This document shows, in pieces, positions 1-64,000 of a DNA stretch of 64,000 nt. This DNA comes from a virus. The notes beneath the pieces were generated by a model. That model saw nothing but the letters and a program-made list of their open reading frames with translations, was not told where the DNA came from and searched no databases. The DNA is taken from positions 32,336 through 96,335 of IMG/VR virus record IMGVR_UViG_3300045988_121434; one strand, written 5' to 3'. How positions within the stretch are numbered: the first letter of the stretch is position 1; every line of letters starts with the position of its first letter. Both the position numbers and the translations under genes were made by a program.

Positions 1-1
1 T

Positions 2-550
2 GGCTATGGCAAAGGCAACGGCTGTGGCAATGGCTATGGCGATGGCAGTGGCAATGGCAAAGGCGATGGCTGTGGCGGCGTGAAAGAAATCAATGGGCAC
101 GCGGTGTATGTGATTGACAACACGAGAACCATTATAACCTCCACCCATGGCAATGTAGCGCAAGGCTTCATCCTTGAACATAACACGAAATTGGTGCCGT
201 GCTATATTGCCAAGGATAATAATCACTTCGCTCACGGGAAAACATTGCGTGAAGCTTTCGCGTCCCTTCAAGAGAAGCTCTACGACGACAGCACCGAGGA
301 AGAAAGAATACGGGCGTTCAAACGAAAGTTCCCCTCTTACGACACGAAGTACAGCAATCAAGACCTGTTCGTTTACCATCATGTGCTCACGGGCAGTTGC
401 CGCATGGGCAGGGAGTCGTTCGCGAATAGCAGGGGCATCTCGCTTAGCGACAAGACCACCGTCCGAGAGTTCGTCCAGCTCACCAAGGACGCTTACGGTA
501 GCGATATAATCAAAAAGCTGCCAAAGGCTTATGGTCTATCTTGTCTATGA
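2..550 (+). CDS. Hypothetical phage protein, 5'-partial, with N-terminal (Gly-X)n repeat
   Basis: The frame is open from the window edge. nt 2-79 read GYGKGNGCGNGYGDGSGNGKGDGCGG in frame with the tracked ORF (GTG at 80), so the gene probably starts upstream of the window. Confidence 0.5.
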   Translation, partial: GYGKGNGCGNGYGDGSGNGKGDGCGGVKEINGHAVYVIDNTRTIITSTHGNVAQGFILEHNTKLVPCYIAKDNNHFAHGKTLREAFASLQEKLYDDSTEEERIRAFKRKFPSYDTKYSNQDLFVYHHVLTGSCRMGRESFANSRGISLSDKTTVREFVQLTKDAYGSDIIKKLPKAYGLSCL

Positions 551-598
551 TAGTCTATCACATCCATAAAGTCTATTTAGTTTATAACAAAAAAGAAA

Positions 599-835
599 AT
601 GGAAATATCCGACGACATACAGTTAGGCACGCGCATCACCTTGCAGGTCTCCGAGGGAGGCTGCGACGATTGCTTCTTCGCCAAGCTTGACTACGACCTC
701 CGCGTAGATTGCTGCTACCGCATAAAATGCCAGGCCACGCGTCGCAATGATAAAAAAAACGTGGCATTCAAATTGGTCGAGGGCAGTGCCACCGAGCCCA
801 ACATGCCCATTGAACATAAAAAAACAAAGCCATGA
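599..835 (+). CDS. Hypothetical small Cys-rich phage protein
   Basis: 78-codon ORF, tightly packed, with an ATGA stop/start overlap to the next ORF. No recognisable motif. Confidence 0.45.
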   Translation: MEISDDIQLGTRITLQVSEGGCDDCFFAKLDYDLRVDCCYRIKCQATRRNDKKNVAFKLVEGSATEPNMPIEHKKTKP

Positions 836-1071
836 ACAGTAAAAAGCACAATAATAGGGAACAGGCGATACAAGGGTTCTTGAGGGACTTATGGCATCCC
901 GCCAATGAGCAACCGAAACATTCCAAGTGGATTATGACACAGTTTCTCGACGATGACAATGATATTGCCTTTGAGATAGACATTGCCGGGCCTCTTATAG
1001 AGTGGAGGGAATATGTCAAGAAGTACAGAATCGTAAAGTGGCTATATGTCGATGACATCTTGCCACAGTAA
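832..1071 (+). CDS. Hypothetical phage protein
   Basis: 79-codon ORF, translationally coupled (ATGA) to the upstream ORF. Confidence 0.45.
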   Translation: MNSKKHNNREQAIQGFLRDLWHPANEQPKHSKWIMTQFLDDDNDIAFEIDIAGPLIEWREYVKKYRIVKWLYVDDILPQ

Positions 1072-1115
1072 GGAGATAAGAAGTTTAACGCCTTCGGGCA
1101 TAAATGTAAACAATT

Positions 1116-1775
1116 ATGGCATGGTTAGCGGTAGACAAGGACGGTACGGAAAAAGTTTTCGATGTACGGCCGTTTAGAGGCAACACGCAGGAAGACAAAG
1201 ACCACGTGTGGGGGTTGTATGCTGGGGAAGAATACGATAGGTGGTATCCTCAACATGACGAACGCGAGGATGACACAGGCTATGCTTATTACCGTGGCTA
1301 CTCGGTAGAGCTGCCCCACGGTACGATAGGCACGCTTATCGGGAAAAAGCTGTCATGGGCGGATGAACCCGTAGAACTTAAGGAAAAAGCCACAGGCAAC
1401 AACAAGGTACAATATCAAAAGTGGTTTTGGAGCGACCACATACTCATAACTGATAGCATCAACAACGCATCCGTGCAGGTAGCCGTGTTCAACCAGCAGG
1501 AGCTAAAAGACGAATATCACGCGGACGCCCTTATTTACGCCCTTTACGTTGACGAATCCTGCCGCAAGCGCGGCATCGGCAAGGGACTTCTCGAACAGGC
1601 CGAACGGCTCGCACATGACCATCACTGCCGCGTGGTGGCTCTCGAATGGGAAGAACAGGCAACCCCACGATGGACGCTCGAATGGTATCTTAGACAAGGC
1701 TATAAAGACACACGGTTAGGGACTGATTGCACCCTGCTTGTTAAAGACCTGCGGAAAGGAGGCAACGATGGATAG
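1116..1775 (+). CDS. GNAT-family N-acetyltransferase with unknown N-terminal domain
   Basis: The C-terminal half has the GNAT motif A (YVDESCRKRGIGKGLLEQAERLA). It is a clear paralogue of ORF 8142-8495 (HILITD..., ADAL-Y-LWV, W-L-WY-R-GY). Confidence 0.7.
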   Translation: MAWLAVDKDGTEKVFDVRPFRGNTQEDKDHVWGLYAGEEYDRWYPQHDEREDDTGYAYYRGYSVELPHGTIGTLIGKKLSWADEPVELKEKATGNNKVQYQKWFWSDHILITDSINNASVQVAVFNQQELKDEYHADALIYALYVDESCRKRGIGKGLLEQAERLAHDHHCRVVALEWEEQATPRWTLEWYLRQGYKDTRLGTDCTLLVKDLRKGGNDG

Positions 1776-2025
1776 TAACGCGTGTGATAATACCTTAGTT
1801 TTCGGTAGTTGCTACATAAGAAGCAGCATCGAAGTTCCCTCTCTGACCGCTGGAAGAGCCAAATGGAAAGCCTTTTACAGGAAGTTCCCTTGGCTCAAAG
1901 GTCAGCCTTTTTACCTCAGACGCTCATGTTACTGGGCAGGTGGCGAGAGGCATCTAAAGGCAATAAAGATTAAACTCAAAAAGATATAGTTATGGCAAAA
2001 CCTTACAGAATCAAACACAAGGCAA

Positions 2026-2235
2026 GTGGATATTGCGACGATGGACAAGATTAGCGAATTGTCATACCTCCACCTCATAGCACAGCTCGAAGAAGAAAAC
2101 AAGCTCTTGCGAGACGAGGCAAAACACCTACGCCTCACGATTAAGGATTACTTAAACAAAAAAACGCATGAAAATCAGACTGGCAAAGAAAATAATGAAC
2201 ACGAGGACAGACCGCCTTGCCCCCTATTGGTATGA
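2026..2235 (+). CDS. Hypothetical small coiled-coil protein
   Basis: 69-codon ORF with heptad-like charged sequence. Start codon uncertain. Confidence 0.3.
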   Translation: MDIATMDKISELSYLHLIAQLEEENKLLRDEAKHLRLTIKDYLNKKTHENQTGKENNEHEDRPPCPLLV

Positions 2236-2396
2236 CAGGTTGGTTGATACCTTGGTAACTCAAACAAGAATAGACCATCGAATCAAAAAGGCGGCAATGC
2301 TAATAAGCAAGTACAATTACAGAAAATTCAACAAGCAGTAAACTACCTACAGGCTAAAGACCTATGGGTTTTACGGCGCTCAATATAAATGATAAT

Positions 2397-2801
2397 ATGA
2401 GAACAATTAAATTTCGTGGCAAAGACATCTTTACTGATGCTTGGCGATATGGTGACTTGGTTCACAACCAGAAAGTAACAGCAACTGGCTTAGAGCCTCG
2501 TACAATGGTTGGTGGGTATGAGGTTGACCCAGAGACTGTTGGCAATAACACTGGACTGAAAGACAAGAACGGCAAGGAGATATATGACGGTGATATACTC
2601 GCCCACAATGGCAAGGTTATCGGTCATGTTGTTGACGGTGTGCGTGGTTACTGCTTCGATGTGGTGTATGCCAACCCTGTAAGCGAAAGCACATGGTCGT
2701 TATATGGAGTCGTTTTTTACGATTATAAAGGCGATGTAGAGATTGTAGGCTCCATCCACGATAAGGAATGGCAGGAGAAGTTGAATTTACCATCTGTATA
2801 G
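2397..2801 (+). CDS. YopX-family phage protein
   Basis: MRTIKFRGK...VDPETVGNNTGLKDKNGKEIYDGDIL matches the remembered YopX signature. I chose the ATG at 2397 inside tracked ORF 2364-2801. Confidence 0.7.
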   Translation: MRTIKFRGKDIFTDAWRYGDLVHNQKVTATGLEPRTMVGGYEVDPETVGNNTGLKDKNGKEIYDGDILAHNGKVIGHVVDGVRGYCFDVVYANPVSESTWSLYGVVFYDYKGDVEIVGSIHDKEWQEKLNLPSV

Positions 2802-2805
2802 TCCT

Positions 2806-3045
2806 ATGAAAGCAAGAATTAGAAACAAGGTTTTTCGCAATCGGTGGCGAATGAATTACACGCTTGGGCAGATATTCGAGGCTGCAAGAGGAACGACTCT
2901 TTGGATTTATCCGGGCAACGGATATATGTATCATTTGAACTACCACAACGGAAATGTATATAAAACCGCACAAGACGACTATGACCATGGTCGTTTTGTG
3001 ATGGTTAACCGTCGCCCTAAACGTAAGTCTAACCGTCGAACATAA
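2806..3045 (+). CDS. Hypothetical basic phage protein
   Basis: 79-codon ORF with a basic C-terminus, starting 5 nt after the upstream stop. Confidence 0.4.
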   Translation: MKARIRNKVFRNRWRMNYTLGQIFEAARGTTLWIYPGNGYMYHLNYHNGNVYKTAQDDYDHGRFVMVNRRPKRKSNRRT

Positions 3046-3138
3046 CAGTATTTATAGATATGAGAACAATTAAGTTTAAGGCTAAGACATTGAAGGATGG
3101 CGAATACTTTAAGACTGAAGAAGAAAAGGAGGCCGACA

Positions 3139-3600
3139 ATGATTAAAGCAGAAGACCTTAGAATAGGCGACATTGTGCAGACAAACAAAGACTGCATGTT
3201 TCCGAAAGACACATTGTGCATCGTTACCGAAATCCATCCCGACCGACAGTTTAATGACAAAAAGGGAGTCGTCAGTCTGAAGGCTGTCAACGACGAAGAC
3301 GACGGTCCCTGGGGGACATGGTGCTGCAACATCGATGGCGTGCCCATCACGCCCGAAATACTTCGCAATAATGACTTTAAGGAAGAAGTCGAAGGCAAAT
3401 ACTTCACAAGGCCAATCAAAGTCAGAGCAGGCAGTTCCCTTGCCAGATATTTGGCTGTAGAACGAAAAAAATACGCTTGGGCAATATTCATAAAGTATTA
3501 CAACGTGACAGGCTATGCACTCTTATGTCATGTAAAGTACGTTCACGAACTACGGCTCGCCCTTAAAATAGTAAAATTTAATCCGGAAATGAAAGTATAA
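3139..3600 (+). CDS. Hypothetical phage protein
   Basis: The ATG at 3139 (MIKAEDLRIGDIV...) lies inside tracked ORF 3097-3600. It overlaps the stop of a 28-codon YopX-like leader ORF (3060-3146) by ATGATTAA. Confidence 0.5.
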   Translation: MIKAEDLRIGDIVQTNKDCMFPKDTLCIVTEIHPDRQFNDKKGVVSLKAVNDEDDGPWGTWCCNIDGVPITPEILRNNDFKEEVEGKYFTRPIKVRAGSSLARYLAVERKKYAWAIFIKYYNVTGYALLCHVKYVHELRLALKIVKFNPEMKV

Positions 3601-3628
3601 TGTGGATGAATAAGTAAGTAACAAAACA

Positions 3629-3763
3629 ATGACTGACATTAAGATTTCGGTGCATCCGTTTGGCCATAAGCTCGAATGGCGAGGATGGGGGGGTAACTTC
3701 TCGCCTGCTCTACGAGCCACCGACTACAAATGCCCTCACTGTATAATGATTGAATATGACTAA
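3629..3763 (+). CDS. TRD-like mini-ORF M1 (C5-MTase target-recognition-domain-like)
   Basis: 44 codons: MTDIKISVHPFGHKLEWRGWGGNFSPALRATDYKCPHCIMIEYD*. The SPALRATDYK...IMIE segment resembles the PTLrA-DYK...lIE portion of C5-MTase TRDs. The G7 tract at 3687-3693 is in frame. The stop overlaps the next ATG (ATGACTAA). Confidence 0.55.
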   Translation: MTDIKISVHPFGHKLEWRGWGGNFSPALRATDYKCPHCIMIEYD

Positions 3764-3890
3764 GCAACACCCATTCGATGATTTTCATCAGCGCATTCAT
3801 TGGGACGGCAACTCCATCGGAACCGTTACCCAGCAATGGGGCAATCCTGCGCCGAGGCACGGATGGCGAATAATGACAGAATATGATTAA
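3756..3890 (+). CDS. TRD-like mini-ORF M2
   Basis: 44 codons: MTKQHPFDDFHQRIHWDGNSIGTVTQQWGNPAPRHGWRIMTEYD*. It has the same length and the same ...EYD* end as M1. The TRD resemblance is weaker (IGTVTQQWG). It has an 8-nt ATGATTAA overlap with M3. Confidence 0.4.
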   Translation: MTKQHPFDDFHQRIHWDGNSIGTVTQQWGNPAPRHGWRIMTEYD

Positions 3891-4212
3891 CCCTCACACG
3901 CCCCGCTACAAGCGCGGCACCATCACCAAGGACGGCAAGCTATACGGACGCTATCCCGACGGTTCGCTCTACCGCATCTACTCCACCTCTGACCGACCCT
4001 TCCTTCAGATTGTTGACCGCAAGGGCGAGACGTTCCTTCGCATACGCCAAGCCACCGAGCAGGGCTATACCGACTGCCCTTGCCCTGGTGCTGCCGACCT
4101 CAGCTATTCCTCCTCGGCTCTAAGGCGCAGCAGGACGGTTGGGGGGGGGGGTAAGCTGGTGAACGCTCTGACCGCAGCAAGCGGAGGGGCGTGCGTGTTT
4201 GTTGAATTATGA
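3883..4212 (+). CDS. TRD-like ORF M3
   Basis: 109 codons. ...IRQATEQGYTDCPCPGAADLSYSSSALRRSRTVGGGGKLVNALTAASGGACVFVEL* fits the remembered TRD pattern (GY...dl..p.S..RRGRVg....a.TLt). The G10 tract at 4141-4150 is in frame. Confidence 0.6.
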   Translation: MINPHTPRYKRGTITKDGKLYGRYPDGSLYRIYSTSDRPFLQIVDRKGETFLRIRQATEQGYTDCPCPGAADLSYSSSALRRSRTVGGGGKLVNALTAASGGACVFVEL

Positions 4213-4219
4213 CTTGAAT

Positions 4220-4396
4220 ATGCTTAGAGCAAAGGCAATATCAATAATGGTGAAAAAGGTGGAGCAGACCATGGTGTTTCAGAACATGCAAGCCAAAGGT
4301 CTGATAACGCCTCGCTCGCTTGATGGCGAATGTTTTACTCTTACGTCTGCAATGGGATTAGGGGGGGCAAACGCCTGTAATAGTAAAGGTATATGA
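4220..4396 (+). CDS. TRD-like mini-ORF M4 (non-canonical end as sequenced)
   Basis: ATG at 4220 (the track starts at TTG 4199). The sequence ...GECFTLTSAMGLGG is followed by the G7 tract at 4361-4367. As sequenced it ends NSKGI*. With G6 it would read GLGGQTPVIVKVYD* and end at TAA 4398-4400 with the canonical ATGACTAA overlap. Confidence 0.5.
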   Translation: MLRAKAISIMVKKVEQTMVFQNMQAKGLITPRSLDGECFTLTSAMGLGGANACNSKGI

Positions 4397-4524
4397 CTAA
4401 ATACGACCTCTACCAATATCCTCGTGGCTACAACGACGGAGGTAGATTAGGCACTGACGTTTGCCCGACCTTGACAATCAATTCGTGGCAGCAAAATGTA
4501 TTTCTGATTGAAGAATATGAATAA
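4393..4524 (+). CDS. TRD-like mini-ORF M5, in frame with the MTase core
   Basis: 43 codons: MTKYDLYQYPRGYNDGGRLGTDVCPTLTINSWQQNVFLIEEYE*. It has a CPTLT TRD core. It is in the same reading frame as ORF 4537-5865, separated only by TAA 4522-4524 plus 4 codons (SKDN). Confidence 0.6.
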   Translation: MTKYDLYQYPRGYNDGGRLGTDVCPTLTINSWQQNVFLIEEYE

Positions 4525-4536
4525 AGCAAAGACAAT

Positions 4537-5865
4537 ATGATCACAAAACTCAATTTCACCGACCGCACCATCAAGAGCTATGCTATCCGTAAGCTCACGC
4601 CAAAGGAGTGTTTCCGCTTGATGGGCGTTCGCGACAACGTAATCGGCACGATGCAGAGCAGCAATGCCCAAGCAGCCGAACGTTTGCCCGACTGGAAGGG
4701 CAAGGGCAAACCCGAAGACATGGCTATATCTGCCTCACAGCAGTACAAGCAAGCCGGAAACTCAATCGTGGTGGACGTGTTGGCCCACATCTACGAGCAA
4801 CTTTTCTATCCCGCACCGCCCAAGCCCCGCAAGCAGGAACAGCTCACGCTCTTCGCCGACCTTGATGACTCGCTGCCCGCCATGCCACCAACAGCCGGAG
4901 AACGTGGTAAGGAAAATCTTTTCCTCACCACGTTCTCCGGCTACGACTCGCAGCTCATGGCAGCCGACGTGCTATGCGAGTGGCATCCCGACTTCCGATG
5001 GACATGCGTAGGATGGAGCGACATCGACAAATACGCCTGTCAGATGCACAACCTCGTCTTCCCTCAGTTTGCCGACTGCGCCCTTGGCGACATCACCAAG
5101 ATTGACTGGCATGAGGTGAAACGCTCGCTCCATGGGCGCGAGGTTGACATCTTCACCTATTCCTCGCCTTGCCAGGACATCAGCCAAGCCGGAAAGCAAA
5201 TGGGACTGAAAGAGGGCAGCGACACACGAAGCGCCCTGCTTTGGCGAGTGGCAGATGCCGTGGAGGTGTTGCGCCCGAAATATCTCTTGCAGGAGAACGT
5301 GGCGGCACTGGTAAGCTCGAAGTTCATGCCCGACTTTCAGAAGTGGCTCGACAAACTCTCCTCGCTCGGCTATGTGAGCCGTTGGGCGCGACTCAACGCA
5401 AAGAACTATGGTGTGCCACAAAACCGCGATCGTGTGTTCTGCATTTCCATGCGCAAAGACGTAGCCTTCGACTATCAGTTTCCCGAACCCTTCGAGCTGC
5501 GCACCCGACTGGAGGACGTGTTGGAAAATGAGGTAGCCGACCGTTATTTCCTAAAAGACGATGCCGTGAGCAAGTTTCTCAAGGCTAACGACTCCGACAA
5601 CGCCCTATTCATGCAGTTCGACCTGCCACCGACACACGAGGCAGCGATGTTCCTCAAGACCGTGCTTCAGATATTCATGGAGCGTCACGACGGATGGGAC
5701 GAAGGCATTGAGTGGAACGAGAAGGAGCTGAGCTATCGTCGCCCAACCATCGCCCGTCTCTACGAAAAGTTCAAGGAGAACCCAAAGAAACTGGACGTGG
5801 AATATTGGCGCGGCTTTTACAAGATGTTTAAGGAGAATATGGAGAGGAATAAGGATGCGAACTGA
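4537..5865 (+). CDS. DNA (cytosine-5)-methyltransferase catalytic core, circularly permuted (IX-X-I-IV-VI-VIII), no internal TRD
   Basis: Motifs seen, in order: IRKLTPKECFRLMG (IX), QAGNSIVVDVL (X), Pro-rich linker, TTFSGYDSQ (I), SSPCQDIS (IV, PCQ), LLQENV (VI), GVPQNRDRVF (VIII). These are followed by a helical tail of about 135 aa. Confidence 0.85.
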   Translation: MITKLNFTDRTIKSYAIRKLTPKECFRLMGVRDNVIGTMQSSNAQAAERLPDWKGKGKPEDMAISASQQYKQAGNSIVVDVLAHIYEQLFYPAPPKPRKQEQLTLFADLDDSLPAMPPTAGERGKENLFLTTFSGYDSQLMAADVLCEWHPDFRWTCVGWSDIDKYACQMHNLVFPQFADCALGDITKIDWHEVKRSLHGREVDIFTYSSPCQDISQAGKQMGLKEGSDTRSALLWRVADAVEVLRPKYLLQENVAALVSSKFMPDFQKWLDKLSSLGYVSRWARLNAKNYGVPQNRDRVFCISMRKDVAFDYQFPEPFELRTRLEDVLENEVADRYFLKDDAVSKFLKANDSDNALFMQFDLPPTHEAAMFLKTVLQIFMERHDGWDEGIEWNEKELSYRRPTIARLYEKFKENPKKLDVEYWRGFYKMFKENMERNKDAN

Positions 5866-6046
5866 CAACCCACCCGACCGTGTAATCCATATCATAGCTG
5901 ATATGATTATGGGTGGCAGGTTGCTCACCTGCCCTGCCTCGATGTTCAGTGCAGAACGCTGCAACGGAGCCTTTCACGGCATAGCAATAACCATCATGTC
6001 GCGCACCGATTGCAGCGACGTGTTCTTTGTAGCAGTAGAATTATGA
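5855..6046 (+). CDS. TRD-like mini-ORF M6
   Basis: 63 codons. It overlaps the end of the core ORF by 11 nt. ...NGAFHGIAITIMSRTDCSDVFFVAVEL* has the same VEL* end as M3 and M13. The TRD resemblance is moderate. Confidence 0.45.
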   Translation: MRTDNPPDRVIHIIADMIMGGRLLTCPASMFSAERCNGAFHGIAITIMSRTDCSDVFFVAVEL

Positions 6047-6191
6047 AGAAAACCAACCCGTGTCACGCAATACAAAATGGGGGGGTACGATTGCGCCTGC
6101 AATTACTTCCCACTATTTTAAGGCTGGTGTGCGAGACTTCCTCTTTGCCCTTGCCATACCACATTGTTGTTTGATAGTAGAATATGAATAA
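6043..6191 (+). CDS. TRD-like mini-ORF M7, frameshifted at a G7 tract as sequenced
   Basis: The ATG at 6043 opens MKKTNPCHAIQNGG. After the G7 tract (6079-6085) the TRD-like sequence WGGTIAPAITSHYFKAGVRDFLFALAIPHCCLIVEYE* continues in another frame and ends at TAA 6189-6191. One extra G (G8) would fuse the two parts. As sequenced, the ATG frame stops at 6174. Confidence 0.5.
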
Positions 6192-6336
6192 CAACCCTCG
6201 CCCTATCATCCTCGGCTCTTACAGTCCCTCGCAGAACGGCATCATCGTGTCACCACACGGCATAGCCTTGTGCATAGCCGGGGGAGGTAAGGGTCACGAT
6301 GTGGATAAACCGAAAATACTGATAGAGTATGACTGA
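6184..6336 (+). CDS. TRD-like mini-ORF M8
   Basis: 50 codons: MNNNPRPIILGSYSPSQNGIIVSPHGIALCIAGGGKGHDVDKPKILIEYD*. It fits the pattern G-i-a-p-T/C-l-.-a-GGG...pKi-iE. It has 8-nt overlaps at both ends. Confidence 0.6.
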   Translation: MNNNPRPIILGSYSPSQNGIIVSPHGIALCIAGGGKGHDVDKPKILIEYD

Positions 6337-6508
6337 CAAGTATTACATTGGCTGGGTACGCAGCGGCAAGGACGGCAAGGGCCTCGTAAAGAGCAGACCG
6401 CGCAAGCAGATAGCCAATGCCGTGACGACAATGGTCGGAAGAGGTATTGCCGACCCTCGCGACGGACTCGGCAACACCACACCGCATATAGTATATGAAT
6501 TTGAGTAA
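6329..6508 (+). CDS. TRD-like mini-ORF M9
   Basis: 59 codons: ...RPRKQIANAVTTMVGRGIADPRDGLGNTTPHIVYEFE*. ANAVTT resembles the sNtLTT core. Confidence 0.5.
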   Translation: MTDKYYIGWVRSGKDGKGLVKSRPRKQIANAVTTMVGRGIADPRDGLGNTTPHIVYEFE

Positions 6509-6525
6509 CCCATAAAACAAAAAAA

Positions 6526-6906
6526 ATGGAAAAAGACAAAAACGTAGAGATAGGCCGTGCTCTCGCCAATTTTGATATGGCCTGTCGCAATTTGGTCAAC
6601 CTTGTCAACGACCAACTCTTCGAGACCTCCCGCTCACCCTACTGGGTAGCCGACGAGGTAGGAGGCATCTGCGACTTCGGCGATACCGACTTCCTCACGC
6701 CCGAAGAAATGGTGCTCATTCTCGAACACGGCGTCAGCTACGACGACTATGTAGAGTGGCGCGAAGCCAACATCAAGTATGGCGACACCAAAGGCTACAT
6801 CAAACTCAAGTCATGGCTCCGCGGATGCCGACACGACCGTGTGGAGGGTGCAAATACCAAGACAAACTGCATCGCCCCAGTCCGTGGCCGTGGAGTAATT
6901 CGATAA
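6526..6906 (+). CDS. Hypothetical protein embedded in the TRD array
   Basis: 126-codon ORF with normal composition and no MTase or TRD motif recognised. Confidence 0.5.
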   Translation: MEKDKNVEIGRALANFDMACRNLVNLVNDQLFETSRSPYWVADEVGGICDFGDTDFLTPEEMVLILEHGVSYDDYVEWREANIKYGDTKGYIKLKSWLRGCRHDRVEGANTKTNCIAPVRGRGVIR

Positions 6907-6931
6907 CAACAGTAACAAAAGACAACCTCCT

Positions 6932-7105
6932 ATGCTACACTTTCGCATAGCAGCCTTTCGAGGCCGTGACCCCGACAATCCGTCCGACCGCAAGCATCCC
7001 TCCTGCGGTCGTTTCCGTCAGCGCATGGAGATAAATGCGTTGGGTACGACCAACACGCTTACGTCAGTAGGCAAGGATAATATGGCATATATAGAGTATG
7101 AATAA
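6932..7105 (+). CDS. TRD-like mini-ORF M10
   Basis: 57 codons: MLHFRIAAFRGRDPDNPSDRKHPSCGRFRQRMEINALGTTNTLTSVGKDNMAYIEYE*. It closely follows a remembered Dcm-family TRD string (vAmRGRnPeNPsDR...eQrlE.n.dG.sNTLTSVqKDN). Confidence 0.65.
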   Translation: MLHFRIAAFRGRDPDNPSDRKHPSCGRFRQRMEINALGTTNTLTSVGKDNMAYIEYE

Positions 7106-7247
7106 TCAAACCCCATTCGTGCAACGCCTCTCTCGCCTCTGCCCACGTCGGGGGTACTCCACCGCCCTGTCCGCACGCTACGACGGATGGGCAGGGCTCT
7201 ACGACGAGCACGGACAGCACACCATTGTATTGATAGAGTATGAATAA
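7098..7247 (+). CDS. TRD-like mini-ORF M11
   Basis: 49 codons: MNNQTPFVQRLSRLCPRRGYSTALSARYDGWAGLYDEHGQHTIVLIEYE*. STALSARYDG resembles sPTLtARy.kg. Confidence 0.55.
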   Translation: MNNQTPFVQRLSRLCPRRGYSTALSARYDGWAGLYDEHGQHTIVLIEYE

Positions 7248-7380
7248 GTACATACAAAATTGTCCGTCAGGTATCTGTTGCGTTCTGACCTCTCATTACG
7301 CAAGAGAAGGATGGGCGAACATAGCAAGCAATACAACATCACAATGCAAAGCACCCACAATATTGATAGAGTATGAATAA
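7240..7380 (+). CDS. TRD-like mini-ORF M12
   Basis: 46 codons: MNKYIQNCPSGICCVLTSHYAREGWANIASNTTSQCKAPTILIEYE*. It has the 18-nt junction TTGATAGAGTATGAATAA, identical to that of M11. Confidence 0.55.
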   Translation: MNKYIQNCPSGICCVLTSHYAREGWANIASNTTSQCKAPTILIEYE

Positions 7381-7867
7381 AAATGTAACAAACCCCATAA
7401 AAACAACAGAGACAATGAAACCAGAAGAAAACAACCGTATGGAGGCACTTGCCTACATCATAGCCGACCTAAAGGCAGAGAACATAGAGCTGGTGCAGCG
7501 TGTGCATCAGCTTGTGGAGGATTACAACGACGTAGCACGTCAGTTGCGTGGAATGGAGAAGCGTAAGGACGAAGACCAGTCAAGGCAGACGCTCGGCGAA
7601 ATGATGCAGATGCGCGACCATTGCGACAAACTGGAGGTTGAAAACAACAATTTGAAGACGTGCTTGATAGCAGTCAGCTCGTTTCTGCGAGACAAAAATC
7701 TGTATATGGCTAATGGCACATTATGTTCTTATGGGTCTGGCAATCCAGAAGTATGTCCTGAGTACTGCAAAAAATGTAACTCCTACCTAAGTACTTTAAA
7801 GGATGTTGGTGTGGTTTGCAGCAGAAGACTTGCAGAAGCTTCCGTAATTTTTGCGAAGAGTAAATGA
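7373..7867 (+). CDS. Hypothetical coiled-coil protein with Cys-rich C-terminus, embedded in the TRD array
   Basis: 164-codon ORF joined to M12 by the same 8-nt overlap. It is heptad-rich in the middle and has CPEYCKKC near the C-terminus. Confidence 0.5.
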   Translation: MNKNVTNPIKTTETMKPEENNRMEALAYIIADLKAENIELVQRVHQLVEDYNDVARQLRGMEKRKDEDQSRQTLGEMMQMRDHCDKLEVENNNLKTCLIAVSSFLRDKNLYMANGTLCSYGSGNPEVCPEYCKKCNSYLSTLKDVGVVCSRRLAEASVIFAKSK

Positions 7868-8025
7868 CACCAACAAAAACCCTCGTAGTCGGCATGATGC
7901 AGACGCCACCCTATGACCGCATGTTTGAGCAGAGCCGCCGCGTGTACTCCGCTCAGGGAATATCGCCCACGCTGCATACACAAGGGGGGGGTGATAGAGA
8001 GATTAAGGTATTGGTGGAGCTGTAA
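7864..8025 (+). CDS. TRD-like mini-ORF M13
   Basis: 53 codons: MTPTKTLVVGMMQTPPYDRMFEQSRRVYSAQGISPTLHTQGGGDREIKVLVEL*. This is the textbook-looking TRD core (R-vY...G-iSPTL-t-GGG...k-l). The G8 tract at 7984-7991 is in frame. Confidence 0.65.
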   Translation: MTPTKTLVVGMMQTPPYDRMFEQSRRVYSAQGISPTLHTQGGGDREIKVLVEL

Positions 8026-8141
8026 GAATGTCCGCTCCATATCGCCGACAACACCTATCTTTGCACATATCACTGAACGAATGAGACTAACATCGTTTTC
8101 ATTTGTTTCGTCTGGTGACAAACAAAAACAACATTTCATCT

Positions 8142-8495
8142 ATGATACAACATCAGCATTGGGAAGACTCCACTCACATACTCATTACCGACGAGCAGCA
8201 TCATGGCAGCATACAGGTGTTCATCCCCAAGCGCACCGAAGACAAGCCCTTGGATGGCGAGGCTGACGCTCTCGTCTATTCGCTGTGGGTGGGCGAACGG
8301 CACCGTGGCCGTGGGGTGGCAAAACTCCTGATGGAGACAGCCGAAAGGGAACTGAAGCGCTGCGGCATAGCGACCGTCGCTATATCGTGGGATGGACGCG
8401 ACTCTCCCCAATGGGTGTTGCAATGGTATGAAAGGTTGGGCTACGAAGGAAAAGCGTTCGACTACCGCTGCTGCACGCTTCTTAAACGGTTGTAG
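8142..8495 (+). CDS. GNAT-family N-acetyltransferase (short paralogue)
   Basis: Motif A is WVGERHRGRGVAKLLMETAERELK. It aligns by eye with the C-terminal half of ORF 1116-1775. The ATG at 8142 lies inside tracked ORF 8103-8495. Confidence 0.7.
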   Translation: MIQHQHWEDSTHILITDEQHHGSIQVFIPKRTEDKPLDGEADALVYSLWVGERHRGRGVAKLLMETAERELKRCGIATVAISWDGRDSPQWVLQWYERLGYEGKAFDYRCCTLLKRL

Positions 8496-8663
8496 CCAAA
8501 CAAAAAAACTCATTCCGAAGGCCAAAGGACCGTACTCAGTGTGTCGCATGTCGCCACTCCGTCCAACGTATTTAACGGGCTCTGGTGCAGACGAGCGAGG
8601 AGAAGGAAAACTCAACCACTGCACATTTCTTTTTATTAACGGATTTATAGAGAATAACGAACA

Positions 8664-9839
8664 ATGAGCGACTTAAAGATTTTTGCAAAGACCATTGAAC
8701 CTGAAGCCCAGGAGCAAGTAAGGCAGATGGCAGAGAGCGAGGCTTACCGCGACTGTAAGATTCGCATTATGCCCGATTGCCATGCCGGAAAGGAATGCAC
8801 CGTAGGCACCGTGATTGAGACCCGCGGCAAAGTGGTGCCCAACACCGTGGGCGTTGACATCGGTTGCGGTATGCTCGTGTGGGATTTAGGCTTTGCCAAC
8901 ATTGATATGGAGATTCTCGACCGTATCATCAACGACAACATTCCAAGCGGATTCAATGTGCATGAGAAGCGTTTGTCGTCAGAGATGGTTTCCCTTATGC
9001 ACAATGAAATATGGTGTTTTTTGCCTCCGTGGAAGCAATATTTTGACCTCGACTATGTACTGCGTTCGCTCGGCACCCTTGGCGGTGGCAGCCACTTTAT
9101 TGAGGTTGACGTGGACGACGAAGGACGCAAGTATCTTGTAGTACATTCGGGTAGCCGCAATTTAGGCGTAAAGATATGCCGACATTTTCAGCAGTTGGCA
9201 TCAAGACAATGCAACAACAGTGAGGAACGTGGACGTATCATTTCCGAACTGAAAGCTCAGGGCAGACAGAGCGAGATAAACGATGCGCTGCGCCGGTTGA
9301 AACCCGTTTCTAAAGACATGGCCTACATTAGCGGTACCACGCTTGGCGATTACTATGATGCCATGCGCTTGTGTCAGCATTATGCCGACTTGAACCGTTT
9401 TCTTATGGCGCAAACCATAATCAAAGGTCTTGAACTAAAGTCTACAGGTCGTGTGTTCACCACCATGCACAACTACATCGACACCTTCGGCATTATCCGC
9501 AAGGGAGCTGTGAGCGCAAAGAAGGGCGAGCCTCTGATTATCCCTCTGAACATGCGCGACGGTTCGCTGCTGTGTACTGGCAAGGGCAACAACGACTGGC
9601 TTCAGTCGGCTCCCCACGGCGCAGGCAGACTAATGTCGCGCTCGGCTGCCAAGAAGCAGCTCAGCATGGACGAATACCGCCAACAGATGCACGACATCTA
9701 CTCTACATCGGTATGCGAGGCCACAATCGACGAAGCTCCAATGGCGTATAAGTCGGCAGAGGAAATAGAAGCGTTGATAGGCGACACCGTGAACATCGTG
9801 AAGCGCATTAAGCCGATATATAACTTTAAGGCGAAGTAA
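8664..9839 (+). CDS. rtcB: RtcB-type RNA 3'-phosphate/5'-OH ligase
   Basis: Characteristic RtcB strings are present: MPDCHAGKE, GVDIGCGM, GGGSHFIEVD, HSGSRNLG, TMHNYI, IPLNMRDG, APHGAGR. Confidence 0.9.
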   Translation: MSDLKIFAKTIEPEAQEQVRQMAESEAYRDCKIRIMPDCHAGKECTVGTVIETRGKVVPNTVGVDIGCGMLVWDLGFANIDMEILDRIINDNIPSGFNVHEKRLSSEMVSLMHNEIWCFLPPWKQYFDLDYVLRSLGTLGGGSHFIEVDVDDEGRKYLVVHSGSRNLGVKICRHFQQLASRQCNNSEERGRIISELKAQGRQSEINDALRRLKPVSKDMAYISGTTLGDYYDAMRLCQHYADLNRFLMAQTIIKGLELKSTGRVFTTMHNYIDTFGIIRKGAVSAKKGEPLIIPLNMRDGSLLCTGKGNNDWLQSAPHGAGRLMSRSAAKKQLSMDEYRQQMHDIYSTSVCEATIDEAPMAYKSAEEIEALIGDTVNIVKRIKPIYNFKAK

Positions 9840-9878
9840 TAACAAATAATATTATTAACAATTAAAACAAAAACAATT

Positions 9879-10274
9879 ATGACATCAATTATTTCAGCGT
9901 TAATCATCATTCTGCTTATCCTGCTGTTTACAATCTTTGCAGCATGGATTGACAAGTTCGGTGCAAAGCATAAGGAGGAGTTTATCGACGAGACCATTGA
10001 GAAGGTCATCGACAAGGTTTCGACAGTTGCTACATCCAAGATAGCAATGGTGTTGGAGAAGTATATGACCGGTCCTTGGTATCTTGTGGTCTATACTGCA
10101 GCAGAGGGCCAGCCTATCTGGATCTCGAACAATAATATCCGTTCGGTGCACCCCGATGCTGAGAAACGCCGACTCGTTGTGAAGCAATTTAATGGCGAGG
10201 ACATGGTGATTGAAGACGTGGAGAGTTATGACCTCCAGGCTGCAAACGAAATGGCAGACTTCGATTTTATGTAA
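9879..10274 (+). CDS. Hypothetical membrane-anchored protein (PWYLVVY family, copy 1)
   Basis: It has an N-terminal TM helix (IISALIIILLILLFTIFAAWI) and shares GPWYLVVY and a C-terminal acidic motif with the next ORF. Confidence 0.55.
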   Translation: MTSIISALIIILLILLFTIFAAWIDKFGAKHKEEFIDETIEKVIDKVSTVATSKIAMVLEKYMTGPWYLVVYTAAEGQPIWISNNNIRSVHPDAEKRRLVVKQFNGEDMVIEDVESYDLQAANEMADFDFM

Positions 10275-10332
10275 CGATACGCTCCAACTATAGACTTATG
10301 GAACATTCAACTATTGGATTGACTTTTTTATT

Positions 10333-10716
10333 TTGGCCGTGGCGCTTTTTGCTATCACGCACCTCTATTGCGTGTGCAGAGTTTTCAGAAACAAGCGATC
10401 ACCGCTTCATCAGCAGCAGTTTGCTTCGCCCACGCCGCCTGCACCATGGAACACAAGAGCCGAGCAAGACCTAACGGGGAATAATGACCCGTGGTATCTT
10501 GTTGTGTATGCCGATGTGAACGAAAGAAACTACACAGTTGTTGCAGCAGAGGATATTCTGGATTTTCAGTTCAGCGGCAAAAGAGGAGAAATGAGAATCC
10601 ACTGCAAGAAATACAACGGTTTCCCCGACAACACTATGAACTTTGAAAACATACACCATTATGAGTTTCAGCAGGCTTCGCAGCTTGGAGATTTTTGTTT
10701 AGAAGGAAAGGAATGA
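10333..10716 (+). CDS. Hypothetical membrane-anchored protein (PWYLVVY family, copy 2)
   Basis: It carries DPWYLVVYAD and a TM-like N-terminus. There is no in-frame ATG (TTG 10333 or GTG 10339). The ATG at 10298 is in another frame, upstream of a T-run. Confidence 0.45.
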   Translation: MAVALFAITHLYCVCRVFRNKRSPLHQQQFASPTPPAPWNTRAEQDLTGNNDPWYLVVYADVNERNYTVVAAEDILDFQFSGKRGEMRIHCKKYNGFPDNTMNFENIHHYEFQQASQLGDFCLEGKE

Positions 10717-10926
10717 ATGATGAAACGAGATACAGCGAAACTTCTTCAAAAAGCCAACGAGGTGCTCACGGTGCTTCAGAAAGATGGAGCGATGCGCCCA
10801 GCAGACTATGCCGTGGTGCTCGGACTGGTGGCAAACAAAATCACGGAGGCTTGCGTCAGCTATGGTGAAGATAGGCAAATGGTGGTGGATGACCTTTGCA
10901 TGGTCGTGAGGAAAATGTGTAAGTGA
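10717..10926 (+). CDS. Hypothetical small protein
   Basis: 69-codon ORF that starts immediately after the upstream stop. Confidence 0.4.
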   Translation: MMKRDTAKLLQKANEVLTVLQKDGAMRPADYAVVLGLVANKITEACVSYGEDRQMVVDDLCMVVRKMCK

Positions 10927-11035
10927 GAACGATTTTAGGATGAATACAATATAGTATGGATTTAAGTTTAATAAGTAAGAGGGATAGCCGTTGCGATAAC
11001 GCCTATCCCTCGTTTTTCTTTTCATTGTTCGTTGT

Positions 11036-13030
11036 TTATCTGCCGCTCGGCAGCACAAACCAACCGCCACCGACACGGAAGAACTTGCAACCTAAGTACA
11101 GCGTATCGAAGGCATCCGTGAAGTCGGTACGTTGCTGCAGGGGCAGCGTGTCCTCGCTTTCGGGCTTCTTCTCCTGACTCTTGTCTTTGTGGAATCCCTT
11201 GTACGAAATCTGCACCTCACAGAGCTGCATGGCGATGATAAGGTCGGGGTTGTTCGGCTGGTTGATGCGGATGGCAGGGTAGGAGAGGTGAGCCAAGCCG
11301 TCGTTGATGATCTTGTGCTTTACCTCGTGCTTCTCAGGAGCGCCCATATCTATGGCCGTCACGTTCCACCCGTGCTTCTCCAACTCTTCAATCACGGTCA
11401 TATAGAATCGCTCGTCTGACGAAGCGTAGGATGCTCCCTGCTTTGCCGTAGAATCATAGAAATACGTCACGTCGCGGTTGATGGCCCGCTTGGGAGCATA
11501 ATAATCCGAAAAATCGGCTATCAGTTCGCGCAGCTTTCGCTCGTTCTTCACATAAAAACTCTTGATAACGTTCAGACATTCCATGCCGTCACGCTCATAC
11601 ATCTGGCCAACCACCAACGTATTAATATTGGCATTATAGTCGAGGGCTATATATAAAGGAAGGGAGTTGATGCAGTCGGAATCCTGGCGCGAGTCGTTTC
11701 GCTCGCCCAACTCCTTGAAGTCGGGTTGATAACTCTCGCTCGTGACTTTCTTTCCACCGATGATGCCCGACACCTTTTGCGTGGAAAATTTTGCAGACGA
11801 TAAGGGGTCTATCTCGTCGGGGATATATCCGTGAACATGATCGATGTCGAGGTTGGAGTAAAAGCCATCGTTTGACTTCTTTACTTTGACGTTGAGAATT
11901 GAAATGGCGAAGGTCATCGGAGGCAAATCGCGGCGCATCTGCCTTATGTAATCCTCACCCAAAATGTCCACATTGTCGAGCGATGACGCACGGCGCACAC
12001 AGAAAGCCACACGGCGCAGTTCACGCAGATAGTTTTCAGAGAATTTCTTTGAGCGCTGGAACATCTGCATCTCGAAATCCTCTTCCGGCGTAATAAGGTA
12101 TTCGTAATCGTAAATCAGTTCGGCATCCTCCTGCGGAATGAGTTTATAGTTGACAGCCATCTCCACCATGCCTTTCGTGACGTGTTGGCCATGGTTGGGC
12201 ATAATGCGGAACTGCCCCTCATGCTTCATCATCTTCAGAGCCACGGCACGGATCATCGTGCGCAACTCCTTCGGTACCACACGCACCGAGTGACTGTTTT
12301 TCTTGGCGTTATACAGCAGGTCGTTGTAGCGTATCACCTTGTTGGCGTAATCTTCCAACTGCTCCTGCACCCATCGGTAGGTCTTGCCTTTGAATGGACC
12401 CGTCTCCACCGTCATGTCCAGTTTCTCCTCCTCCTTCTCCAACCACGAACCTTTGGCAGTGAGCGAGGCATCCGAGAGGAAGCGTGTACTTTTGTACATT
12501 GGGTTGTGGTCGGAGAAGTTGATGTCGCCCAAGGGGTGCGTCTGTCCTGAAAGCGCCGGCATCAACTCGTCGGTCACTTTCTTGTAAGGAAAGAATCTCG
12601 CCTCGTCGCCCACCATGGCCGAGAAGGTGTAAGAGTTGGCAGAGGCGGTCTGCGAGAGGGAGATAAGCACCCATCCCGCACCATTCGCCAACCAGATGTA
12701 GTTGTCGTAGTTCTTGGGTTTGAAGATACTCTCGCGAGCGTGCTTCGGTGGTCGTCCCCAACCGAAGTGAATGCCCTGCGTAAAGCCGAACATTCGCTCC
12801 ATGGCCGCCATCGTACTCGGTATGGTCTTGCCGAAGCCCTGCTGGCGCGACACTGCCACCCATGCGCCGAGCATACCAGGCATGGAGTTGCTTGCCGTCC
12901 ATACGTAAGGAGCCACCAATCCGTCGGTCTTACCCACACGGCGGGCAGCAATCACTCGCTCATCCTTGGCTCCCATGTATAGCGACTGCTGCTGGAATTT
13001 AGTTAAGTAAATGTTATGTGCTTGCTGCAT
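11036..13030 (-). CDS. terL: Terminase large subunit (putative)
   Basis: 664 aa. It has a Walker-A-like ARRVGKTDG near the N-terminus, a Walker-B-like AMVGDEARFF, and a C-terminal nuclease-like segment (IALDYNANINTLVVGQ). Size and layout are typical of TerL. Confidence 0.6.
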   Translation of the reverse strand: MQQAHNIYLTKFQQQSLYMGAKDERVIAARRVGKTDGLVAPYVWTASNSMPGMLGAWVAVSRQQGFGKTIPSTMAAMERMFGFTQGIHFGWGRPPKHARESIFKPKNYDNYIWLANGAGWVLISLSQTASANSYTFSAMVGDEARFFPYKKVTDELMPALSGQTHPLGDINFSDHNPMYKSTRFLSDASLTAKGSWLEKEEEKLDMTVETGPFKGKTYRWVQEQLEDYANKVIRYNDLLYNAKKNSHSVRVVPKELRTMIRAVALKMMKHEGQFRIMPNHGQHVTKGMVEMAVNYKLIPQEDAELIYDYEYLITPEEDFEMQMFQRSKKFSENYLRELRRVAFCVRRASSLDNVDILGEDYIRQMRRDLPPMTFAISILNVKVKKSNDGFYSNLDIDHVHGYIPDEIDPLSSAKFSTQKVSGIIGGKKVTSESYQPDFKELGERNDSRQDSDCINSLPLYIALDYNANINTLVVGQMYERDGMECLNVIKSFYVKNERKLRELIADFSDYYAPKRAINRDVTYFYDSTAKQGASYASSDERFYMTVIEELEKHGWNVTAIDMGAPEKHEVKHKIINDGLAHLSYPAIRINQPNNPDLIIAMQLCEVQISYKGFHKDKSQEKKPESEDTLPLQQRTDFTDAFDTLYLGCKFFRVGGGWFVLPSGR

Positions 13031-13060
13031 TGTTGTTATCCTGATTTTGTGTTGTGTTCC

Positions 13061-13291
13061 TTATTCGCTGTGCGTCTTATGTCCTACATGCCATTTCTGG
13101 CACGTTCTGCACCGGTACACTGTCATGCCCTGCGCCAGTAGCTTCGGGTTCTGGTTGAGATATTCCCAAGCATCATCCTCGGTCTCGTAGGCCTCCTTCG
13201 CCTTCCACGAGTGCTGCTTGCGTGTGTAATGTTCGGGGTCCGGCTTGAACGGCGGCACCTTGTTGAAGTATTTGTGTCGGTTGTTACTCAT
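13061..13291 (-). CDS. Hypothetical small zinc-ribbon-like protein
   Basis: 76 codons with a C-terminal CRTCQKWHVGH. Confidence 0.4.
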   Translation of the reverse strand: MSNNRHKYFNKVPPFKPDPEHYTRKQHSWKAKEAYETEDDAWEYLNQNPKLLAQGMTVYRCRTCQKWHVGHKTHSE

Positions 13292-13314
13292 GTGTTGTTT
13301 TTGTGTTGATTATA

Positions 13315-14088
13315 TTAAAATAGAGAGAGTTGTGCCTGCTCCAACTTGATGCGCTTGCAAGCCTTGTTGTAATACTCCTTATTGAGCTCGAAGCCGATGA
13401 AATTGCGTTTCTCTTTTATACAAGCAATGGCAGTGGTGCCGCTGCCCATGCAGTTGTCTAATATGGTGTCACCCTCGTTGGAATAGGTACGGATGAGGTA
13501 CTGAATAAGAGCGACTGGCTTTTGTGTGGGGTGGAAGGTGTCGGCTGAATGTTCCTTATCGAAGCAGATAATGCTCTTTGGAAATTTTTCGTCTGATACG
13601 ATAGTAGGCACTTCTTTATGGTCGCCGTAACACCCCCGCTTCAAACTATGAGAACCATCACCCTTGTGATGGTTTCGTTTATGTGGCGCACATTTTACCA
13701 TCTGAGGGTTGTAGATAGGTTGCTTCCGATAGAATACTGCAATATCCTCATGCGAGCGCAGAGGCATCTTGTTGACATTCAAAAAGCCCGTTGCTCTGTT
13801 TTTGCTCCAAATAAGATTATATTTCCAAAGTTTCGGCTGCGACACCATAAGTTGTGCAGTGAACATACCTTGACAGAAAAGAATAATCGCTGCATTGTTT
13901 TTTGCTATGCGTAGATATTCTTTCCATAATGACTCAAGCGGAATAATGCTATCCCATTTCCCTCCTTCACTCTGTTTGTTGAGAACACCATACGGCAAAT
14001 CGCACACGATGCAATCCACGCTCCCGTCTGGAATCCTTTTCATCCCTTCCAGACAGTCTTCGTTATATATCTTATTCAGTTCTACCAT
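13315..14088 (-). CDS. DNA N6-adenine or N4-cytosine methyltransferase (beta-class, DPPY-type)
   Basis: It has CIVCDLPYG (motif IV variant) at the N-terminus, and HPTQKPVALIQYLI plus ILDNCMGSGTTAIAC...FIGFELNKEY (SAM motif I) at the C-terminus. Confidence 0.85.
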   Translation of the reverse strand: MVELNKIYNEDCLEGMKRIPDGSVDCIVCDLPYGVLNKQSEGGKWDSIIPLESLWKEYLRIAKNNAAIILFCQGMFTAQLMVSQPKLWKYNLIWSKNRATGFLNVNKMPLRSHEDIAVFYRKQPIYNPQMVKCAPHKRNHHKGDGSHSLKRGCYGDHKEVPTIVSDEKFPKSIICFDKEHSADTFHPTQKPVALIQYLIRTYSNEGDTILDNCMGSGTTAIACIKEKRNFIGFELNKEYYNKACKRIKLEQAQLSLF

Positions 14089-14110
14089 GCTTTGTTATTT
14101 TGTAAATCTA

Positions 14111-14719
14111 TCAGTTAAACCATTTTATAGCTGTTTCGCCCTTATACCCTTTCTTCCATACGAACCATGCGTATGCCGCTGCGCTGCCAACAATAGCATT
14201 GAAATCTCCGTTGGGAGCACATTTCAGTCGTGACGAACTTACCCAAACACGAATGGGGGGAGTAGAACGGAAGAGAGCGCGTCGCGCCTTGCCTTCAAGG
14301 AAAGTCAGTTTCAGGAACATCGCCACCTTCTTTCCTTCGGGAATGATGCTCAGAGCCTTCTCCACAAACTGCTGCGCATACTTGTAGGGCGGATTGGTCA
14401 CGATGTTTCCGTCCCACGCCAAGTTGTCTATTGCGAGAAAGTCGGCCACCTCGCCGTAACCTCTATCCACAAGGTCGCGGCTCACCACCTCATACCCCGC
14501 CTTTTTCAGCACCTCGCTCATGTGCCCCTCGCCACACGAAGGTTCCAATATCCTGCCTTCAAACCGCTCCAGCTTGCACAGCCATTCCGTCGCTTTCGGC
14601 TCTGTAGCGTAATAATCCTCACGCTGCCTATCCGCATCCGTATGGTTGCTTGCGCCCAACGTCTTGAACACAGCGGCCGAACCGCCTACCCAGTCCTTTC
14701 TTTTTATGTTGTTATTCAT
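14111..14719 (-). CDS. DNA N6-adenine methyltransferase-like (NPPY)
   Basis: ILEPSCGEGHM (SAM motif I) is followed by IVTNPPYKY (motif IV). Confidence 0.75.
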   Translation of the reverse strand: MNNNIKRKDWVGGSAAVFKTLGASNHTDADRQREDYYATEPKATEWLCKLERFEGRILEPSCGEGHMSEVLKKAGYEVVSRDLVDRGYGEVADFLAIDNLAWDGNIVTNPPYKYAQQFVEKALSIIPEGKKVAMFLKLTFLEGKARRALFRSTPPIRVWVSSSRLKCAPNGDFNAIVGSAAAYAWFVWKKGYKGETAIKWFN

Positions 14720-14760
14720 GTTGTGTAGAGTTTTTGTTGCTTATAATGAAAGTTCCAGTC

Positions 14761-15042
14761 TTAGAAGAATTTTGCGGGCTGACATTCATCGATTAACTTG
14801 CGTGTTTCTTCAGCACAAGCAGCCACGCATTTTTCTACTGCTTCTGTGATGTCTTTGATTTGATCCTCACGCATATTGTTGTATTTATCACAAGTGTCCT
14901 CTATTATTTGGTAGAGAGTCTGTTTTTGTAAAGCCTCCATATAGTCCACATACTCCTTGCACGTCTTGCGCCCTGGCTCCTTTACCCAATCGATGAAGTC
15001 CTTCTTCCTGTCCTTCCATGTCTTGATTTTTATTGTTATCAT
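14761..15042 (-). CDS. Hypothetical protein
   Basis: 93-codon ORF in the minus-strand operon. Confidence 0.45.
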   Translation of the reverse strand: MITIKIKTWKDRKKDFIDWVKEPGRKTCKEYVDYMEALQKQTLYQIIEDTCDKYNNMREDQIKDITEAVEKCVAACAEETRKLIDECQPAKFF

Positions 15043-15048
15043 TGTCGC

Positions 15049-15468
15049 TTACATTTTGAATTGTTTTTTCAAGAAAGTGTTGCTTTTAATAAGCTCTATC
15101 ATTTCCTCCTCGGAGTGTATTCCTTCCCAAAATACTTCAGTATGCGACCCACGCCTTTCATCATCTACGGAGAACGGCACGGCATAGTTGGTATATACAA
15201 CACCGTGATGTTTTATCAAGTGACGACCTGGATTCTTGTAGATGTTATTGATCCACGTCTCGTTGTCACATTCAGTCCATATTTTACATTCTTTGTGGGT
15301 AAGATTTTTGTCGATACCCATAGGATAGTGACCTGCCTTGCCGTTACTTTTGTTCCGAAATAAATGATCTTTGCCATATCGTGATTGTTTTATAATTCGC
15401 CAAAGTCCAGTTTCATCTGTTGGAATTTCTCGGCATACCATTGTTTGTATGATTTGCCCGAAATCCAC
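15049..15468 (-). CDS. Hypothetical protein (start uncertain)
   Basis: 139-codon ORF with protein-like composition. The first ATG would overlap the upstream gene by 79 nt, so the true start may be internal. Confidence 0.45.
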   Translation of the reverse strand: MDFGQIIQTMVCREIPTDETGLWRIIKQSRYGKDHLFRNKSNGKAGHYPMGIDKNLTHKECKIWTECDNETWINNIYKNPGRHLIKHHGVVYTNYAVPFSVDDERRGSHTEVFWEGIHSEEEMIELIKSNTFLKKQFKM

Positions 15469-16547
15469 CAGTCGTAGATATTTTCCGCTATTTCGTTTTC
15501 TTGCTCCTCCGTCAAGCGGTCAGAAGAGGAGCTGGACGAAAACCCTGGGGCTGCGATATTCCGTACACCTCTGTTTTGTCTCCAATGTTCCGGGTCTGGA
15601 TGTTTGATGTAGCCGCCTGTGTCCTGAGCAATCCTCTGACGTTTCTGAGAGGCATCCAGTCCTTGCGGATGTTCCACCAAATATATTCTCTTTTGAATAC
15701 CCCCCCCGTTTCGGATAGCCTTAATAGCCTTTATCCAGTTGCGCTTGATATGCGGATAGCGTTCATTCTCGATGCGTTTCTGCTTTGCAGACGACATAGG
15801 GCAGCCGATGCAGCCGATGCGATGCCATCCCTCGTCGTAGAGCGAGCAATGCGGAACCTTCACCACATCGTTAAGAAACTCCCATACGTCCTTTTCCGTC
15901 CAATAAATGATGGGTGAAATAAGCAGACTCTCTTTGCCGTGGATGCAGCTTAATGTCTGTTCTTCATCAGCATTAGTGATATTCACGCCTTGCTCCTTGG
16001 ATTTACGGCGAGCACGTTTAGCCTTCAGCTCCTGACGATATTCGTCCAGACCGTCAAGATTGCCACTAAACTTTCGGTTATTTATTTCTACCTCATTTCG
16101 TTTGGCTCGGCGTGCGCTCTCTGCCTTGCGGATGCCGATTAGCGTTACCTTGCCAGCACCTGCCGTTTCCTTATATTCAGCGCAACACCAGCGCACACGC
16201 ATAGTGGGCAGAATCTGCTTTTCTACGGCAATCTGAAAGATAGATTTGCCAGGCTTTAGCAGTTCCACCTCGGGATAGTTCTTCTTAACGAAACGTATCA
16301 CTTCGGGTGGATCAACGCTCGTAAGATTCATGTGACCGCGAAATTTCACCCCCGCCAACTGAGTCATGTGGAAAAGAGCTTGAGAATCCTTTCCACCACT
16401 AAACGCCAAGTAATATCCATTCTCGGCATCATAGTTGAGGGCTATCTTCTCTGCTTTTTGCAGCAGCTCCACCGAGTGAAGCATCTTTTTTCGCAGTCCT
16501 TCCGAAGCTCGCTCCAATGCTTCGGCAAGCGTAATGTCTATATTCAT
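15390..16547 (-). CDS. PAPS-reductase-like PP-loop ATPase family protein
   Basis: It has the PP-loop YLAFSGGKDSQAL, followed by Cys-containing motifs (RWCC, CIGCP) and a basic central insert. A G8 tract on the coding strand (C8 at 15700-15707) is in frame. Confidence 0.7.
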   Translation of the reverse strand: MNIDITLAEALERASEGLRKKMLHSVELLQKAEKIALNYDAENGYYLAFSGGKDSQALFHMTQLAGVKFRGHMNLTSVDPPEVIRFVKKNYPEVELLKPGKSIFQIAVEKQILPTMRVRWCCAEYKETAGAGKVTLIGIRKAESARRAKRNEVEINNRKFSGNLDGLDEYRQELKAKRARRKSKEQGVNITNADEEQTLSCIHGKESLLISPIIYWTEKDVWEFLNDVVKVPHCSLYDEGWHRIGCIGCPMSSAKQKRIENERYPHIKRNWIKAIKAIRNGGGIQKRIYLVEHPQGLDASQKRQRIAQDTGGYIKHPDPEHWRQNRGVRNIAAPGFSSSSSSDRLTEEQENEIAENIYDWWISGKSYKQWYAEKFQQMKLDFGEL

Positions 16548-16574
16548 GTCTATTCTTAAAAATATTGTTGTTAT

Positions 16575-17594
16575 TTATATTCCGTACTTCTTCAGATACC
16601 CCTCACACTTGAATCCCTTTCTTGGCATGAAGTCCTTGAAGTCGGTGGTGCAGAATATCATTCGCTTGTTGCACCATCGGGCCATATCCTTTTGCCATTC
16701 GGGGATGACGTGATTTGGATTTGTAGGGTTGCGGTATGGTTGTGCGTAGGCATACACGGCTCTGCCTTCATGGTTCTTGCGGAAGCGTTGCAGTCGCTCC
16801 CACCAGTAGTGTAGACGGTGGTAACATTCTCGGAAGTCGTTCTTTCCGCCTATCATGGTATAGAGAAAGTATTCGCCACGGAATCCTGCATCATTGATTA
16901 GCTTCATGGCTCGTTCACATTCCGCTATCTGTGCCGTGGTGTCGCAACCGAAGCGGATGCGAGAGTCTATCCATTTCACTTTGCCTAACAGCTCGGCATA
17001 TTCGGGAGTAACAAGCCGTGCGTCCATCGCCTGATTGAAGTCGATATGCAGACCGAGGTCGATTATCTTCTGAAACTGCTTCTTGGCATAGTCGCCCGCC
17101 GCAAGAATGTTGTTGTCCATCAGCACAACGTGCGTTTTGCCCTCGATGGCTATCTCCTCTATATCCATGTACGGGCGGATGAACCCTTCCTTCTTTGGCA
17201 CCACACACCAGAAACACTTGTTGGGACAGCCCTCGGTCAGTTTGCCGTAAGCATGGTTCTTTGGCACCCATGGGAACAACTCGTATAGCGGTTGCAGTCG
17301 GTCTATTTCGTCGGGAAGACGCTTATAGATGTCGTAGCCAGTGCCACCCTTCTCCAGTCGGTCGTATGAGAACTGGCGAAAGTCGATGTCTGGCGAAAAG
17401 TTAAAAACCTTGCTGGCATACAGTATGTCGTAATGAGCATGACAGAAAAGGTCGATAGGTTGCGCCCATTCCACTTCATCGCCTTGCATCGTGTGTCAAC
17501 GGGCAATCTTGCCGAGAGCCACGTTAGGGTATATCGTAGCTCCCCATTTCTTTTTGCCGTGTCGTCCGTCCACGTCTATGAGTCCTATTTTCAT
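16575..17594 (-). CDS. Radical-SAM enzyme with an in-frame TGA (17496-17498)
   Basis: It has the CX3CX2C motif (GCPNKCFWC). The tracked ORF starts at 17489. The same frame continues upstream through one TGA to an ATG at 17594 (MKIGLIDVDGRHGKKKWGATIYPNVALGKIAR*HTMQGDEVEW), which lies 22 nt after the upstream gene. Confidence 0.6.
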
Positions 17595-17616
17595 CTCTAT
17601 TCTGTTTTGTTTTCAC

Positions 17617-18423
17617 TCATTCCGCATCATCCGTCTTTTCCGAATCCGTCAATTCGCTTTCTTTCATGTACCCGTGTCTAATCACATCCTTATCGTCCTT
17701 CTGCTCCATGTACTCGAAGTAGTCCGGCTCAGTGTCTTTGCCTACAGCCTGCAGGGATTCCTCTTCGGCTATATCCCGCATATCCTTTGCCGTAAGACCA
17801 TACTTGCGGGCCAGACGCAGCTTCTCCTCCTCGGTGTAGTTGATGCGGTCGCGCTTCACGATGCTCACATCCTGCGTGATGGCAATACGGCTCATATCCG
17901 GCATCTCATCGGTAGCGTCCTTCTCTTCCTGAAAGTTGCCATACACGTTGGCTAAGGCTTGCATACCCTTATCCACCGCACGATCGTTGTTTTGCTGCTT
18001 GCCCGTGCGTATCAACCATTCGGCAGACGAGAGGTACATCGCCTTGTGGCGCGGACTCTCATCGGTGGTGAAAAAGCGTATCAAGTAGTTGCACACCGTC
18101 ACATCGTTATTCAACTCCGTCACGGTGCGCGGCTTGATGTTTCCCTCATCATCAATGGTGATATGCAACGCAAGCACCATGTCTTGCGCCTCTTTGTTGC
18201 CCTGTGCCGCCTGATTCATAAACAGCTCGTAGTCGCGTCGAGCAATGTTGCGGCAGACGGTACGCGGATCAATGTCCTTGTTTTGAGTCCATCGTTTGTA
18301 AAACTCGGCGCATACCTGCATACGGTAGCGTTGCTCCAGCTTGGGGAAAGCCGTTTCAATGCTTGTGCCGTAGGATAGCCATTTGTTGATGCGGGCAAGT
18401 GTATTTTCGGTTATTGCTGACAT
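17617..18423 (-). CDS. Hypothetical protein, first gene of the minus-strand operon
   Basis: 268-codon ORF. No motif recognised. It could be a small terminase only by position. Confidence 0.5.
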   Translation of the reverse strand: MSAITENTLARINKWLSYGTSIETAFPKLEQRYRMQVCAEFYKRWTQNKDIDPRTVCRNIARRDYELFMNQAAQGNKEAQDMVLALHITIDDEGNIKPRTVTELNNDVTVCNYLIRFFTTDESPRHKAMYLSSAEWLIRTGKQQNNDRAVDKGMQALANVYGNFQEEKDATDEMPDMSRIAITQDVSIVKRDRINYTEEEKLRLARKYGLTAKDMRDIAEEESLQAVGKDTEPDYFEYMEQKDDKDVIRHGYMKESELTDSEKTDDAE

Positions 18424-18446
18424 AATAGTTTCTTATTTTTCTTCTC

Positions 18447-18454
18447 CAAAGTTA
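18447..18454 (-). promoter_or_regulatory. Bacteroidota-type -7 box (TAACTTTG) for the minus-strand operon
   Basis: It matches TAnnTTTG on the minus strand, 24 nt upstream of the ATG at 18423. Confidence 0.4.
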
Positions 18455-18532
18455 CTTAATTCACAATCCCCCATAAGGACAACCCCCGAACCCCTCACTC
18501 TTGTTTGTCCTTACTCCGCACAAGAAACACCG

Positions 18533-18540
18533 TACCTTTG
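18533..18540 (+). promoter_or_regulatory. Bacteroidota-type -7 box (TACCTTTG) for the plus-strand structural operon
   Basis: It matches TAnnTTTG, 55 nt upstream of the ATG at 18595, divergent from the previous box. Confidence 0.4.
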
Positions 18541-18594
18541 TTGTATAATCAAAACAGGATAACAACACAAAAACAAAACTAAGGAGGAGCAGAA

Positions 18595-19173
18595 ATGACC
18601 ATAAGCAACATCCTTGAACACTGGGCAACGATATACAAGCCCCTGTCGCACAAACCCGAAAGTGGACGATTGGAAGATCAGTCGTTTTTCCGCATACGCT
18701 ATATCGACCTCGAAAACATTTTTTCGCGTAATGCAAATGTTATCCATTCGCCTTGTATGCTGCAAAGCGTTACCACCACGGGCGAACTCCGCGACGCAAA
18801 GAAAGTGGAGGTGTCGCACCAGGTGTGGATGCTATCCAAGGTGAAAGACTCGGCACAGACGCTTGGCCGTTTCGACGGATTGAAGTTGGAACAGGCGGCC
18901 AACGATCTTGTGGAGTATTGCGAGGATTTGGTGTCGTGGTTGCTGGAGGTGAAGCGCACGGGAAAGTGTCCCAGAACCAACCGATCGTTTGCCGACGACG
19001 CGCAACTGCTTGCCGAACTGAAGGCGATTGACGCAGACAGCATTAGTTATGGCGTGGTGCCCGACCTCTATTCGGGGCAGTGGCTTATCGCCGGCGTTGA
19101 CTGGCGCAGCACCAAGCCGCTCTATCGCTTTGGTTGTAACGGCAACGGCAAATACATCACGTCTACGGAATAA
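18595..19173 (+). CDS. Hypothetical structural-module protein
   Basis: 192-codon ORF upstream of the tape measure gene. No motif recognised. Confidence 0.5.
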   Translation: MTISNILEHWATIYKPLSHKPESGRLEDQSFFRIRYIDLENIFSRNANVIHSPCMLQSVTTTGELRDAKKVEVSHQVWMLSKVKDSAQTLGRFDGLKLEQAANDLVEYCEDLVSWLLEVKRTGKCPRTNRSFADDAQLLAELKAIDADSISYGVVPDLYSGQWLIAGVDWRSTKPLYRFGCNGNGKYITSTE

Positions 19174-19266
19174 GCGACATAATTGTATCACGACAACGCT
19201 ACGCCCTATCCTTTATATATATAAGCGAGGGTAGGGCGGTTGTCTTTCATGTAAGGAGAAAGGTAT

Positions 19267-19794
19267 ATGGGTAAGCCTATCAAAAATCCGATGTTCCCTT
19301 TTAGTAGGGTAGCGGCACGTTTCTTCCAACAGACCATCAATCAGTTGGAGGTGAACACCATGACACAGTGCATCTATCCCAAGGAGGTGTATAATGGCTA
19401 TGCCGTGGTGAATCAGAAGCGCAAGGAAATGGGAATGTGGCACTCCACGGGCGAAGGTGTGAAGTCGTTTGCTGGAAAGATTATTGAAGCCGGAGAAAGC
19501 GGCAAGGTAACAATGGCTTTCAACTTCAACGAGTATATGCGATTTGCTGAAATGGGTGTCGGTATGGGTACGAAATATGAGGATGTGCAGAACACGAAGA
19601 AGGCTCGCTTTCAGTCGCGCTATATCAGCAAGTGGAACAGAAAGGAGGGAAGGTCGCATCGCCCGGCCATCATGATGGAACTTCGACACCTGCAACAGCG
19701 CATAGCCAACTATCTTGTGGCCTTCTATGGCTACGAGGGTCAGGTGCGCATGATCAATACCTTTGAGGAGTGCAGTCCTATCAAAATCATTTAA
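19267..19794 (+). CDS. Hypothetical protein upstream of the tape measure
   Basis: 175-codon ORF. By position it is compatible with a tail assembly protein. Confidence 0.5.
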   Translation: MGKPIKNPMFPFSRVAARFFQQTINQLEVNTMTQCIYPKEVYNGYAVVNQKRKEMGMWHSTGEGVKSFAGKIIEAGESGKVTMAFNFNEYMRFAEMGVGMGTKYEDVQNTKKARFQSRYISKWNRKEGRSHRPAIMMELRHLQQRIANYLVAFYGYEGQVRMINTFEECSPIKII

Positions 19795-19818
19795 CACGAA
19801 AACAACACAAATACGAAT

Positions 19819-22800
19819 ATGGCAACAGCTAAAAAAACTCAAATCGTCATTACTGCCAATGCAGCCGTAGCCAAAAAGGTGATGGACGAACTGCAACAGC
19901 GCATTGACGGCATCAAGCAGAAAATGGCTGGTCTTGATGTTACTACCAAGCAAGGACAGCGGGAGTTTAAGAAACTGGAGAAAGAACTGGTTTCGTATAA
20001 CTCGGCCGCATCACAAAACGTAACCAACACGGAGCGTATCAGCAAGGCAATGAAAAACTTATCGGGCACGTCGCTCAACGAACTGAAGCGCGCTCTTTCG
20101 GCTGCAAAAAGCGAAATCGGCAAGATGTCTGCCAACGACAAGGGACTGAAACAGATGCAGGGCAACGTAAAGGCTCTGCAAGGACAGATAGATAAGCTGA
20201 CTGGCTCTGTGCATAAGCAGGGTGGGGCATGGCAGACCGCTATGAAGAACCTTACTGCATACGTCGGTCTTTTTCAAGTTTTCAATGCTATCAAAAATAC
20301 GGTTACTTCTGCTATCAAGAAGAACTTTGAGTTTTCCAGCTCTCTGACCGATATTCGTAAAGTCAGTGGCTTGGCGATGGAAGATGTCAACAAGCTTGCT
20401 ACGGAGTTGGCTAAGATTGATACCAGGACTTCTATCGACGGACTCGCCCAGCTCGCCTATCAGGGCGCAAAACTCGGTATGGGTAAGTATGGCGTTGAAG
20501 GTATGAAGCAGTTTGTAGCTGCTGCCGACCAGATCAATGTAGCCATCGGCGAGGAGATGGGAGAGGAGGCACTGCCTGCTCTTTCTAAGTTGGTGGAAAC
20601 AATGGGTCTTATCCCGAAGATGGGTATCGAAAAAGCGATGCTTGCTACGGGGTCCGCCATGTTCAAGTTGGCATCTACCTCTACGGCCACATCTGGCAAT
20701 ATCGTAGAGTTTGCCAAGCGACTAACGGGTGTATCTCGTACTGCAGGTATCACTACCGACCAGTTGTTGGCACTTGGTTCTGCATCCGACTCCCTTTTTC
20801 TGATGCCGGAAGTAAGTGCTACGGCGATGTCTAAGTTCATTGTAGCCTTGCAGAAGAACCATAACCTTATCGAAAAGGATTTGGGTATTCAGCAGGGTAC
20901 CATCAAGAATATGTATGCCGCAGGTCATGCAATGGATGCTATCGTGATGGTTCTTGAAAAGATGCGAGATAAGGGTAACATGAATGCCCTGGGTGGTATC
21001 TTTAAGGATTTGGGTTCTGATGGCCAGCGACTCGTTACCGCTATGGTAACTATGTCGAAGAACGTAGATGTGCTGAAGGATCATCTTTACGAGTCGCAAG
21101 AGGCATTCGAGGAAGCTACCGCCGTAACAAATGAGTATAAGATGCAGCAGCAAAGTGCCATCGGTATTCTCGATAGAGCCAATAACCTTTGGGAGAAGGC
21201 TTTTGTCAATCCTGATGGTGTGGAAAGCGTAAAGGCTATGGCACAGGCATGGTACGATATGTCGCAGATGATATTGCAAAGCCCGGTATTCAAGAATACA
21301 CTTCAGGCAGCTCTGTGGAGTGTGATTACTGCTTGCAAGGTTTTTGTAACACTTCTCCCTCTTATCGCTAATTATGTGGCTGGTCTTGGCATTTATAAAG
21401 CCGTCACGTTTCTTTGGGAATTAGGTAAGGCCATAAAAGCTGCTGCAACGGCTCAAATCGCATTCAACTCTGCTGCAAAAGTAAATCCTTATGTAGCCAT
21501 TGCAAGTGCGATTGTTACCGCCGTAGGTGTGGTTTGGTCTTTTGTGAAAGCGGATAAAGAAGCTGCTGCTGCGGAAGCAGAGGCAGCACGCAAAGCTAAT
21601 GCCTGGAAAGACAAGTTGAAGGAGGCGCAATTACAAACCGATACGCTTACCCGAAAGCTCCACTCTTATAAAACAACCCTCGAGGCCCTGAATGTATCGC
21701 AGAATGCCCGTAATACTCAGATAGCCCGATTCAATCGCGATTTCCGTCAGTATATCTCTAAGTTGGGTATCGAAATCAAGAGCGTGGGCGATTTGAAGAA
21801 GCATTATTCAGAGTTGGCGCAGGAAATTCAGCGTGCTACTTATTATCGTCTTCGTGAGGAAGCCAAGCAGAATGTAATGCCATCCTATCAGATGGATCGT
21901 CTGAACGCAGCTAACCGTATCAAGAAGGAACTTGATAAGCTCGGTTTGTTTGCAGGTGGTTTCACCCAGAAGACCGTGATGGATATGTTCAATAAGGGTG
22001 CGGGCGCAGGTTGGATATGGCAGCAGATTATCAAGGCAAACGAAAAAGATGCCAAGCAGAATAGTTTCCGTTTCAACATGAAGACCGGAAATTATACCTA
22101 TATAGATAAAAATGGAAAGACTGTTAAGGTTAACCCTATTGGCTACAAAGGATTGCTGTCTTCGCTCGCTCATTTTCAGAACGCAACCAAGCGTGAAACG
22201 AATAAGGATAAGGAAATCAATGATTATTTCAATCAAGTAGTTAATCTTGATGGCTATACTCCTTGGGTAGAAGATACTCCTGGTACACTCGAAAATGAGG
22301 CACCCGATAAGGATGCTATCGCTGCTGCAAAGCAGGAGGAGCGTGATCGAAAACGTGCTTGGCGCGAGGAATTGAAGCAGAAGCAAGACCAGGCGAAGGC
22401 TATCATGGACGACGTAGATAACTACTACGACCGTCAGATTAATGCTAAGTTGGCCCAAGCTATATCTCTTAATATGGATGAAACCGAGCAGAAGCAGTTT
22501 GTTCTTTCTTTGAAGCAAAACAAAGAAACAGCCCGTTCGCAGGTGCGCCTTGCTGTTGCAGGAAAACCGAACAAGTGGGAGGATGCAAAGAAGATGATGG
22601 TTGCTGATAAGGTGGAACAAGCGGACGAGACGGGTATAGACCTTTCAAAGGATCTGCTTGACGGTATATTGAACAACAACATTGAAGGTCTGCGTAAACT
22701 TATGGCGGATTTGGGCAAAAATTTAGGCATGTCCATGAACTCCATCACAGCGCAGATTTTTGCTAAAGCCACTCGCAGCGAGCAGGAACTTCTGAAGATG

Positions 22801-25191
22801 CAACTCAAGCAGCAGGAGGCCCGTCGTAAGATTGTAATGGAGCATGATTATACGGGCGTTGTGCAGCAGAACTCGTATGACAACTTCAACGAAATGGGGT
22901 ATGCCGCGCCTACGAAGGAGGAGACCACTGTCACAAAAAAGATGGTTGACGGCAAGAAGGTTCTTGATACGTCAGCTTTTGACAAGCGTAGGAAAGCCAT
23001 CAAGGACATGTACGAGACAGCTCGCAAGAGTCTTGCCCAGCTCTATACCATTGATGTTTCAACAACGGATGGCAAAGGCGTTTTGATGAAAATGCTGTTC
23101 GGGAATGACCCTGACGGTATGGCAGCTCGAATAAAGGAGTCGTTGGGCAAAAACGAAGAGAGCTGGAAGGCTTTTTATCTGAACCTTATCCAGTACTCGG
23201 ATGAGTATGCCGCAGCCGAGAAGAAGAAGTATGATGAAGCTAAGAAGATCACTGATTTCTGGTGGTCGTCAAACAAGCGCAATCTTGCCCAACAAGAACG
23301 CATACGCAAAATACAGAATGAGAGCAATCTTTTCGGCAAGCGTACAAACCTTCTCTCTAATCTCGGTCTCGCCAATCTTACAGCCGACCCTGAGATAGAG
23401 TTGATGAAGGCCCGTATGCAAGCTGCTGAAGACTATTACGCTTTTGTGGAACGTAATACAAAGAACAAGCAACTCATTGACGAAGCCGAGCGAGCTCGCC
23501 AGGAGGCAGAGCTGGCTTACGCCAACCAAATGGCAACCGCCATGAGGTCGCGCCTCTCACAGATGAAGGAACTTGTGCAGCCTATTGAGGATTTCGGTGC
23601 AGCCGTTGGTCAGGCACTTGCCGACATGAAAAACGATGCCGACAGCGCGAACGAGGCAATCAAGAATGCTCTCAAATCTATGCTTGAGTCGTGGGGTAAG
23701 ATGGCTCTCAACGATGTGAACACACAGATGTGGAAAGCCATCAATGATGCAGGAGCGAAGAAGGGTCGCAAGGATGCGCAGCCTGACATACAAGCCGCAC
23801 GCGATAATGCCAAAAACAACTACACAGACTTTTCTGGTATCGATTGGCATAATTTTGGTACGGAGAATAGTCCTTTGTGGGTACGCTGGGCAGGCGACCA
23901 TTATGAGGACAAGTCGGGTTATGCAGTCTATACCAAGGAGGAAGGCACACCCCTGCCTAATCCAGATGGCAGTACACCTCAGGCAAACGAGCCGCCAGCC
24001 GCCTGGAAAAAGCGTCATCCCGATGGAACGATGGATGACTATAATCGTGAGGTGCAAGGAATAGCCGGACAGACAGGCGCGGCCGTTGCCGATGTTGCCA
24101 CTGGTCAGTCGTCACTCGCTGAAGCTGGTGCAGGCGTGCTTGCCGCTGGTGCAAATGCCGCGCTTAACGCTCCTATTGGTGGAAAGTCGAGCGAAGCCAA
24201 GGAGAAGGTAAAGCAACTTAAAGAAGAGAGAAAGCACCAAAGGGAACTTTCCAAGGAGGTAAAGAGGGGTTCCAAGGAACGCGAGAAAGAAAACAAGAAA
24301 GGTGTCGATAACATTACAAAGGACTCGTCAGAAGCCGGCAAGGAGCAAACGAAATTGGAAGAGGTGAAGCAGAACACCACCAACGCCATTGTTGAAGCTG
24401 GTTTAAACACTGCCTTCCAAAAGAAACAGGAGAATGATGCTGCCGTTGTTGAGCAGAGCAAGGACACGGCACAAGCCGAAAATACATTCTCTATCGTTGG
24501 CGCTATCGGCAAGTGTTTTGAGTTTCTTGGCCCTATCGCTGGTCCTATCGCCGCCGCTTCTGTCATGGCTATCCTTACTGGCTTGATGCAGTGGGGTTTG
24601 AATGCGGCCTTTGGCAGCAAGAATAAAAAGAGCAGTTCAAGCACCAGAAATACCAAACTCGTATCTGGTATGCTTACCTACGACGATGGTAACGTGCAAG
24701 ACCTGAAGCCGTTTGTCGCCGACAATGGTGAGGTATATTGGGCGGAGGAGCAAAGCGGTGTACCGCAATCCGGCGTAAACCTCCTAACCAGGCCAACCGC
24801 CACCACCATCAACGGGCAGCCATCTCTCGTAGCCGAGCGTGGTCCCGAACTTGTAATAGGCCGTGAAACCACCAAGGCTATGATGATGAACAATCCGTCC
24901 CTCCTGAAAGCCCTTGTCAATTACGACCGCAACTATTCGGGGCGCAACGCGGCCCGCAGAGTATTTGATGAAGGCAACATTGGCGAGGTTGTCGGTAATC
25001 TTTCGTCTGGTGCGTCAGCGACAGACGAGCTTATAAGTAACGCCACCGCAAGCAATGCGGCTCTCCTGCAAGCCGTAACCGCACTCCTTGCGCGTCTTAA
25101 CGAACCTATCTCGGCCAAGATTGATATGTATGGTCGTGGCAACCTCTACGACAGCATGACAAAGGCTAACCAGTTTATGAAGAACAAGTAA
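19819..25191 (+). CDS. Tail tape measure protein
   Basis: 1790 aa with long coiled-coil, Ala/Lys/Glu-rich stretches, internal hydrophobic helices (LWSVITACKVFVTLLPLIANYVAGLGIY, VAIASAIVTAVGVVWSF) and a Gly/Ala-rich C-terminal part. Confidence 0.8.
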   Translation: MATAKKTQIVITANAAVAKKVMDELQQRIDGIKQKMAGLDVTTKQGQREFKKLEKELVSYNSAASQNVTNTERISKAMKNLSGTSLNELKRALSAAKSEIGKMSANDKGLKQMQGNVKALQGQIDKLTGSVHKQGGAWQTAMKNLTAYVGLFQVFNAIKNTVTSAIKKNFEFSSSLTDIRKVSGLAMEDVNKLATELAKIDTRTSIDGLAQLAYQGAKLGMGKYGVEGMKQFVAAADQINVAIGEEMGEEALPALSKLVETMGLIPKMGIEKAMLATGSAMFKLASTSTATSGNIVEFAKRLTGVSRTAGITTDQLLALGSASDSLFLMPEVSATAMSKFIVALQKNHNLIEKDLGIQQGTIKNMYAAGHAMDAIVMVLEKMRDKGNMNALGGIFKDLGSDGQRLVTAMVTMSKNVDVLKDHLYESQEAFEEATAVTNEYKMQQQSAIGILDRANNLWEKAFVNPDGVESVKAMAQAWYDMSQMILQSPVFKNTLQAALWSVITACKVFVTLLPLIANYVAGLGIYKAVTFLWELGKAIKAAATAQIAFNSAAKVNPYVAIASAIVTAVGVVWSFVKADKEAAAAEAEAARKANAWKDKLKEAQLQTDTLTRKLHSYKTTLEALNVSQNARNTQIARFNRDFRQYISKLGIEIKSVGDLKKHYSELAQEIQRATYYRLREEAKQNVMPSYQMDRLNAANRIKKELDKLGLFAGGFTQKTVMDMFNKGAGAGWIWQQIIKANEKDAKQNSFRFNMKTGNYTYIDKNGKTVKVNPIGYKGLLSSLAHFQNATKRETNKDKEINDYFNQVVNLDGYTPWVEDTPGTLENEAPDKDAIAAAKQEERDRKRAWREELKQKQDQAKAIMDDVDNYYDRQINAKLAQAISLNMDETEQKQFVLSLKQNKETARSQVRLAVAGKPNKWEDAKKMMVADKVEQADETGIDLSKDLLDGILNNNIEGLRKLMADLGKNLGMSMNSITAQIFAKATRSEQELLKMQLKQQEARRKIVMEHDYTGVVQQNSYDNFNEMGYAAPTKEETTVTKKMVDGKKVLDTSAFDKRRKAIKDMYETARKSLAQLYTIDVSTTDGKGVLMKMLFGNDPDGMAARIKESLGKNEESWKAFYLNLIQYSDEYAAAEKKKYDEAKKITDFWWSSNKRNLAQQERIRKIQNESNLFGKRTNLLSNLGLANLTADPEIELMKARMQAAEDYYAFVERNTKNKQLIDEAERARQEAELAYANQMATAMRSRLSQMKELVQPIEDFGAAVGQALADMKNDADSANEAIKNALKSMLESWGKMALNDVNTQMWKAINDAGAKKGRKDAQPDIQAARDNAKNNYTDFSGIDWHNFGTENSPLWVRWAGDHYEDKSGYAVYTKEEGTPLPNPDGSTPQANEPPAAWKKRHPDGTMDDYNREVQGIAGQTGAAVADVATGQSSLAEAGAGVLAAGANAALNAPIGGKSSEAKEKVKQLKEERKHQRELSKEVKRGSKEREKENKKGVDNITKDSSEAGKEQTKLEEVKQNTTNAIVEAGLNTAFQKKQENDAAVVEQSKDTAQAENTFSIVGAIGKCFEFLGPIAGPIAAASVMAILTGLMQWGLNAAFGSKNKKSSSSTRNTKLVSGMLTYDDGNVQDLKPFVADNGEVYWAEEQSGVPQSGVNLLTRPTATTINGQPSLVAERGPELVIGRETTKAMMMNNPSLLKALVNYDRNYSGRNAARRVFDEGNIGEVVGNLSSGASATDELISNATASNAALLQAVTALLARLNEPISAKIDMYGRGNLYDSMTKANQFMKNK

Positions 25192-25342
25192 CGCTTGTTT
25201 CTTTACCTTGTTTAGAAACGTCTGTTCCGTCTGTTTCATCTGGTGACAATAAACATATACCATCGGATGATGTAGATGAGACAGACGCTTTCCTATTGGT
25301 ATTCTTTCCTGGAGGTGACGTCCGAGTGCATTTCTCCATTTC

Positions 25343-25878
25343 AAAAGTGCAAACTATGCACTTTTTGTAACTCGTTGTTTTTATGCACTCTAACCTATCG
25401 CTTCGCGCCAAAAGTGCAAAGTTTCGCCTAAATCGGCTACTATGTATATAGTTTTTCGGGTATTCTTTTATTTCTCCAAAATCAAAATCCCCGAACCTCA
25501 AATATAAAGTTAGTAGCATTAACGGCATAGCCTTAAACTATTGATTTTCAATTAATAAAGTAATAGTGAAAAAAAGCAAGGAACTGCAAAAACGCTGATT
25601 TTTGGCTTAAAATGAATACATCTATTTATATGTTTGTTGTCTTTACGCTCCACGTATTTATAAGAAATAATTAAATTTTTGCACTTTTAATAAGTAAAGA
25701 GTTGAAAATCAGAAGAAAAATGCAATTTCTAAATTGCACAAATATGGTACAAAGCATACATTTCTGTTGCACTTTGGAGAGTGTTTTTGCACTTTGAAGG
25801 AAAAAGAATCCTGAAGGTGATTTTCATTTTTGCACTTTTGAGGTGTGTTTTGTACTTCTGTGAGCCAAAAGTGCAAAG
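25343..25878. repeat. Iteron-like array of TGCACTTT / AAAGTGCA motifs (putative origin or operator region)
   Basis: There are at least 8 strong copies in both orientations (25343, 25357, 25410, 25680, 25767, 25787, 25840, 25867). They include an inverted pair AAAAGTGCA-n5-TGCACTTTT and a 17-nt duplicate GCCAAAAGTGCAAAGTT. A related palindrome, TGCAATTTCTAAATTGCA, lies at 25721-25738. Confidence 0.6.
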
Positions 25879-25986
25879 TTTTCTTTCGTGGTTTTTCATC
25901 TTCTTATTTCCATATAATAATTATTAAAAACATAACTAACATATAAAAAATATAACCCAACTATTGTTTATATAAGTTTTAATTAT

Positions 25987-25994
25987 TAATTTTG
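25987..25994 (+). promoter_or_regulatory. Bacteroidota-type -7 box (TAATTTTG)
   Basis: TAnnTTTG, 29 nt upstream of the ATG at 26023. Confidence 0.35.
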
Positions 25995-26022
25995 CGATAC
26001 TTAATTGATAAAGTAAGTATTT

Positions 26023-27120
26023 ATGTTCGATGAGTTATGTTCCATATATGCCGATGCGCTTGACAATGAAGGTCGATATATAGATCAGGAGACTGGCGAG
26101 CGTATCCAGCAAATGACTATCCGGGAGTTTTGTCTGTCGGACAGATGGAAGCCTTGCGTTGAGAAACTTCGCGCCATGCGGCAGGAGTTTGGCGACAAGG
26201 CGAAGAAGATGCCGGAGTACATAGATACAAAGAAACGGTTGCCCGGAGCCACGTTGAGCGGTCTCTTCGCATTGTATGATGATGAGTGCATCGCCAAGGA
26301 TGGCCGCAAGTACATCAAGAAGGTGAGTCGCCGCGAGACCCACCTCCAGCAACACACTGGATGGTTGGCTATCGACATCGACCTTGCCGACAACAAGCAC
26401 CTCACCAATTTTGAGAATGTGCGGATGGTGTGTCAGTTTCGTCCGGAAATAGCGTTGCTCATGCGGTCGTGCTCGGGCGTAGGTTACTTCGGACTTGTGC
26501 GGCTTGCTTATCCCGATAGGCACAAGGAGCAGTTCAAGGCATTACTCAAAGAGTATGCAGCTATTGGCATAATGCTCGACAAGCAATGCGGCAATATCGG
26601 ACGTGTGCGCTTTGCGTCGTGGGACGAGCAAGCGCATATATACATTAATCCGCAGGCTGTGGCTTATAAGGGTGTGGAAACTGAGACACCGCAAATAACA
26701 CCACGAAGCACAATGGGGTGTTATTCTTCAAATTATATCCGTCATGGTCTTAACCTTGGGAATAATCCTTTTGGCAGAAGAGAAACGGGAGTCTTTTGGG
26801 AAGATCCGCGAGTGCAAGACCGTTTGATTGAGGTTGTCGTGAAGGCTATGGTCAGTCGCAGGGTGAATATCACTGAGGACTATGATGATTGGTGCAAGGC
26901 AGGTTGGGCGTTGAAAGGACATCCATACGGTGAGCGGTTATTCCATGAGCTTTCGGCTTGCAGTCAGAAATATAATGCAGTCAATACCACATTGAAGTGG
27001 CGGCAACTCGGACAGAGTAACACCGTAACCGGCAATTACTTAATCCACGCTTGCAAGCAGAGCCTCGGAGAAGGCACTTACAGAGAACTTTGCCGTCAGG
27101 TGTGGAATGAACTAAAATAA
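26023..27120 (+). CDS. Primase / replication-initiator-like protein
   Basis: The N-terminal part (LAIDIDL...CSGVGYFGLVRL...GRVRFASWD) recalls the BT4734/VirE-N-like domain. The C-terminal DYDDWCKAGWALKGHPYGERLFHELSACSQKY recalls PriCT-2. It is adjacent to the iteron array. Confidence 0.45.
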   Translation: MFDELCSIYADALDNEGRYIDQETGERIQQMTIREFCLSDRWKPCVEKLRAMRQEFGDKAKKMPEYIDTKKRLPGATLSGLFALYDDECIAKDGRKYIKKVSRRETHLQQHTGWLAIDIDLADNKHLTNFENVRMVCQFRPEIALLMRSCSGVGYFGLVRLAYPDRHKEQFKALLKEYAAIGIMLDKQCGNIGRVRFASWDEQAHIYINPQAVAYKGVETETPQITPRSTMGCYSSNYIRHGLNLGNNPFGRRETGVFWEDPRVQDRLIEVVVKAMVSRRVNITEDYDDWCKAGWALKGHPYGERLFHELSACSQKYNAVNTTLKWRQLGQSNTVTGNYLIHACKQSLGEGTYRELCRQVWNELK

Positions 27121-27127
27121 ATGAGAT

Positions 27128-27640
27128 ATGCAACTGATAACCATAACAGGCTCCAGTGGGGTAGGCAAGGACACCGTGGCGCGTATGCTGTCGGAAATGA
27201 CGGGCATACCTGTGCTGTGTTCCTATACCACACGTTCGAAGCGTGATGGTGAGATGAACGGCAAAGAGCATTACTTTGTAAAGGAGTGCAATGTGCCACA
27301 AAGCGAGATGCTTGCCTATACCAAGTATGGAGGCTATGAGTATTGGACGTGTGTAGACCAGATAAATGACTCGGCTATTTATGTGATAGACGAGGACGGA
27401 ATGCGTGAGTTATACCGTAGGTTTCCACAAATGCCCACCGTGCATATATATGTCAATGCCACTGCGGAGGACTTACAAGCGCGAGGCATATCGGCGGAGC
27501 GCATAGCGCGAGACGCGGACAGGCAGACACTGCCCGAAAGTTTCTATCAATACACCATTCATAATGTAGGCACGAAAACGGAACTTAAACGCATCGTGCG
27601 CTGCTGTGTGGATTGGATGAAAATGAAGGGATTTTTATAG
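27128..27640 (+). CDS. Guanylate-kinase-like nucleoside monophosphate kinase
   Basis: It has the P-loop ITGSSGVGKDT and SYTTRSKRDGEMNGKEHYFV (a Gmk-like TTR..R..E..G..Y.F signature). Confidence 0.65.
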   Translation: MQLITITGSSGVGKDTVARMLSEMTGIPVLCSYTTRSKRDGEMNGKEHYFVKECNVPQSEMLAYTKYGGYEYWTCVDQINDSAIYVIDEDGMRELYRRFPQMPTVHIYVNATAEDLQARGISAERIARDADRQTLPESFYQYTIHNVGTKTELKRIVRCCVDWMKMKGFL

Positions 27641-27728
27641 GTGAATCGCAAGGTATCATGCGGGATGAGTACGATATAAGTACGACGTGAGTACAGCATG
27701 AGGGGTTATCCACGAAATACAAATTACA

Positions 27729-28085
27729 ATGGCAAAAGCAAGACCGACACCAACCATATCTTCCATATCTGGTAAGCTCAGCCGCAGGGACAGGATGTAT
27801 ATCCGTACTAACAGACATACAGGAAGAATTTTTATCGTGTGTGTGGAGAATTCTCATAAAGGTCCGTGGAGTGAGGCACAGGTTGCCAACCGCAAGCATT
27901 TTGCCCAAATCAGTAAGACGGCTTCGCAATGGTTGAAAGACAATGATCCGAAACGCAATGGCGGAACCTGCACGACTGAGTACAAGGCTATGCTCCGCAA
28001 GTATAATGCACAACACAGGATTGGCAATATATTCGCTTTCGTGGCGAAGCATTATCGTGATGGAGAGATAATTTCTTTTTTATGA
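27729..28085 (+). CDS. Hypothetical protein (paralogue of 61419-61862)
   Basis: It shares MAK...ISSISGKL... and ...KYNAQHRIGNIFAFV with the ORF at 61419. Confidence 0.5.
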   Translation: MAKARPTPTISSISGKLSRRDRMYIRTNRHTGRIFIVCVENSHKGPWSEAQVANRKHFAQISKTASQWLKDNDPKRNGGTCTTEYKAMLRKYNAQHRIGNIFAFVAKHYRDGEIISFL

Positions 28086-28121
28086 TTTACACCCTAAACA
28101 ATAAATTAAGATATACGAGCA

Positions 28122-29021
28122 ATGAATTTCATACAACCAAAGGTAGAGTGGTGGCAGCAGCAGACGATGGCGCAGCACATAGCGCGTGTCGGCAGAATAT
28201 GCTACAAGAGCCGGGGCAAGGAGCCCGACCCCGAAATGAGCGAGGAGGAACGTGTGGCGTTCATCAAGAAACGCGACGAGGACAGATGCAAGTCGTTCTG
28301 GGAGTCGGGCCATAGGTCGATGTACCGCCATGGCGCGGCATACTTCTTCGTGCCCAACGAAAAGAAGTTGTATGTGATATATGTGTGGTCGCTGTTGCAG
28401 GCCTCGCCATACGTTGATTATGCCGTGGAGGAAAACAAGGTGTGGATAAGTACCAATTTGCAGTTTCTCAGCGAGCGACCGCAGGTGATGCAGTTGCTCA
28501 TGCCGTTTGGCGTGAGCGAGGAGGAGTTTATCAAGAAGGCACTGAAGTACAAGTGTGATGATGCACTTTGGATATTGCGTATGACCTTCGTTGTTACCAC
28601 ACAGATAAGCACCTCGCGCGAGTTGAACCGCACATCGCCCAATGCCATTGCCGAGCAGAGCACACGCTACTGCAACTTAGAGAAGAAAGACGGCGTGCAG
28701 ATAGCCGAGCCGTATTGGTATGAGACAGGCACACGCTGGCAGCGTTTTCTCTTTAAGGCAGGGTGCGGCTTGGCATCGTGGATTTACGGCAGACTGCTCA
28801 AAGCCGGACTCCGACCGCAGGATGCACGCGGCATTCTCCCGCTTGACACCTATACCGTGGTGGCATACACTTACAACCTCTTGGAATGGAAGCATATCCT
28901 TGAATTGCGCTTTCACGAAAAGACCGGCAAGGCACATCCCAATGCCCGTTTTGTAGGTGGTGAGATACGCCACGCCATTACGGAGCGGATGAAAGAATAC
29001 ATCAAAGATTTTGAGATTTAA
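28122..29021 (+). CDS. thyX: FAD-dependent thymidylate synthase ThyX-like
   Basis: It has ESGHRSMYRHG (GH.S..EH-like), the ThyX-like serine/arginine motif STSRELNRTSPNAIAEQSTRY, and a C-terminal ELRFHEK...AHPNAR. Confidence 0.6.
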   Translation: MNFIQPKVEWWQQQTMAQHIARVGRICYKSRGKEPDPEMSEEERVAFIKKRDEDRCKSFWESGHRSMYRHGAAYFFVPNEKKLYVIYVWSLLQASPYVDYAVEENKVWISTNLQFLSERPQVMQLLMPFGVSEEEFIKKALKYKCDDALWILRMTFVVTTQISTSRELNRTSPNAIAEQSTRYCNLEKKDGVQIAEPYWYETGTRWQRFLFKAGCGLASWIYGRLLKAGLRPQDARGILPLDTYTVVAYTYNLLEWKHILELRFHEKTGKAHPNARFVGGEIRHAITERMKEYIKDFEI

Positions 29022-29050
29022 ACCAAATAGTTGAACGTAAAGCTAAAAAT

Positions 29051-29443
29051 ATGGAACAACTTACATTGAACGAATACCAGCAGAAGGCAATGACCACCTG
29101 TATGCCCACCTGCAACAACATCGCCTACATGACCATGAACCTCTGCGGAGAGGTGGGCGAACTTCACTCCAAGCTCGCCAAGGCTATCCGCAAGGGCAAA
29201 CTGTTTATCGGTACAAGCGACCGCGACAAGAACGGTGAGCGTATTATGACGCAGACCTTCTACAATATGAGTGAAGAGGAAATCAAGGACATTGAGAAAG
29301 AGTGTGGTGATGTGATGTGGCAGATAGCCGGTGTGTGCTCCGTGCTTGGTTTTAACCTGGAGAAAATTTGCCTACAAAATCTTGAAAAGTTGCAGTCGCG
29401 CCAGCAGCGCGGAGTTATTGACGGAAACGGAGACAACCGCTGA
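29051..29443 (+). CDS. MazG-like nucleotide pyrophosphohydrolase
   Basis: LNEYQQKA...CGEVGELHSKLAKAIRKG...ECGDVMWQIAGV...NLEKLQSR is a typical all-alpha NTP-PPase pattern (EXXE...E..D). Confidence 0.75.
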   Translation: MEQLTLNEYQQKAMTTCMPTCNNIAYMTMNLCGEVGELHSKLAKAIRKGKLFIGTSDRDKNGERIMTQTFYNMSEEEIKDIEKECGDVMWQIAGVCSVLGFNLEKICLQNLEKLQSRQQRGVIDGNGDNR

Positions 29444-29688
29444 TGGCACGCCGCATCTACAAAAAAGACTGCCTATTCACAACCGAAGAAATAGACGAGT
29501 TCCACGCTATGCTGTATAGCGTGAACACGTCTTCCATTGCCCCTTCTGTGCCTGTTTCGTGGCTAAAAGGCTACCAAAATTACAGTAGCAAATATTGACA
29601 ATAATAATGATTATGATAAATAAGCCCTTTTACCCATGAGCAAGAAGAATTACACTGAAATAAACAAAAAGAAATAACCGTACATACT

Positions 29689-30423
29689 ATGCCCAATATC
29701 TATCTGCGCCTTCCCATGAGTCGCTGCCAGTATTTTCGCCACCGCGACCCGTGCCATACGCTTGCCAAGAACGAGCCTGTGGTGTTCAATGCGTATATGC
29801 CGGAATACTTCGCCATGCGCAACTCGCTCACCAATGCCGGGGCTGTTGCGCAGAAGGTGAACATGCAATGCTTCTCTCACCAGCAATGGCAGAACATGCT
29901 GAACGGGCGGCATCCGTTGGGCAGTAACGTAATATTGAACCGCAATCCGAAAGATTATCTTACCTTTGCGGAGGTGCAGTATCTCAACGGAGCCACCGAA
30001 TACAGCAAGAGCGACAACGAGGATTATCTTTGCGTGAAACTGCCCACGGAGATAGAGGTGGTTGACACCGTGCGAGTGATTACTCCTACGTGGAACCTCG
30101 ACCGCCACGGCATATACAAGTTGATTGAATTGCTCAACAACGACTTCAAGCGCAGTGTCGTGGAATGGGTGCTGTCTACCTTCGATTATTGCACTGCCAA
30201 CGGCAAGATTATCGCCCGGAGTAAGGCGGCAATGCTGGAGCGTTTTCTTATGCGCTACGGCATAGACCCGTCTACGGAGGAGAAGGACAACATGCGCCGC
30301 GTGATAGAGCGATGGCTGAAGTCTGAGCACAGTTTCTTCCGCTCATATTCGTGCTTGGATATGCAGTATGAGGATGGTGGCGAGCGACAGCACCATATCG
30401 ACGAAATACAATGGTTAAGTTAG
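29689..30423 (+). CDS. Hypothetical protein
   Basis: 244-codon ORF. No motif recognised. Confidence 0.5.
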   Translation: MPNIYLRLPMSRCQYFRHRDPCHTLAKNEPVVFNAYMPEYFAMRNSLTNAGAVAQKVNMQCFSHQQWQNMLNGRHPLGSNVILNRNPKDYLTFAEVQYLNGATEYSKSDNEDYLCVKLPTEIEVVDTVRVITPTWNLDRHGIYKLIELLNNDFKRSVVEWVLSTFDYCTANGKIIARSKAAMLERFLMRYGIDPSTEEKDNMRRVIERWLKSEHSFFRSYSCLDMQYEDGGERQHHIDEIQWLS

Positions 30424-30489
30424 ATATTGTATATGAATGTTAATCATAAGATTAAAGCATGTTAAAACATATCCCAAATTAGAAATTAT

Positions 30490-30987
30490 ATGATTTTACC
30501 CGAAAACTGCAAGGAAATATTCCTCGAAGGCGTGACAGATGCCTATATCTACCCCACGGCAAATGCCGTGTTGCCTGTGCCGTTTGCCGTGGCGCAGATA
30601 CTCAGCATGAACAACTGCAAGTTGGGCGATGCGCTCCTGCATATCGCCACAGCCGGAGAAATCTACGTTGTGGCGGATACGCTATCGGCGAAGTCTACCT
30701 CGGCGAGAAACGGCAATGGCATCGTCTTTTCCCTCGAAATAAGCGCGACAATAATCGAAGACAAAGAAAATGTGCGTGAAACACGACGAAAAATCGCCAT
30801 TGAGGGCGATGATTACTATGTTGTGCTGAAACGTGAGGATGGCACTCTCTATCTGTGCTACACCCTGCCCGGCACATTCGTCTTCAATGCAAGTAACAGC
30901 ATAACGCAGACGAGCGAGCAAGTGTCGCTCACAATATCCATGAAGTCGATGTCGGACTTCATTCCTATAACAATACAGGAGAGCTAA
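30490..30987 (+). CDS. Hypothetical protein
   Basis: 165-codon ORF. No motif recognised. Confidence 0.5.
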   Translation: MILPENCKEIFLEGVTDAYIYPTANAVLPVPFAVAQILSMNNCKLGDALLHIATAGEIYVVADTLSAKSTSARNGNGIVFSLEISATIIEDKENVRETRRKIAIEGDDYYVVLKREDGTLYLCYTLPGTFVFNASNSITQTSEQVSLTISMKSMSDFIPITIQES

Positions 30988-31157
30988 GAACTTCTTTTGA
31001 ATATATGTACGGAATGCCGTTACTCGCGAAAGTGGCGGCATTTTTTTGTCCCTATTTGCGCCAGTTGCTTTGTTACTTTTGCAGAAGACAATTTTAGGAC
31101 ATTTCCCACAGGTAAAGGGATTGTATTTGGGATAACAACATAAACACAAGTTTAATA

Positions 31158-32792
31158 ATGAAAGGTCTTTATGAGATATTAACTGAAAAGACATGGATGG
31201 TCCGTCCCGATTTTGTTCACGGCATACGCAAGGCTTTGGAACAGAACCTGAACACCCATGCGGCTTTCAGCAAGCCCGAAAAGCAGTGCGGCTTCGTTAC
31301 TGCCGTGGCTGCTGACGGCACGGTGTACTACCCGGAGGAATATCAGATTTCCGAGGATGGCAAGCAGGTGAAGGGCAACTGGGCTTTGGGCTATGAGAAG
31401 GAGCAGACATTTCCTTTCGTTTCGGTCTTGACTATCGACGGCCCGATTACCCGCAATGGTGGGGGATGCTCGTATGGCTCTATCGATCACCGCGACATGA
31501 TGATGCGTGCAGCCGACCATCCGCTTTGCTGCGGTCACGTGTTCATCATCAACACACCCGGTGGTTCGGCATGGGCAAAGAACGACTATCAGCAGGCTAT
31601 TGACTATGCACATTCCAAGGGGCAGAAAGTTTTGGCTTTTATTGACGGCATGTGCGCCTCGGTTGGTATGTACCTCGCTGCGCTTTGTGATGAACGCTAC
31701 TTCATGCACCCGAAGGACGAGATAGGTTGCATCGGCGTGATGGCAGCTTTCTATACCGAGGCAGACGGAAGTACCAACAAGTTCACCAACGAGACCTATC
31801 ATGAGCTTTACGACCCGGAGTCGTTTGACAAGAACCGTAAGTTCCGCGATATTGCCAACGACGGCAAGACGGAGGCTTTGGTCAAAGAACTTGCCGAGCT
31901 TGGTGTGGAGTTCCGTGCCGATGTAAAAGCCGCTTGCCCCAACGCCAAGGACGAGCATCTGCATGGCAAGGTGTTCAATGCCGAGGATGTTACGGGCATT
32001 CTTGTGGATGGTCAGTCAGACTTTATGCTGGTTGTTCAGCGTGCGTTTGCTCTGCACAATGGCACGGCACAGCCTATCGAGCGCAACACGCCCAACGAGG
32101 AGCCGGAGCCAACGCCCGAACCGAGCAAAGAACCCGAAAACGCAACCAACACAAAAACTTTTATCAATATGCAGAATTATCCCCTTATCAATGCCGCTTG
32201 CGGATTGGAGGCTGGTGAGATTGCCGTGAAAGAGGAAGGCGCGTTTATGAACGCCCAGCTTCTTGACAACCTTGAAGCCAACATGAATGCAAGCGCACAG
32301 AAGGTGGCCGATGCAGAGCAGAAAGCCACCACAGCGGAGCAGTCTCTCGCGAAATTGCAGAGCAAGTTTGACGAAATCTCCGCGCAGCTCACAGCAGCCA
32401 ACGAAGCCAAGGCAGTCGCAGAAAAGGCACTTGCTGACGCAAACGAGGCTCACACCAAGGAAATCGAAACGCTCAACGCCCAGCACTCCGAGGCCGTAGC
32501 CAGGAAGGACGCGGAGATTGCTTCTCTCACTGAAGGCAAGACAAAGGCAGAAGCCGATCTCAAAGGTGCGCAGGACGCGCTCGCCACAGCCGAGCAGACT
32601 ATCGTCGACAAGGACGCGCAGATAGCATCGCTCACCAACGAGACGGGCAATGAGCTGGAGGCTGGCGAAGCTCCTTCCAACAACGGTGAGGGCGCAAAGA
32701 AGCAAAACCTCCGCGAGTTCGACCCTTCGCTCTATAAGACTAATACAGAGCGCAAGGCAGCGTTTGAGCGTTTCAAGCGTGGTGAGGAATAA
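31158..32792 (+). CDS. Prohead protease (S49/ClpP fold) fused to a scaffold-like coiled coil
   Basis: FIINTPGGSAWA...AFIDGMCASVGMYLAALCDERY...IGCIGVMAA resembles the SppA/S49 catalytic region. The C-terminal 200 aa or so is an Ala/Glu/Lys coiled coil. Confidence 0.7.
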   Translation: MKGLYEILTEKTWMVRPDFVHGIRKALEQNLNTHAAFSKPEKQCGFVTAVAADGTVYYPEEYQISEDGKQVKGNWALGYEKEQTFPFVSVLTIDGPITRNGGGCSYGSIDHRDMMMRAADHPLCCGHVFIINTPGGSAWAKNDYQQAIDYAHSKGQKVLAFIDGMCASVGMYLAALCDERYFMHPKDEIGCIGVMAAFYTEADGSTNKFTNETYHELYDPESFDKNRKFRDIANDGKTEALVKELAELGVEFRADVKAACPNAKDEHLHGKVFNAEDVTGILVDGQSDFMLVVQRAFALHNGTAQPIERNTPNEEPEPTPEPSKEPENATNTKTFINMQNYPLINAACGLEAGEIAVKEEGAFMNAQLLDNLEANMNASAQKVADAEQKATTAEQSLAKLQSKFDEISAQLTAANEAKAVAEKALADANEAHTKEIETLNAQHSEAVARKDAEIASLTEGKTKAEADLKGAQDALATAEQTIVDKDAQIASLTNETGNELEAGEAPSNNGEGAKKQNLREFDPSLYKTNTERKAAFERFKRGEE

Positions 32793-32865
32793 CACGTTCC
32801 CCGACCAACACAAAAACTAAGAGTTCTTTTCATCAAGTATTTAACAACACAAACACAAAAACACA

Positions 32866-34164
32866 ATGGCAAAACTTCCTGAAAATTTTATCGGCACTGA
32901 GGCTCTTGAGCATGTAGCCGAGCAGGTTAGCAAGGAAATTCTTATGGGTCCGGGCTATACCGACGCTGAGGAAATGGACCGCCTCGGTATCGACATCGTG
33001 AGCGGCATCCAGTTCAAGCGTACCTTCCACATTTTGCTTCGCAAGGGCGGCACTACTCGCCGTAAGGATGTTCACACTAAGGTGAACAGCGAGGCTGGTT
33101 TCCTCAAGGAGCGCACGTTGACCGTGAAGCTCGCTTGGGATCATTTCACCGACAATGCCGACAAGTATTGTGAGACGGTATTCGGCACAGATGCACAGGG
33201 GCAGTATCCTCTCTCAACAGAGGCTGCTACTGCCGTGCTCACCAACTATGCCGACAACCTTACCGCTTGCTTGTGGAACGGTGATATTGACCTCGACAAG
33301 GGAGGTGAGTCTACTCCTGCCCACGATCAGGCTCTTGCTCTTTACGATGGTTTCCACACCTGCGTAAAGCACGACATCGAGGATGGCGTCATTAGCGAGG
33401 CTAACGGCAACCTTATCCCTTGCGACGCTATCGGTGCTCCTGCCAATACCGACGACACCACTCCATACGACAACTTCATCGCTTGGCACCGCAAATGGGA
33501 TGCTCGTCTTCGCAAGGTGAACACTCGTGTTTACATGAGTGAGGTAACGGCATTCAACATCGCAAGCGGTTATGCTAATAAGTATCACGGCAACTTCAAG
33601 GTGGAGTATGAGCAGGGTGGCAATTTTAAACTGCCTGGTCTGTCAAAGGTAACACTTTGTCCTATCGCTGACTTCGGCGAGGGTGATCGCATGTACGCCA
33701 CTATCGACAAGAACTTTGCATACGGTGTTGATACGCTCAACAACCAGACTTATGTCGGTGTGAAGGTTGGTACTGATGATGATATGCGTGATGTGCAGTT
33801 CCAGGTTCAGTCTATCCAGGGTGCCGGCATCAAGAATCCGTTTAAGTACGCTTTCTGTATGTCTGACGGCAACCTTGCTACTACTGAATATGTGGCTGGC
33901 GACTACGACAACACCAACCTCGTTGTTACCATCGTTGATACCGACGGCAAGCCTGTAACTGATGGTTCCGTAACGGTGAACAGCACGAAGTACACTAAGC
34001 CTGTTGAGACTACCATCAACCAGGTGCTTACTCTCGTTGCAACTGACGGTTCTACCAACAAGTTCTCTCACTGGAGCAACGGCAAGACCGAGAAGACTAT
34101 CTCGCTCACGGCTACAGGCATGAACATGGGTATCACAGCCTTCTTCAAGAAGAACGGCGACTAA
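32866..34164 (+). CDS. Major capsid protein (putative), with Ig-like C-terminal extension
   Basis: 432 aa, immediately downstream of the protease/scaffold gene. The C-terminal 90 aa or so is rich in beta-strand T/V (VVTIVDTDGKPVTDGSVTVNS...). The assignment is by position. Confidence 0.55.
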   Translation: MAKLPENFIGTEALEHVAEQVSKEILMGPGYTDAEEMDRLGIDIVSGIQFKRTFHILLRKGGTTRRKDVHTKVNSEAGFLKERTLTVKLAWDHFTDNADKYCETVFGTDAQGQYPLSTEAATAVLTNYADNLTACLWNGDIDLDKGGESTPAHDQALALYDGFHTCVKHDIEDGVISEANGNLIPCDAIGAPANTDDTTPYDNFIAWHRKWDARLRKVNTRVYMSEVTAFNIASGYANKYHGNFKVEYEQGGNFKLPGLSKVTLCPIADFGEGDRMYATIDKNFAYGVDTLNNQTYVGVKVGTDDDMRDVQFQVQSIQGAGIKNPFKYAFCMSDGNLATTEYVAGDYDNTNLVVTIVDTDGKPVTDGSVTVNSTKYTKPVETTINQVLTLVATDGSTNKFSHWSNGKTEKTISLTATGMNMGITAFFKKNGD

Positions 34165-34279
34165 CCTCGGCTTTTCATAAAGCTCTATAAATCCTATGGT
34201 GGTGGGTAACTTGCCCCGACGGAACATAGTCAACCGCCACCTTTATTTTTAACAACACAAACACGAAAACGATACAATT

Positions 34280-34834
34280 ATGACAGAACAAGTAACTTGC
34301 CCACAGCCAGTTGACTTCTTGAACGATGACGAGTGCCTGGAGAATCTTGCAGGTCTTGGCGGCACTATCTACATCGGTATCAAGAGTGAGTTGAAGTCTC
34401 CGCTTATTGCTACGGAGAACAACTATTCTACACCAGAGTTTGACAGCGGTAAGGGTCTTTTTAAGGTGCAGTGTAAAGACGACTCACAGCAGATCCAGGG
34501 CTCATCTCTCGGCTATCGTAAGGGTTTTGAGCAGACTTGTACTTTCGTACTTGACTCTGTAAATGCAGCAGCCGGGAAGCTCGCCCGTGCCGTGAACAAC
34601 CGCGACATTTTTATTATCGCAAAGGATAATAAGGTATCACAGATTATGTACGCCCCAGACCGCAAAATCAAGTTCGAATCGGGCGGCATCAAGACCGACA
34701 CGGGAGCCAAGCCGGAGGATGACCGTACAACGACATTCGAGGCAAAACTTTCACCAGTAGAGTTCCCGAACTATTACGTTACAGAGCCTACTGCTGGTGG
34801 TTGGGATTCTCTCCTCGCTAACAAGGGGGAATAG
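34280..34834 (+). CDS. Hypothetical structural protein
   Basis: 184-codon ORF following the capsid gene. Confidence 0.5.
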   Translation: MTEQVTCPQPVDFLNDDECLENLAGLGGTIYIGIKSELKSPLIATENNYSTPEFDSGKGLFKVQCKDDSQQIQGSSLGYRKGFEQTCTFVLDSVNAAAGKLARAVNNRDIFIIAKDNKVSQIMYAPDRKIKFESGGIKTDTGAKPEDDRTTTFEAKLSPVEFPNYYVTEPTAGGWDSLLANKGE

Positions 34835-35000
34835 TCAGCGGGTCTGACAAGAGCGAGACGAAACCCGCTAAACAATCTCTCGACAATGCTGATGCAGACT
34901 TCTTCAGTAGTGAAAGCGAAACAGAAGTAAGCACTACGGCAAAGGAGAGCAAGAAGTAATCGCTCACATCTGGAAAAGAAACTTTTGTCCATAAATAGGA

Positions 35001-35052
35001 AATCCCGACATTCTGCCTATATAATATATAAGGTTTGAGTGTCGGGATTTTT
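35001..35052 (+). terminator. Hairpin with T-run after the head module
   Basis: The 10-bp stem AATCCCGACA / TGTCGGGATT has a 29-nt loop and is followed by TTTT. Confidence 0.35.
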
Positions 35053-35140
35053 ACGTTCTGTGAGTATTAGTATTCTGACGTTTTAATTCTTATATTAGCA
35101 TTTCTAATACAAAACGATAGCAAGGAGAGATTATTTTCTG

Positions 35141-35148
35141 TAAATTTG
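35141..35148 (+). promoter_or_regulatory. Bacteroidota-type -7 box (TAAATTTG) upstream of the LysR gene
   Basis: TAnnTTTG in an AT-rich spacer, 65 nt upstream of the ATG at 35213. Confidence 0.35.
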
Positions 35149-35212
35149 CAATTAGAAATATTATTTTGATATAAAAATGTAAGTATGGAGAATAACTAAA
35201 CACTCAGACTAT

Positions 35213-36166
35213 ATGGAACTACGACATTTGCGCTCCTTTGTTTTTGTGGCGGAAACAAAGTCGTTCAGTATCGCCGCCACCCGATGTTGCGTAACCCAAT
35301 CGGCAGTAAGCCAGCATATCCGGGCATTGGAAGATGAATTAGGTTGCAAACTACTTATTCGTACCTCGCACGAAATCAACCTTACAGAGAGTGGCGAAGC
35401 TCTCTTGCCAAGGGCTAAGGACATCATCAAGCAGACAGAGGACTGCAAGGAACAAATTAATGCGCTTAACAACTGCATGATTGGTGAACTGCGTATAGGT
35501 ATTGGCTCTTTCATCGCTCCTTACGTCAGAATGGCTGCACTCATTTTTATGGAGCGATACCCTAACGTGCGTATCAATGCCGATTTCACAAAGGCGCATA
35601 TCCTTAACAAAACGCTCCGTGCGCACATGATAGACCTCGCCTTTACCATGAACACGGCATATAGCCACGAGGGTATAGAGTCGCAGCCGTGCATACCATT
35701 CTCCGTGTATGCCATTATGCGTGATACCCATCCGCTTTCCTGTTTACCGAAAGTGTCGTATGAGGATTTGTTGAAACACCCGGTCATAATGCCCGATGTT
35801 GGTGAGCGTGTGTTTGAAACCTGTCAGCAATACATACAGCGCGACCTGTATAAATTGAATATAAAATGTGTGATAAGCGACCCCGATGAAGCACTTGCAT
35901 CCGTGGAAGAAACGAAATGTGTTACGTTCATGACACAGCTCTATTTGCGCCACCACCCTACACTTGTGGCTCGCCCTATCGTGGGACTTGAACGCCAACT
36001 GATGAGTAATGCCCACTGGATGAAGGATGTTCCTATAAAGCGGTCAGCGCAAATTTTCTTGGATATAATAAAGAATGAAGTAGTGCCTTATATTTCTGTT
36101 ATCGAAGAGACGAAAGGCACTTTTACCCCCCCCCCGATAGATATTAGCAATTCTGCCTCACGCTAA
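35213..36166 (+). CDS. LysR-family transcriptional regulator
   Basis: It has the N-terminal wHTH MELRHLRSFVFVAETKSFSIAATRCCVTQSAVSQHIRALEDELGCKLL and a typical LTTR effector-domain length. A C10 tract at 36126-36135 lies near the 3' end. Confidence 0.9.
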   Translation: MELRHLRSFVFVAETKSFSIAATRCCVTQSAVSQHIRALEDELGCKLLIRTSHEINLTESGEALLPRAKDIIKQTEDCKEQINALNNCMIGELRIGIGSFIAPYVRMAALIFMERYPNVRINADFTKAHILNKTLRAHMIDLAFTMNTAYSHEGIESQPCIPFSVYAIMRDTHPLSCLPKVSYEDLLKHPVIMPDVGERVFETCQQYIQRDLYKLNIKCVISDPDEALASVEETKCVTFMTQLYLRHHPTLVARPIVGLERQLMSNAHWMKDVPIKRSAQIFLDIIKNEVVPYISVIEETKGTFTPPPIDISNSASR

Positions 36167-36183
36167 AAACGTGGGGCTTTTTT
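36155..36183 (+). terminator. Intrinsic terminator overlapping the LysR stop codon
   Basis: The stem is GCCTCACG / CGTGGGGC (one mismatch), the loop is CTAAAAA, and it is followed by TTTTTT. Confidence 0.55.
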
Positions 36184-36267
36184 AATGCAAAGATAAGTGG
36201 TGCTTATATGCCATACAAGCGTAAGGACACTTAATGAAAAACACTTCCTATCCGCAGAATACTCCGC

Positions 36268-36275
36268 TACCTTTG
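36268..36275 (+). promoter_or_regulatory. Bacteroidota-type -7 box (TACCTTTG)
   Basis: TAnnTTTG, 15 nt upstream of the ATG at 36290. This supports that start over the tracked 36197. Confidence 0.45.
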
Positions 36276-36289
36276 TGGCAAGTTCAATA

Positions 36290-36838
36290 ATGGACGAAAC
36301 AACACAAATAAAAAACACTATGCAAGTTAAGACTAACGATGGCAACTATGATGTTGCCAGCAAGGGATTGGGTAACACTGCCCTCGGCTTGGGTATTGCA
36401 GGACTGGCTACCAGTCTGCTCGGTGGTGGTGCGTCGCTGTTGGGTATGACGAGAAACGGCAGTCCGTCTACTGCCAACCCTTCCGACCCCGACGCACGGT
36501 TTGTCACCAAGAGTGAGACTAACCTTATCCAGGAGAACTCCACTCTCAAGACAGAGCTCGCCATTCAGAAGAGTGAAAGCTACACCGACAAGAAGTTGGT
36601 GGAGGTAACTCAGTATCTCGATGGAAAAATCCGTCAGGTGGAGAACAAGGTGGATGCCAACAAGGATGCACAACAGGCGATCAACGCACAGCAGATGGCA
36701 TACAATGCGGCAGCAAACGCCAACATCGACGTACTGAAGTCGCAGGTGGCATCTCTTGCGAGTGTCACCAAGGTGTTCATTCCTTCTACCAACGTATGTC
36801 AGACTGGCTGCGGTTGTGGCTGTGGATGCAATCAGTAA
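36290..36838 (+). CDS. Hypothetical coiled-coil protein with Gly-rich hydrophobic segment and C-terminal (Cys-Gly)4 tail
   Basis: It contains GLGNTALGLGIAGLATSLLGGGASLLG, then a coiled coil, and ends ...VCQTGCGCGCGCNQ*. Confidence 0.55.
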   Translation: MDETTQIKNTMQVKTNDGNYDVASKGLGNTALGLGIAGLATSLLGGGASLLGMTRNGSPSTANPSDPDARFVTKSETNLIQENSTLKTELAIQKSESYTDKKLVEVTQYLDGKIRQVENKVDANKDAQQAINAQQMAYNAAANANIDVLKSQVASLASVTKVFIPSTNVCQTGCGCGCGCNQ

Positions 36839-36850
36839 TCGGCGGGAGAT

Positions 36851-37273
36851 ATGGACTACACCAATTCTCAGATTTTGGCGGCGGTCGTGTCCGAGTGGGC
36901 ACGGCCGGCCATTTCGCAGATAGCTGCCAGCAACCTTATGCGTTTGCCCATGCTCCAGTCGTTGCAAGCCACCATCGACTCACTCGGATTGGTGAGCGGT
37001 AGTTATGCCCTGCAAAAGGACATAGAACCGCTCATTCAGCCAGTGGTCAACTCGCTCGTTACGCCTATGCTCGCAAAGTATTTCGGGCAGATACCCGAAG
37101 AGAGCATACCGCAAATGGCACACGACGTGGTGGATAAGGTGCGCTACAACGGACCGCTATCTATCCTTGAAGGCATGATAACCTTTGACGAGGAAGATTT
37201 GGATGAATTGGCAGATTTGCTTCAGAAGAACTTGCCTGTCGAAAAGACGGAAGGCTATCAAGTGAAGAGATAA
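36851..37273 (+). CDS. Hypothetical protein
   Basis: 140-codon ORF. Confidence 0.5.
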   Translation: MDYTNSQILAAVVSEWARPAISQIAASNLMRLPMLQSLQATIDSLGLVSGSYALQKDIEPLIQPVVNSLVTPMLAKYFGQIPEESIPQMAHDVVDKVRYNGPLSILEGMITFDEEDLDELADLLQKNLPVEKTEGYQVKR

Positions 37274-37375
37274 TCATCTACTACTTACTACGTTTTTTAC
37301 TACGTAGTAAGCCGTAGTAAGTCATTAATCAAAGCGGCGGCAAGCATCGTCGCTATACTAAAACATAAAACGATT

Positions 37376-37804
37376 ATGAACAAACGAACAACCCCGGCTA
37401 TCATAACAGCCACGCTTGCGGTAGGAGCTACCACCGCAGCACCCTATTACGACATCAACATCACGCAGCAGCTTTGCACTCCGGCTTGTGTGGACGAGAC
37501 ACCAGTGTTTGCGCCTAAGTTTTCTATCAAGAGTATTGCAAATGTCGGCACTTCGCAGTATATTGTGGTAGTACATGTTGAAGGAGTGGTGAGCTACATT
37601 CCGTGCAACTGCGGCTCATGCTGCACACGCTCGCAAGTAATCTCGCAGGACTTTACCATCCCCGTGTTCAGTGCGACGGCAATAAGCGCAGTAACCGCTA
37701 CCGTCGGCACGGCACAGAACGGCATAGCACGCATATCATGTTGCGATTGCTCCCGAACCTTCGTGTCCGACTGCCCTCTGACGCTTACCATAACAACCGC
37801 ATAA
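37376..37804 (+). CDS. Hypothetical Cys-rich, Thr/Ala-rich protein
   Basis: 142 codons with 11 Cys, including CNCGSCC and SCCDC. Confidence 0.5.
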   Translation: MNKRTTPAIITATLAVGATTAAPYYDINITQQLCTPACVDETPVFAPKFSIKSIANVGTSQYIVVVHVEGVVSYIPCNCGSCCTRSQVISQDFTIPVFSATAISAVTATVGTAQNGIARISCCDCSRTFVSDCPLTLTITTA

Positions 37805-37806
37805 CC

Positions 37807-38097
37807 ATGACCATGATGATATTGACAGCTCTTGCAGCCATGATAGCGGCAACGCTTATCCAGCACCTCGGACTGGCGGAAGCCGTGGCAAAGGTCGTGG
37901 GCAAGGTTGCGGCGTGCAATCAATGCTTCACATTCTGGAGTGCGCTCACCTCCCTGCTCTATTGTCATTGCGATGTGGTCGTGGCTGCGGTGCTATCAAT
38001 CGTCATGGCATACTTATCCAACTGGTTTGTATTACTGTTGCTCTGTCTGCAACGCTTATTCACTCGTCTGTATGAAAAAGGAAAAGAAGAAAGATGA
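37807..38097 (+). CDS. Small membrane protein
   Basis: The ATG at 37807 (MTMMILTALAAMIAATLI...) lies inside tracked ORF 37603-38097. There are 2-3 predicted TM helices. Confidence 0.5.
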   Translation: MTMMILTALAAMIAATLIQHLGLAEAVAKVVGKVAACNQCFTFWSALTSLLYCHCDVVVAAVLSIVMAYLSNWFVLLLLCLQRLFTRLYEKGKEER

Positions 38098-38212
38098 AAG
38101 AAAGTTGGAGGAAGTTTCTTACAACTTTCAACGGTCTAACATATTCGCCACCTTAGTGCCTATAATCCCCCGATTTCGGGGGATTTGCCCAAACTGTTAA
38201 AAATAAAAGAAA

Positions 38213-38710
38213 ATGAAATATATTCAACTGATAGAACAGGCTCGCACCCACGGCGTAGCCTCCGAGAAGAAGATGTATGCAGCAATAGAGCAAATGTCGT
38301 GCGACCTCTCAACGCTTGAAAACGAGAATCCATGTTTGTACTGGCGTATCATGCGCAACCAGCACGCCGTGCTCTACGACCGCCATTATTCAGAGAAGTT
38401 TGCCAACCACGATGTGAATCGCCTCATATATAGTAAGATGGATGAGAACGGTGAGCCTGTGGGTATGGGCGCACATTGGACTCGCACCCAGGTATTGGAA
38501 GCGACAAAGGACATGAAGTTTCACCCGAAAGTGAACGATTGGGATAAGTACGTTGCCTTCAACGCTATGTATGCTGACCTTTGCGCCAACATGGATGACA
38601 AGGAGATACTGAAGGCCGCATATCTTTTCTACTTCTGCGATGCCGACTGGCAGACCGAGGACGACTGCACGAAGATATGGGACTACACAGCCCTTCACGC
38701 CACACTTTAA
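38213..38710 (+). CDS. Hypothetical protein
   Basis: 165-codon ORF. Confidence 0.5.
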   Translation: MKYIQLIEQARTHGVASEKKMYAAIEQMSCDLSTLENENPCLYWRIMRNQHAVLYDRHYSEKFANHDVNRLIYSKMDENGEPVGMGAHWTRTQVLEATKDMKFHPKVNDWDKYVAFNAMYADLCANMDDKEILKAAYLFYFCDADWQTEDDCTKIWDYTALHATL

Positions 38711-38917
38711 CCATGATGGATAGGGAAATTTACCCTTTATTTCCCTGTCCTTTCCCTATTCCCTAATCGGATTTTTTGAAGCCAGCTTGCGCCACCAGGA
38801 TAGCCGCAGGTTGGCTTCCGTTGTATAGGGGAAAGAGGGGATTGTCCTTATCGGGGATTTCAAACTTACTAACTTTGTTTCATAAAAGAATTTTCTCTGC
38901 AAACAAAAAGCACAAGT

Positions 38918-39955
38918 ATGGTAAAGAAGATAAACCTCACCCTACCTCGCCACTGGAATCAATGCACCACGGAGCAACTTGAACTGATTGCTAACGTGAT
39001 GCAGGAACAGGTGCGCCGTGTGGACCGCTATCATCCCTTTGATATGCGCAACGTGAAGTTGGCTCTTTTCTTTGTGTTGGCAGGGATTGAGATAGTGGAA
39101 AGTCCTAATCCGCGTGTGTCGGTGGAGGAGCAGTATTACACTTGCCGTTTCACAAAGGACGGCAAGAAAGGTGAAACATTCTCACTCTACCTTTGGCAGA
39201 TAAACTATTGGCTTTCGCCTAAGGCCAAGACACGCGACACGACGAGTGCAGAATATATAGCGCAGGGTGCCGGAATGTTGGATTGGCTCGACCGCGACAG
39301 CAACATTCATCTCACCAAGTTTCCGTATCAAGAGATAAAACGAAAGCGGCACGGCAAATGGTTCGGGCGAAAGAAAGCGTTCCAAGGCGTATTCCCAGAT
39401 ATGGATGGTTTCAGTTGGGCGAAATATCGTTTTGCCTCCGACACAATGCAGAGCTACACCCAAATCAGCGACAACTTGATAAGAATGCGAAAAACTGATA
39501 ATTTTACTGAAACTCAACTCTTACGACAATCCGAAAGCGCAACCCTTGCCAAGGCAATGTTTCTTGCTACTATATTCAATGCCAAAACGGATTATGTAGA
39601 CACCAACACAGGCATAGTGAAGCACGATTTTCACTACGAGAGCGACCAATGCGTAAAAAACGCACCATACTTCCGCGATTTCCCTGATACTCAATGGCAG
39701 GTCATTCTCTTTTGGTGGACTGGGATGATGTACACACTAAGCAAGCGTTTCCCTCATGTCTTTAAGGTACAAAAGACCAACGTGAAAAAGCCGAGCACGC
39801 CGCTTGAGATTTACACGGCTACAACCGCAACCATGCAGAAGTATGCCGGACTGACCGAGGATCAAGTGAACCATCAATCCTATTCGCTTGTGCTTGAACA
39901 CCTCGAAAGGTTGAGCAAAGAAAATGAGGAATTGGAAAAGATAAGAAAGAAATAA
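38918..39955 (+). CDS. Hypothetical protein
   Basis: 345-codon ORF. A TAACTTTG box at 38870-38877 lies 41 nt upstream. Confidence 0.5.
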   Translation: MVKKINLTLPRHWNQCTTEQLELIANVMQEQVRRVDRYHPFDMRNVKLALFFVLAGIEIVESPNPRVSVEEQYYTCRFTKDGKKGETFSLYLWQINYWLSPKAKTRDTTSAEYIAQGAGMLDWLDRDSNIHLTKFPYQEIKRKRHGKWFGRKKAFQGVFPDMDGFSWAKYRFASDTMQSYTQISDNLIRMRKTDNFTETQLLRQSESATLAKAMFLATIFNAKTDYVDTNTGIVKHDFHYESDQCVKNAPYFRDFPDTQWQVILFWWTGMMYTLSKRFPHVFKVQKTNVKKPSTPLEIYTATTATMQKYAGLTEDQVNHQSYSLVLEHLERLSKENEELEKIRKK

Positions 39956-40033
39956 TGGCTAACAGGGTGCGGCACGTTTATTCGTTTGCACAAAGCCACA
40001 ATTCAACAAACACATAAACAAACAAACTCAACA

Positions 40034-41776
40034 ATGAAGAAAAACAGAGTCAGCAATCTCCAGCAGTTCCAACAGCGTAGTGCGGAACTAAAGAGCAAAG
40101 GCTATGTCGCCGTGAAGCCGGGTGAGTTTACCCCCGTGCGTGGCGATGGCGGCACGGTGTTCTTATGGCAAGACTACGTTCACTCGCTGCTCATCCGTGC
40201 CGAGGGCAATTCCGTGTCTGGCTGTACATCGGGCAGTGCGGCACGCAAGCAGATTTCTACGGTGTTTGCCTCCAGCGGTGGCGAGAACCTTGCCAAGCCG
40301 CAAGGTGTGGGCACCGACGGACTGGGTTTTATGGAATGGGGTGTGGGCAACCGACTGCCCAACATCATTTGGCTTCTCTCCCGAATGTCGCCATTCACGG
40401 CAGCCGGTGTGGACTTCATCAAGAAAATATTGGTGGGGCATGGTCCGAAACCAAAATACCACTACACGCAGTATGTTGGCGGCAACATCACCGAGAAGTA
40501 CATACCGTTTGCAACGGCAGGTGTATTGCTCCGAGGCATGATTGCCGACCTAAAGGCAAAGGAAGCCGAAGTACAAGCAAACACTCAGCAGAACGCCACC
40601 GACGACCCACCGGAGGACTCTGACGAGATGAAGGCTCTGAAACGCGACCTCGAAACATGGCAACAGACCAACGACTTCCTTCAGCAGTTCATGGCAGATA
40701 ACGACCTTATGGACACCTACCTTTCAATGGCTGGTGATATGGCTCTCATGTCGCAATGCTTTGTTGAGCTTCAGTTAAACCAACGCCAACTCAACGACGA
40801 CGGCAAGCCTGTGCCTACCTCGCAGTGGACGCCCAAGGTGATAGGCATAAAGCCACGCTCCATATTCACTACACGACTGGAGCGTATGGATGACAACTAC
40901 CGCATCAACTACGCCTACACCTCTAACCAATGGCTTGACTCCACACAGATCACTTCGGCCATGAATCCGGAGGACTTGAAGATAGCCGCGGTGCCCTATC
41001 TGCCCACGGCAACGGCAGTGAAAGACCTTCAGCGTCATGTGCGTGAGGCGCGTCAGGCGCGTGTGAGCCGCAAGCAACGCCCAACGCGTTTCATCATGTC
41101 GCCGCGTGACTTTGGCGGTCCTTACTATGCCGATGCGCTTTGGCACAGCATCTTTGCCGGAAGCATTTTTGAGTATGCCTTTACGATTGTGGACGATCGC
41201 TTGACGCGCAAGCGTAACTCAAACATCATCGGCAGAGTGATATACATTCACCAAGACTACCTCAACGCACTCTTCCGTCAGCAGAGCGACACAGACAAGA
41301 AGAAGACGATGGCGCAGATACAGAGCGAAGTGTTCAACGACATCAACTCATGGCTGAGCAATAGCGACAATGCCGGGCAAGCACTCATATCATCTGTATT
41401 TATGGGCCCCGACGGCAAGGAGCACAAGGCATGGGAAATTGTGGAGATAGAGAGCAAAGCCAACGACCAAGCCAATGCCGACAAGACCGAGCTTCAGGAA
41501 ATATCATCCATCATCTTCTTCGCTATGGGTCTTGACTCGAAGCTGATAGGCAACACACCGGGCGACGCGACATCATCGGGCGGTACTGACCTGCGCGAGC
41601 GTTTCCTCGTCAAGCAAATTCAGTTTGCGCCGTTGCAGCAACTCATGCTCCGTCCGTTGGAAGTGATAAGCCAGTTCAATGAGCTTGACCCACACCTGGT
41701 ATGGGAGACAGACCGCGAAGTATTGACCACGCTTGACAACTCAAAGACGGGGGTGACAAGGCAAGGGCAGGAATAA
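40034..41776 (+). CDS. Portal protein candidate
   Basis: About 580 aa from the ATG at 40034 (tracked ORF 39986-41776). The call rests on size, acidic composition and position ahead of the morphogenesis genes. No diagnostic motif was seen. Confidence 0.35.
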   Translation: MKKNRVSNLQQFQQRSAELKSKGYVAVKPGEFTPVRGDGGTVFLWQDYVHSLLIRAEGNSVSGCTSGSAARKQISTVFASSGGENLAKPQGVGTDGLGFMEWGVGNRLPNIIWLLSRMSPFTAAGVDFIKKILVGHGPKPKYHYTQYVGGNITEKYIPFATAGVLLRGMIADLKAKEAEVQANTQQNATDDPPEDSDEMKALKRDLETWQQTNDFLQQFMADNDLMDTYLSMAGDMALMSQCFVELQLNQRQLNDDGKPVPTSQWTPKVIGIKPRSIFTTRLERMDDNYRINYAYTSNQWLDSTQITSAMNPEDLKIAAVPYLPTATAVKDLQRHVREARQARVSRKQRPTRFIMSPRDFGGPYYADALWHSIFAGSIFEYAFTIVDDRLTRKRNSNIIGRVIYIHQDYLNALFRQQSDTDKKKTMAQIQSEVFNDINSWLSNSDNAGQALISSVFMGPDGKEHKAWEIVEIESKANDQANADKTELQEISSIIFFAMGLDSKLIGNTPGDATSSGGTDLRERFLVKQIQFAPLQQLMLRPLEVISQFNELDPHLVWETDREVLTTLDNSKTGVTRQGQE

Positions 41777-41934
41777 GTGATGCGCATAACCTTGACTAAG
41801 TGATGCCCATAAGTCAATACAAACAGATATTTCTCCTACTATGTAGGATACGTATCTCCTATTACCCAAGAGAAGTATCTCCTGCTATATAGGATAAGTA
41901 CCTCCCAAAACAATAACTATGAAACGAACAAAAT

Positions 41935-42993
41935 ATGCTCATAACAACTAATCAAGAATTTCGCCTTCACAATCCCAGCAACGCTGTGGACGAGGTGAAC
42001 TTGCTGCAAGGCATAATCGACAATAGCGAGAAAGATTTTCTGCGCGAAAAGTTAGGCGGACCGCTTTACGACCGCTTGTGTGAGTATTACGCTCAAACCT
42101 CACCCGAAAATTTCTTTCTCTCTGTAACCGGCGGAACATACACCGATGACCCTTTCGCCGTACTCCTGCTCTATGCCCAGCGTGTTATCGTGAATGATGC
42201 TCTCACGCGTTATGCCTACCAACAGGCAGTAAGTCTGAATGGCGCAGGTGTGAATATGGCAAGCAGCGACGACTATGCTTCGGCTTCCGACAAGATGATA
42301 GACAAGGCGGTGCAGGGCTACAAAAAAGAAGCCTTTGCCTCGCTCAATGCCTTGCTCGTGATGCTTGAGGAATGGGCAAAGCAGGTAAATACGCCCATGC
42401 CTATCGATGGTCAGGAAACAGGCGAAAGCGTACCGAAAAACGATGATAGCGTACAGAAAGAGGATGAAAGCGTACAGAAAACCGCGATATTGGAAATAGT
42501 GGACCTTTGGCAGCAGTCAAAGTACTACTACCTGCACGCAAATCTCCTTATCCCTACTTGCACGGTACTTCAGCGATACCTCGACATCTACGAGAACCGC
42601 GACAAGTTTATCCGCCTCTTGCCCGATCTCATCTTCGTCCAAGAGGAATACATCGAGGACGTGATAGGCGAAGACATTGTGCAGGAACTTCTCCATGCCG
42701 ACGACCGCGACCGCCTACTCAAAAAGGTACGCCGCCTCATGGTGTCCTATCTCGAAGAGCGTACTACAGTGTTGAGCATCGACAAGACGCGCCGCATCCA
42801 GGCTCACAATGAGGGCATATCCCTCAAAGCCTCCGTGCTCGCCATCATTGCCGAACGCAAGAAAGCGGAAGCCGAAGCGACCGCAAACGAGGACAACATC
42901 CCTACCCCATCCACCGACAACAATTCGCAGAACGAAGGATATAAGAATAATCAACCTGGCTCACGCATGTTCGTGTCGCCGTTGTTGTATTAA
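41935..42993 (+). CDS. Hypothetical structural protein
   Basis: 352-codon ORF. Confidence 0.5.
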   Translation: MLITTNQEFRLHNPSNAVDEVNLLQGIIDNSEKDFLREKLGGPLYDRLCEYYAQTSPENFFLSVTGGTYTDDPFAVLLLYAQRVIVNDALTRYAYQQAVSLNGAGVNMASSDDYASASDKMIDKAVQGYKKEAFASLNALLVMLEEWAKQVNTPMPIDGQETGESVPKNDDSVQKEDESVQKTAILEIVDLWQQSKYYYLHANLLIPTCTVLQRYLDIYENRDKFIRLLPDLIFVQEEYIEDVIGEDIVQELLHADDRDRLLKKVRRLMVSYLEERTTVLSIDKTRRIQAHNEGISLKASVLAIIAERKKAEAEATANEDNIPTPSTDNNSQNEGYKNNQPGSRMFVSPLLY

Positions 42994-43019
42994 AACAAAG
43001 AACGAAAATAGAGCTTAAT

Positions 43020-44087
43020 ATGGAACATATAATCGCAACTCTCTCCCCTGCCCTCACCACCCGCATGCTCACTGCCGAGCAGCGTGAGGCATTTGAGCAA
43101 GGACTTGCCTTGCTGGAGAACGTGCCCAAAGCGCAATCGTTTGTGCGTGACAGCCGACGGTTTAAGGACTACCATCGCCGTGTGCGTCAGTTACTCACCT
43201 ACCTGCAAACGCTCGACACCACGTCGGGCAAGTCATTGCCCAAGCGTCGTGTGGGCCGACCCACCAAGGAGGAGCAAGCCGAATATGCCGAAATGAAGAA
43301 GCAGAAGGCATTGCAGGAAGCAAAGGCATCGCTCTTCCCGGAGATAAAACCCGACCTGTTCGTGCAGCCGCTCACTTACAACGGTATCGTGGCCAACCCC
43401 AATGGCGACAGCATCGCCGCCACGATGATGAATCTTCAGCAGGTGAAGCCATTCCTTAGCCGTCAGCTCCAGGAGCGGGTGAACACCGTGCGCGACCTTC
43501 GCAACGAGATGGCTTCCAAGGCAGAGCAAGCCAAGACCATGGCGGAAGCCAACGAGCGCAGTGGCAGCACGCTCTACACCGAGGAAGAGATAGCCGGACT
43601 TGCCACCCGTGCCGTGAAGATAGAGAGCGACATTCTGCCCGCTATCTACATGGCTGTGGACCGCGAGATGGGCGAGGTGTATCTGCGCCTCAGTCAGCGC
43701 ACCGGCGACCCCGAATACATCGCCTATGCTGAAAAGTCCTTCAACATCGACCCACAGAAACTGCGCACGATGTTTAAGCCTTTCTACGAGAAAGCGCAGG
43801 AGCGTGACCCACTCTTTGCCCAGTCGATAGCCGACAAAATAGCCGCCGATCGTCCCGAAGTGAAAGCCGCACGCGAGGCAGCCGCCCAGCACAAGGCAGA
43901 AGCCGACGCACTCATCAAGTACATTTGCCGCAAAGACAAGCCCAGCACTAAGGCACGCATCAAAGGCTTGAAAGAACGCATTGCCAAGCTCCGTGCCGAC
44001 TACAGCGACATCATCACCGATGACGAGATAATGGGCTACGAGGCGATACTTGCCAAGACGGAAAACGAAATGGAAAAGAGCAACTAA
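43020..44087 (+). CDS. Hypothetical coiled-coil protein
   Basis: 355-codon ORF, helical and rich in charged residues. Confidence 0.5.
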   Translation: MEHIIATLSPALTTRMLTAEQREAFEQGLALLENVPKAQSFVRDSRRFKDYHRRVRQLLTYLQTLDTTSGKSLPKRRVGRPTKEEQAEYAEMKKQKALQEAKASLFPEIKPDLFVQPLTYNGIVANPNGDSIAATMMNLQQVKPFLSRQLQERVNTVRDLRNEMASKAEQAKTMAEANERSGSTLYTEEEIAGLATRAVKIESDILPAIYMAVDREMGEVYLRLSQRTGDPEYIAYAEKSFNIDPQKLRTMFKPFYEKAQERDPLFAQSIADKIAADRPEVKAAREAAAQHKAEADALIKYICRKDKPSTKARIKGLKERIAKLRADYSDIITDDEIMGYEAILAKTENEMEKSN

Positions 44088-44102
44088 ACGACTTTTTGAC
44101 TT

Positions 44103-44765
44103 ATGGAAGAAAACGTATATCAGATATTCAAGGACGTGTGCAACAAAGCTTGCCACGACCGCCACGCCTGCGCCAAAGGTTATAAGCAGATGTTGGCTTC
44201 GGAGAACGTGAGTCAGATGATGGCCACATGGCGCGACAACTGGGAGGACGTTGTGGAGAGCAAGTATGTGGATGTGATCCGTGGTGAATTGCCCCGGCTC
44301 TATCCTGGGCTGAAGGAGGGTATGAATAAGGCTGGCATCTATCTCAACGAGTGCCCCGACAACGCCAAGAACTTTGTGCGTGTCATCATCACCGACTGCG
44401 ACGAGCCAGTCAAGATACATGGCGACGCACAGGCTTATATCCTCGGCACGGCAAAAGTCTTGGCTTTCAACCATGCCCAGGTTTACAACAACCACTACAA
44501 TGCCGACGTAATGCTCTATGACCATGCTTACGGCAAGATTATGGCTGGCACCGTGAGGGCATACAACCGCAGCCGACTGCAATGTTGCTGCGAGGCATAT
44601 CTGAACGGCAGCGTGCAGTGCGACGCTTTCGGCGGAACAGTTAGGGCGCAAGCCTATCTCCACGTTAATGCCTATCGCGACACGGCTGTCTATGCCGTAG
44701 CCGACAAAGGCATCGTTCTTAGTGGCACATCACAACTAAAACCTATCGAGCAACATGAACAGTAA
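44103..44765 (+). CDS. Hypothetical protein
   Basis: 220-codon ORF. The C-terminal half has a short periodic pattern (AY..G......A), possibly a beta-helix. Confidence 0.5.
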   Translation: MEENVYQIFKDVCNKACHDRHACAKGYKQMLASENVSQMMATWRDNWEDVVESKYVDVIRGELPRLYPGLKEGMNKAGIYLNECPDNAKNFVRVIITDCDEPVKIHGDAQAYILGTAKVLAFNHAQVYNNHYNADVMLYDHAYGKIMAGTVRAYNRSRLQCCCEAYLNGSVQCDAFGGTVRAQAYLHVNAYRDTAVYAVADKGIVLSGTSQLKPIEQHEQ

Positions 44766-47562
44766 GTTAGTTATCCTTGCCGGTGGAAAGCCGATGGCGC
44801 TTAACGATGACTTCTCCATCAGCGTTGAACTGAGCAACCCTCTCTTCAACGACACGGAGATGTTCTCCTATCCCGTCGCGCTTCCGCTTGATGGCAACCG
44901 CCATTTTCTCAAGAACATGGACGACACCAATTCCGACCTGCGTCCCGTGAGCTTTGAGCACACGCCGATGCAAATAATTGCCGATGGTGTGCCGTTTGCC
45001 AGTGGCACTGCCGTAATGCAGGAGGATGAAACCGTGGAGGACTCGCTATCGATGAATATTGACGCGAGCAAGCAGTCGTTTGACGACTTGATTGGCGATT
45101 TGAAATGCAATGAGGTGAAGATACCCGACCGCTATAAAGACCAACTGCTGATTGGCGAGAAGATTGACGAGGTGAATGTGGAGGTCACTTACAGCACAGA
45201 TGTGGTCGTGAAATATGAGGGCAAGAAAGGCGACAAGAAATTGGGGTCGGTTGGTACAGGCTACAAGACATCATCAACATTCCATCCCCAAGCTCTTGGT
45301 TTCTCCTATCCTGCCCGTTGCGTAGAGAAAGACAGCGTGTCGCATAAGGCAAAGGTCAAGGAAGTGTGGAGTTATGCGAGAGGCGAGAAACGCAACATAC
45401 CCGAAGTGGCGCAGTCATACGTCAACGTGAGTGATGCCTATCCCACAAAGCCATTCTGTAACGCCCGTGTATGTTATGCTCATTATGACTTGGATGATGA
45501 CGGCAAGACTTCAAGCGAAATTGTGAAGCCTAAAGACGAGAATATTATGCACGAAGACCAGGGAAAGATATGGGTGCTTGACGCTGATCGCCCGCAGTCA
45601 GGCATCTGTTTCTATGTGCTCTTCTTTCTGGATTGTTTGTTTGAGAGTCTTGGCGTGTCTTTCAACAAGGATGCACTGCGCAATATTGGCGACTTCCGCC
45701 GTCTTTGTTTCTTTACCACAAAATGTGCCTACGACACAAAGCCGTTGTATGTTGGTTCAACTTATAATGAAAAAGACCCAGAAGTTATTGCTGGAAAGAA
45801 AAAGGCCGGTGACATCAAACTTGGTTATTTCCAAAAGCAGATAGAGAGCAAGAAGCAGTCTGACTACGACAACCTTTTCGAGGACGTAAACGATTGGCTG
45901 GAAAGCCGTGGCTGTGGTGGCAAGCTCTCGCTCGAAAATCCTGTGGATAAGACCATGCAGGAAATCGAATACTATGATGTGATTTACAAGTTTGTTACGA
46001 AGTTGGACCCCCGTTTCCCCAATTCTTCCTATAAGACTACTGAGGTGGAGCAGGTGAAAGAAGGCAGCAAGAAGCACGTTGTGGTCGGCAAGGACAAGGT
46101 TGCAAGCATTACCACAAAGTCTACAATCACCATGGCGCAGATGAGCGCAAGCATTGTTCAGATGTTTGCCAATGAGCAGAACTTTCCGGACGAAAATGTT
46201 TCCACCATCATTGAGTCGCTTGAAAATCAGTTTGGCATTAAGTTTTATTACGATTACGAACAGAAGAAGGTGACGGCTTATCTTGTTCGTGATGTGTTCC
46301 GCAAGCAGAACCCACAACCGCGTACGTTCTTTGCCGAAATACATAGCATATTGCCAATTAGCGAGAAGATTACTGGTGTGCGTGTTGGCTATTCGGCAGA
46401 AAGCGACAGCAAGGAGCAGAAGCAGAATATCACTAAGGGCGTGAAGGACTATAACACCGATTACGACTATGTAGAATATCCGCAAGATCGCACCGTGACA
46501 AACCTTGAGTATCGTGACATTATCCACCAGGTCTACAATAATCAGATGAATGTGTTTGTGGATAAATCAACGGGTAACAAATATCGCGTGAAGATTGATT
46601 CGGACTTTTCCTCTGCCGGCGACATGGATCCCCGCTTGTTTGAGGTGGGTGCTTACAAGGGTGTTGAAATGGGTGATTGCTCTACGCTTAATGAGGATTT
46701 CGTGCAGGAATTTAAGTCAGACTTTGTTCCGGTCGGCATGGTGGACGTCAACTATTATAATGCGCTTGCCGCCACTACGGGGCAGACTTGCTTTACTGAC
46801 TCAAACAATCAGCCTACCGATGGTAGCGGCATTGAGGGGTATATGGCAAGTGCCGTAAATGGCAGTAAGGCGCAAACCATCATGGCGGCTTTCTTGGATG
46901 AAAGTATGGAACATGAGTTTGTGAAGCAATATATCAAAAATCCGCTTTCTTCTCAAGTAGCAGATTTCTACGTCACGGAGGAACTTTCGCTTGTGGAGTC
47001 GTACAATCCTTCTAATACAGACGACGGCAATTCGCCACTTCAGAATTACGACTGGGGCAATGCCATAGCCATTATGCGCGGTGGTGGCGCGGATTCTACG
47101 CACGAGGCTTTTGATTACAACTATGATGGCTTCGGCAATAGCAAGTGGCGCACCACCGTAGGCGAGTATGCCCTTACCACCGACTCTGTTGACCAATACG
47201 GCAACGTGTATGATTATAATGGTACTGCGTCCGGCATAGGCAACGAGGAACGCTTCTCCCTCAAACCTCGCGCTTGGGTGCAGCCGGAATGGGCGGATGC
47301 TCCATTGGTAGTGAGTGATCCGCTTATCAAGGACCGAGGTTATTTCGATACCTTTATGATTGACTATGCCTATTTTCTTCTGCATCGTCACAAGTACCGC
47401 ATCCGCTGCACGGCTTCCGTAGCGCAGATAGCCGACATACCTAACCATTGGAAAGAATGGTGGCTGATAGACGGCAAGAAGTGTCTTATCAACAAGGTAA
47501 ACACCGACATCAGCGTAAAGGATGGAATGGGCGAGGTGGAACTTGAAGTGTATAGTATATAG
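44755..47562 (+). CDS. Large tail/baseplate protein (putative)
   Basis: 935 aa, located immediately upstream of the fibre genes. Assignment is by position only. Confidence 0.45.
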   Translation: MNSKLVILAGGKPMALNDDFSISVELSNPLFNDTEMFSYPVALPLDGNRHFLKNMDDTNSDLRPVSFEHTPMQIIADGVPFASGTAVMQEDETVEDSLSMNIDASKQSFDDLIGDLKCNEVKIPDRYKDQLLIGEKIDEVNVEVTYSTDVVVKYEGKKGDKKLGSVGTGYKTSSTFHPQALGFSYPARCVEKDSVSHKAKVKEVWSYARGEKRNIPEVAQSYVNVSDAYPTKPFCNARVCYAHYDLDDDGKTSSEIVKPKDENIMHEDQGKIWVLDADRPQSGICFYVLFFLDCLFESLGVSFNKDALRNIGDFRRLCFFTTKCAYDTKPLYVGSTYNEKDPEVIAGKKKAGDIKLGYFQKQIESKKQSDYDNLFEDVNDWLESRGCGGKLSLENPVDKTMQEIEYYDVIYKFVTKLDPRFPNSSYKTTEVEQVKEGSKKHVVVGKDKVASITTKSTITMAQMSASIVQMFANEQNFPDENVSTIIESLENQFGIKFYYDYEQKKVTAYLVRDVFRKQNPQPRTFFAEIHSILPISEKITGVRVGYSAESDSKEQKQNITKGVKDYNTDYDYVEYPQDRTVTNLEYRDIIHQVYNNQMNVFVDKSTGNKYRVKIDSDFSSAGDMDPRLFEVGAYKGVEMGDCSTLNEDFVQEFKSDFVPVGMVDVNYYNALAATTGQTCFTDSNNQPTDGSGIEGYMASAVNGSKAQTIMAAFLDESMEHEFVKQYIKNPLSSQVADFYVTEELSLVESYNPSNTDDGNSPLQNYDWGNAIAIMRGGGADSTHEAFDYNYDGFGNSKWRTTVGEYALTTDSVDQYGNVYDYNGTASGIGNEERFSLKPRAWVQPEWADAPLVVSDPLIKDRGYFDTFMIDYAYFLLHRHKYRIRCTASVAQIADIPNHWKEWWLIDGKKCLINKVNTDISVKDGMGEVELEVYSI

Positions 47563-47584
47563 ACCAACACAACACAAAAACATC

Positions 47585-48673
47585 ATGGCAAGAAAAATAA
47601 CACTTACATCCGGCTCTGTGTTCAACGGTAACCCTATCACGTTTCAGGTGCAGCCGAATGTCATTACCGGCACGGACAGCAACAAAAATACGACCTACCC
47701 ATCCTTTCATCGCGTCATCATGGAGGTAACGTGTGGCATGAGTGGTGGCGACTATGAGGTGATAAAAATGTCTGCACCCGTGGAAAAGGAAGAAACCTCG
47801 GAATCCAATGTCGTGCAGATAGACATATCATCTGCCTTGCGCACCTTTCGCGACAGCTACGAATACTCGGCACAGCCCACGACTTATCCCTTGGTGAAAT
47901 TCTACTTGAAAGCGTATGATGAGTATATGCTCGACGGAGTGGTAAAGACTATGGGCGAAATCATCTATCCTGCCAAGGCAAACGACAATGACGAGCAGCC
48001 GGTGTATTGCACCATATTTGGTGGATATTCCGACTTCGACCGCCTTATGTCCAATGGCTCAAAGGAAACAACCATCTTGTCGCGCAAACCCATATCCGCC
48101 CCGCATCTCGCTTTCGTGGGCGAGCAAATAGCCTATACCCCATCCTACACCACGGCGCAGACTTTGCTCGCCAGCGGCAACCTCGCCCAGCCGGAGTCGA
48201 AGGTAGTGACCATATTGTCTGAAGGCCTACAGACCATAGGCGAACAGGTCATCTATGCTCTGCCATCCACGGAAGCTGATACGCGCCAAGTATTCCGCTT
48301 TATCAACTCGTTTGGTGTGTTGGAGAGTATCAGTGTGCCTCGCGTGTACAGCAAGAAACTCGCAGTAACTACCAATAGATATGTATTGTCGCGGCAGGAA
48401 ACATTCAGTTCTTTCAGTCGTGCGTCCATCAAGAAGCAGAACAACAAGGAGTCATGGCTATTCCAAACCGACCCGCTGACAGAGGAATGGCTTGAATGGT
48501 ATCTGCATGAGTTTCTCATGTCCGAACACATCTGGATAGACATCAACAGCCGTTTCATTCCTTGCACCATCTCCCCAGAGGAAGAAACCACCTTCCTCAC
48601 CCGCACCGAACAGAACGCCATGACCATATCATTTACCGCTCAGCTCGACATCAACGGCTGTCCGCTTATATAA
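47585..48673 (+). CDS. Tail/baseplate-associated protein (putative)
   Basis: The ATG at 47585 (MARKITLTSG...) lies inside tracked ORF 47522-48673. Confidence 0.45.
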   Translation: MARKITLTSGSVFNGNPITFQVQPNVITGTDSNKNTTYPSFHRVIMEVTCGMSGGDYEVIKMSAPVEKEETSESNVVQIDISSALRTFRDSYEYSAQPTTYPLVKFYLKAYDEYMLDGVVKTMGEIIYPAKANDNDEQPVYCTIFGGYSDFDRLMSNGSKETTILSRKPISAPHLAFVGEQIAYTPSYTTAQTLLASGNLAQPESKVVTILSEGLQTIGEQVIYALPSTEADTRQVFRFINSFGVLESISVPRVYSKKLAVTTNRYVLSRQETFSSFSRASIKKQNNKESWLFQTDPLTEEWLEWYLHEFLMSEHIWIDINSRFIPCTISPEEETTFLTRTEQNAMTISFTAQLDINGCPLI

Positions 48674-48725
48674 CCGATATTTCTGTTTTCATTTATACAT
48701 TTTCGTCAAAGCCTCGTATCTCTTT

Positions 48726-51700
48726 ATGGCGCGTGGCTTTATCATGTCCGTACCTTTAAATCATCTTTTCGTAACTTTGCTATCAGAAATTTACGACATG
48801 ACACAAGCTACAGAAAGAGACTATTGGATTTCGCCCAATGCGTTTTACATTGAACTGAACGCGATGGGACTGCCCGACTACATACAAGCATCGTGTGTGA
48901 GTGGAGCCAAAATCCTTGTCTATATAAAAGACATCATTTCCTACGACGCGGGCCACAACTATAAGCGTTGGACGCTGCAAGCCTCGCCTACAGTGTTCAA
49001 CACTCACACTGCAAAATATGTCTATGCCGCCGTCCCTCGCTCGGATGACGGCACAAAGAACGCTTTTATCGTATTTCCGTCTGAAGAACTCGATGTTTAC
49101 GGCAAGAACGTCGCAGGGCAACAAATCGGCTCTGAAGAATATTATTATGTATTCCTGCAAGGCATTATTACATCTTCAGGCGACAACGGAACAGAAAACC
49201 GCGATTGGCAGCAGCGAGTGTCCTCTGGTTTGCTTGCATCCGACGAAGCAATATCCGCCACTGGTACAGAAACAGAATGGTACAAGTATTCTTCAGTGGA
49301 TGGAATTGTTACGTTTCTGAAGAATTTGACGATGAAGGTCGGAACCTTGTTTCGTAATCTTTTTGTAGAAACGCTAACCATCGTTAGTGGTGGTAAAATA
49401 GCTTTTGAGAACCAAGGAGAAATTGAAGGTATTGCAGACAATTCTACTTCGGTAAGCTCCACCAATCGTATTGTCACACCGAAATTTCTTGACGATAATA
49501 CTTTGTCAAGCGTGAGCGATGATACAGCGCAGGGCTTGATAACCTTCGCCAAGGGCTTAATTTCCGAGATGCTCGCCCAGCTGAAGGGCGGTGCGACATT
49601 CGGGAAAAGCGGGTATAAGTTCGACAAGGACGGCAACGTGGTGGTTGACGCGTTAAGCTCGCTGGCGTTTGACGAGGCACTGGAGAGGGGCTTCGGGGTG
49701 ACGAAGAACTCGCGGGGGAAATACACGCTGTCGGTCACGGACTTGATGGTGTGGGGCAGGGCGGTGTTCAACTCGCTGGAGATAAGGAAGCTCTATGCCG
49801 TGGGAGGCAACGTGTACCTGAGCGGCGCGAGCTCGAAGATTGTGAGGGCGGTGCCGGTGAAGAGGGCGACGGGTACGGGCACGACCGAGAATGGCGACGC
49901 GAGCGAAACGTGGGTGGCGTGCGCTGAGGGCGACGCTGACTGCGAGGGATGGAAGTGCTACACGCTGAACGATGACGGCACCACGGCGACGCAGAACGGA
50001 TGGAGGAAGTATGACCAGGCGAAGTGTCAGACGTTTGACATTGAGGCAGGGGCGCATGAGGGCGTGAGCAACACTTTCTACTGGCGACTGGTGGCTGACG
50101 TGTCCACGAAGAACGAGACGATAACGGAGACGCGGACGGAAACCTACGTGGATGATGACGGGGTGACGAAGACGCGCGAGGTGACGGTGGACTTGTACGA
50201 CGGCAAGAAGTTTGGCTGGGTGGTGCTGTCTAAGACGGACTGCGAGAGCGCGGGCAACGACGCTCCGAAGGCAGGGGACACGATAGTGCTGGACGGCCAC
50301 AGGATGTTCGCGAGCGGTGACGCTGATGGGCGTGACCAATACAACGACGAGAGCCGCACGAACGTGATGATGCTGGAGACAACGGGCACGGAGAATGGCA
50401 CGTTACCGAGGATAGTGGCGTTGACTGGCATCGTGGACTACAGGCACTGGGACGGCGTGAACCAATACTCGAACACAGTGTTCATACTGTCGCCCAAGGA
50501 GGTGGTGTTCGTGTCTTCGAGCTTCAAGTTTATGAGCGCGAGCGGCGACCCGATAACCTTAGTGAACTTCCGTGGTAACTGGGCAAAGGATACGGAATAC
50601 CGCTACTACGACCAAGTGAGCCACGGCAACGCGATATGGACGTGCATAGTGAAGAAAGGCGATACGACTAACGCGGAACCGAGCGACACCTCTACAGATT
50701 GGAGGAAGGAGATTAGCGGCGGCAAGGGTGAGAAAGGCGACAAGGGAGACCCTGGAACCCCCGGCAATGGCATTGACCGCGTGGAGACAAGGTTTTTCGC
50801 GTGGAAGTCGGACAAGTTTGGCACGGGCTTCAACTCCGACAGGGTGTGGGAAGATGGCAGCACGACGATGCCTGACGACTTCAGCGACGACTTCCCGTGG
50901 CTGTGGCAGGTGACGAGGACGTATTACACCAACGGAACCGACGTGCTGGGCGAGGCCGTCTGCATAGGCTATAAGGGCAAGGACGCGGTGACGTATGGGG
51001 TGCAGGTGACACCTTACCTTGACCCGTTAAGCAGCGGGAAGACAGACCCTGGCATACAGATACAGTTCACGAGGACGACGGGCGCGACGGTGGAGACTTT
51101 CACAAACGTGACGAAACTCGGTGGCTTGGTGATGGTGTACGTTGACGGCGTGTATCACGTGGACGCGACCAACTGGATCAACAGTGGCAATGACAAGATA
51201 GTGTTTTCCCACTTCCCCATTGACAACACCTCGACCGACAAGACGCTTGGCACGGCGAGCACGATAGGCATAGAGCTGTTGGTGAACAGTAGCGTGGTGG
51301 CTACCGCCAACTACGCGAACGGCAAGCAGGGCGCGGACGGCAAGGGCGCGCTGGAGATAAGCGTATACCCCGACACCCTCGTTTTCGACACGGACGATGA
51401 CGGCATCGTGCCAAGCGGGACGAGCAAGAGGGCGACGATAGCGTGCTACCGTGACGGCAAGAAGGTGACAAACGTCGATTATGCCCTCATGGAGGGCGGA
51501 CACCCCGACTGCGACGCGTCAATCTCGGCATCGAACGGCACGGCGACCGTGACAATCTCGAACATTGCCGAGGCCGAGACCTACGGCGTGAGCAAGACGA
51601 GCGGCACGGTGGAGGTGCAAGTGTATGACAAGGACAAGGGCAGGAACTACTTCCCCATGGTGAAGTTCACGGTGAACGTGGCCAAGTTCAACGGCGGGCT

Positions 51701-53999
51701 GAAGGCCGACAACAGGAAGTTTGAGAGCGCGTATAACTACCTTACCAACAACGGCAATAGCACCGACTTCTCATATTATGAGAGCCATATCAAGCAGACG
51801 GCCAAAGAGATAAGCCTGAAGGTGAGCGAGAAGTCAGTGGGCAGAAGAAATATGCTTGTGGGAAGCGCGTGCCGTAAATACGGGGACGGATTTAAGTACA
51901 TGAGCGGTTCGGAGACGCGGTATTATGATGGCTATCCGTTAGAACAGATAGAGATAAACAGTGGCATTGATGGCGTTAATTGCATCCATTGCCGCACTAA
52001 ACGGACAGGAACGGACAGTTATCACTTGTCTGGTTTTAGCTGGAATGGTATTTCGCCACAAGGCAACATCAAGTTGGAGAAGGGGAAGAACTATGTTCTC
52101 TCGTTCTATGCCAAGACGCCTACACCAAATGATATTTATTTCATTGCGGAAGTTCTATACCAAGGTTCCAAGATAGACACTTCTCGCCCTGCTGGATATG
52201 ATGGTCCTACAGGCTATAGCACGACTTTTTCTGTATCAGAAGCCAATAAGTGGGAATTGTTTACCGTGAAGGTTTCTGTTCCATCTGATGCTCCGTATGA
52301 GTATGAAGAGATAAATATCTTCGCGAGGGCGGCGAGCGACTTTTTCGTTGACGGCTATATCTGCAAGCCAATGCTTGAGGAGGGCGAGGAGTATAATGGC
52401 TGGACGCTCTCGGAGCAGGACTATGACTACGTGGGCGGTAACCTGCTGGACGGCACGGGCACGCTGACGAAGACGGGAAACGTGGAGGTGCTGGACGAGA
52501 CGACCGTGACGCAAGGCGGCTACAACAACGAGAGCGCGAGCGTGAAAGCGACACTCCTGCCTACCACGGTAGTTGGCGACTTCCTGCAATACTCCACGAA
52601 GGACATGGGGCTGAAAGTCGGCGAGGACTGCGTGCTGTCGTTCTACGCGAGGGCGGCGAGCGACTACGCGCACGGCGGGCTGCAATGCTATTTCTACTCT
52701 CCAAGCACGGGAAACGTCATGACGGAAAGCAGTCATGAGAAGTTAGATTTCTTGTATAATCCAGCCGATGGGGACTTGCACACCCACATCACGCCGACGA
52801 CGGCATGGAAACGCTACTGGGTGCATTGGAGGCCGATGGGGAACGTCCCACAATACATACTGTTCCGCTTGCTGAGACCCGGCACGTACAAGGAGAGCTA
52901 CGACCCATCCACGAGCTACAACGTGGGAGACGTGGTGGTGTATGGCGGCACGTACTACGTGTGCCAGAAGGCCGGGTCGGGATATGAGCCCGGCGCTTCG
53001 AGCTACTGGGAGGCGACGGAGTTCGCGATAGAGATTGCCCGGCCGAAACTTGAGGTGGGCGCGACGATGACGGAGTGGACTGAGAAGCGGACCGACATGG
53101 TGGACAAGCGCGCGCTGTTCGCCACGGGGATAGACATAGAGAACAAGAATATAACGCTGACGGCGGACCATACCTACGTGAGGACGAACGACGGCACGCC
53201 GACGGTGATGATAGACGCTGACGGCAACCTGACCATGAAGGTGAACGCGGACATGGTGAACGTGTCGGCGACGCACAAGTTGAGCATATTGGGCAATGGC
53301 TCGATGGTGGTGGACATGGACAACTTCAAGCTGGACGCGAGCGGCAACGCCTCGTTCAAGGGTTCCATCGAATCGACAAGCGGGCGGATAAGTTTCTTAA
53401 CGTTCACGGATAGCGGAATGTACAGTGCCACGTCGTCGTCCGATTGGGGCTTGGGGCTCATGAGCACCAACATAAGCGTGAGGGGCACCCCTGGCGGCAG
53501 GCATTCGCTGGTCTGCCTTGGCAACGGGAAAGTCGACGCGACTGGCGGCGATGCCAACACGTACCCCAAGTCGCTGGTGGATGGCCAATACGTGAACTAC
53601 TGCAACCTGATACAGGTGAAGGACGGCGGCACAGGCAACGGCAGGGACGCTGCGGCATTGGGCATAGAGACGGATGGCGACTTCTGCCTTAGCGCGATGG
53701 GCGGTCTCAGTCACTTGCAGGGGTTGGCGTTGGACGCTTCGACGACGACAAACGGCTCCTCCCCCAACAGGACGCTGTTCCTCTGTTCGGGCGGCCACTT
53801 CACGATGCCATCTAACCCTAAGGACGGCCAACTGGTGATAGTGATACAGACAAGGGACAGAATTGATTTTAACGGCAACGGACATGGGTTCCAGAGTGGC
53901 ACATATAATAGCCTAAGCTTTACTTCCGATTCCGCGGGGCAATGGTCTTTATTTTATTACCATAATGGGGTTTGGTATACGATTTATATGACTCGTTGA
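48726..53999 (+). CDS. Tail fibre / receptor-binding protein with collagen-like triplets
   Basis: 1757 aa with Gly-X-Y triplets GEKGDKGDPGTPGNG (about 50718-50770), two tandem jelly-roll-like segments (NYVLSFYAK..., DCVLSFYAR...) and mosaic nucleotide composition. Confidence 0.7.
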   Translation: MARGFIMSVPLNHLFVTLLSEIYDMTQATERDYWISPNAFYIELNAMGLPDYIQASCVSGAKILVYIKDIISYDAGHNYKRWTLQASPTVFNTHTAKYVYAAVPRSDDGTKNAFIVFPSEELDVYGKNVAGQQIGSEEYYYVFLQGIITSSGDNGTENRDWQQRVSSGLLASDEAISATGTETEWYKYSSVDGIVTFLKNLTMKVGTLFRNLFVETLTIVSGGKIAFENQGEIEGIADNSTSVSSTNRIVTPKFLDDNTLSSVSDDTAQGLITFAKGLISEMLAQLKGGATFGKSGYKFDKDGNVVVDALSSLAFDEALERGFGVTKNSRGKYTLSVTDLMVWGRAVFNSLEIRKLYAVGGNVYLSGASSKIVRAVPVKRATGTGTTENGDASETWVACAEGDADCEGWKCYTLNDDGTTATQNGWRKYDQAKCQTFDIEAGAHEGVSNTFYWRLVADVSTKNETITETRTETYVDDDGVTKTREVTVDLYDGKKFGWVVLSKTDCESAGNDAPKAGDTIVLDGHRMFASGDADGRDQYNDESRTNVMMLETTGTENGTLPRIVALTGIVDYRHWDGVNQYSNTVFILSPKEVVFVSSSFKFMSASGDPITLVNFRGNWAKDTEYRYYDQVSHGNAIWTCIVKKGDTTNAEPSDTSTDWRKEISGGKGEKGDKGDPGTPGNGIDRVETRFFAWKSDKFGTGFNSDRVWEDGSTTMPDDFSDDFPWLWQVTRTYYTNGTDVLGEAVCIGYKGKDAVTYGVQVTPYLDPLSSGKTDPGIQIQFTRTTGATVETFTNVTKLGGLVMVYVDGVYHVDATNWINSGNDKIVFSHFPIDNTSTDKTLGTASTIGIELLVNSSVVATANYANGKQGADGKGALEISVYPDTLVFDTDDDGIVPSGTSKRATIACYRDGKKVTNVDYALMEGGHPDCDASISASNGTATVTISNIAEAETYGVSKTSGTVEVQVYDKDKGRNYFPMVKFTVNVAKFNGGLKADNRKFESAYNYLTNNGNSTDFSYYESHIKQTAKEISLKVSEKSVGRRNMLVGSACRKYGDGFKYMSGSETRYYDGYPLEQIEINSGIDGVNCIHCRTKRTGTDSYHLSGFSWNGISPQGNIKLEKGKNYVLSFYAKTPTPNDIYFIAEVLYQGSKIDTSRPAGYDGPTGYSTTFSVSEANKWELFTVKVSVPSDAPYEYEEINIFARAASDFFVDGYICKPMLEEGEEYNGWTLSEQDYDYVGGNLLDGTGTLTKTGNVEVLDETTVTQGGYNNESASVKATLLPTTVVGDFLQYSTKDMGLKVGEDCVLSFYARAASDYAHGGLQCYFYSPSTGNVMTESSHEKLDFLYNPADGDLHTHITPTTAWKRYWVHWRPMGNVPQYILFRLLRPGTYKESYDPSTSYNVGDVVVYGGTYYVCQKAGSGYEPGASSYWEATEFAIEIARPKLEVGATMTEWTEKRTDMVDKRALFATGIDIENKNITLTADHTYVRTNDGTPTVMIDADGNLTMKVNADMVNVSATHKLSILGNGSMVVDMDNFKLDASGNASFKGSIESTSGRISFLTFTDSGMYSATSSSDWGLGLMSTNISVRGTPGGRHSLVCLGNGKVDATGGDANTYPKSLVDGQYVNYCNLIQVKDGGTGNGRDAAALGIETDGDFCLSAMGGLSHLQGLALDASTTTNGSSPNRTLFLCSGGHFTMPSNPKDGQLVIVIQTRDRIDFNGNGHGFQSGTYNSLSFTSDSAGQWSLFYYHNGVWYTIYMTR

Positions 54000-54079
54000 C
54001 TATGGTAGTCAGATGCTTGGCAACGATATACGTAACGGAATAGACAATAACAACGATAACGATTAAAGACAAAGAAATT

Positions 54080-54376
54080 ATGAAAAAGGTTTACAATGTG
54101 TTTAAGAGTATTGGTGAGTGGCTGGCAAAGGCAGGGGCTGACAGGTACTTGCACTTATTGGCTGGCTTGGTGATAGCCTTCTTCACGGCCATGCTGATGC
54201 AGGGCGTGGCTGGCGAGGGACGCTGGACGTGCGCTGGCTTCGCCTTGATGGTGACAGTGGTGGTGGGCATCTTGAAGGAGGTCGCCGACCAGACCTATGA
54301 GGGCGAGAGCGACGCGCTGGACTGGGCTTTCACGTGCATTGGCGGCGTGATTGGTTGCGGGTTGTGGATGATGTAG
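54080..54376 (+). CDS. Small membrane protein (holin candidate)
   Basis: 98 aa with 3 hydrophobic helices, located in the lysis neighbourhood. Confidence 0.4.
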   Translation: MKKVYNVFKSIGEWLAKAGADRYLHLLAGLVIAFFTAMLMQGVAGEGRWTCAGFALMVTVVVGILKEVADQTYEGESDALDWAFTCIGGVIGCGLWMM

Positions 54377-54462
54377 ACCCCTCCCTTAGAGTGAAGGACG
54401 AAGAGTGAAGAATATAGAATCGTGAGAACGAAAAGAACGATAACGACAATAACAGGTAAGGC

Positions 54463-55059
54463 ATGACGATGGGCAGCTCGGTATTACAGACAAGTTTCTT
54501 GACGGGGAACAGCGTGCATACAGGGGTAAGAGCTTTCGGCATGACGTTGTTCTCCTCGGAGATAACGCAGATGCTGGCGGACTCTAAGTGGATTTGGATA
54601 GCGATAGGCTTGCTATGTATGCTCGACTTCCGCTTCGGCTGCAAGGAGAGCAGGCTAAGGCGCGACAAGGCGTTAAAGCAAGGTGACAAGGTGCTGGCGG
54701 AGGTGTATAAGTTCCACCGCTCGCGGGCGTGGCGGCGTAGCCTGAACAAGTTTATTGACTACCTCATGCTGATGATGGTGGCGGAAGCGATAGGCGCTGG
54801 CTTTCTGCCGCTCGTGGGCATAAACTACATCTTCGGCGCGTGGGTCGGCGGCGTGATAGCCTGCCTGTGCGAGATCAGCTCCATAGGTGGCCACTTCCTC
54901 TACATACACAACGTGAGGATAGAGAAGCGCACCATCAAGGGGTATCTGATGGCTTTTGGCAAGGGTTTCGCCGTGGCGTTGGCAAGGCAGAAAGACCCTG
55001 CCATGGGCGAGGCCGTGGAGGAGGCGTTCGAGAAGGTGGGAAAGGAGAAGGAAAAGTGA
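54463..55059 (+). CDS. Holin-family-like membrane protein
   Basis: It has several TM helices, and the motif ...CEISSIGGHF recalls the E.iSIlEN region of the phage holin 4 family. Confidence 0.45.
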   Translation: MTMGSSVLQTSFLTGNSVHTGVRAFGMTLFSSEITQMLADSKWIWIAIGLLCMLDFRFGCKESRLRRDKALKQGDKVLAEVYKFHRSRAWRRSLNKFIDYLMLMMVAEAIGAGFLPLVGINYIFGAWVGGVIACLCEISSIGGHFLYIHNVRIEKRTIKGYLMAFGKGFAVALARQKDPAMGEAVEEAFEKVGKEKEK

Positions 55060-55122
55060 GGAATCAATGTGGGTAGACGACAGACTTTTATAGACTGGAT
55101 AGACTTAATTAAAAAACTTGAC

Positions 55123-56430
55123 ATGAAAAGGATAGTGAGAGGTAATGACTTCACCATGAGGATACCCGTAGTGAAGATAGTTGAGGGCGAGAAGGTGGCG
55201 TTCCCGTTGCCGGGCTGTACCGACATCGTGGTGAGGTTGTGCTCGGCGTACAGGCGGCTGGAGCTGGCTCACACAATAGACGCGAAAGAGGACAACGTGA
55301 TTGTGGCGAGGGTCGAGGGAGACCAGATACCACTGGGCACTTACGCGCTGGAGGTGCGCGGCAAAATCTTCGGCAACGACTGGCGAAGCAACGAGTATGA
55401 GCAGGTGGCTATCGTTGACAGGAACGCTGACGCCGACACGGAGCTGGGCGAGACCGACGAGGGCGAGAACTCGGTGGAGATGGACACGGCTGTGGTGGTG
55501 CTGCCGCCTGACAGGGAGCTGGAAGCGCTGGTGAAGGAGGCGCAGGCGAGCGTGGAAAGCATAACGGGAGCGGTGGATAAGGCAGAATCTGCCGTGACCA
55601 ACGCCGAGAAAGCCGTGAAAGAGGCAGAGAGGATAGACATAGACCTGCGAGGCACGGACTTGGAAATAACACGCAAGAGCGGCGAGAAGAAGGGGTTTGA
55701 CCTCTTGCAGCTGAGAGGCGAGCAAGGGCCACAAGGTGACAAGGGTGAGAAGGGTGAGAAGGGCAACGCGTTCACTTACGCCGACTTCACGCAAGAGCAG
55801 ATTGCGGCATTGCAGAAACCTGCCAAGGATGTGGCGAGCGAGGTGGAAGCCGCGGAAGAGAAGAGAGTGGAGAATGAAGCGGCAAGACAGGAGGCAGAGA
55901 AGAAGCGTGAAGCTTCCGAGGTAACTCGCACGAGAACGGAAACGGAGCGCGAGACCAACGAACAGGCACGACAAGCCAGCGAGACGACAAGGCAGACTGC
56001 GGAAGAGAAGCGAGAGGGCGACACGGCGACGGCGATAGCGACGATGAAAAGTGATACGTCCGCAGCCGTGAAGACCATGCAGGACGCTATGGTCTCACTG
56101 AATAAATACATGGACATAGTGAAGCTGCCCGTGGTGGAAACATTGGCAACGAACGTAGTCGTGGCTATGAGGGCTAATAAGGTGTATCGCTTCACCTTAG
56201 GAAATGAGCTGGAACTTAGTCTCAGCGCGCCCGATGACAAGACCGTGACCAATGAATACCAAGGCAGTTTCGACACGGGCGACGTGGCTCCAGCCGTGAC
56301 ATGGCCTGAAGGCGTTGTGTGGGATGCAACGCCTAATATTGGAACGAACTCACACGTTGAATTCAATATCAGATATACAGGAGGCAAGTTCTTTGGAGTA
56401 GCATTAGCGTGGGACTTGCCGACGAAATGA
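55123..56430 (+). CDS. Tail fibre-like protein with collagen-like triplets and a charged coiled coil
   Basis: It has GEQGPQGDKGEKGEKGNA (about 55716-55768), followed by an E/K/R/T-rich helical region. The ATG at 55123 lies inside the tracked ORF that starts at GTG 55069. Confidence 0.55.
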   Translation: MKRIVRGNDFTMRIPVVKIVEGEKVAFPLPGCTDIVVRLCSAYRRLELAHTIDAKEDNVIVARVEGDQIPLGTYALEVRGKIFGNDWRSNEYEQVAIVDRNADADTELGETDEGENSVEMDTAVVVLPPDRELEALVKEAQASVESITGAVDKAESAVTNAEKAVKEAERIDIDLRGTDLEITRKSGEKKGFDLLQLRGEQGPQGDKGEKGEKGNAFTYADFTQEQIAALQKPAKDVASEVEAAEEKRVENEAARQEAEKKREASEVTRTRTETERETNEQARQASETTRQTAEEKREGDTATAIATMKSDTSAAVKTMQDAMVSLNKYMDIVKLPVVETLATNVVVAMRANKVYRFTLGNELELSLSAPDDKTVTNEYQGSFDTGDVAPAVTWPEGVVWDATPNIGTNSHVEFNIRYTGGKFFGVALAWDLPTK

Positions 56431-56610
56431 AAAACACGATAAGGCAATAGACATGAGAACAGACATGAGAGGCAAACTCTACAGAGAAATTCTGCCGCCG
56501 GGATATCAACGGCTGGCATACATAAGAACAGAAAGGGAATATAGTGGCGGTATGCAATATAAAATAGCGATAGTGCCCGCCTTCGCTTCGCTTGAAGGAA
56601 GGAGGGCGGC

Positions 56611-57159
56611 ATGAGATGTGAGCGCAGGAAGATAATGGGGAACGTGCTTGATGCACCTGTTAGGTGGAAAGATAAGGAGGTGGCGACATACCTTGCGAGA
56701 ATAAAGGTAACGACTCGCCGTCAAGCGATGGCGAGTAATGATAACTTTTACGCGGCTTTCTCCTCTAACTCGAAGCTGCGGTGGTTTCCAGAATTCAAGT
56801 GGTTCGTGGGTGTGAGGAACCTGTTACGATACGCTTTCCGATACTGCCCGAACCTGGAGGAGATAGAACTGCCGAAGAACTTGACGTTCATAGGCGCGCA
56901 ATGCTTTGACGGCGACAAGAAGCTTGGGCCTGACTTCGTGATTCCCGTCGGGGTTGCGGAGATAGACTGGTACGCTTTCCATGACTGCACGGGCATCAAG
57001 AGGATGAAAGTGCTGAACCCTATACCACCAACGGGCACTGGCGATCCATCCGCGGTGACACAGTTCTATGTGCCAGATAAAAGCGTGGAGGCGTACCAGG
57101 CAGCGAGTGACTGGAGCAAAATGGCGGACAGGATTCACCCATTGAGCGAGTGGGCGTGA
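56611..57159 (+). CDS. BspA-type leucine-rich-repeat protein
   Basis: FRYCPNLEEIELPKNLTFIGAQCF...IPVGVAEIDWYAFHDCTGIKRMKV fits the F.gC..L..i.iP..v..Ig..aF repeat. Confidence 0.6.
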   Translation: MRCERRKIMGNVLDAPVRWKDKEVATYLARIKVTTRRQAMASNDNFYAAFSSNSKLRWFPEFKWFVGVRNLLRYAFRYCPNLEEIELPKNLTFIGAQCFDGDKKLGPDFVIPVGVAEIDWYAFHDCTGIKRMKVLNPIPPTGTGDPSAVTQFYVPDKSVEAYQAASDWSKMADRIHPLSEWA

Positions 57160-57227
57160 AGAGGGATGAGTGAAGAGTGAAGAATCTTTGAGGACGAGAT
57201 GGGCAATCATAATTAATACTTAAAAAC

Positions 57228-57752
57228 ATGACAGGGAAATGGATAAAGGACGGCGTTTTCGCCGACATGACGATGGAGATTAATGGCAGGATGGTGAGCA
57301 ACCCGACTGACGAGATGCTGCGCGAGGCTGGGTATGAGCCTTACGTGCCAAGCGAGAAGGAACTGCTGGCTCAGGCCAAGGAAACCAAGACGCAGGAGAT
57401 AGAGCGATACGACATCTCTGACAAGGTTAATGGCTTCAAGCTGAACGGCACGGTGTTTTGGCTGGACAAGGCGACGAGGGTCGGGTTGATGAACTCGACG
57501 GAGATAACGAAAGCGGCAGGGCAGGAGACGACCGACCTGTGGATGGGCGACGTGAAGCTGACGATACCCTGCGACACGGTGATTAAGCTGCTGTCGGCTA
57601 TAGAGCTGTACGCGCTGGAATGCTTCAACACGACGGCAAGGCACAAGGCTGAGGTGGCTGAGCTAAAGACAGTGGAAGAGGTTGAGAAGTATGACATTAA
57701 GGAAGGCTACCCGAAGCAGCTGGAGATAAACCTATCCGGGCTGGATAGGTAA
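57228..57752 (+). CDS. Hypothetical fibre-associated protein
   Basis: 174-codon ORF between the LRR protein and the endolysin. It might be a tail-fibre assembly-type protein, but this is recollection only. Confidence 0.4.
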   Translation: MTGKWIKDGVFADMTMEINGRMVSNPTDEMLREAGYEPYVPSEKELLAQAKETKTQEIERYDISDKVNGFKLNGTVFWLDKATRVGLMNSTEITKAAGQETTDLWMGDVKLTIPCDTVIKLLSAIELYALECFNTTARHKAEVAELKTVEEVEKYDIKEGYPKQLEINLSGLDR

Positions 57753-58321
57753 TGTCAATAACAACGGTAACAATAAAAAAACAGGAGGCAGAAAAGATGC
57801 TGGCAAGTGAATTAGTTAGCCTTTTCGGAAAAGGAAAGGAAAGGCAGATATTCGAGATAGTGAGAACCATGAACCCATTGATGGCGGAATATGGATTCAA
57901 TACGGTGAGGAGACTGAGATACTTCCTGGCGCAGATTGGGCACGAGAGCGCGGGGCTGACGTACACTAAGGAGATAGCGTCGGGCAAGGCGTATGAGGGC
58001 AGGAAAGATCTTGGGAACGTGTATGCCGGTGACGGGGTGAAATTTAAGGGCCGTGGCTACTTGCAGATTACTGGCAGGAAGAACTACACGCTGCTGCAAG
58101 CGGACACGGGAATACAGTGCCTTGAGTGCCCTGAGCTACTGGAGCGGCCGAAATACGCGATACTCTCGGCCTTGTGGTTCTGGAGACGGAACAACCTGAA
58201 CATCTACGCGGACAAAGACGCTTATACGGCTCTCACCAAGCGGATAAATGGCGGCACGAACGGCATGGCCGACCGCTTGGCGTGGCTGAAGAAGGCGAAC
58301 AGCTGCATATCGGAGGTGTAA
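57752..58321 (+). CDS. Endolysin, glycoside hydrolase family 19 (chitinase-like)
   Basis: YFLAQIGHESAGLTYTKE...GRKDLGNVYAGDGVKFKGRGYLQITGRKNY...ALWFW...INGGTNGMADR is the classic GH19 phage lysin signature. Confidence 0.85.
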   Translation: MSITTVTIKKQEAEKMLASELVSLFGKGKERQIFEIVRTMNPLMAEYGFNTVRRLRYFLAQIGHESAGLTYTKEIASGKAYEGRKDLGNVYAGDGVKFKGRGYLQITGRKNYTLLQADTGIQCLECPELLERPKYAILSALWFWRRNNLNIYADKDAYTALTKRINGGTNGMADRLAWLKKANSCISEV

Positions 58322-58351
58322 AGAAAATAAATTTTTATAGACAAGATAGAC

Positions 58352-58966
58352 ATGAACAAGAAAGAGAAAAACAATATTGTCGGGGTGATGGTGGCGGCGG
58401 TGTTCGTTGGCTTCTGCCTTGGGGCTGGGCTGGCTAACCACTGCAACCACCATTCGCGCGACGGCAAGGGAAAGGTGACTGTGGACACGGTGACGGTGAG
58501 GGACACGGTGCGAATTACGGAGCCCAGTGCGGCGGACAGCGTGGTGACGGGGGTGATACGGGTGCCGGTGGCACTCCCCACTGAACCGACCGTTCCCAAA
58601 GCAGAGATAGAGGTCTTTGAGCCGGGCCGCTTGTCTGAGGTCATGGACGGACATGCGGTTAACAAAGGTGGCTCAGAGGCGCAGGAAACGGGCAAAAATG
58701 CACGGGAAGACACGGTATGGGCCGTTGTACCTCGGACGCAGAAGCGATACGTGGACAGCACGTACATGGCGTGGATTAGCGGATATGAGCCGAGGCTGGA
58801 CAGCATTGAGGTATATCAGAAGACAATGGTTGTAACGAAGAGCGTAGAGGGGAGAGGAAAGAGTAAACGCTTCAACGTGGGGCTGACAGGTGGCTTCGGG
58901 TATGGGGTGTTCACGAGAAAGCCAGACGTGTGGGTGGGCGTGGGATGCACGTGGAGAATGTTTTAG
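58352..58966 (+). CDS. Membrane-anchored lysis accessory protein (spanin-like)
   Basis: It has an N-terminal TM helix (IVGVMVAAVFVGFCLGAGL) and lies directly downstream of the endolysin. Confidence 0.4.
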   Translation: MNKKEKNNIVGVMVAAVFVGFCLGAGLANHCNHHSRDGKGKVTVDTVTVRDTVRITEPSAADSVVTGVIRVPVALPTEPTVPKAEIEVFEPGRLSEVMDGHAVNKGGSEAQETGKNAREDTVWAVVPRTQKRYVDSTYMAWISGYEPRLDSIEVYQKTMVVTKSVEGRGKSKRFNVGLTGGFGYGVFTRKPDVWVGVGCTWRMF

Positions 58967-59049
58967 TTATGATGGAAGAAGCTCTTTGAGGGCGATAGGC
59001 CTTTGTAGACTTTATAGACTGATATAGATTTTTAAGGCAAAACAAGATT

Positions 59050-59571
59050 ATGATGATTTCGATTATAGCGTTTGCGGTGCTGGCCGCGTATTTGGGCATT
59101 ATGGCATGGAGGTTCGGGCTCCCTGAAATGGTGAGCGACACGTTCTATCAGCTTGAGGGCTGGAGGAAGAACGCTGGGTTCGTGTTCTCCATGGTGATGA
59201 TGTGCAGCGCGCTCGTCATGCTGCCCGTGATGCTGGAGTCAGGCGGCGCGCAACCGCTGGCGTTCCTGGGCTGCGTGGGGCTCATGTTCGTGGGCGTCGC
59301 GCCTAACTACTGCGACAGGGACACGTACCCGGTACACAAGGGCGGCGCGATGGTTGCGGCCATTGGCTGCGTGGGCTGGGCGACGAGCGTGAACTGGTGG
59401 CCTACGGTGCTGGTGGCGTCCATGTACGCGGCGTATGTGGCCGTGGCGGAGGCGTACAAGATTCTTGATAACGTGTGGTACATGAGCAGGGGCAAGACGT
59501 ACTTCCACAGGCTCTACTGGGCCGAGGTGGCAGGGTTTGTGGACGTGTGGCTGACGCTGTGGACGGAGTGA
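59050..59571 (+). CDS. Polytopic membrane protein
   Basis: 173 aa with 5-6 hydrophobic helices. It is the last gene with the high-GC3 composition. Confidence 0.5.
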   Translation: MMISIIAFAVLAAYLGIMAWRFGLPEMVSDTFYQLEGWRKNAGFVFSMVMMCSALVMLPVMLESGGAQPLAFLGCVGLMFVGVAPNYCDRDTYPVHKGGAMVAAIGCVGWATSVNWWPTVLVASMYAAYVAVAEAYKILDNVWYMSRGKTYFHRLYWAEVAGFVDVWLTLWTE

Positions 59572-59755
59572 GGAAAGGAAAGAAGAGGAACGAAGAGAAG
59601 AGGAAAGAAGATAGGCATGGTGGCCAAAGGTAAAAGAGATTATTCAGGATAACGTATTTGATTTAGTTTTTGGTTTTATTTTTGAGTAAAAGGTTAATTA
59701 AACAGATGAGGGGTCAGCCGTCGGGAGACGGCTGGCTTCTCGAAGCCGTGGCAAA

Positions 59756-59783
59756 CCGTGAGGGTCTGTCACGGTTTTGTTTC
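59756..59783 (+). terminator. Intrinsic terminator at the end of the late operon
   Basis: The stem is CCGTGA / TCACGG, the loop is GGGTCTG, and it is followed by TTTTGTTT. It is preceded by a second hairpin, CAGCCGTC-GGGA-GACGGCTG, at 59715-59734. Confidence 0.55.
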
Positions 59784-59898
59784 TGGGATATAATAGATGG
59801 TTGACAGGTGGAATGGTGGTAGGAAGATTGTTTGGAAAGAGTGAAAGAATTTAAGTAAAATATTTCGGAAAAAGTTTGTGGCATAGAAATATTTTCCG

Positions 59899-59906
59899 TA
59901 TCTTTG
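59899..59906 (+). promoter_or_regulatory. Bacteroidota-type -7 box (TATCTTTG) with upstream TTTG, no ORF downstream
   Basis: TAnnTTTG, with a TTTG about 20 nt upstream. The next 230 nt or so have no credible ORF. Confidence 0.35.
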
Positions 59907-60472
59907 TGGATATAAAGAACTCTCTTTTAGTGAATTAATGTGTAAAGGCTAAAGTTGTATAAGTAACAAGGGACTTGGACAGGTAGCATTCCTTCTTTCT
60001 GAAATATCTAATAATAATTCAGAGGAGCTACTTGTCAACGTGGTTAACGCGAGTGCTGTGACAGCACGAGAGACTGCGGTTTTGGTTCATATTGATTAGA
60101 AGGTTAAAGATTGTTATGATTTTAACGATTATGTAAATGTTTCTTGAGTTATGTGGTTAGAGAACCAGCGGATGCCGTTCTTGTCGTGACAGACAGGGAC
60201 GGCACGAGTGTTTTTAGGCGTGGATGTTGGCTTTGGCGAGGAGTGTATGGACATGATGACTGGCGGGACGTTATGTCCTTGACGACGTGGTAGCGAGCGC
60301 AGTCGGTGTGTTCGTGGCATTCGTAGTGGTAAAATGGGATTTGTATGGTAGTAATGGAAAAGGCTCGCTATCCTCACGGACAACAAGCCTAACAAAACAT
60401 TTTAATATTTTTAGATTATGAAATCTAAAAGTATTTGCAAAGTTATGTGTTTTTTGCGAGATACGCAAATTT

Positions 60473-61060
60473 TCAGTATTTCAACATTCCATTGTAGATG
60501 TAGCCGGTGTAAGTGATGTTGACATTACGGGCGTAGTCGCCGTTTTCCTCTGTCAGTTCATCGGCATGGAATTTCACTGTGTATTTCGGGTGGCTGTATC
60601 CGTCGGTCTCGCCGAGGTATTGTAGTTCTACCCAGGCTCCCTTGGCTATTGTCCCAGTCTCGTCTTCGTCATACCCGACACGGAGTGTGTTTTTCACGTA
60701 TTCTTTCCACTGATTGAATCCGTCTATATTAGCCGACACGTCAGCTAACTTATAACGACCGCTTTCATGGTGTTTTACGGGTGTGTCCTTGATGATGAAG
60801 GAAACGATGTAGTAGTCGGTCTTTGTGTTTCCGACCATGGGGTCGCTGCTCATTGTGTACGACTCCCAGCCATACTTGTTTACCTCACAGCTTGCGTCTT
60901 TCACAACCTTGCTTTTTACCATTGAGGCGAAAGGCGACTCCACGGGTACATACGCTTCTTCTTCGTCACCATCACTTCCTCCGCAGGCGGTCATCCCCGT
61001 GCCAATGCCTATGATGCAGAGGGTGATGATGAGCCAGTTCTTGATTTTTGTTCTTTTCAT
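60473..61060 (-). CDS. Lipoprotein
   Basis: It has a signal peptide with a lipobox (LCIIGIGTGMTAC-GGSDGDEEE). Confidence 0.7.
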   Translation of the reverse strand: MKRTKIKNWLIITLCIIGIGTGMTACGGSDGDEEEAYVPVESPFASMVKSKVVKDASCEVNKYGWESYTMSSDPMVGNTKTDYYIVSFIIKDTPVKHHESGRYKLADVSANIDGFNQWKEYVKNTLRVGYDEDETGTIAKGAWVELQYLGETDGYSHPKYTVKFHADELTEENGDYARNVNITYTGYIYNGMLKY

Positions 61061-61418
61061 AGTCTCTAAAAAACCGTTTGATGAATTAATAATATGTTTT
61101 TACTTTCGTACTTATGTACTTTAATACGTTAGTTCTTTTTGTGTTTTTTTGTGTCTTCTGTTGTTCTCTCCTCCCCACCATGTCCGATGTTTCACGCGCG
61201 TTTTTGTACCTTTATTAGTGAAAAGTTCGAGGTGTCGGACTGGATGCGGAATCATAGAGCAACCGTAAAGGACGCGTAAAGGACGCATAGAGCACGCTAA
61301 AGGCTGTTTTTAGGCCGTTTTCGGCTGTTTTCTTACCGAATGTTTCACGATTTTCGTTGTCCGCCCATGCCCACGTTTTCCAGTAATTCTTTTATTCACA
61401 CCTTAAACCAATATCAGT

Positions 61419-61862
61419 ATGGCAAAGGTTACTTTTTCAACGGACATTCAGTCCATTTCGGGTAAGTTGTGCTCCAAAGAGGGCGTGGTTTACAGTGTTA
61501 ATCAACAGACGGGCAAGACCTACCGTTCCGACCGTCACGGTTATTCCGACCCTAAAACTGAAGAGCAGCAGACCATCCGCGCCACCTTCAAGAAGAAGGC
61601 GCAACTCGCCTCTGCATGGTGGAAGCAGAACCGCCCGTCCGACAAGTCAGCCAAAGGCACGGAGGCTTACCTCTCCGTGATGAAGGCGTACAAGGCGCAG
61701 CACAAAATCGGCAACCCCTACAGCTTCATGCGCTCCCTCGTCACCGACGACCTCAAGGTCGTGCTCTCCGGCAACGACATCACAGGTGGCGTAACCACAG
61801 GCGGCTCCACCACGGGTGGCGGCAGCGGCTCAACGGGCAATTCAGGCGAGGTGGACGGATAG
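61419..61862 (+). CDS. Hypothetical protein (paralogue of 27729-28085) with Gly/Thr/Ser-rich tail
   Basis: It shares MAK...IQSISGKL and KAQHKIGNPYSFM with the ORF at 27729. The C-terminus is GGVTTGGSTTGGGSGSTGNSG. Confidence 0.55.
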   Translation: MAKVTFSTDIQSISGKLCSKEGVVYSVNQQTGKTYRSDRHGYSDPKTEEQQTIRATFKKKAQLASAWWKQNRPSDKSAKGTEAYLSVMKAYKAQHKIGNPYSFMRSLVTDDLKVVLSGNDITGGVTTGGSTTGGGSGSTGNSGEVDG

Positions 61863-61926
61863 TCCGTCATTTCGCTAATGCGGTCATTTCCCACGGTAGG
61901 CACACACGGGCTTGCCGTGGGATTTT

Positions 61927-62286
61927 TTATTCTTCGGGCAGCAATACCACGCCTACGCGGACCTTTGCTCCACAATGAGGGCAGAAAGCGGTGGTGTTGA
62001 CGGTGGACTGCGTTTCCTCTTGTGTATTGTTTTCTTTCTCCTCTTTTTCTTCGTTGAACAAAAGAGTGTTGCTTTCAGGATTTGCTGAACCGTCTATTGG
62101 GTAAAACAGGTCGGTAATGTCACATTCCAGCTTCTCGCAAAGGTCTTCCAACCGCCTTACCGTAGGATTACCCTTGATATAATTCTGAATGATGTTCTGC
62201 GTCTTTAGGTCGAACTTCTGGCAGAAAGACGTAATAGTATAACCACGCTCTGTAATGGCGCGACGGATGTCTATTTTCGTTCTCAT
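61927..62286 (-). CDS. XRE-family HTH regulator with C-terminal zinc-ribbon-like motif
   Basis: ITERGYTITSFCQKFDLKTQNIIQNYIKGNPTVRRLEDLCEKLECDITDLF is an HTH_3-like pattern. The C-terminus has FCPHCGAKV. Confidence 0.65.
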   Translation of the reverse strand: MRTKIDIRRAITERGYTITSFCQKFDLKTQNIIQNYIKGNPTVRRLEDLCEKLECDITDLFYPIDGSANPESNTLLFNEEKEEKENNTQEETQSTVNTTAFCPHCGAKVRVGVVLLPEE

Positions 62287-62311
62287 ATATATAATTGTAT
62301 TATTTTGGTTG

Positions 62312-62319
62312 CAAAGTTA
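62312..62319 (-). promoter_or_regulatory. Bacteroidota-type -7 box (TAACTTTG) for the XRE gene
   Basis: TAnnTTTG on the minus strand, 26 nt upstream of the ATG at 62286. Confidence 0.4.
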
Positions 62320-62915
62320 GTTTATATATTTGTATTATGCGAGTATTTTGCAAAATTAATTATTGTATATATTTATTTTGCATAGAATTATGTGTTTTTG
62401 GTCTATTTGTGTCGCTTTTATGTGTATCGTTTATCGAGAACTTGGATAGAATACGTTTGGTTTTCCTCGTCAGAATTAAATATCTACCCCTATAAATAGC
62501 TAATAATCAACGCTTTAACCAACACGCCACTTTGCGAAAGCTCACCCAAAAGGAGCACCTAAATAATTGATAATTAGAGCAATCGCATCCCTAAACTCCA
62601 CCCCGAAACCTCGATTCAGAAGCAAGACTGCCCGCCGCGCTGAGGAGCCTTGCGTGCCCCCGCCAGCGTGTCCGGCTGTGAATATGCGGGCGAGGCTGTC
62701 AGGATGGCAGCCACCACCAGCCACCAGGGAGGAAGCCACCAGCCATTAAGGGAGGAACACCACCAGAACCGCAACCTTATATATAATAAGGTATGCAATT
62801 ATATCTATTTGCAAATAAGTGTAAACAAATCATATATATTTGTTTAAGGAAGTTAAAAACAAATATATACAATAACTTTTTAATCGAAATATTTGGTTAT
62901 TACAATTATATGTAG

Positions 62916-62923
62916 TACCTTTG
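62916..62923 (+). promoter_or_regulatory. Bacteroidota-type -7 box (TACCTTTG)
   Basis: TAnnTTTG, with a TTTG about 20 nt upstream. It lies 65 nt before the ATG at 62988. Confidence 0.4.
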
Positions 62924-62987
62924 CAACTGTAAAACAAAACAATAACATAAAGCTGGGGGCAACAGTTTAAAATTCCGCATTAAAACA

Positions 62988-63341
62988 ATGAATAAGCAAC
63001 AAATTAAAGTTATGATCGCACTTGCAGCGATCGCAATGGCTAACAAAGAAGGCTTTACCGTGGACGCTGCCAACTTGCAGCCGGTGACAAGCGGCTACGC
63101 TGTAGCCGTTGCAGATACTCAAAACTCGTTCGGCTTCGAGGGTTTGGCAAACGTCGTTAAATACGTTAGCGCACATCCGGAAATTAACGCTTTTGGCGGT
63201 TGGTACAATAGCGAAAATAATATGTATTATTTTGATGCTATTGTAATAGTTAACGATTTAGAGGCTGCTAAGGAGTTAGGCCGCGTTAATAAGCAAATAG
63301 CAATTTTCGATCTTGCAAACTTAAAAGAAATAAGATTGTAA
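62988..63341 (+). CDS. Hypothetical protein
   Basis: 117-codon ORF whose AT-rich codon usage differs from the phage body. Confidence 0.5.
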   Translation: MNKQQIKVMIALAAIAMANKEGFTVDAANLQPVTSGYAVAVADTQNSFGFEGLANVVKYVSAHPEINAFGGWYNSENNMYYFDAIVIVNDLEAAKELGRVNKQIAIFDLANLKEIRL

Positions 63342-63351
63342 GTAATAACCG

Positions 63352-63370
63352 GGACCGGCGGCGCCGGTCC
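63352..63370 (+). terminator. GC-rich hairpin after ORF 62988-63341
   Basis: It has a perfect 8-bp stem, GGACCGGC-GGC-GCCGGTCC, and a weak T tract. Confidence 0.4.
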
Positions 63371-63401
63371 TTACATCTAACAATAATAAAATACTTACAT
63401 T

Positions 63402-63752
63402 ATGATTTATAACAAAGAAATAAACGGGGTAAAATTTACGTTTGTTTGCGAGTCTTGGAGAGCTTGTAACAGTTGGGGACACGAAGTAACATTATATAAA
63501 AATGATACTTTCAGAGTAGGCCGGGCAAAGGTACGCTATTACAATAGAACGTGGGAATGTTACCAGTACCAGAGAGCTATAAAAAGCGTTATTTATAACG
63601 CTATCGAAGAAATAAAAGCGGTTGCAAAAAAGGTGTTTTTAACTTTGCATAACTACAAAGTTATGACAAAAAAACGCGCGGCCGAATTTACCGAATATCT
63701 TACAAAAGATCCGGCTTATAATATGTATAATGAATTATACAGAATGTTTTAA
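63402..63752 (+). CDS. Hypothetical protein
   Basis: 116-codon ORF, AT-rich. Confidence 0.5.
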   Translation: MIYNKEINGVKFTFVCESWRACNSWGHEVTLYKNDTFRVGRAKVRYYNRTWECYQYQRAIKSVIYNAIEEIKAVAKKVFLTLHNYKVMTKKRAAEFTEYLTKDPAYNMYNELYRMF

Positions 63753-63758
63753 CCGTTC

Positions 63759-63790
63759 ACGGGCTGCAATTTGTTTGCAGCCCGTTTTTT
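63759..63790 (+). terminator. Intrinsic terminator
   Basis: The 11-bp stem is ACGGGCTGCAA / TTGCAGCCCGT, the loop is TTTGT, and it is followed by a T6 run. Confidence 0.75.
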
Positions 63791-63797
63791 ATTTTTT

Positions 63798-64000
63798 GCG
63801 CCCGTCCTGGTGCCTCCATGTTGGCACGGATGGAGTATTACGCCCGTGTGTCATTTGCGCCCGCTGGTGCCTCCATGTTGGCACGGATGGAGTATTACGC
63901 CCGTGTGTCATTTGCCCCCGTCCTGGTGCCTCCATGTTGGCACGGATGGAGTATTACGCCCGTGTGTCATTTGCGCCCGCTGGTGCCTCCATGTTGGCAC
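63798..64000. repeat. Tandem repeat array, alternating 59- and 57-bp units, truncated by the window end
   Basis: The units start at 63798 (59 bp), 63857 (57 bp), 63914 (59 bp) and 63973 (partial). They are nearly identical and differ by CGTCCTGG versus CGCTGG and one G/C substitution. Each unit contains the nested inverted repeats GTGCC..GGCAC and CTCCAT..ATGGAG. Confidence 0.85.

What the first reader, a model, noticed from the sequence alone, without database searches (positions are those of the whole stretch)
3629..8025. Array of 13 stand-alone C5-methyltransferase TRD-like mini-ORFs around a single catalytic core
I count 13 short plus-strand ORFs of 43-109 codons. Their coordinates are M1 3629-3763, M2 3756-3890, M3 3883-4212, M4 4220-4396, M5 4393-4524, M6 5855-6046, M7 6043-6191, M8 6184-6336, M9 6329-6508, M10 6932-7105, M11 7098-7247, M12 7240-7380 and M13 7864-8025. 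Most fall below the ORF-track cut-off. Each contains a segment I recognise as the core of a C5-cytosine MTase target-recognition domain. Examples are M13 RVYSAQGISPTLHTQGGGDREIKVLVEL, M10 AAFRGRDPDNPSDR...NTLTSVGKDNMAYIEYE, M3 ATEQGY...LSYSSSALRRSRTVGGGGKLVNALTAASGG, M5 CPTLTINS, M8 GIALCIAGGGKGHDVDKPKILIEYD, M11 STALSARYDGWAG, M12 CCVLTSHYAREGW and M9 IANAVTTMVGRG. Nearly all end in hydrophobic-hydrophobic-E-[Y/L]-[D/E]-stop. Neighbouring modules are chained by an 8-nt stop/start overlap, ATGAnTAA, with each next ORF in the +1 frame. The M11 and M12 junctions share an identical 18-mer, TTGATAGAGTATGAATAA (7230-7247 and 7363-7380), and close variants occur at 6171, 6319 and 7091. Only one catalytic core (4537-5865) is present. 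The module sizes match the roughly 40-70 aa TRDs of multispecific Bacillus-phage C5-MTases (SPR, phi3T, rho11s, from memory). In those enzymes, however, the TRDs are fused inside one polypeptide between motifs VIII and IX. I do not know of separately framed, individually startable TRD genes having been described. Three hypotheses fit: (a) plug-in TRD subunits that dock in trans onto the permuted core and give the phage a broad anti-restriction methylation repertoire; (b) silent specificity cassettes exchanged into an expression site through the conserved junction repeats; (c) a decaying multi-TRD gene. The preserved ORF integrity, the uniform ends and the uniform junction geometry argue against simple decay.
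Basis: partly seen in the sequence, partly recalled or inferred. Interest (0 to 1): 0.9.

Follow-up and report, generated by a model that had tools for sequence, protein, structure and literature searches.

The report
Split phage methyltransferase with switchable specificity mini-genes
A widespread family of gut phages, probably infecting Prevotella, encodes one DNA cytosine methyltransferase core that lacks its DNA-reading domain, surrounded by up to 13 tiny genes that each encode one such domain, and many of these carry a slippery run of G's that turns them on or off, which probably lets the phage vary the DNA marks that protect it from bacterial restriction enzymes.

Summary
Window 3629-8025 holds 13 plus-strand mini-genes around one circularly permuted C5-methyltransferase core (4537-5865; motifs IX-X then I-VIII, no target-recognition domain).

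- **Homology.** Ten modules are demonstrably homologous to the tandem TRDs of multispecific C5-MTases. M13 matches M.H2I of Bacillus phage H2. Several families tile the fused beta subunit of Dulem virus 40. M6, M9 and M11 share only motifs.
- **Conservation.** All 80 related viral contigs examined, and thousands of protein clusters, keep TRD-less ~440-aa cores with arrays of separately framed TRD genes. These show dN/dS 0.11-0.22, and their start codons are held inside the previous stop (8-nt ATGAnTAA).
- **Correction.** M4 and M7 are not intact. Both are frameshifted at poly-G tracts.
Poly-G tracts are about 14-fold enriched in modules. Their lengths differ between otherwise identical contigs. 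In-frame lengths are 5/8/11 and out-of-frame lengths 6/7/9/10. They explain 80 of 89 frameshifts.

Best explanation (inferred, untested): single-TRD proteins dock in trans on the core, giving a multispecific anti-restriction methylase whose specificities switch individually by slipped-strand mutation. This is a new variant of a known kind. No description was found in the literature held.

The parts
3629..3763 (+). M1: single-TRD mini-gene (44 aa, ...SPALRATDYKCPHCIMIEYD). G7 tract at 3687-3693, in frame (ON).
   Evidence: The family has 25 intact and 23 frameshifted orthologs, all shifts at the G tract. hhalign links it to the C5 family at 85%. dN/dS 0.17.
3756..3890 (+). M2: single-TRD mini-gene (44 aa). 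No G tract.
   Evidence: Fused counterpart in P0260, E 2e-16. 20 of 20 orthologs intact. dN/dS 0.11.
3883..4212 (+). M3: long TRD mini-gene (109 aa, ...IRQATEQGY...RRSRTVGGGGKLVNALTAASGG...VFVEL). G11 tract at 4141-4151, in frame (ON).
   Evidence: Fused counterparts P0207 and P0180, E 1e-20. Orthologs are ON at G5/8/11 and OFF at G6/7/9.
4220..4400 (+). M4: TRD mini-gene, frameshifted (OFF) at the G7 tract 4361-4367. As sequenced, the ORF ends at 4396 (...NSKGI-stop). The conserved C-terminus QTPVIVKVYD-stop lies in another frame ending at 4400.
   Evidence: orthologs read ...GLGGGQTPVIVKVYD. Fused counterparts P0239 and P0175. dN/dS 0.22.
4393..4524 (+). M5: single-TRD mini-gene (43 aa, ...CPTLTINSWQQNVFLIEEYE), directly upstream of the core.
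   Evidence: Fused counterparts P0165 and P0155, E 5e-15. Matches Dulem beta 163-196, E 1.7e-7.
4537..5865 (+). Catalytic core. A circularly permuted C5-cytosine methyltransferase (442 aa): motifs IX-X in residues ~15-95, then motifs I-VIII in residues ~125-357, then an ~85-aa conserved tail. It has no TRD recognition loops.
   Evidence: PF00145, E 2e-51, in two stretches. Residues 10-109 align to the C-terminus of Dulem beta (46% identity) and residues 129-348 to Dulem alpha (40% identity). More than 7900 homologous clusters, of which the 120 best listed are ~440 aa.
5855..6046 (+). M6: putative TRD mini-gene (63 aa, ...HGIAITIMSRTD...FVAVEL). Overlaps the core stop by 11 nt.
   Evidence: Supported only by motif and position, with no fused counterpart found. 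25 intact and 9 frameshifted orthologs. dN/dS 0.15.
6043..6191 (+). M7: TRD mini-gene, frameshifted (OFF) at the G7 tract 6079-6085. The ATG frame stops at 6172-6174. The C-terminal frame (...APAITSHYFKAG...LIVEYE) ends at 6191.
   Evidence: 149 nt. (L030 ortholog in frame: MKKINPCHAIQNGGGTIAPAITSHYF...). hhalign links it to C13 at 96.6% and to M12 at 95.4%.
6184..6336 (+). M8: single-TRD mini-gene (50 aa, ...GIALCIAGGGKGHDVDKPKILIEYD). G5 run at 6280-6284.
   Evidence: hhalign to M13 at 85%. Orthologs are ON at G5/8 and OFF at G6/7/10. dN/dS 0.12.
6329..6508 (+). M9: putative TRD mini-gene (59 aa, ...IANAVTTMVGRG...HIVYEFE).
   Evidence: Supported by motif and position only. 50 intact orthologs, dN/dS 0.21.
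6526..6906 (+). X1: 126-aa ORF of unknown function embedded in the array. Present in only a minority of relatives.
   Evidence: No Pfam or PHROG hit. Distribution.
6932..7105 (+). M10: single-TRD mini-gene (57 aa, ...FRGRDPDNPSDR...NTLTSVGKDNMAYIEYE).
   Evidence: Many fused counterparts, E down to 5e-23. Matches Dulem beta 93-136, E 3e-11. Equivalent to the last TRD of P0134, just before motif IX.
7098..7247 (+). M11: putative TRD mini-gene (49 aa, ...YSTALSARYDGWAG...VLIEYE). G5 run at 7150-7154 (ON).
   Evidence: The tract CGTC-Gn-TAC is 5, 6, 7, 8 or 9 nt in relatives with identical flanks, and 6, 7 and 9 are out of frame. dN/dS 0.15. TRD status rests on motif only.
7240..7380 (+). M12: single-TRD mini-gene (46 aa, ...CCVLTSHYAREGW...TILIEYE).
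   Evidence: Matches Dulem beta 4-40, E 5e-3 at Z=1000. hhalign to C13 at 99.3% and to C5 at 90%. 16 of 17 orthologs intact.
7373..7867 (+). X2: 164-aa ORF (coiled-coil, Cys-rich C-terminus) of unknown function, chained between M12 and M13.
   Evidence: No significant family hit. Usually precedes M13 in relatives.
7864..8025 (+). M13: single-TRD mini-gene (53 aa, ...RRVYSAQGISPTLHTQGGGDREIKVLVEL). G8 tract at 7984-7991, in frame (ON).
   Evidence: 306 stand-alone homologs of 53-88 aa. 1148 hits in the representative library, including multi-TRD C5-MTases. Matches M.H2I residues 322-352, E 7e-10. PDB hits are weak but fall on the TRDs of M.MpeI and M.HhaI.

Best explanation
This is a disassembled multispecific C5-cytosine DNA methyltransferase.

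- **Core.** One gene (4537-5865) makes a circularly permuted catalytic core, with motifs IX-X fused in front of I-VIII. Its chain ends lie exactly where the target-recognition domain normally sits, and it has no TRD of its own.
- **Modules.** Around it, 13 mini-genes each encode one TRD unit of the kind that multispecific phage methylases carry in tandem inside one polypeptide.
- **Translation.** The mini-genes are translated one after another as separate 43-109-aa proteins, by termination-reinitiation at overlapping stop/start junctions (ATGAnTAA or ATGA).
- **Function.** Each TRD protein is proposed to bind the core non-covalently and direct m5C to its own DNA motif. Phage DNA would then be pre-protected against many host Type II restriction systems.
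- **Switching.** Many modules carry a poly-G tract in the Gly-rich recognition loop. Slipped-strand gain or loss of G's moves that one module in or out of frame. In this genome M4 and M7 are OFF and the other 11 are ON. A phage population would therefore carry a mixture of methylation repertoires, plausibly as bet-hedging between methylation-sensitive and methylation-dependent restriction.

Shown here: the homology, the architecture, purifying selection, selection on the start codons, and tract-length polymorphism. Inferred: translation, assembly in trans, distinct specificities, and reversible switching with its adaptive value.
For: **Core**
- PF00145, E 2e-51, split as IX-X then I-VIII.
- It equals the tail of Dulem virus 40 beta plus Dulem alpha.
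- It is the only C5 core in the window.

**Modules are TRDs**
- Exhaustive HMMER with the M13 family: 87 hits at E<=1e-10, many with 2-6 tandem matches in PF00145 proteins between motifs VIII and IX.
- Three tandem matches in experimentally known multispecific M.H2I, whose TRD ends ...PKIAVEY like the module C-termini.
- Fused counterparts for M2, M3, M4, M5 and M10.
- Serial tiling of Dulem beta by M12, M13, M10, M3, M4, M5 and C5.
- hhalign links for M1, M7 and M8.

**Function in trans is plausible**
- Of 95 long multi-TRD proteins, 61 are TRDs plus IX-X only, and 24 carry no catalytic motif by the regex check (TRD-only or fragments).
- Natural heterodimeric C5-MTases (M.AquI, M.EcoHK31I), circularly permuted ones (M.BssHII) and fragment complementation are established (PMC5944983, PMC2836561, PMC3404938).

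**Separate, selected genes**
- dN/dS 0.11-0.22 in 15 families.
- 353 of about 550 junctions have 8- or 4-nt overlaps.
- The terminal Tyr codon is TAT, which creates the ATG, in 95% of cases against 54% genome-wide, p 1e-45.
- Arrays are present in all 80 related contigs.

**Switching**
- G>=6 runs occur at 1.35/kb in modules against 0.099/kb outside.
- Gly-Gly is coded GGG-GGN in 9 of 13 cases in modules against 3 of 66 elsewhere, p 6.5e-7.
- 80 of 89 frameshifted orthologs break at a G run. ON lengths are 5/8/11 and OFF lengths 6/7/9/10.
- L041 and L042 have 0 substitutions in 13.3 kb but 3 G-run length differences.
- The same is seen in SPAdes (short-read) assemblies.
Against: - There is no direct evidence that the mini-proteins are made, bind the core or confer methylation.
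- AlphaFold2 gave unusable models for the core (pLDDT 36) and for M13 alone (pLDDT 47, no secondary structure). No multimer prediction was possible.
- Single modules score nothing against Pfam. Inserting a module into an un-permuted core adds only 3-6.5 bits over a shuffled insert.
- M6, M9 and M11 have no demonstrated TRD homolog.
- No natural C5-MTase whose TRD alone is a separate polypeptide was found in the literature held.
- Tract-length differences between assemblies could partly be consensus or sequencing noise. No reads were available to show heterogeneity within a population.
- In OFF modules the shifted frame stops 4-127 nt before the next start, so polar effects on downstream modules cannot be excluded.
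Confidence: 0.6

Rival explanations
1. Recoding produces a fused protein. Ribosomes shift +1 at each ATGAnTAA junction, so the real product is one or two long multi-TRD polypeptides like the Dulem virus beta subunit, and the stand-alone ORFs are only apparent.
For: Fused multi-TRD subunits with the same TRD types exist in relatives. Every junction is a +1 frame step.
Against: - The junction has no slippery P-site. GAA/GAT to AAT/ATT, or TTA to TAT, cannot re-pair (sequence).
- Selection acts specifically on an ATG: the terminal Tyr codon is TAT in 322 of 338 cases, and TAC is used only where no downstream ORF follows.
- Some modules are separated by gaps of 2-30 nt or by unrelated ORFs X1 and X2.
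- Gene callers and databases hold hundreds of 53-63-aa stand-alone homologs.
Confidence: 0.06
2. Silent specificity cassettes. Only one module, for example the one directly upstream of the core, is used, and the others are a reservoir exchanged into that position by recombination at the conserved junction repeats.
For: The module next to the core differs between relatives: M5, C5, C5b, M4, M3, M1 or C10. Cassette gain or loss and transposition occur, for example a 1289-nt indel between L001 and L002. Junction 18-mers are repeated.
Against: - All module families are under purifying selection wherever they sit.
- Each module has its own start codon and poly-G switch.
- The module upstream of the core is a separate ORF too, not consistently in frame with the core.
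- No recombinase or invertase lies in the locus.
- The junction repeats are explained by the coding of ...LIEYE-stop plus MN....
Confidence: 0.06
3. Decaying remnant of a fused multi-TRD gene, or a sequencing or assembly artefact.
For: Two of the 13 modules are frameshifted here, and 16% of orthologs are frameshifted overall.
Against: - dN/dS is 0.11-0.22 at pS 0.33-0.66.
- The same split architecture is seen in all 80 viral contigs examined, in further MAG-binned contigs, and in thousands of protein clusters from independent projects.
- Frameshifts are confined to G tracts (80 of 89) and obey a period-3 ON/OFF rule rather than being random.
Confidence: 0.02
4. The mini-proteins are real but do not serve the phage core. 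They might act on host methyltransferases or restriction enzymes, as decoys, inhibitors or specificity hijackers, or they might regulate the core negatively by competing for its TRD site.
For: TRD-only polypeptides occur widely. Nothing tested here shows productive assembly with the core.
Against: Modules are always co-located and co-oriented with a TRD-less core that would otherwise be non-functional yet is highly conserved. The same TRD types function covalently with homologous catalytic parts in fused relatives.
Confidence: 0.1
5. The modules work in trans, but the poly-G length differences are assembly noise or neutral. Expression is constitutive and there is no phase variation.
For: Homopolymers are error-prone. 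Only consensus contigs were compared, and Gly-rich loops need G-rich codons.
Against: - GGG-GGN codon pairs are about 15-fold over-used relative to the rest of the genome.
- A and T runs, which are six times more numerous, rarely differ between near-identical contigs, whereas G runs do.
- Tracts of G8, G9, G11 and G22 exist.
- Differences of 2 nt occur.
- The pattern is also present in short-read SPAdes assemblies.
Confidence: 0.15

Closest known systems
Multispecific C5-MTases of Bacillus phages (M.H2I, M.SPRI, M.Phi3TI, M.Rho11sI, SPbeta)
   Same: One catalytic apparatus serves several short, independent TRD units, and the enzymes are phage-encoded for self-protection against many R-M systems (PMC12707154). 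M13 is directly homologous to TRD units of M.H2I, including the ...VEY boundary.
   Different: In those enzymes all TRDs are arrayed in a single polypeptide between motifs VIII and IX. Here each TRD is its own gene and protein, the core is permuted and TRD-less, and individual TRDs carry poly-G switches.
Split (alpha/beta) C5-MTases: M.AquI, and the unstudied alpha/beta multi-TRD pairs such as Dulem virus 40 (PP511379.1) and Streptococcus Javan phages
   Same: The enzyme is assembled from separate polypeptides cut at the edge of the variable region. The TRD types of Dulem beta are the same families as the modules here.
   Different: In those enzymes the TRD(s) stay covalently joined to motifs IX-X. 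Here IX-X has moved onto the catalytic chain and the TRDs are cut free on both sides.
Naturally circularly permuted C5-MTases (M.BssHII, M.Alw26I, M2.Eco31I, M.Esp3I, M2.BsaI)
   Same: Motifs IX-X precede I-VIII, with the permutation point in the variable region (PMC5944983).
   Different: Those enzymes keep their TRD at the N-terminus of the same chain (type H). This core starts after the TRD position and has none.
M.EcoHK31I
   Same: A C5-MTase that needs a small second polypeptide encoded in an overlapping frame (PMC2836561).
   Different: Its small chain supplies motif IX, not the TRD. There is one partner, not an array, and no switching.
Type I HsdS specificity subunits and phase-variable Type I/III methyltransferases (phasevarions) of Neisseria, Haemophilus, Helicobacter and Campylobacter
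   Same: Functional analogy: specificity is supplied by a separate subunit, there are multiple alternative specificity genes, and ON/OFF switching occurs by homopolymer slippage (PMC7394358, PMC6321876).
   Different: Those are N6-adenine enzymes of cells, unrelated in sequence. Their switching changes the host's methylome and gene regulation. Here it is an m5C enzyme of a virus with up to 13 one-TRD genes.

Membership tests
C5-cytosine DNA methyltransferase (PF00145) | Conserved motifs I (FxGxG-like), IV (PCQ), VI (ENV), VIII (QxRxR), IX (RxLTPxE) and X (GNS) | tested here: met
   The core has TFSGYDS, SSPCQD, QENV, QNRDR, RKLTPKE and AGNSIV. Pfam E 2e-51.
C5-cytosine DNA methyltransferase (PF00145) | A TRD with recognition loops lies in the same polypeptide between motifs VIII and IX | tested here: not met
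   The Pfam match breaks at profile position 222. The un-permuted core without a module gives two stretches, and with a module one stretch covering 23-322. TRD profiles match only the mini-ORFs, not the core.
Multispecific phage C5-MTases (SPR/phi3T/H2 type) | Several homologous TRD units of about 40-60 aa serve one catalytic domain | tested here: met
   13 modules of 43-109 aa. Homology to TRD units of M.H2I and of multi-TRD PF00145 proteins. One core.
Multispecific phage C5-MTases (SPR/phi3T/H2 type) | The TRDs are contiguous within a single polypeptide | tested here: not met
   Every module ends in a stop, and the next one starts in the +1 frame.
Multispecific phage C5-MTases (SPR/phi3T/H2 type) | Each TRD confers a distinct methylation target | not testable with these tools
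   Needs methylome or in vitro data.
Circularly permuted C5-MTases (M.BssHII type) | Motifs IX-X are N-terminal to I-VIII in one chain | tested here: met
   Core residues 10-109 correspond to IX-X and residues 129-348 to I-VIII.
Circularly permuted C5-MTases (M.BssHII type) | The TRD is retained at the new N-terminus (type H) | tested here: not met
   The core begins 15 residues before motif IX. The upstream module M5 is a separate ORF ending in TAA.
Heterodimeric or split C5-MTases (M.AquI type) | Parts of the enzyme are encoded as separate genes cut at the variable region | tested here: met
   Gene structure. A relative with an alpha/beta split is Dulem virus 40.
Heterodimeric or split C5-MTases (M.AquI type) | The polypeptides associate and activity depends on both | not testable with these tools
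   No multimer prediction was available, and the monomer models were unusable.
Simple-sequence-repeat contingency (phase-variable) loci | A homopolymeric tract lies inside the coding region and is over-represented relative to the genome | tested here: met
   5 of the 6 G>=6 runs in the window lie in modules. About 14-fold enrichment in 80 loci, with codon-pair bias p 6.5e-7.
Simple-sequence-repeat contingency (phase-variable) loci | Tract length is polymorphic between close relatives, giving in-frame and out-of-frame alleles | tested here: met
   ON at 5/8/11 and OFF at 6/7/9/10. Otherwise identical contigs differ only at G or C runs.
Simple-sequence-repeat contingency (phase-variable) loci | High-frequency reversible switching occurs within a population | not testable with these tools
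   Needs read-level or experimental data.

The most novel reading that the evidence does not exclude
C5-cytosine methyltransferases can work like Type I systems, with a catalytic core that accepts interchangeable, separately encoded one-domain specificity subunits. An abundant gut-phage lineage uses up to 13 of these, each with its own poly-G switch. A single phage genotype would then generate a combinatorial cloud of methylomes, in principle 2^n states, that hedges against both methylation-sensitive and methylation-dependent host restriction.
Probability: 0.45. Interest if true: 0.9.

Novelty: new variant of a known kind. Interest (0 to 1): 0.8.

Why it matters
- **New enzyme organisation.** If the TRD mini-proteins act in trans, this is a new organisation for C5-methyltransferases. 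The 2025 review held here still describes phage multispecific enzymes as arraying several TRDs in a single polypeptide (PMC12707154).
- **Minimal autonomous TRD.** It would show that a 43-60-aa TRD is an autonomous, portable specificity unit. This bears on the long-open question of how several TRDs share one catalytic domain.
- **Engineering.** It would offer plug-and-play parts for programmable m5C writing.
- **Phage contingency loci.** The poly-G switches would be a clear case of contingency loci in a virus, controlling its epigenetic disguise. That has consequences for phage host range in the gut, for phage-host matching by methylation motifs, and for annotation, since these genes are routinely missed or called hypothetical.
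- **Reach.** The system is very common: more than 7900 core protein clusters at 90% identity.

Tried and rejected
- Pfam scans of single modules gave no hits because the modules are too short.
- An un-permuted core with an inserted module, against Pfam, gained only 3-6.5 bits over shuffled inserts. This is weak support.
- A profile search of PDB sequences hit the TRDs of M.MpeI and M.HhaI, but only at E 0.3-1.
- Megablast against deposited phages found no close relative. tblastn of M3 against phages found nothing.
- AlphaFold2 of the core with a shallow alignment gave pLDDT 35.8. AlphaFold2 of M13 with 86 homologs gave pLDDT 47 and no secondary structure. Both are unusable, so no fold search was run.
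- A read-through M5-core fusion could not be submitted because of the stop codon.
- Rfam and tRNA scans of the window found nothing, so there is no intron, riboswitch or suppressor tRNA to suggest recoding.
- I considered stop-codon read-through from the upstream module into the core. This was rejected because spacing and frame are not conserved among relatives.
- I considered a conserved 7-codon relay ORF between M5 and the core. This was rejected because relatives use TAC instead of TAT there.
- I considered that junction stops in two frames always rescue coupling in OFF modules. This is not supported: shifted frames mostly stop 14-127 nt upstream.
- Eight literature searches found no description of separately encoded C5 TRDs or of phage poly-G-switched TRDs. 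The library covers open-access papers only, and REBASE could not be consulted.

Full report

Yes, with two corrections.

All 13 reading frames and the quoted peptides are present on the plus strand. The shared C-terminus, two hydrophobic residues then E-[Y/L/F]-[D/E]-stop, is highly specific. It ends 559 of 11,241 plus-strand stop-to-stop segments but only 1 of 13,202 minus-strand segments in the window plus 80 related loci. Within the 64-kb window it occurs only between 3.6 and 8.0 kb.

The 18-mer TTGATAGAGTATGAATAA is exact at 7230-7247 and 7363-7380, with close variants at 7088 and 6319. That is 4 matches against 0.04 expected. Neighbouring modules are chained by ATGAnTAA (8-nt) or ATGA (4-nt) overlaps, with each next ORF in the +1 frame.

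Only one C5-methyltransferase core exists in the window.

The corrections:
- M7 as given (6043-6191) is 149 nt and is not an ORF. Its ATG frame and its ...LIVEYE frame are joined only across the G7 tract at 6079-6085.
- M4 has lost its conserved C-terminus (...GLGGGQTPVIVKVYD in relatives) through a frameshift at its G7 tract at 4361-4367.

**2. What the parts are**

*The core.* The 442-aa core matches PF00145 (E 2e-51) in two blocks. Motifs IX-X lie in residues ~15-95, and motifs I-VIII in residues ~125-357. An ~85-aa conserved tail follows. No recognition loops are present.

It aligns to two adjacent gene products of a deposited phage, Dulem virus 40 (PP511379.1). Core residues 10-109 align to the extreme C-terminus of a 373-aa beta subunit at 46% identity. 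Core residues 129-348 align to the 258-aa alpha subunit at 40% identity. The core is therefore a fusion of a beta tail (IX-X) to an alpha chain (I-VIII). This is a circular permutation whose chain ends lie on either side of the TRD position.

*The modules.* The modules are TRD units.
- **M13 family, stand-alone copies.** A profile of the M13 family recovers 306 stand-alone 53-88-aa proteins in the 5.8-billion-sequence collection.
- **M13 family, fused copies.** In an exhaustive HMMER scan of 1.84 billion representatives it finds 1148 proteins at E<=1e-3, 87 of them at E<=1e-10. Many are 300-1200 aa with 2-6 tandem matches. Eight of the ten long hits that were scanned are PF00145 proteins, and where both motifs are present the matches lie between motifs VIII and IX. 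Examples are P0134, P0139, P0130 and P0140.
- **Classical enzyme.** The same profile matches three tandem segments (270-294, 322-352, 368-388) of the multispecific M.H2I of Bacillus phage H2. These lie between motif VIII (position 158) and motif IX (position 442). The best is E 7e-10, and that TRD ends ...PKIAVEY, the same boundary as the module C-termini.
- **Other families.** Family profiles built from the related loci find fused counterparts for M2, M3, M4, M5 and M10 at E 1e-14 to 1e-23.
- **Tiling.** Profiles of M12, M13, M10, M3 (part), M4 (tail), M5 and C5 (a module family of relatives, absent from this window) tile the Dulem beta subunit in series, up to motif IX.
- **Profile-profile links.** hhalign joins M7, M12 and C13 (another relatives-only family) at 95-99%. 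It joins M12 to C5 at 90%, M8 to M13 at 85%, and M1 to C5 at 85%.
- **Unresolved.** M6, M9 and M11 share only the T-[LIV]-x motif, the C-terminal signature and the position.
- **Weaker tests.** Single modules give nothing in Pfam. PDB sequence hits fall on the TRDs of M.MpeI and M.HhaI, but only at E 0.3-1. Inserting a module into an un-permuted core restores one continuous Pfam match (profile positions 23-322) but adds only 3-6.5 bits over a shuffled insert.

**3. Conservation and selection**

The core family is very large, with more than 7900 clusters at 90% identity. The 120 best listed are ~440 aa, with names such as Prevotella sp. and Caudoviricetes MAGs. Eighty viral contigs (50-110 kb, 70-95% core identity) were fetched, and further copies sit in MAG bins, two of them Prevotella.

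Every locus has the same design: a TRD-less core flanked on both sides by TRD mini-genes. Order is mostly syntenic, with presence/absence differences and some transpositions. For example, M4 lies upstream or downstream of the core, and M9 follows M8, M11 or M12. At least about 20 module families exist.

Pairwise Nei-Gojobori estimates give dN/dS 0.11-0.22 at pS 0.33-0.66 for all 15 families measured. The mini-ORFs are therefore protein-coding and constrained, not decaying.

The junction start codon is itself selected:
- The terminal Tyr codon is TAT, which creates the ATG, in 322 of 338 cases. The figure is 54% in long ORFs and 62% inside modules (p 1e-45).
- 292 of those ATGs open an ORF of at least 30 aa.
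- TAC appears only where nothing follows.

This argues for separate initiation by termination-reinitiation rather than ribosomal frameshifting. The junction also offers no slippery site for frameshifting.

**4.

Five of the six G-runs of 6 nt or more in the 64-kb window lie in modules: M1 (G7), M3 (G11), M4 (G7), M7 (G7) and M13 (G8).

In the 80 loci, G>=6 runs occur at 1.35/kb inside modules against 0.099/kb outside. A, T and C runs show no comparable enrichment.

GGG is only 10% of Gly codons in long ORFs. Gly-Gly is coded GGG-GGN in 9 of 13 cases in modules against 3 of 66 elsewhere (Fisher p 6.5e-7).

Among 570 orthologous module copies, 89 are frameshifted, and 80 of those break at a G-run. 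In-frame tract lengths are 5, 8 and 11. Out-of-frame lengths are 6, 7, 9 and 10. Families without a tract (M2, M12, C5b) show no frameshifts. Fifty-eight of 81 genomes carry at least one OFF module.

Near-identical contig pairs show how fast the tracts change:
- L041 and L042 have 0 substitutions in 13.3 kb but differ at three G-runs and one C-run.
- L054 and L055 have 1 substitution and 2 G-run differences.
- L001 and L002 have 16 substitutions, 4 G-run differences and one 1289-nt cassette indel.

SPAdes short-read assemblies show the same tracts and frameshifts.

This is the signature of simple-sequence contingency loci. The remaining caveat is that I compared consensus contigs, not reads.

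**5. How it most likely works**

Shown here:
- A TRD-less permuted core.
- Modules that are TRD units.
- Modules that are individually framed, under purifying selection, and chained by selected overlapping start codons.
- Hypermutable G tracts that gate individual modules.

Established knowledge:
- TRDs of multispecific phage enzymes act independently of one another, and these enzymes protect phage DNA against several R-M systems (PMC12707154).
- C5-MTases tolerate natural and artificial splitting and circular permutation in the variable region. Examples are M.AquI, M.EcoHK31I, M.BssHII and SssI/MpeI fragments (PMC5944983, PMC2836561, PMC3404938).

Supplying TRDs on a chain other than the catalytic one is therefore common in nature.

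Inferred:
- Each mini-protein docks on the core between its C-terminal tail and its N-terminal motif IX region, and directs m5C to one motif.
- The array gives broad anti-restriction protection.
- Slippage in a tract silences one specificity without disabling the catalytic core or the other TRDs, which a fused gene could not do.
- This creates mixed methylation states that could hedge against methylation-dependent (Type IV) restriction.

In this genome M4 and M7 are OFF and the other 11 are ON.

I put about 0.6 on the whole chain. I am much more confident in the TRD identity (~0.95) and in separate functional proteins (~0.8). I am less confident in action in trans with the core (~0.65) and in genuine phase variation (~0.65).

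**6. Rivals**

- **Recoding into a fused product.** Unlikely. There is no slippery site, the ATG is selected, and gaps and the unrelated ORFs X1 and X2 interrupt the chain.
- **Silent cassettes.** Unlikely. All modules are constrained and startable, and no recombinase is present. Even so, cassette shuffling clearly happens on evolutionary time.
- **Decay or artefact.** Contradicted by selection and by independent assemblies.
- **Mini-proteins serve something other than the phage core.** This cannot be excluded, but it would leave a conserved TRD-less core without a function.
- **G-tract differences are noise.** This is possible for some cases. It does not explain the codon bias, the G-specificity, or tracts of G11 and G22.

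**7. Comparison with what is known, and novelty**

The system works like a multispecific phage C5-MTase, and its parts are homologous to one. It fails the family's defining architecture, TRDs within a single polypeptide. It is permuted like M.BssHII but lacks that enzyme's TRD. It is split like M.AquI or Dulem alpha/beta, but it is cut on both sides of each TRD.

Conceptually it resembles Type I systems with separate, multiple, phase-variable specificity subunits, without any sequence relationship to them.

I found no description of separately encoded C5 TRDs, or of poly-G-switched TRDs in a phage, in eight full-text searches. The library covers open-access papers only, and REBASE was not available.

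Verdict: a new variant of a known kind. It would be surprising to specialists in restriction-modification, and it is directly testable.

**8. What failed**

AlphaFold2 models of the core (pLDDT 36) and of M13 alone (pLDDT 47) were unusable, so no fold search was made. No multimer modelling was possible. Rfam and tRNA scans were empty.

Noticed in passing
window 15700-15707 (within minus-strand ORF 15390-16547): A C8 run, which is G8 on the coding strand, sits inside a PAPS-reductase-like gene (phrog_424, E 4e-35). This may be another homopolymer-switched gene, possibly related to DNA modification.
   Followed up: no
window 36126-36135 (3' end of plus-strand ORF 35213-36166): A C10 run encodes a Pro stretch near the C-terminus of an ORF whose N-terminus looks like a LysR-type HTH regulator. 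That assignment is by eye and was not tested. A C7/C8 run is also the only non-G difference between the otherwise identical L041 and L042 (L041:11170).
   Followed up: partly
window 6526-6906 (X1) and 7373-7867 (X2): Two ORFs without any family match are embedded in the translationally chained TRD array. X2 (coiled-coil plus Cys-rich tail) usually precedes M13 in relatives, and X1 is present in only a few. They could be accessory factors of the methylase or unrelated insertions.
   Followed up: partly
L047:66-87: The closest relative found (95% core identity) has a G22 run, coding about seven glycines, in the module directly upstream of the core. This is far longer than any other tract.
   Followed up: no
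L001 vs L002, around L001:7549: Two contigs that differ by 16 substitutions differ by one clean 1289-nt indel that adds or removes the M8+M10 modules. This is evidence for cassette-wise gain or loss at module junctions.
   Followed up: partly
L082 (Dulem virus 40, PP511379.1) 1487-2489: Small ORFs annotated as hypothetical lie upstream of the alpha/beta methylase genes, and the first two overlap by 8 nt. By eye their translations do not look like TRDs.
   Followed up: partly
window 2364-2801, 8103-8495, 8664-9839: The array is flanked by a YopX-family gene, a GNAT acetyltransferase and an RtcB RNA ligase. In most relatives one or more of these flanking genes (GNAT, RtcB, the 167-aa ORF at 3097-3600) recur beside the array.
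   Followed up: no
P0144 (1176 aa): A multi-TRD C5-MTase homolog carries an intein (Hint plus LAGLIDADG domains) in its catalytic part.
   Followed up: no

What the first reader, a model, noticed from the sequence alone, without database searches (positions are those of the whole stretch)
3687..7991. G7-G10 homopolymer tracts concentrated in the TRD modules, two of them putting modules out of frame
By eye, the only G/C runs of 7 or more in the window are G7 3687-3693 (M1), G10 4141-4150 (M3), G7 4361-4367 (M4), G7 6079-6085 (M7), G8 7984-7991 (M13), C8 15700-15707 (PAPS-reductase-like gene) and C10 36126-36135 (LysR 3' end). Five of these seven lie in the 4.4-kb TRD array, and each encodes the GG(G) stretch next to a TL-like core. 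In M7 the ATG frame and the TRD frame are joined only if the tract is G8; the result would be MKKTNPCHAIQNGGGTIAPAITSHYFKAG...LIVEYE*. In M4 the canonical ...QTPVIVKVYD* end, with its 8-nt ATGACTAA overlap, is restored only with G6. This is the signature of slipped-strand phase variation switching individual specificity modules ON and OFF. Phase-variable MTases (phasevarions) are known in bacteria. A per-TRD switch in a phage would be new.
Basis: partly seen in the sequence, partly recalled or inferred. Interest (0 to 1): 0.75.

Follow-up and report, generated by a model that had tools for sequence, protein, structure and literature searches.

The report
Poly-G switches in phage methylase modules
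An uncultured human-gut phage encodes its DNA-methylase specificity domains as a row of tiny genes, and many carry unstable runs of G whose length differs between otherwise identical genomes, turning single domains on or off; this looks like bet-hedging against host restriction systems.

Summary
All five G runs of 7 or more lie in 3687-7991, where a first-order model expects 0.14. M4 (G7) and M7 (G7) are out of frame exactly as described.

Comparative data support hypermutable switches. Public assemblies with 0 mismatches to the window over 10-16 kb differ only at the M3 tract (G8, G9, G10, G11). The predicted G6 ON form of M4 exists in a 97.6% identical strain.

In 80 related phage contigs, G runs of 7 or more are 22-fold denser in the module arrays than outside. 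Across 16 module families, tracts of 5 or fewer Gs are 458 ON / 13 OFF. Tracts of 6 or more are 52 ON / 99 OFF. OFF alleles keep an intact, codon-constrained downstream frame.

M13 is homologous to the M.HhaI recognition loop, and to that region in full-length cytosine-5 (C5) methyltransferases. The 442-aa core is circularly permuted and has no target recognition domain (TRD) of its own.

Sequencing error, recoding and simple decay are poor fits. Within-population variation, methylation effects and adaptive value remain untested. I rate it a new variant of known contingency loci.

The parts
3629..3763 (+). TRD module M1 (44 aa, ends IMIEYD*). G7 tract at 3687-3693 encodes W-G-G and is in frame (ON).
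   Evidence: The orthologous family F1 carries G3-G11 at this site, with G7 and G10 ON and G6, G8 and G11 mostly OFF. The exact allele also occurs with G9 (OFF) in 2 public contigs.
3756..3890 (+). TRD module M2 (44 aa). No long tract.
3883..4212 (+). TRD module M3 (109 aa, ends VFVEL*). G11 tract at 4141-4151 encodes GGGG just before NALTA and is in frame (ON). This is the most variable tract.
   Evidence: It is G10 in L001 and G8 in L083, with no other difference over 15.8 and 10.2 kb. Exact products for G8 (10 contigs), G9 (2), G10 (2) and G11 (1) are all in public data.
4220..4400 (+). TRD module M4. G7 tract at 4361-4367 puts it out of frame (OFF), so it stops at the TGA at 4394-4396. G6 or G9 would give ..GLGG(G)QTPVIVKVYD*, ending at 4400.
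   Evidence: The same G7 is found in L001, L083 and five small contigs. The exact G6 ON protein P0195 is encoded on L093. A G9 ON form occurs in L044.
4393..4524 (+). TRD module M5 (43 aa, CPTLTI motif). It has no tract here; relatives L023 and L024 carry G8 (OFF) at the equivalent site.
4537..5865 (+). C5-cytosine methyltransferase core (442 aa). It is circularly permuted (motifs IX-X, then up to VIII) and has no TRD of its own.
   Evidence: Pfam DNA_methylase, E 2e-51. Residues 157-336 align to M.HhaI 35-209 and residues 18-85 to M.HhaI 272-314. Nothing aligns to the HhaI TRD at 210-271.
5855..6046 (+). TRD module M6 (63 aa, ends VAVEL*). The tract site is interrupted here (ATGGGTGGC). Relatives carry G6-G9, mostly OFF.
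6043..6191 (+). TRD module M7. G7 tract at 6079-6085 puts it out of frame (OFF), so it stops at 6174. G8 or G5 gives MKKTNPCHAIQNGG(G)TIAPAITSHYFK...LIVEYE*.
   Evidence: The same G7 is found in L001 and L083. Orthologues are G8 ON in L031 and L060, G9 OFF in L028, L048 and L049, and G6 OFF in L094.
6184..6336 (+). TRD module M8 (50 aa). Interrupted tract GGGGGAGG at 6280-6287, locked ON. Relatives carry G6-G10.
6329..6508 (+). TRD module M9 (59 aa). No tract.
6932..7105 (+). TRD module M10 (57 aa, TTNTLTS motif). The tract site is interrupted here (TGCGTTGGG). The 98% identical strains L082, L084 and L085 carry G9 at this site.
7098..7247 (+). TRD module M11 (49 aa). G5 at 7150-7154, ON. Relatives carry G6-G9, mostly OFF.
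7240..7380 (+). TRD module M12 (46 aa). No tract.
7864..8025 (+). TRD module M13 (53 aa, ends VLVEL*). G8 tract at 7984-7991 encodes the GGG loop after PTLHTQ and is in frame (ON).
   Evidence: It aligns to M.HhaI 237-257 (11 of 21 identical, E 9e-6). [quoted passage not shown] The exact allele also occurs with G9 (OFF). Many frameshifted homologues diverge exactly at the GGG.
15700..15707 (-). G8 on the coding (minus) strand of a PAPS-reductase-like gene (15390-16547). It encodes N-G-G-G and is in frame.
   Evidence: Only the in-frame product of the exact allele was found in public data.
36126..36135 (+). C10 near the 3' end of a LysR-type regulator gene (35213-36166), encoding PPP. It is also hypervariable, and length changes alter only the last 2-11 residues.
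   Evidence: Exact-allele products for C8 (13 contigs), C9 (16), C10 (12) and C11 (1) all exist.

Best explanation
The poly-G tracts are hypermutable simple-sequence repeats (contingency loci). They sit in the glycine-rich recognition loops of small, separately translated target-recognition-domain (TRD) genes. These genes flank a circularly permuted, TRD-less C5-cytosine methyltransferase core.

Slipped-strand mispairing during phage DNA replication adds or removes Gs. Each module therefore flips between a full-length TRD peptide (ON) and a truncated one (OFF), independently of its neighbours. A change of 3 Gs keeps the frame but alters the loop length.

A phage population then carries many combinations of active specificities. 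I infer that each ON peptide complements the core in trans: its terminal beta-strand (..IEYE/..VEL) lies where the TRD joins motif IX. I also infer that the mixture is a bet-hedge. A methylation specificity protects against a host Type II system, but it can expose the phage to methylation-dependent (Type IV) restriction, or compete with more useful TRDs for the single core.

Shown: the tracts, their enrichment, their length polymorphism between identical genomes, the frame toggling, the intactness of OFF alleles, the TRD homology of M13, and the permuted TRD-less core.

Inferred: the slippage mechanism, trans-complementation, the effect on methylation, and the adaptive value.
For: Enrichment: 5 observed against 0.14 expected in the window. 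Across 80 relatives, density is 0.51/kb inside arrays against 0.023/kb outside.

Hypermutability:
- The window against L001 (15,765 bp) and against L083 (10,212 bp) has 0 mismatches; the only difference is G11/G10/G8 at 4141.
- L042 and L043 have 0 mismatches in 13,314 bp but four indels: three module G tracts and one C tract.
- In seven near-identical pairs, 10 of 20 G runs of 7 or more vary in length, against 0 of 23 A/T runs.
- Exact M3, M1, M13 and M4 alleles exist in several tract states in public data.

Switching: across 16 module families and 622 instances, tracts of 5 or fewer Gs are 458 ON / 13 OFF and tracts of 6 or more are 52 ON / 99 OFF, p 9e-61. ON and OFF follow tract length modulo 3.

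Not decay: OFF alleles keep an open downstream frame (stops in 2 of 112). Their differences sit 57% at third codon positions, with synonymous:nonsynonymous 446:406.

Not codon usage: GGG is 11% of Gly codons genome-wide, yet it starts 7 of 11 Gly-Gly pairs in modules against 3 of 80 elsewhere.

Tracts occur at two different loop positions, before or after the TL motif, in at least 16 distinct families. This points to repeated independent origin.

TRD identity.

Precedent: the T2 agt DNA-modification gene acts as a contingency locus that trades TgvAB against McrBC restriction (bioRxiv 10.1101/2025.10.21.683753).
Against: - No read-level data were available, so variation within one population is not shown.
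- Several same-strain contigs may come from one cohort (record names point to PRJNA217052 and SAMN0233xxxx samples), so they may not be fully independent.
- An ON share of about one third for long tracts is what neutral drift of tract length would also give.
- Many lineages carry interrupted, stable tracts.
- M1, M4, M7 and M13 tracts (G7-G8) did not differ among the strictly identical assemblies; only the G11 tract did.
- A long C tract in an unrelated LysR-like gene is just as variable. Hypermutability is therefore a property of any long G/C run in this phage, not proof of selection.
- No methylation data exist, and trans-complementation of the core by 43-109 aa peptides is untested.
Confidence: 0.75

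Rival explanations
1. Non-adaptive mutational hot spots. The glycine loops of the TRDs drifted to GGG codons, and runs then expand and contract by slippage. OFF states are mildly deleterious or neutral polymorphisms in dispensable modules. There is no selected switching function.
For: The ON share of long tracts (52 of 151) is close to the one third expected for random length. About three quarters of module instances have short or interrupted tracts and are stably ON. The LysR C tract shows that any long G/C run in this phage varies.
Against: Density is 22-fold higher in the arrays, and the GGG-GGN codon choice is strongly atypical compared with the rest of the genome. Tracts recur in at least 16 non-orthologous module families at two loop positions. 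OFF alleles show no secondary decay. If OFF were simply harmful, synonymous interruption (GGA, GGT or GGC) should remove the tracts quickly, yet 72 of 80 genomes keep at least one.
Confidence: 0.15
2. Homopolymer sequencing or assembly error. The true tracts are all in frame, and the apparent OFF states and length differences are artefacts.
For: Only G/C runs vary between near-identical assemblies, while A/T runs do not. This could reflect platform bias. L048 starts with A15...G22 at a module tract, which is an obvious assembly artefact. Several same-strain contigs have only about 2x coverage.
Against: - M4 G7 and M7 G7 are reproduced in separately assembled contigs from different samples and assemblers.
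- The G8 OFF state of M1-type modules recurs in 15 divergent genomes.
- G8 at M3 is reproduced in 10 contigs.
- A G7 inside the essential core (locus position 6588) is G7 in all 11 loci that have it.
- Errors around an in-frame truth would leave most tracts ON, not two thirds OFF.
Confidence: 0.05
3. Programmed recoding. The G runs are sites of transcriptional slippage or ribosomal frameshifting. Out-of-frame modules are still expressed, and the DNA tract length matters little.
For: Long homopolymers can cause RNA polymerase slippage (general knowledge). That would make OFF alleles leaky, and I could not test it.
Against: Recoding sites keep a fixed length and an obligatory out-of-frame arrangement. 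Here length varies from G6 to G11 within one orthologue. A third of long tracts, and 97% of short or interrupted ones, are simply in frame. G-only heptamers are poor -1 slippery sites (general knowledge).
Confidence: 0.05

Closest known systems
Phase-variable restriction-modification methyltransferases of bacteria: phasevarions, the polyG-controlled Type IIG cj0031 of Campylobacter jejuni (PMC4889913), and the polyG tract in Type I NgoAV hsdS (PMC9577141)
   Same: A homopolymeric G tract inside a methyltransferase or specificity gene. Length changes shift the frame and alter which DNA motifs are methylated. The result is stochastic, heritable and reversible.
   Different: Here the host is a lytic-type gut phage, not a bacterium. 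The switch sits in each of many small TRD genes of a C5 methylase, not in one mod or hsdS gene. No regulon role is implied. The likely purpose is escape from restriction.
Hypermutable polyG tracts in Campylobacter phages (Sorensen et al. 2021, Cell Rep 35:109214, as cited in PMC12823448)
   Same: Phage-encoded polyG tracts that create ON/OFF diversity in the progeny.
   Different: Those tracts are in receptor-binding protein genes and change host adsorption. Here they are in DNA-methylase specificity modules.
Contingency loci in T-even phages, notably the A-run in T2 agt (Gomez, Barrick and Waters, bioRxiv 10.1101/2025.10.21.683753)
   Same: A homopolymer in a phage DNA-modification gene reversibly switches the modification off. 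This lets the phage trade one restriction system (TgvAB) against another (McrA/BC).
   Different: That case is a single gene, an A run and a glucosylation function. Here there is an array of up to 13 modules with G runs. The tracts are strongly concentrated there and far longer (up to G11), which would give combinatorial states.
Multispecific C5-methyltransferases of Bacillus phages (SPR, phi3T, rho11s; from established knowledge) and the multi-TRD proteins found
   Same: One catalytic core serves several TRDs of different specificity. The M13 profile matches 2-6 repeated stretches in such long methylases.
   Different: In those enzymes the TRDs are fused in one polypeptide between motifs VIII and IX. 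Here each TRD is its own ORF with an overlapping stop/start, the core is permuted, and single TRDs carry their own switch.
Circularly permuted C5-MTases (M.BssHII type) and naturally split ones (M.AquI) (PMC5944983)
   Same: The motif order is IX-X before I-VIII. Split enzymes work by fragment complementation, with the cut beside the TRD.
   Different: Known permuted enzymes keep the TRD covalently attached at the N-terminus. Known split enzymes have two fixed subunits, not a library of alternative TRD peptides.

Membership tests
Simple-sequence-repeat contingency locus (slipped-strand phase variation) | A homopolymer or short repeat lies inside the coding sequence or promoter | tested here: met
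   G7-G11 tracts lie inside modules M1, M3, M4, M7 and M13.
Simple-sequence-repeat contingency locus (slipped-strand phase variation) | A change in repeat number toggles between a full-length and a truncated product | tested here: met
   Modelled products for each tract length. ON and OFF follow length modulo 3 in 16 families.
Simple-sequence-repeat contingency locus (slipped-strand phase variation) | Repeat length varies between otherwise identical or near-identical genomes, far above the background substitution rate | tested here: met
   There are 0 mismatches over 10-16 kb, yet the tract is G8, G9, G10 or G11. Ten of 20 G runs vary, against 0 of 23 A/T runs.
Simple-sequence-repeat contingency locus (slipped-strand phase variation) | Reversibility of the switch | tested here: inconclusive
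   The evidence is only indirect. OFF alleles are intact and codon-constrained, and ON and OFF states are interspersed among close relatives.
Simple-sequence-repeat contingency locus (slipped-strand phase variation) | Length heterogeneity within a single population, and a measured switching rate | not testable with these tools
   No reads or cultures were available.
Phasevarion | The phase-variable methyltransferase changes expression of a set of genes | not tested
   No expression or methylome data. I do not file it here.
C5-methyltransferase target recognition domain | [quoted passage not shown] | tested here: met
   M13 aligns to M.HhaI 237-257. The M13 profile gives 798 hits at E of 1e-3 or better. 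All ten long hits checked are DNA_methylase proteins. [quoted passage not shown] The other modules are supported only by motif and position; Pfam and PDB sequence searches found nothing for them.
Multispecific phage C5-MTase (SPR/phi3T type) | Several TRDs lie in tandem within one polypeptide between motifs VIII and IX | tested here: not met
   Every module ends in a stop codon and the next one starts in another frame. The M5-core spacer carries indels in relatives.
Circularly permuted C5-MTase (M.BssHII type) | Motifs IX-X precede I-VIII in one chain | tested here: met
Circularly permuted C5-MTase (M.BssHII type) | The TRD is covalently part of the same chain | tested here: not met
   No part of the core aligns to the HhaI TRD at 210-271. 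The TRD-like sequences are separate ORFs.
Programmed recoding site (transcriptional slippage or ribosomal frameshift) | A conserved slippery sequence of fixed length with an obligatory out-of-frame downstream ORF | tested here: not met
   Tract length varies within orthologues, and many alleles are in frame.

The most novel reading that the evidence does not exclude
This widespread family of human-gut phages runs a combinatorial, phase-variable methylome. One permuted C5-methylase core is programmed in trans by a library of about 8-13 interchangeable TRD peptides, a C5 counterpart of Type I specificity subunits. Each peptide has its own polyG switch. Some lineages add a polyC master switch in core motif IX. 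A single burst would therefore release progeny with many different protection patterns, tuned by selection to the restriction and anti-methylation defences of the local host population.
Probability: 0.45. Interest if true: 0.85.

Novelty: new variant of a known kind. Interest (0 to 1): 0.72.

Why it matters
If the switches work as inferred, they show how an uncultured but common gut phage lineage copes with hosts that carry many different restriction systems, including ones that attack methylated DNA. The phage would diversify its own epigenetic coat stochastically, module by module.

This extends phase variation of methyltransferases from bacteria to phages. It extends phage contingency loci from receptor-binding and glucosylation genes to sequence-specific methylation. 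It also exposes a modular design, a core plus small trans-acting TRD peptides, that could be used to build methylases with chosen specificities.

There is a practical warning as well. These arrays are systematically mis-annotated: modules are missed or called as frameshifted hypothetical proteins. They also break assemblies.

Tried and rejected
- Megablast of 3500-8200 against GenBank phages: no match. TerL and core tblastn found only distant relatives (identity 45% or less), so there is no cultured reference.
- Metagenome scan with the strain-specific M3 flank pattern: 0 hits. I did not use the second scan.
- Pfam at E up to 10 and phmmer against PDB, for single modules: nothing meaningful. 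TRD identity needed the direct HhaI comparison and the exhaustive profile search.
- Exact look-up of M7 products (G7, G8, G9): none in the collection, probably because gene callers skip this small overlapping ORF. The ON form of the exact M7 allele is therefore unconfirmed; only orthologues show it.
- Promoter/terminator consensus scan and Tandem Repeats Finder on the array: uninformative. No other repeat class is present.
- Read-through fusion of M5 to the core (same frame, one stop): rejected, because the spacer carries indels in relatives.
- +1 frameshifting at the ATGAnTAA junctions: rejected, because P-site re-pairing would be poor and every module has its own ATG (inference).
- Structure prediction of core plus module: not attempted.


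Full report
OBSERVATION

A census of the window finds seven G/C runs of 7 or more. All five G runs lie on the + strand within 3687-7991. A first-order Markov model of 3629-8025 expects 0.14 such runs, and none of 2000 simulations reached five.

The region is a chain of 13 small ORFs of 43-109 aa. They end in ..IEYE*..IEYD* or ..VEL*. Most are joined by an 8-nt ATGAnTAA stop/start overlap, and 12 of the window's 21 such motifs lie here. The ORFs flank a 442-aa C5-methyltransferase gene at 4537-5865.

Each tract encodes a Gly stretch beside a TL-like motif. Modelling tract lengths confirms both frame claims. M7 reaches ..LIVEYE* only with G8 or G5. M4 reaches ..QTPVIVKVYD* only with G6 or G9. 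As sequenced, 11 modules are open and M4 and M7 are broken.

WHAT THE MODULES ARE

The core aligns to M.HhaI in two pieces in permuted order. Residues 157-336 match HhaI 35-209, reaching motif VIII and the sequence just after it. Residues 18-85 match HhaI 272-314, which holds motifs IX and X. Nothing matches the HhaI TRD at 210-271.

M13 aligns to HhaI 237-257: QSRRVYSAQGISPTLHTQGGG against QGERIYSTRGIAITLSAYGGG, 11 of 21 identical, E 9e-6. This is the recognition loop with the TL dipeptide and the GGG that follows it.

A profile of M13 homologues was searched against 1.84 billion representative proteins and found 798 hits. These include long proteins with 2-6 matching stretches. All ten long hits I checked are Pfam DNA_methylase proteins. 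[quoted passage not shown] Several others carry repeated matches plus only part of the methylase domain.

So M13 is a TRD, and its G8 tract encodes the TRD's glycine loop. The other modules share the TL-like motif, the terminal strand and the position, but gave no significant sequence hits of their own.

The arrangement is therefore a permuted, TRD-less core plus a library of separately encoded TRDs. Permuted (M.BssHII type) and split (M.AquI) C5 methylases are known (PMC5944983). A library of trans TRD peptides did not turn up in my literature searches.

ARE THE TRACTS HYPERMUTABLE?

Same-strain assemblies. L001 is an ENA scaffold that matches the window over 15,765 bp with 0 mismatches. Its only difference is G10 instead of G11 at 4141, which breaks M3. 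L083 is a 96.8-kb contig from another ENA analysis. It matches over 10,212 bp with 0 mismatches, and its only difference is G8. Small contigs from further samples carry G8 or G9, with 0-1 mismatch.

Exact look-ups. The strain-specific M3 product exists for G8 (10 contigs), G9 (2), G10 (2) and G11 (1). M1 exists as G7 and G9, and M13 as G8 and G9. That ON form is encoded on L093, a 97.6% identical strain with G6 at the same site.

The M4 G7 and M7 G7 states are identical in L001 and L083, and M4 G7 also in five small contigs. They are reproducible states, not read noise.

FAMILY-WIDE PATTERN

Eighty IMG/VR relatives (70-95% core identity) carry G runs of 7 or more almost only in their module arrays, and always as G on the coding strand. 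Density is 0.51/kb inside against 0.023/kb outside.

Near-identical pairs differ almost only at these tracts. L042 and L043 have 0 mismatches in 13,314 bp and four indels: three module G tracts and one C tract. L002 and L003 have 16 mismatches and four indels, all in module G tracts. Over seven such pairs (89 kb, 21 mismatches), 10 of 20 G runs of 7 or more vary in length, 1 of 4 C runs, and 0 of 23 A/T runs.

I anchored 16 module families by their flanking peptides, which gave 622 instances. Where the longest G run is 5 or less, 458 are in frame and 13 are not. Where it is 6 or more, 52 are in frame and 99 are not (Fisher p 9e-61). In the M3 family, G8 and G11 are always ON and G6, G7 and G9 always OFF.

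Interrupted versions such as GGGAGGGGT, GGGGGTGGT and GGAGGAGGT are stably ON. Seventy-two of 80 genomes have at least one long tract, and the mean is 1.4 OFF modules per genome.

OFF alleles are not decaying. Only 2 of 112 have a stop in the silent downstream frame. Of their differences from the ON consensus, 57% fall at third codon positions, and synonymous:nonsynonymous is 446:406 (ON alleles: 1361:961).

Codon usage does not explain the runs. GGG is the rarest Gly codon (11%). It starts 3 of 80 Gly-Gly pairs outside the modules, against 7 of 11 inside.

Tracts lie either before or after the TL motif, in different families. These positions match the two glycine-rich recognition loops of HhaI, which suggests repeated independent origin.

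MECHANISM AND RIVALS

The best reading is slipped-strand mispairing at polyG contingency loci that toggle single TRD modules.

Sequencing error is unlikely. OFF states are reproduced across separately assembled contigs. One OFF length recurs in 15 divergent genomes. A G7 inside the core is invariant in all 11 loci that have it. Two thirds OFF is not what errors around an in-frame truth would give.

Programmed recoding is unlikely, because tract length is not conserved and many alleles are simply in frame.

Non-adaptive hot spots remain the serious rival. The ON share of one third fits random length, and a C10 tract in an unrelated LysR-like gene is just as variable, with C8-C11 all common. Against this rival stand the enrichment, the atypical codon choice, the convergence across families and the intact OFF alleles.

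The adaptive rationale is inferred. The closest experimental precedent is the T2 agt A-run, which switches glucosylation off to escape TgvAB at the cost of McrBC sensitivity. Competition of many TRD peptides for one core is a second possible reason to silence unneeded modules.

NOVELTY

These are already known: phase-variable methyltransferases in bacteria, polyG tracts in Campylobacter phage receptor-binding genes (Sorensen 2021, cited), and T-even contingency loci.

Five literature searches found no description of per-TRD polyG switches in a phage methylase, or of this split array. I rate it a new variant of a known kind.

LIMITS

- There are no reads, no methylomes and no host.
- Some same-strain contigs may come from one cohort.
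- ON/OFF calls assume the canonical-ending frame is the functional one.
- The anchoring may misplace a few instances.

Noticed in passing
L031, L058, L060, L062, L066, locus positions about 6060-6070 (equivalent to window 4596-4606): A subclade has a polyC tract in core motif IX (RKLTPPECF). C8 is in frame (L058, L060). C7, or C7 plus an inserted A, breaks the core (L062, L066, L031). This may be a master switch for the whole methylase. The window has ACGCCAAAGGAG here and no tract.
   Followed up: partly
window 5373-5390, compared with L082, L084 and L085: Three contigs of a 98% identical strain carry a 16-bp tandem duplication (CGTCTCTCGCTGGGCT x2) in the core, just before motif VIII. The methylase gene is therefore called as 336 aa instead of 442. 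This is a second, also potentially reversible, way of silencing the core.
   Followed up: partly
window 36126-36135 (LysR-type regulator gene 35213-36166): The C10 tract near the stop codon is highly polymorphic in public assemblies of the exact same allele: C8 in 13 contigs, C9 in 16, C10 in 12 and C11 in 1. Length changes alter only the last 2-11 residues.
   Followed up: yes
window 15700-15707 (PAPS-reductase-like gene 15390-16547, minus strand): This is G8 on the coding strand, encoding NGGG, and it is in frame. Only the in-frame product of the exact allele was found. A 344-aa member of the same protein cluster has the length expected of a frameshifted variant.
   Followed up: partly
L010 4684: A G9 tract sits directly after the DPPY motif of a separate N6/N4-type methyltransferase gene in one relative. 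PolyG tracts are therefore not restricted to the C5 modules.
   Followed up: no
proteins P0048, P0053, P0056, P0072, P0083, P0100, P0114, P0120: Public ORFs fuse the core's N-terminus (MITKLNF..RKLTPKECFRLMGVRDNVIG) directly to an M13-type TRD at the shared ..V(I/V)G(T/M)MQ.. peptide. This could be recombination between core and module, or chimeric assembly.
   Followed up: no
window 6526-6950: The 126-aa ORF ends ..APVRGRGVIR*. An overlapping frame ends in a TRD-like ..ITTVTKDNLLCYTFA*, which overlaps the M10 start. Relatives have a G7-G8 tract at the equivalent ..REHGD site, where the window has an interrupted GTGGAGGGTG. It is unclear which frame is functional. This may be a fourteenth module.
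   Followed up: partly
window 3756-7380, junctions: The ATGAnTAA junction has a stop in two frames (TGA and TAA) and the next start in the third. A frameshifted module therefore either stops at the junction, as M4 does at 4394-4396, or runs into the next module's frame. OFF states may or may not have polar effects on the next module.
   Followed up: no
L094 4152-4293 compared with window 3624-3763: The M1 module is identical apart from its tract (G9 against G7), while the rest of that contig is only 88-93% identical. Modules seem to move between phages by recombination.
   Followed up: no
L048 1-90: The contig begins with A15, a C-rich stretch and G22, exactly at a module tract. This is an assembly artefact, and it shows that these tracts break assemblies.
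   Followed up: yes
window 8664-9839, 1116-1775, 8103-8495: An RtcB RNA ligase and two GNAT acetyltransferases flank the array. A published gut phage family (Quimbyviridae, PMC8008677) is described with several methyltransferases and a tRNA ligase clustered together. I did not test whether this phage belongs to it.
   Followed up: no

What the first reader, a model, noticed from the sequence alone, without database searches (positions are those of the whole stretch)
4393..5865. Circularly permuted C5-MTase core whose termini sit at the TRD slot, with one TAA separating it from an upstream TRD module
ORF 4537-5865 starts with the post-TRD segment, YAIRKLTPKECFRLMGVRD (motif IX), and QQYKQAGNSIVVDVLAHIYEQL (motif X). 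A Pro-rich linker follows (YPAPPKPRKQEQLTLF...). After that come motif I (TTFSGYDSQ), motif IV (SSPCQDIS), motif VI (LLQENV) and motif VIII (GVPQNRDRVF). The protein ends in a helical tail of about 135 aa with no TL-type TRD. The new N- and C-termini therefore fall exactly at the two borders of the position where a TRD normally sits. Permutation has a precedent in M.BssHII, and trans-assembly has one in the two-subunit M.AquI (both from memory). In addition, M5 is in the same frame as the core: ...NVFLIEEYE-TAA(4522-4524)-SKDN-MITKLNFTD.... A single stop therefore separates a TRD from motif IX in the natural TRD-IX-X order. A 7-codon ORF (4517-4540, MNKAKTI*) bridges the two through overlapping start/stop signals. 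Read-through or reinitiation could set the ratio of TRD-fused to TRD-less core.
Basis: partly seen in the sequence, partly recalled or inferred. Interest (0 to 1): 0.75.

Follow-up and report, generated by a model that had tools for sequence, protein, structure and literature searches.

The report
Phage methylase with detachable recognition modules
A gut phage encodes a rearranged cytosine DNA methyltransferase that has no DNA-recognition domain of its own, surrounded by about 13 tiny separate genes that each encode one recognition domain, which suggests a mix-and-match enzyme that shields phage DNA from many host restriction systems.

Summary
ORF 4537-5865 is an intact C5-MTase with motif order IX-X-linker-I-VIII and no TRD. 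ORF 4393-4524 is a TRD, in frame and separated by one TAA.

The larger picture was missed. The core sits in a chain of about 13 overlapping minigenes (3629-8025, + strand), each encoding one TRD. These TRDs are homologous to the tandem TRDs of canonical-order multispecific relatives.

- The minigenes are under purifying selection (dN/dS 0.06-0.28).
- They are joined by stop-start overlaps (ATGAnTAA).
- They recur as variable cassette sets in all 80 related phage contigs examined.
- Free TRD genes were found only beside permuted cores.

Read-through fusion is not supported. The TRD-to-core frame is in register in about 18 loci and out of register in at least 43. TRD5 is often not next to the core, and no close homologue is fused. 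Distant relatives do encode TRD-core fusions directly.

Best explanation: an "exploded" multispecific methylase in which free TRD subunits dock in trans onto a TRD-less permuted core. This is inferred, not shown.

Poly-G tracts inside TRD genes vary by non-multiples of three between phages. Two window cassettes are frameshifted there, which hints at phase variation.

The parts
3629..3763 (+). TRD minigene 1 (44 aa, family 6; ...SPALRATDYKCPHCIMIEYD). Contains a G7 tract at 3687.
   Evidence: Homologous to TRD segments of canonical MTases P0153 and P0147 (iE 6e-11). Junction GAATATGACTAA.
3756..3890 (+). TRD minigene 2 (family 10; ...IGTVTQQWGNPAPRHGWRIMTEYD). The first ATG is at 3750; the embedded coupled ATG is at 3756.
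   Evidence: P0169, iE 1e-7.
3883..4212 (+). TRD minigene 3 (109 aa, family 3; ...LVNALTAASGGACVFVEL). Contains a G11 tract at 4141.
   Evidence: P0179 residues 480-534, iE 8e-11. Present in 46 loci.
4199..4396 (+). TRD cassette 4 (...ECFTLTSAMGLGG...), frameshifted at its G7 tract (4361). Intact orthologues read ...GLGGGQTPVIVKVYD* and join the TRD5 ATG through the canonical junction GTATATGACTAA.
4393..4524 (+).
   Evidence: Orthologues in 60 loci. A homologous TRD lies inside the Dulem virus 40 methylase. Database homologues are all stand-alone, 42-57 aa.
4517..4540 (+). 7-codon relay ORF (MNKAKTI*). It starts at the ATG embedded in the TRD5 tail and stops at a TGA that overlaps the core ATG.
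   Evidence: It is not conserved: it is lost where the Tyr codon is TAC.
4537..5865 (+). Circularly permuted, TRD-less C5-MTase core (442 aa). Segments: motif IX 4585-4635; motif X 4738-4791; linker 4804-4920, which keeps the ancestral C-terminus QLTLF; motif I 4921-4953; motif IV (PCQ) 5161-5184; motif VI 5284-5301; motif VIII 5410-5439; helical tail 5590-5862.
5855..6046 (+). TRD minigene 6 (63 aa, family 1; ...FHGIAITIMSRTDCSDVFFVAVEL). It overlaps the core stop by 11 nt. This family lies immediately downstream of the core in most loci.
   Evidence: The fused TRD of P0177 and P0246 belongs to this family.
6043..6191 (+). TRD cassette 7 (family 4; ...TIAPAITSHYFKAGVRDFLFALAIPHCCLIVEYE). The ATGA-coupled ATG at 6043 is out of frame with the TRD because of the G7 tract at 6079. 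Only GTG 6060 is in frame.
   Evidence: Orthologous tracts are 5, 7, 7, 8, 9 and 9 nt long.
6184..6336 (+). TRD minigene 8 (50 aa, family 0; ...GIALCIAGGGKGHDVDKPKILIEYD).
   Evidence: Present in 62 loci. dN/dS 0.07.
6329..6508 (+). TRD minigene 9 (59 aa, family 8; ...IANAVTTMVGRGIADPRDGLGNTTPHIVYEFE).
   Evidence: P0152, iE 9e-6.
6932..7105 (+). TRD minigene 10 (57 aa, family 5; ...GTTNTLTSVGKDNMAYIEYE).
   Evidence: P0193, iE 3e-11.
7098..7247 (+). TRD minigene 11 (49 aa, family 2; ...YSTALSARYDGWAGLYDEHGQHTIVLIEYE).
   Evidence: dN/dS 0.11.
7240..7380 (+). TRD minigene 12 (46 aa, family 4; ...ICCVLTSHYAREGWANIASNTTSQCKAPTILIEYE).
7864..8025 (+). TRD minigene 13 (53 aa, family 7; ...RRVYSAQGISPTLHTQGGGDREIKVLVEL). 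Contains a G8 tract at 7984.
   Evidence: P0267, iE 3e-8.

Best explanation
The region encodes an 'exploded' multispecific cytosine-5 DNA methyltransferase.

The parts. One gene (4537-5865) makes a catalytically complete but TRD-less core. Its chain has been circularly permuted (IX-X-linker-I-VIII-tail), so both termini flank the empty TRD slot. About 13 flanking minigenes (43-109 aa) each make one free TRD. These TRDs are of the same families that sit in tandem between motifs VIII and IX in single-chain multispecific relatives.

Expression. The minigenes and the core form one chain of stop-start overlaps (mostly ATGAnTAA or ATGA). This points to co-translation by termination-reinitiation.

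Proposed mechanism (inferred). Each TRD peptide docks non-covalently into the open slot of a core molecule. Docking probably uses the TRD's terminal hydrophobic strand (hhhE) against the invariant core N-terminus (MITKLNFTDRTIKSY), and possibly the core-specific helical tail. The assembled enzyme would then have that TRD's sequence specificity. A pool of cores and TRDs would methylate many different sites and protect phage DNA from many host restriction systems.

What is shown and what is not. Shown: the gene architecture, TRD homology, purifying selection, coupling signals, cassette turnover, and exclusive association with permuted cores. Inferred: physical trans-assembly and methylation activity.
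For: 1. The core is an intact permuted C5-MTase without a TRD.
2. 336 of 497 mini-ORFs from 81 loci hit the VIII-IX variable region of canonical-order relatives of 318-777 aa (most above 400 aa) that carry several TRDs, such as P0258, P0194, P0229, P0266 and P0179. Window minigenes score iE 1e-11 to 1e-3.
3. dN/dS is 0.06-0.28 in 13 of 14 families; family 9, with only three sequence pairs, gives 0.59.
4. 317 junctions carry an ATG 8 nt before the end of the upstream stop. In 94% of them a stop in the downstream frame lies 1-3 codons before that ATG, and 91% open an ORF of at least 30 aa. The Tyr codon is TAT in all 317; TAC is seen only at junctions that lack the ATG.
5. All 80 related viral loci carry such arrays on the core's strand. 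There are 72 different cassette orders among 81 loci.
6. Free TRD genes occur next to permuted cores (window, L001-L080, L081, L082, L089). They do not occur next to canonical multi-TRD genes (L087, L088).
7. The family tolerates being cut. The core is split by an HNH gene in L081, and the Dulem virus 40 enzyme is split I-VIII | TRDs-IX-X.
8. The roughly 90-aa tail occurs only in TRD-less cores (P0121, P0126, P0142). It is absent from fused and canonical relatives.
9. [quoted passage not shown]
Against: - There is no experimental or structural evidence that a 43-60 aa TRD binds the core.
- The AF2 model of the TRD5-core fusion gave pLDDT below 45 for the TRD and 40-60 for the tail, so it neither supports nor refutes docking.
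- No C5-MTase with a TRD-only subunit is known to me or was found in the literature searches, so affinity and stoichiometry are open questions.
- Some relatives keep one TRD fused in cis alongside free TRDs (L082, L089). This raises the question of how free TRDs would compete.
- Two window cassettes are frameshifted.
Confidence: 0.6

Rival explanations
1. Read-through of TAA 4522-4524, or reinitiation through the 7-codon ORF, produces a TRD5-core fusion of about 56 kDa alongside the TRD-less core. The ratio of the two is regulated.
For: TRD5 is in frame with the core in the window and in L010, L013 and L046. Distant relatives encode TRD-core fusions directly and keep the core's Met-Ile as an internal residue pair.
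Against: The frame is in register in about 18 loci and out of register in at least 43, as expected by chance. About 16 loci have no upstream TRD. TRD5 is frequently not adjacent to the core. No fused close homologue exists. This model could serve only 1 of 13 TRDs. The relay ORF is not conserved.
Confidence: 0.05
2. The core is a self-sufficient methylase whose helical C-terminal tail is a new kind of TRD (IX-X-I-VIII-TRD, 'Type J'). The mini-proteins do something else, for example modulate or inhibit the core or host enzymes.
For: The tail is conserved and occurs only in TRD-less cores. PMC5944983 notes that the H or J assignment of natural permutants is ambiguous.
Against: The tail is all-helical and has no similarity to any TRD family. 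The mini-proteins are bona fide TRD homologues under purifying selection. TRDs have no known function without a catalytic domain.
Confidence: 0.12
3. The minigenes are a silent cassette library. Recombination at the conserved junctions moves one cassette next to the core, or fuses it to the core, and only that copy is used.
For: There are 72 cassette orders in 81 loci. The junction sequence of 12 nt or more is shared. The relative order of TRD4 and TRD5 is reversed in L001 compared with the window.
Against: Every cassette has its own start and stop. The embedded ATG co-varies with the presence of a downstream ORF. All repeats are direct. No recombinase is a conserved neighbour. The cassette next to the core is usually out of frame.
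Confidence: 0.07
4. Programmed frameshifting or hopping joins the minigenes into one polyprotein that resembles the canonical multi-TRD enzymes.
For: Canonical relatives carry the same TRDs in one chain. Most junctions place the next ORF in the +1 frame.
Against: In 94% of junctions the downstream frame is closed by a stop 1-3 codons before the ATG. No slippery sequence is present. Junction types are mixed (8-nt, 4-nt and 14-nt overlaps, and gaps). Unrelated genes (6526-6906, 7373-7867) interrupt the array.
Confidence: 0.03
5. The array is the decaying wreck of a multispecific methylase, and the minigenes are pseudogene fragments.
For: Two window cassettes are frameshifted, and many orthologues are out of frame at G tracts.
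Against: dN/dS is 0.06-0.28 in 13 of 14 families. Precise stop-start junctions are conserved in at least 80 phages. The core motifs are intact.
Confidence: 0.05

Closest known systems
Multispecific C5-MTases of temperate Bacillus phages (M.SPRI, M.Phi3TI, M.Rho11sI, M.H2I; Trautner et al. 1996, cited; details from memory)
   Same: Phage-borne orphan C5-MTases with several short TRDs, each thought to confer one specificity on a shared catalytic core. Metagenomic relatives with 4-8 tandem TRDs of the same families exist (P0258, P0194, P0179).
   Different: There the TRDs are covalently in tandem between motifs VIII and IX of one canonical-order chain. Here each TRD is its own gene, and the core is permuted and TRD-less.
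Natural circularly permuted C5-MTases (M.BssHII, M.Alw26I, M2.Eco31I, M.Esp3I, M2.BsaI; PMC5944983)
   Same: Motifs IX-X precede I-VIII, and the permutation point lies in the variable region. The relatives P0177, P0246, P0143 and P0132 have this TRD-IX-X-I-VIII topology.
   Different: Those enzymes keep their TRD in cis and belong to restriction-modification systems. The window core has no TRD and carries an extra helical tail.
Two-subunit C5-MTases: M.AquI (alpha I-VIII, beta TRD-IX-X) and M.EcoHK31I (from memory)
   Same: An active enzyme is assembled from separately translated fragments cut in the variable region. Dulem virus 40 and L081 are split in comparable ways.
   Different: Those are one fixed pair of fragments. 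Here a single core would choose among about 13 alternative TRD-only subunits, and the TRD is detached from motif IX as well.
Type I restriction-modification HsdS specificity subunits
   Same: Functional logic only: a separate, exchangeable specificity polypeptide, translationally coupled to the methylase gene.
   Different: Unrelated folds and chemistry (amino-MTases). HsdS carries two TRDs plus coiled-coil spacers and forms a stable M2S complex.
Hypermutable poly-G tracts of Campylobacter phages and bacterial phasevarions (from memory; PMC7383803 appeared among the results)
   Same: Homopolymeric G tracts within coding sequence whose length differs by non-multiples of three between isolates.
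   Different: The known cases switch receptor-binding proteins or whole mod genes. Here individual TRD subunits would be switched. Switching itself is not demonstrated.

Membership tests
C5 cytosine DNA methyltransferase (PF00145 / TIGR00675) | Profile match above the curated cut-off, with catalytic motifs I (FxGxG-like), IV (PCQ), VI (ENV), VIII (QxRxR), IX and X. | tested here: met
   PF00145 at 175.7 bits against a cut-off of 22. TIGR00675 at 164.7 bits against 100.65. All motifs were read in the translation. The top Foldseek hit is M.HhaI at E 1.6e-14.
Circularly permuted C5-MTases (M.BssHII class) | Motifs IX-X lie N-terminal to motifs I-VIII in one polypeptide. | tested here: met
   query 17-34 and 65-86 align to HhaI 271-315, and query 157-331 aligns to HhaI 35-198.
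Circularly permuted C5-MTases (M.BssHII class) | A TRD is retained in cis (Type H: TRD-IX-X-I-VIII). | tested here: not met
   No TRD profile hits the core or its 121 close homologues. The N-terminus begins 16 aa before motif IX. The feature is met by the distant relatives P0177, P0246, P0143 and P0132.
Multispecific phage C5-MTases (SPR / phi3T type) | Several distinct TRDs serve one catalytic core. | tested here: inconclusive
   13 TRD genes from about 11 families lie around one core. Whether they actually serve the core is inferred.
Multispecific phage C5-MTases (SPR / phi3T type) | The TRDs are in tandem within a single polypeptide between motifs VIII and IX. | tested here: not met
   Each TRD is bounded by its own start and stop, in different frames.
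Multispecific phage C5-MTases (SPR / phi3T type) | Each TRD confers a distinct methylation specificity. | not testable with these tools
   This needs a methylome or a restriction-protection assay.
Two-subunit C5-MTase (M.AquI type) | The alpha subunit carries motifs I-VIII and the beta subunit carries TRD-IX-X. | tested here: not met
   In the window, IX-X and I-VIII lie in one chain and the TRDs stand alone. The feature is met by Dulem virus 40.
Programmed stop-codon read-through gene pair | A conserved in-frame arrangement of the upstream and downstream ORFs across homologues. | tested here: not met
   About 18 loci are in frame and at least 43 are out of frame.
Phase-variable (simple-sequence-repeat) contingency locus | A homopolymeric tract in the coding sequence whose length varies by non-multiples of three between related genomes. 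| tested here: met
   13 of 14 orthologous G-tract clusters vary. Examples: 14 in frame and 17 out, 15 in and 12 out, 26 in and 9 out. The tract in the core gene is invariant in 11 of 11 loci.
Phase-variable (simple-sequence-repeat) contingency locus | Length heterogeneity within one population, with reversible switching. | not testable with these tools
   This needs read-level data. Most loci come from one IMG data set, so sequencing error is not excluded.

The most novel reading that the evidence does not exclude
A C5-MTase that works like a Type I system. One TRD-less, circularly permuted catalytic core draws on a library of about 13 stand-alone, translationally coupled TRD 'specificity subunits'. 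Several of these are individually switched on and off by slippage of poly-G tracts. Each phage lineage, or even each burst, would then carry a different combinatorial 5mC methylome. That would balance protection against classical restriction with exposure to methylation-dependent restriction.
Probability: 0.3. Interest if true: 0.9.

Novelty: new variant of a known kind. Interest (0 to 1): 0.8.

Why it matters
If free TRD peptides of 43-60 aa can programme a common C5-MTase core, several things follow.

- **A new architecture.** This would be the first TRD-only specificity subunit for a cytosine-5 methylase.
- **How TRDs work.** It would show that the TRD is an autonomous, portable recognition module. 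That bears on the long-standing question of how tandem TRDs in multispecific enzymes take turns at one active site.
- **Engineering.** It would offer a natural scaffold for targeted DNA methylation: a split, permuted core plus swappable recognition peptides.
- **Gut phage biology.** The system sits in a very abundant clade of phages of about 50-110 kb. The core has thousands of close homologues, some labelled Prevotella. It would therefore be a major, so far unannotated anti-restriction strategy in the human gut, since the minigenes are called 'hypothetical' or not called at all.
- **Annotation practice.** Sub-60-aa ORFs that pipelines ignore can be the specificity-determining half of an enzyme.
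- **Phase variation.** The poly-G polymorphism, if real, would add phase-variable epigenetic bet-hedging in a phage.

Tried and rejected
- Megablast of 3500-8100 against GenBank phages found no match.
- A concatenated-TRD tblastn against the same collection gave only five weak hits inside annotated MTase genes. The architecture is therefore absent from the GenBank phage records searched (INPHARED collection).
- A profile of TRD family 7 against PDB gave no meaningful hit. TRD homology was shown instead with a local phmmer run against 270 fetched relatives.
- Single-sequence AF2 of the core was useless (pLDDT 34).
- AF2 of the TRD5-X-core fusion with a 25-row alignment folded the catalytic domain well. 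It left the TRD and the tail at low confidence, so no docking inference was drawn.
- The colinear 'permuted' tblastn hits in Bacillus phage Deep Blue and the Streptococcus Javan phages are adjacent MTase-annotated genes, not permuted proteins. The three tandem MTase genes in Deep Blue do suggest how the permutation arose.
- +1 frameshifting, hopping, introns and inteins as joining mechanisms were rejected. The downstream frames are closed and there is no Rfam hit in 1-12000.
- The sigma-70 promoter and terminator scan was no better than shuffled sequence.
- A functional link to the neighbouring RtcB ligase and GNAT genes was considered, as a possible peptide or RNA ligation route. It was rejected because these genes are present in only 23-36 of 80 loci and at variable positions.
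- Three literature searches found no description of free-standing C5-MTase TRD genes.
Full report
**1. The observation**

ORF 4537-5865 (+, 442 aa) is a C5 cytosine methyltransferase. It matches PF00145 (E 2.1e-51, two stretches) and TIGR00675 (E 4e-48).

phmmer against PDB sequences shows the permutation residue by residue.
- Residues 17-34 and 65-86 align to M.HhaI 271-288 and 294-315 (motifs IX and X).
- Residues 157-331 align to M.HhaI 35-198.
- M.MpeI behaves the same way.

The catalytic motifs I, IV (PCQ), VI (ENV) and VIII (QNRDR) are intact.

An AF2 model built with 25 aligned sequences folds the catalytic domain at pLDDT 85-95. Its best structural match is M.HhaI (Foldseek E 1.6e-14).

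The linker between motifs X and I contains QLTLF. Canonical-order relatives end in ...QLSLF. The permuted protein therefore looks like the C-terminus of one methylase copy fused to the N-terminus of the next. Tandem methylase genes that could give rise to this exist in known phages (Deep Blue).

The TAA at 4522-4524, the in-frame SKDN spacer and the 7-codon ORF at 4517-4540 are all as described.

**2.

The core is embedded in a chain of small + strand ORFs from 3629 to 8025. Most end in a hydrophobic strand plus IEY(E/D) or VEL, and almost all have a T(L/V/I)T-type TRD motif.

The DNA junction GArTAyGAnTAA makes the stop overlap the next ATG by 8 nt. It occurs nine times, all on the + strand between 3752 and 7369, and nowhere else in the 64 kb.

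I count 13 such cassettes: five upstream of the core and eight downstream. Two unrelated genes (6526-6906 and 7373-7867) are interspersed among them.

**3. The mini-ORFs are TRDs**

The core has thousands of close homologues on contigs of roughly 50-110 kb. These are labelled Caudoviricetes, Bacteriophage sp. or Prevotella sp.. The window also encodes a tape-measure protein, a terminase and a head protease.

I fetched 80 related viral loci. All carry arrays of the junction motif on the core's strand.

The 497 tail-defined mini-ORFs fall into about 17 recurrent families.

In a local phmmer search against 270 relatives, 336 of them hit the segment between motifs VIII and IX of canonical-order proteins of 318-777 aa (most above 400 aa). 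These proteins contain several such segments in tandem. P0258, for example, has motif VIII at residue 160 and motif IX at residue 583. Window cassettes score iE 1e-11 to 1e-3.

The mini-proteins are therefore individual TRDs of a multispecific-type methylase. None of them hits the TRD-less core or its close homologues.

**4. They are real, translated genes**

dN/dS is 0.06-0.28 in 13 of the 14 families tested; family 9, with only three pairs, gave 0.59.

317 junctions have the embedded ATG.
- In 94% of them, a stop in the downstream frame lies only 1-3 codons before that ATG. This leaves no room for a frameshift fusion.
- 91% open an ORF of at least 30 aa.
- The Tyr codon is TAT in all 317 cases. 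TAC occurs only at junctions without the embedded ATG.

All three stop codons are used.

These are classic termination-reinitiation couplings. The terminal Y-E/D or L residues are largely dictated by the overlap. The conserved TRD feature itself is hhhE, which also ends each TRD inside the single-chain relatives (for example LLAEP, LVAES, MLVEP).

**5. The read-through idea**

Among loci with a TRD directly upstream of the core, about 18 are in frame and at least 43 are out of frame. About 16 loci have no TRD there at all.

TRD5 orthologues exist in 60 loci and are often separated from the core. In L001, for example, TRD5 lies at 5552-5683 with two more ORFs before the core.

All 10 database homologues of TRD5 are stand-alone proteins of 42-57 aa. 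The 120 closest core homologues are 438-458 aa. The relay ORF disappears when the Tyr codon is TAC.

Read-through is therefore not a conserved feature. In the window, the 7-codon ORF merely keeps the stop-start chain unbroken from TRD5 into the core.

**6. Architectural spectrum of the family**

A full-library search and sequence inspection show five architectures.
- **(i) Canonical single-chain multi-TRD enzymes.**
- **(ii) A two-gene split, I-VIII | TRDs-IX-X.** This is Dulem virus 40, which includes a TRD5 homologue.
- **(iii) Permuted enzymes with one or two TRDs fused at the N-terminus** (P0177, P0246, P0143, P0132). This is the known Type H topology of M.BssHII and relatives (PMC5944983). 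They retain the core's Met-Ile as an internal residue pair.
- **(iv) The TRD-less permuted core plus free TRD genes** (this window and L001-L080).
- **(v) The same core split by an HNH homing-endonuclease gene in the linker** (L081).

Free TRD genes accompany types iii-v (L082, L089, L081). They do not accompany the canonical enzymes (L087, L088).

The helical C-terminal tail of about 90 aa is found only in TRD-less cores.

**7. Mechanism**

The most economical reading is that free TRD subunits dock in trans into the slot left open by the permutation. Each would give the common core one specificity. Together they would give the phage broad protection against restriction.

Precedent for fragment complementation across the variable region exists (M.AquI and engineered split M.MpeI and M.SssI). 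A TRD-only subunit would be new.

Docking itself is inferred. AF2 gave low confidence for the TRD and the tail. Candidate docking elements are the invariant core N-terminus MITKLNFTDRTIKSY, the TRD hhhE strand and the tail.

The rival models are scored in the rival explanations section.

**8. Cassette dynamics**

There are 72 different cassette orders in 81 loci, with a loosely conserved relative order. This indicates frequent gain, loss and exchange of TRD genes.

All five G-runs of 7 nt or longer in the 64-kb window lie inside TRD genes, where they encode the Gly-rich loop after the TL motif.

Two window cassettes are frameshifted at G7 tracts relative to intact orthologues.
- TRD4 (4199-4396). 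Its orthologues read ...GLGGGQTPVIVKVYD* and join TRD5 through the canonical junction.
- TRD7 (6043-6191).

Across the loci, 13 of 14 orthologous G-tract clusters differ in length by non-multiples of three. The only invariant one lies in the core gene.

This looks like phase variation of individual TRDs. Most of these loci come from a single IMG data set, however, so homopolymer sequencing error cannot be excluded without reads.

**9. Context**

The phage is under heavy restriction pressure.
- CTAG is absent from 64 kb, against about 83-90 sites expected.
- GATC, GGCC and CCGG occur at 0.26-0.51 of expectation.
- Several 6-bp palindromes are absent.
- GCGC and CGCG are near expectation.

This pattern is compatible with some C-containing sites being covered by methylation, but that link is speculative.

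**10. Novelty**

Circular permutation, split C5-MTases and multispecific phage C5-MTases are each known. I found no description of the combination seen here: a TRD-less permuted core plus a variable library of translationally coupled TRD-only genes.

In public records the minigenes are either 'hypothetical protein' or not called at all.

I rate it a new variant of a known kind, of high interest to specialists. The central mechanistic claim is directly testable by co-expression and methylome sequencing.

Noticed in passing
window 3687, 4141, 4361, 6079, 7984; orthologous tracts in L001-L081: All five G-runs of 7 nt or longer in the 64-kb window lie inside TRD minigenes. TRD4 and TRD7 are frameshifted at G7 tracts. 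Across related loci, 13 of 14 orthologous G tracts vary in length by non-multiples of three, while a G7 tract in the core gene is invariant (11 of 11). This may be phase variation of individual TRDs. Sequencing error is not excluded, because most loci come from IMG data set 3300045988.
   Followed up: partly
whole window 1-64000: The tetranucleotide CTAG is completely absent from 64 kb, against about 83-90 sites expected. GATC, GGCC and CCGG occur at 0.26-0.51 of expectation. Several 6-bp palindromes (ATGCAT, CAATTG, CATATG) are absent, whereas GCGC and CGCG are near expectation. This is strong restriction-site avoidance alongside the methylase system.
   Followed up: partly
L070-L080, downstream of the core (for example L073, about 7437-7531): Mini-ORF family 12 (MNKVIIDKGSIPPSEEEEDD..PPLVLIEYD, 33 aa) has the TRD-type tail and junction, but an acidic stretch in place of a TL-type TRD. 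Its dN/dS is 0.16. It could be a 'blank' plug or competitor for the core, or a small DNA-mimic-like peptide.
   Followed up: no
L081 216-773; P0142 and P0153: Mobile elements target this methylase family. An HNH/NUMOD4 homing-endonuclease gene splits the permuted core in the linker between motifs X and I (L081). Intein-like insertions sit immediately before the catalytic Cys of motif IV (P0142, P0153).
   Followed up: partly
window 7373-7867 and 6526-6906: Two non-TRD genes are interspersed in the array and joined by the same stop-start overlaps. One is a 164-aa protein with a coiled-coil region and a Cys-rich C-terminus; it is found in 47 related loci, sometimes with a second divergent paralogue. 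The other is a 126-aa protein found in full length in about 5 of the related loci (15 loci if short C-terminal matches are counted). Neither has a Pfam or PHROG match.
   Followed up: partly
window 8664-9839, 8103-8495, 1116-1775: An RtcB-type RNA ligase gene and two GNAT acetyltransferase genes flank the array. They are present in only 23-36 of 80 related loci and at variable positions, so they are probably unrelated to the methylase system. RtcB more likely repairs tRNA.
   Followed up: yes
P0177, P0246, P0143 (alignment A2, columns 60-75): TRD-fused relatives keep Met-Ile exactly where the window core starts (..QTMIAQIN.., ..NRMIAQIN..). This suggests that the fusions arose from a minigene-plus-core arrangement, or that internal initiation also yields a TRD-less core in those phages.
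   Followed up: no
window 15390-16547 (- strand): A gene for a PAPS-reductase-like protein (phrog_424, E 4e-35) lies elsewhere in the window. Proteins of this type are often linked to DNA modification modules in phages.
   Followed up: no
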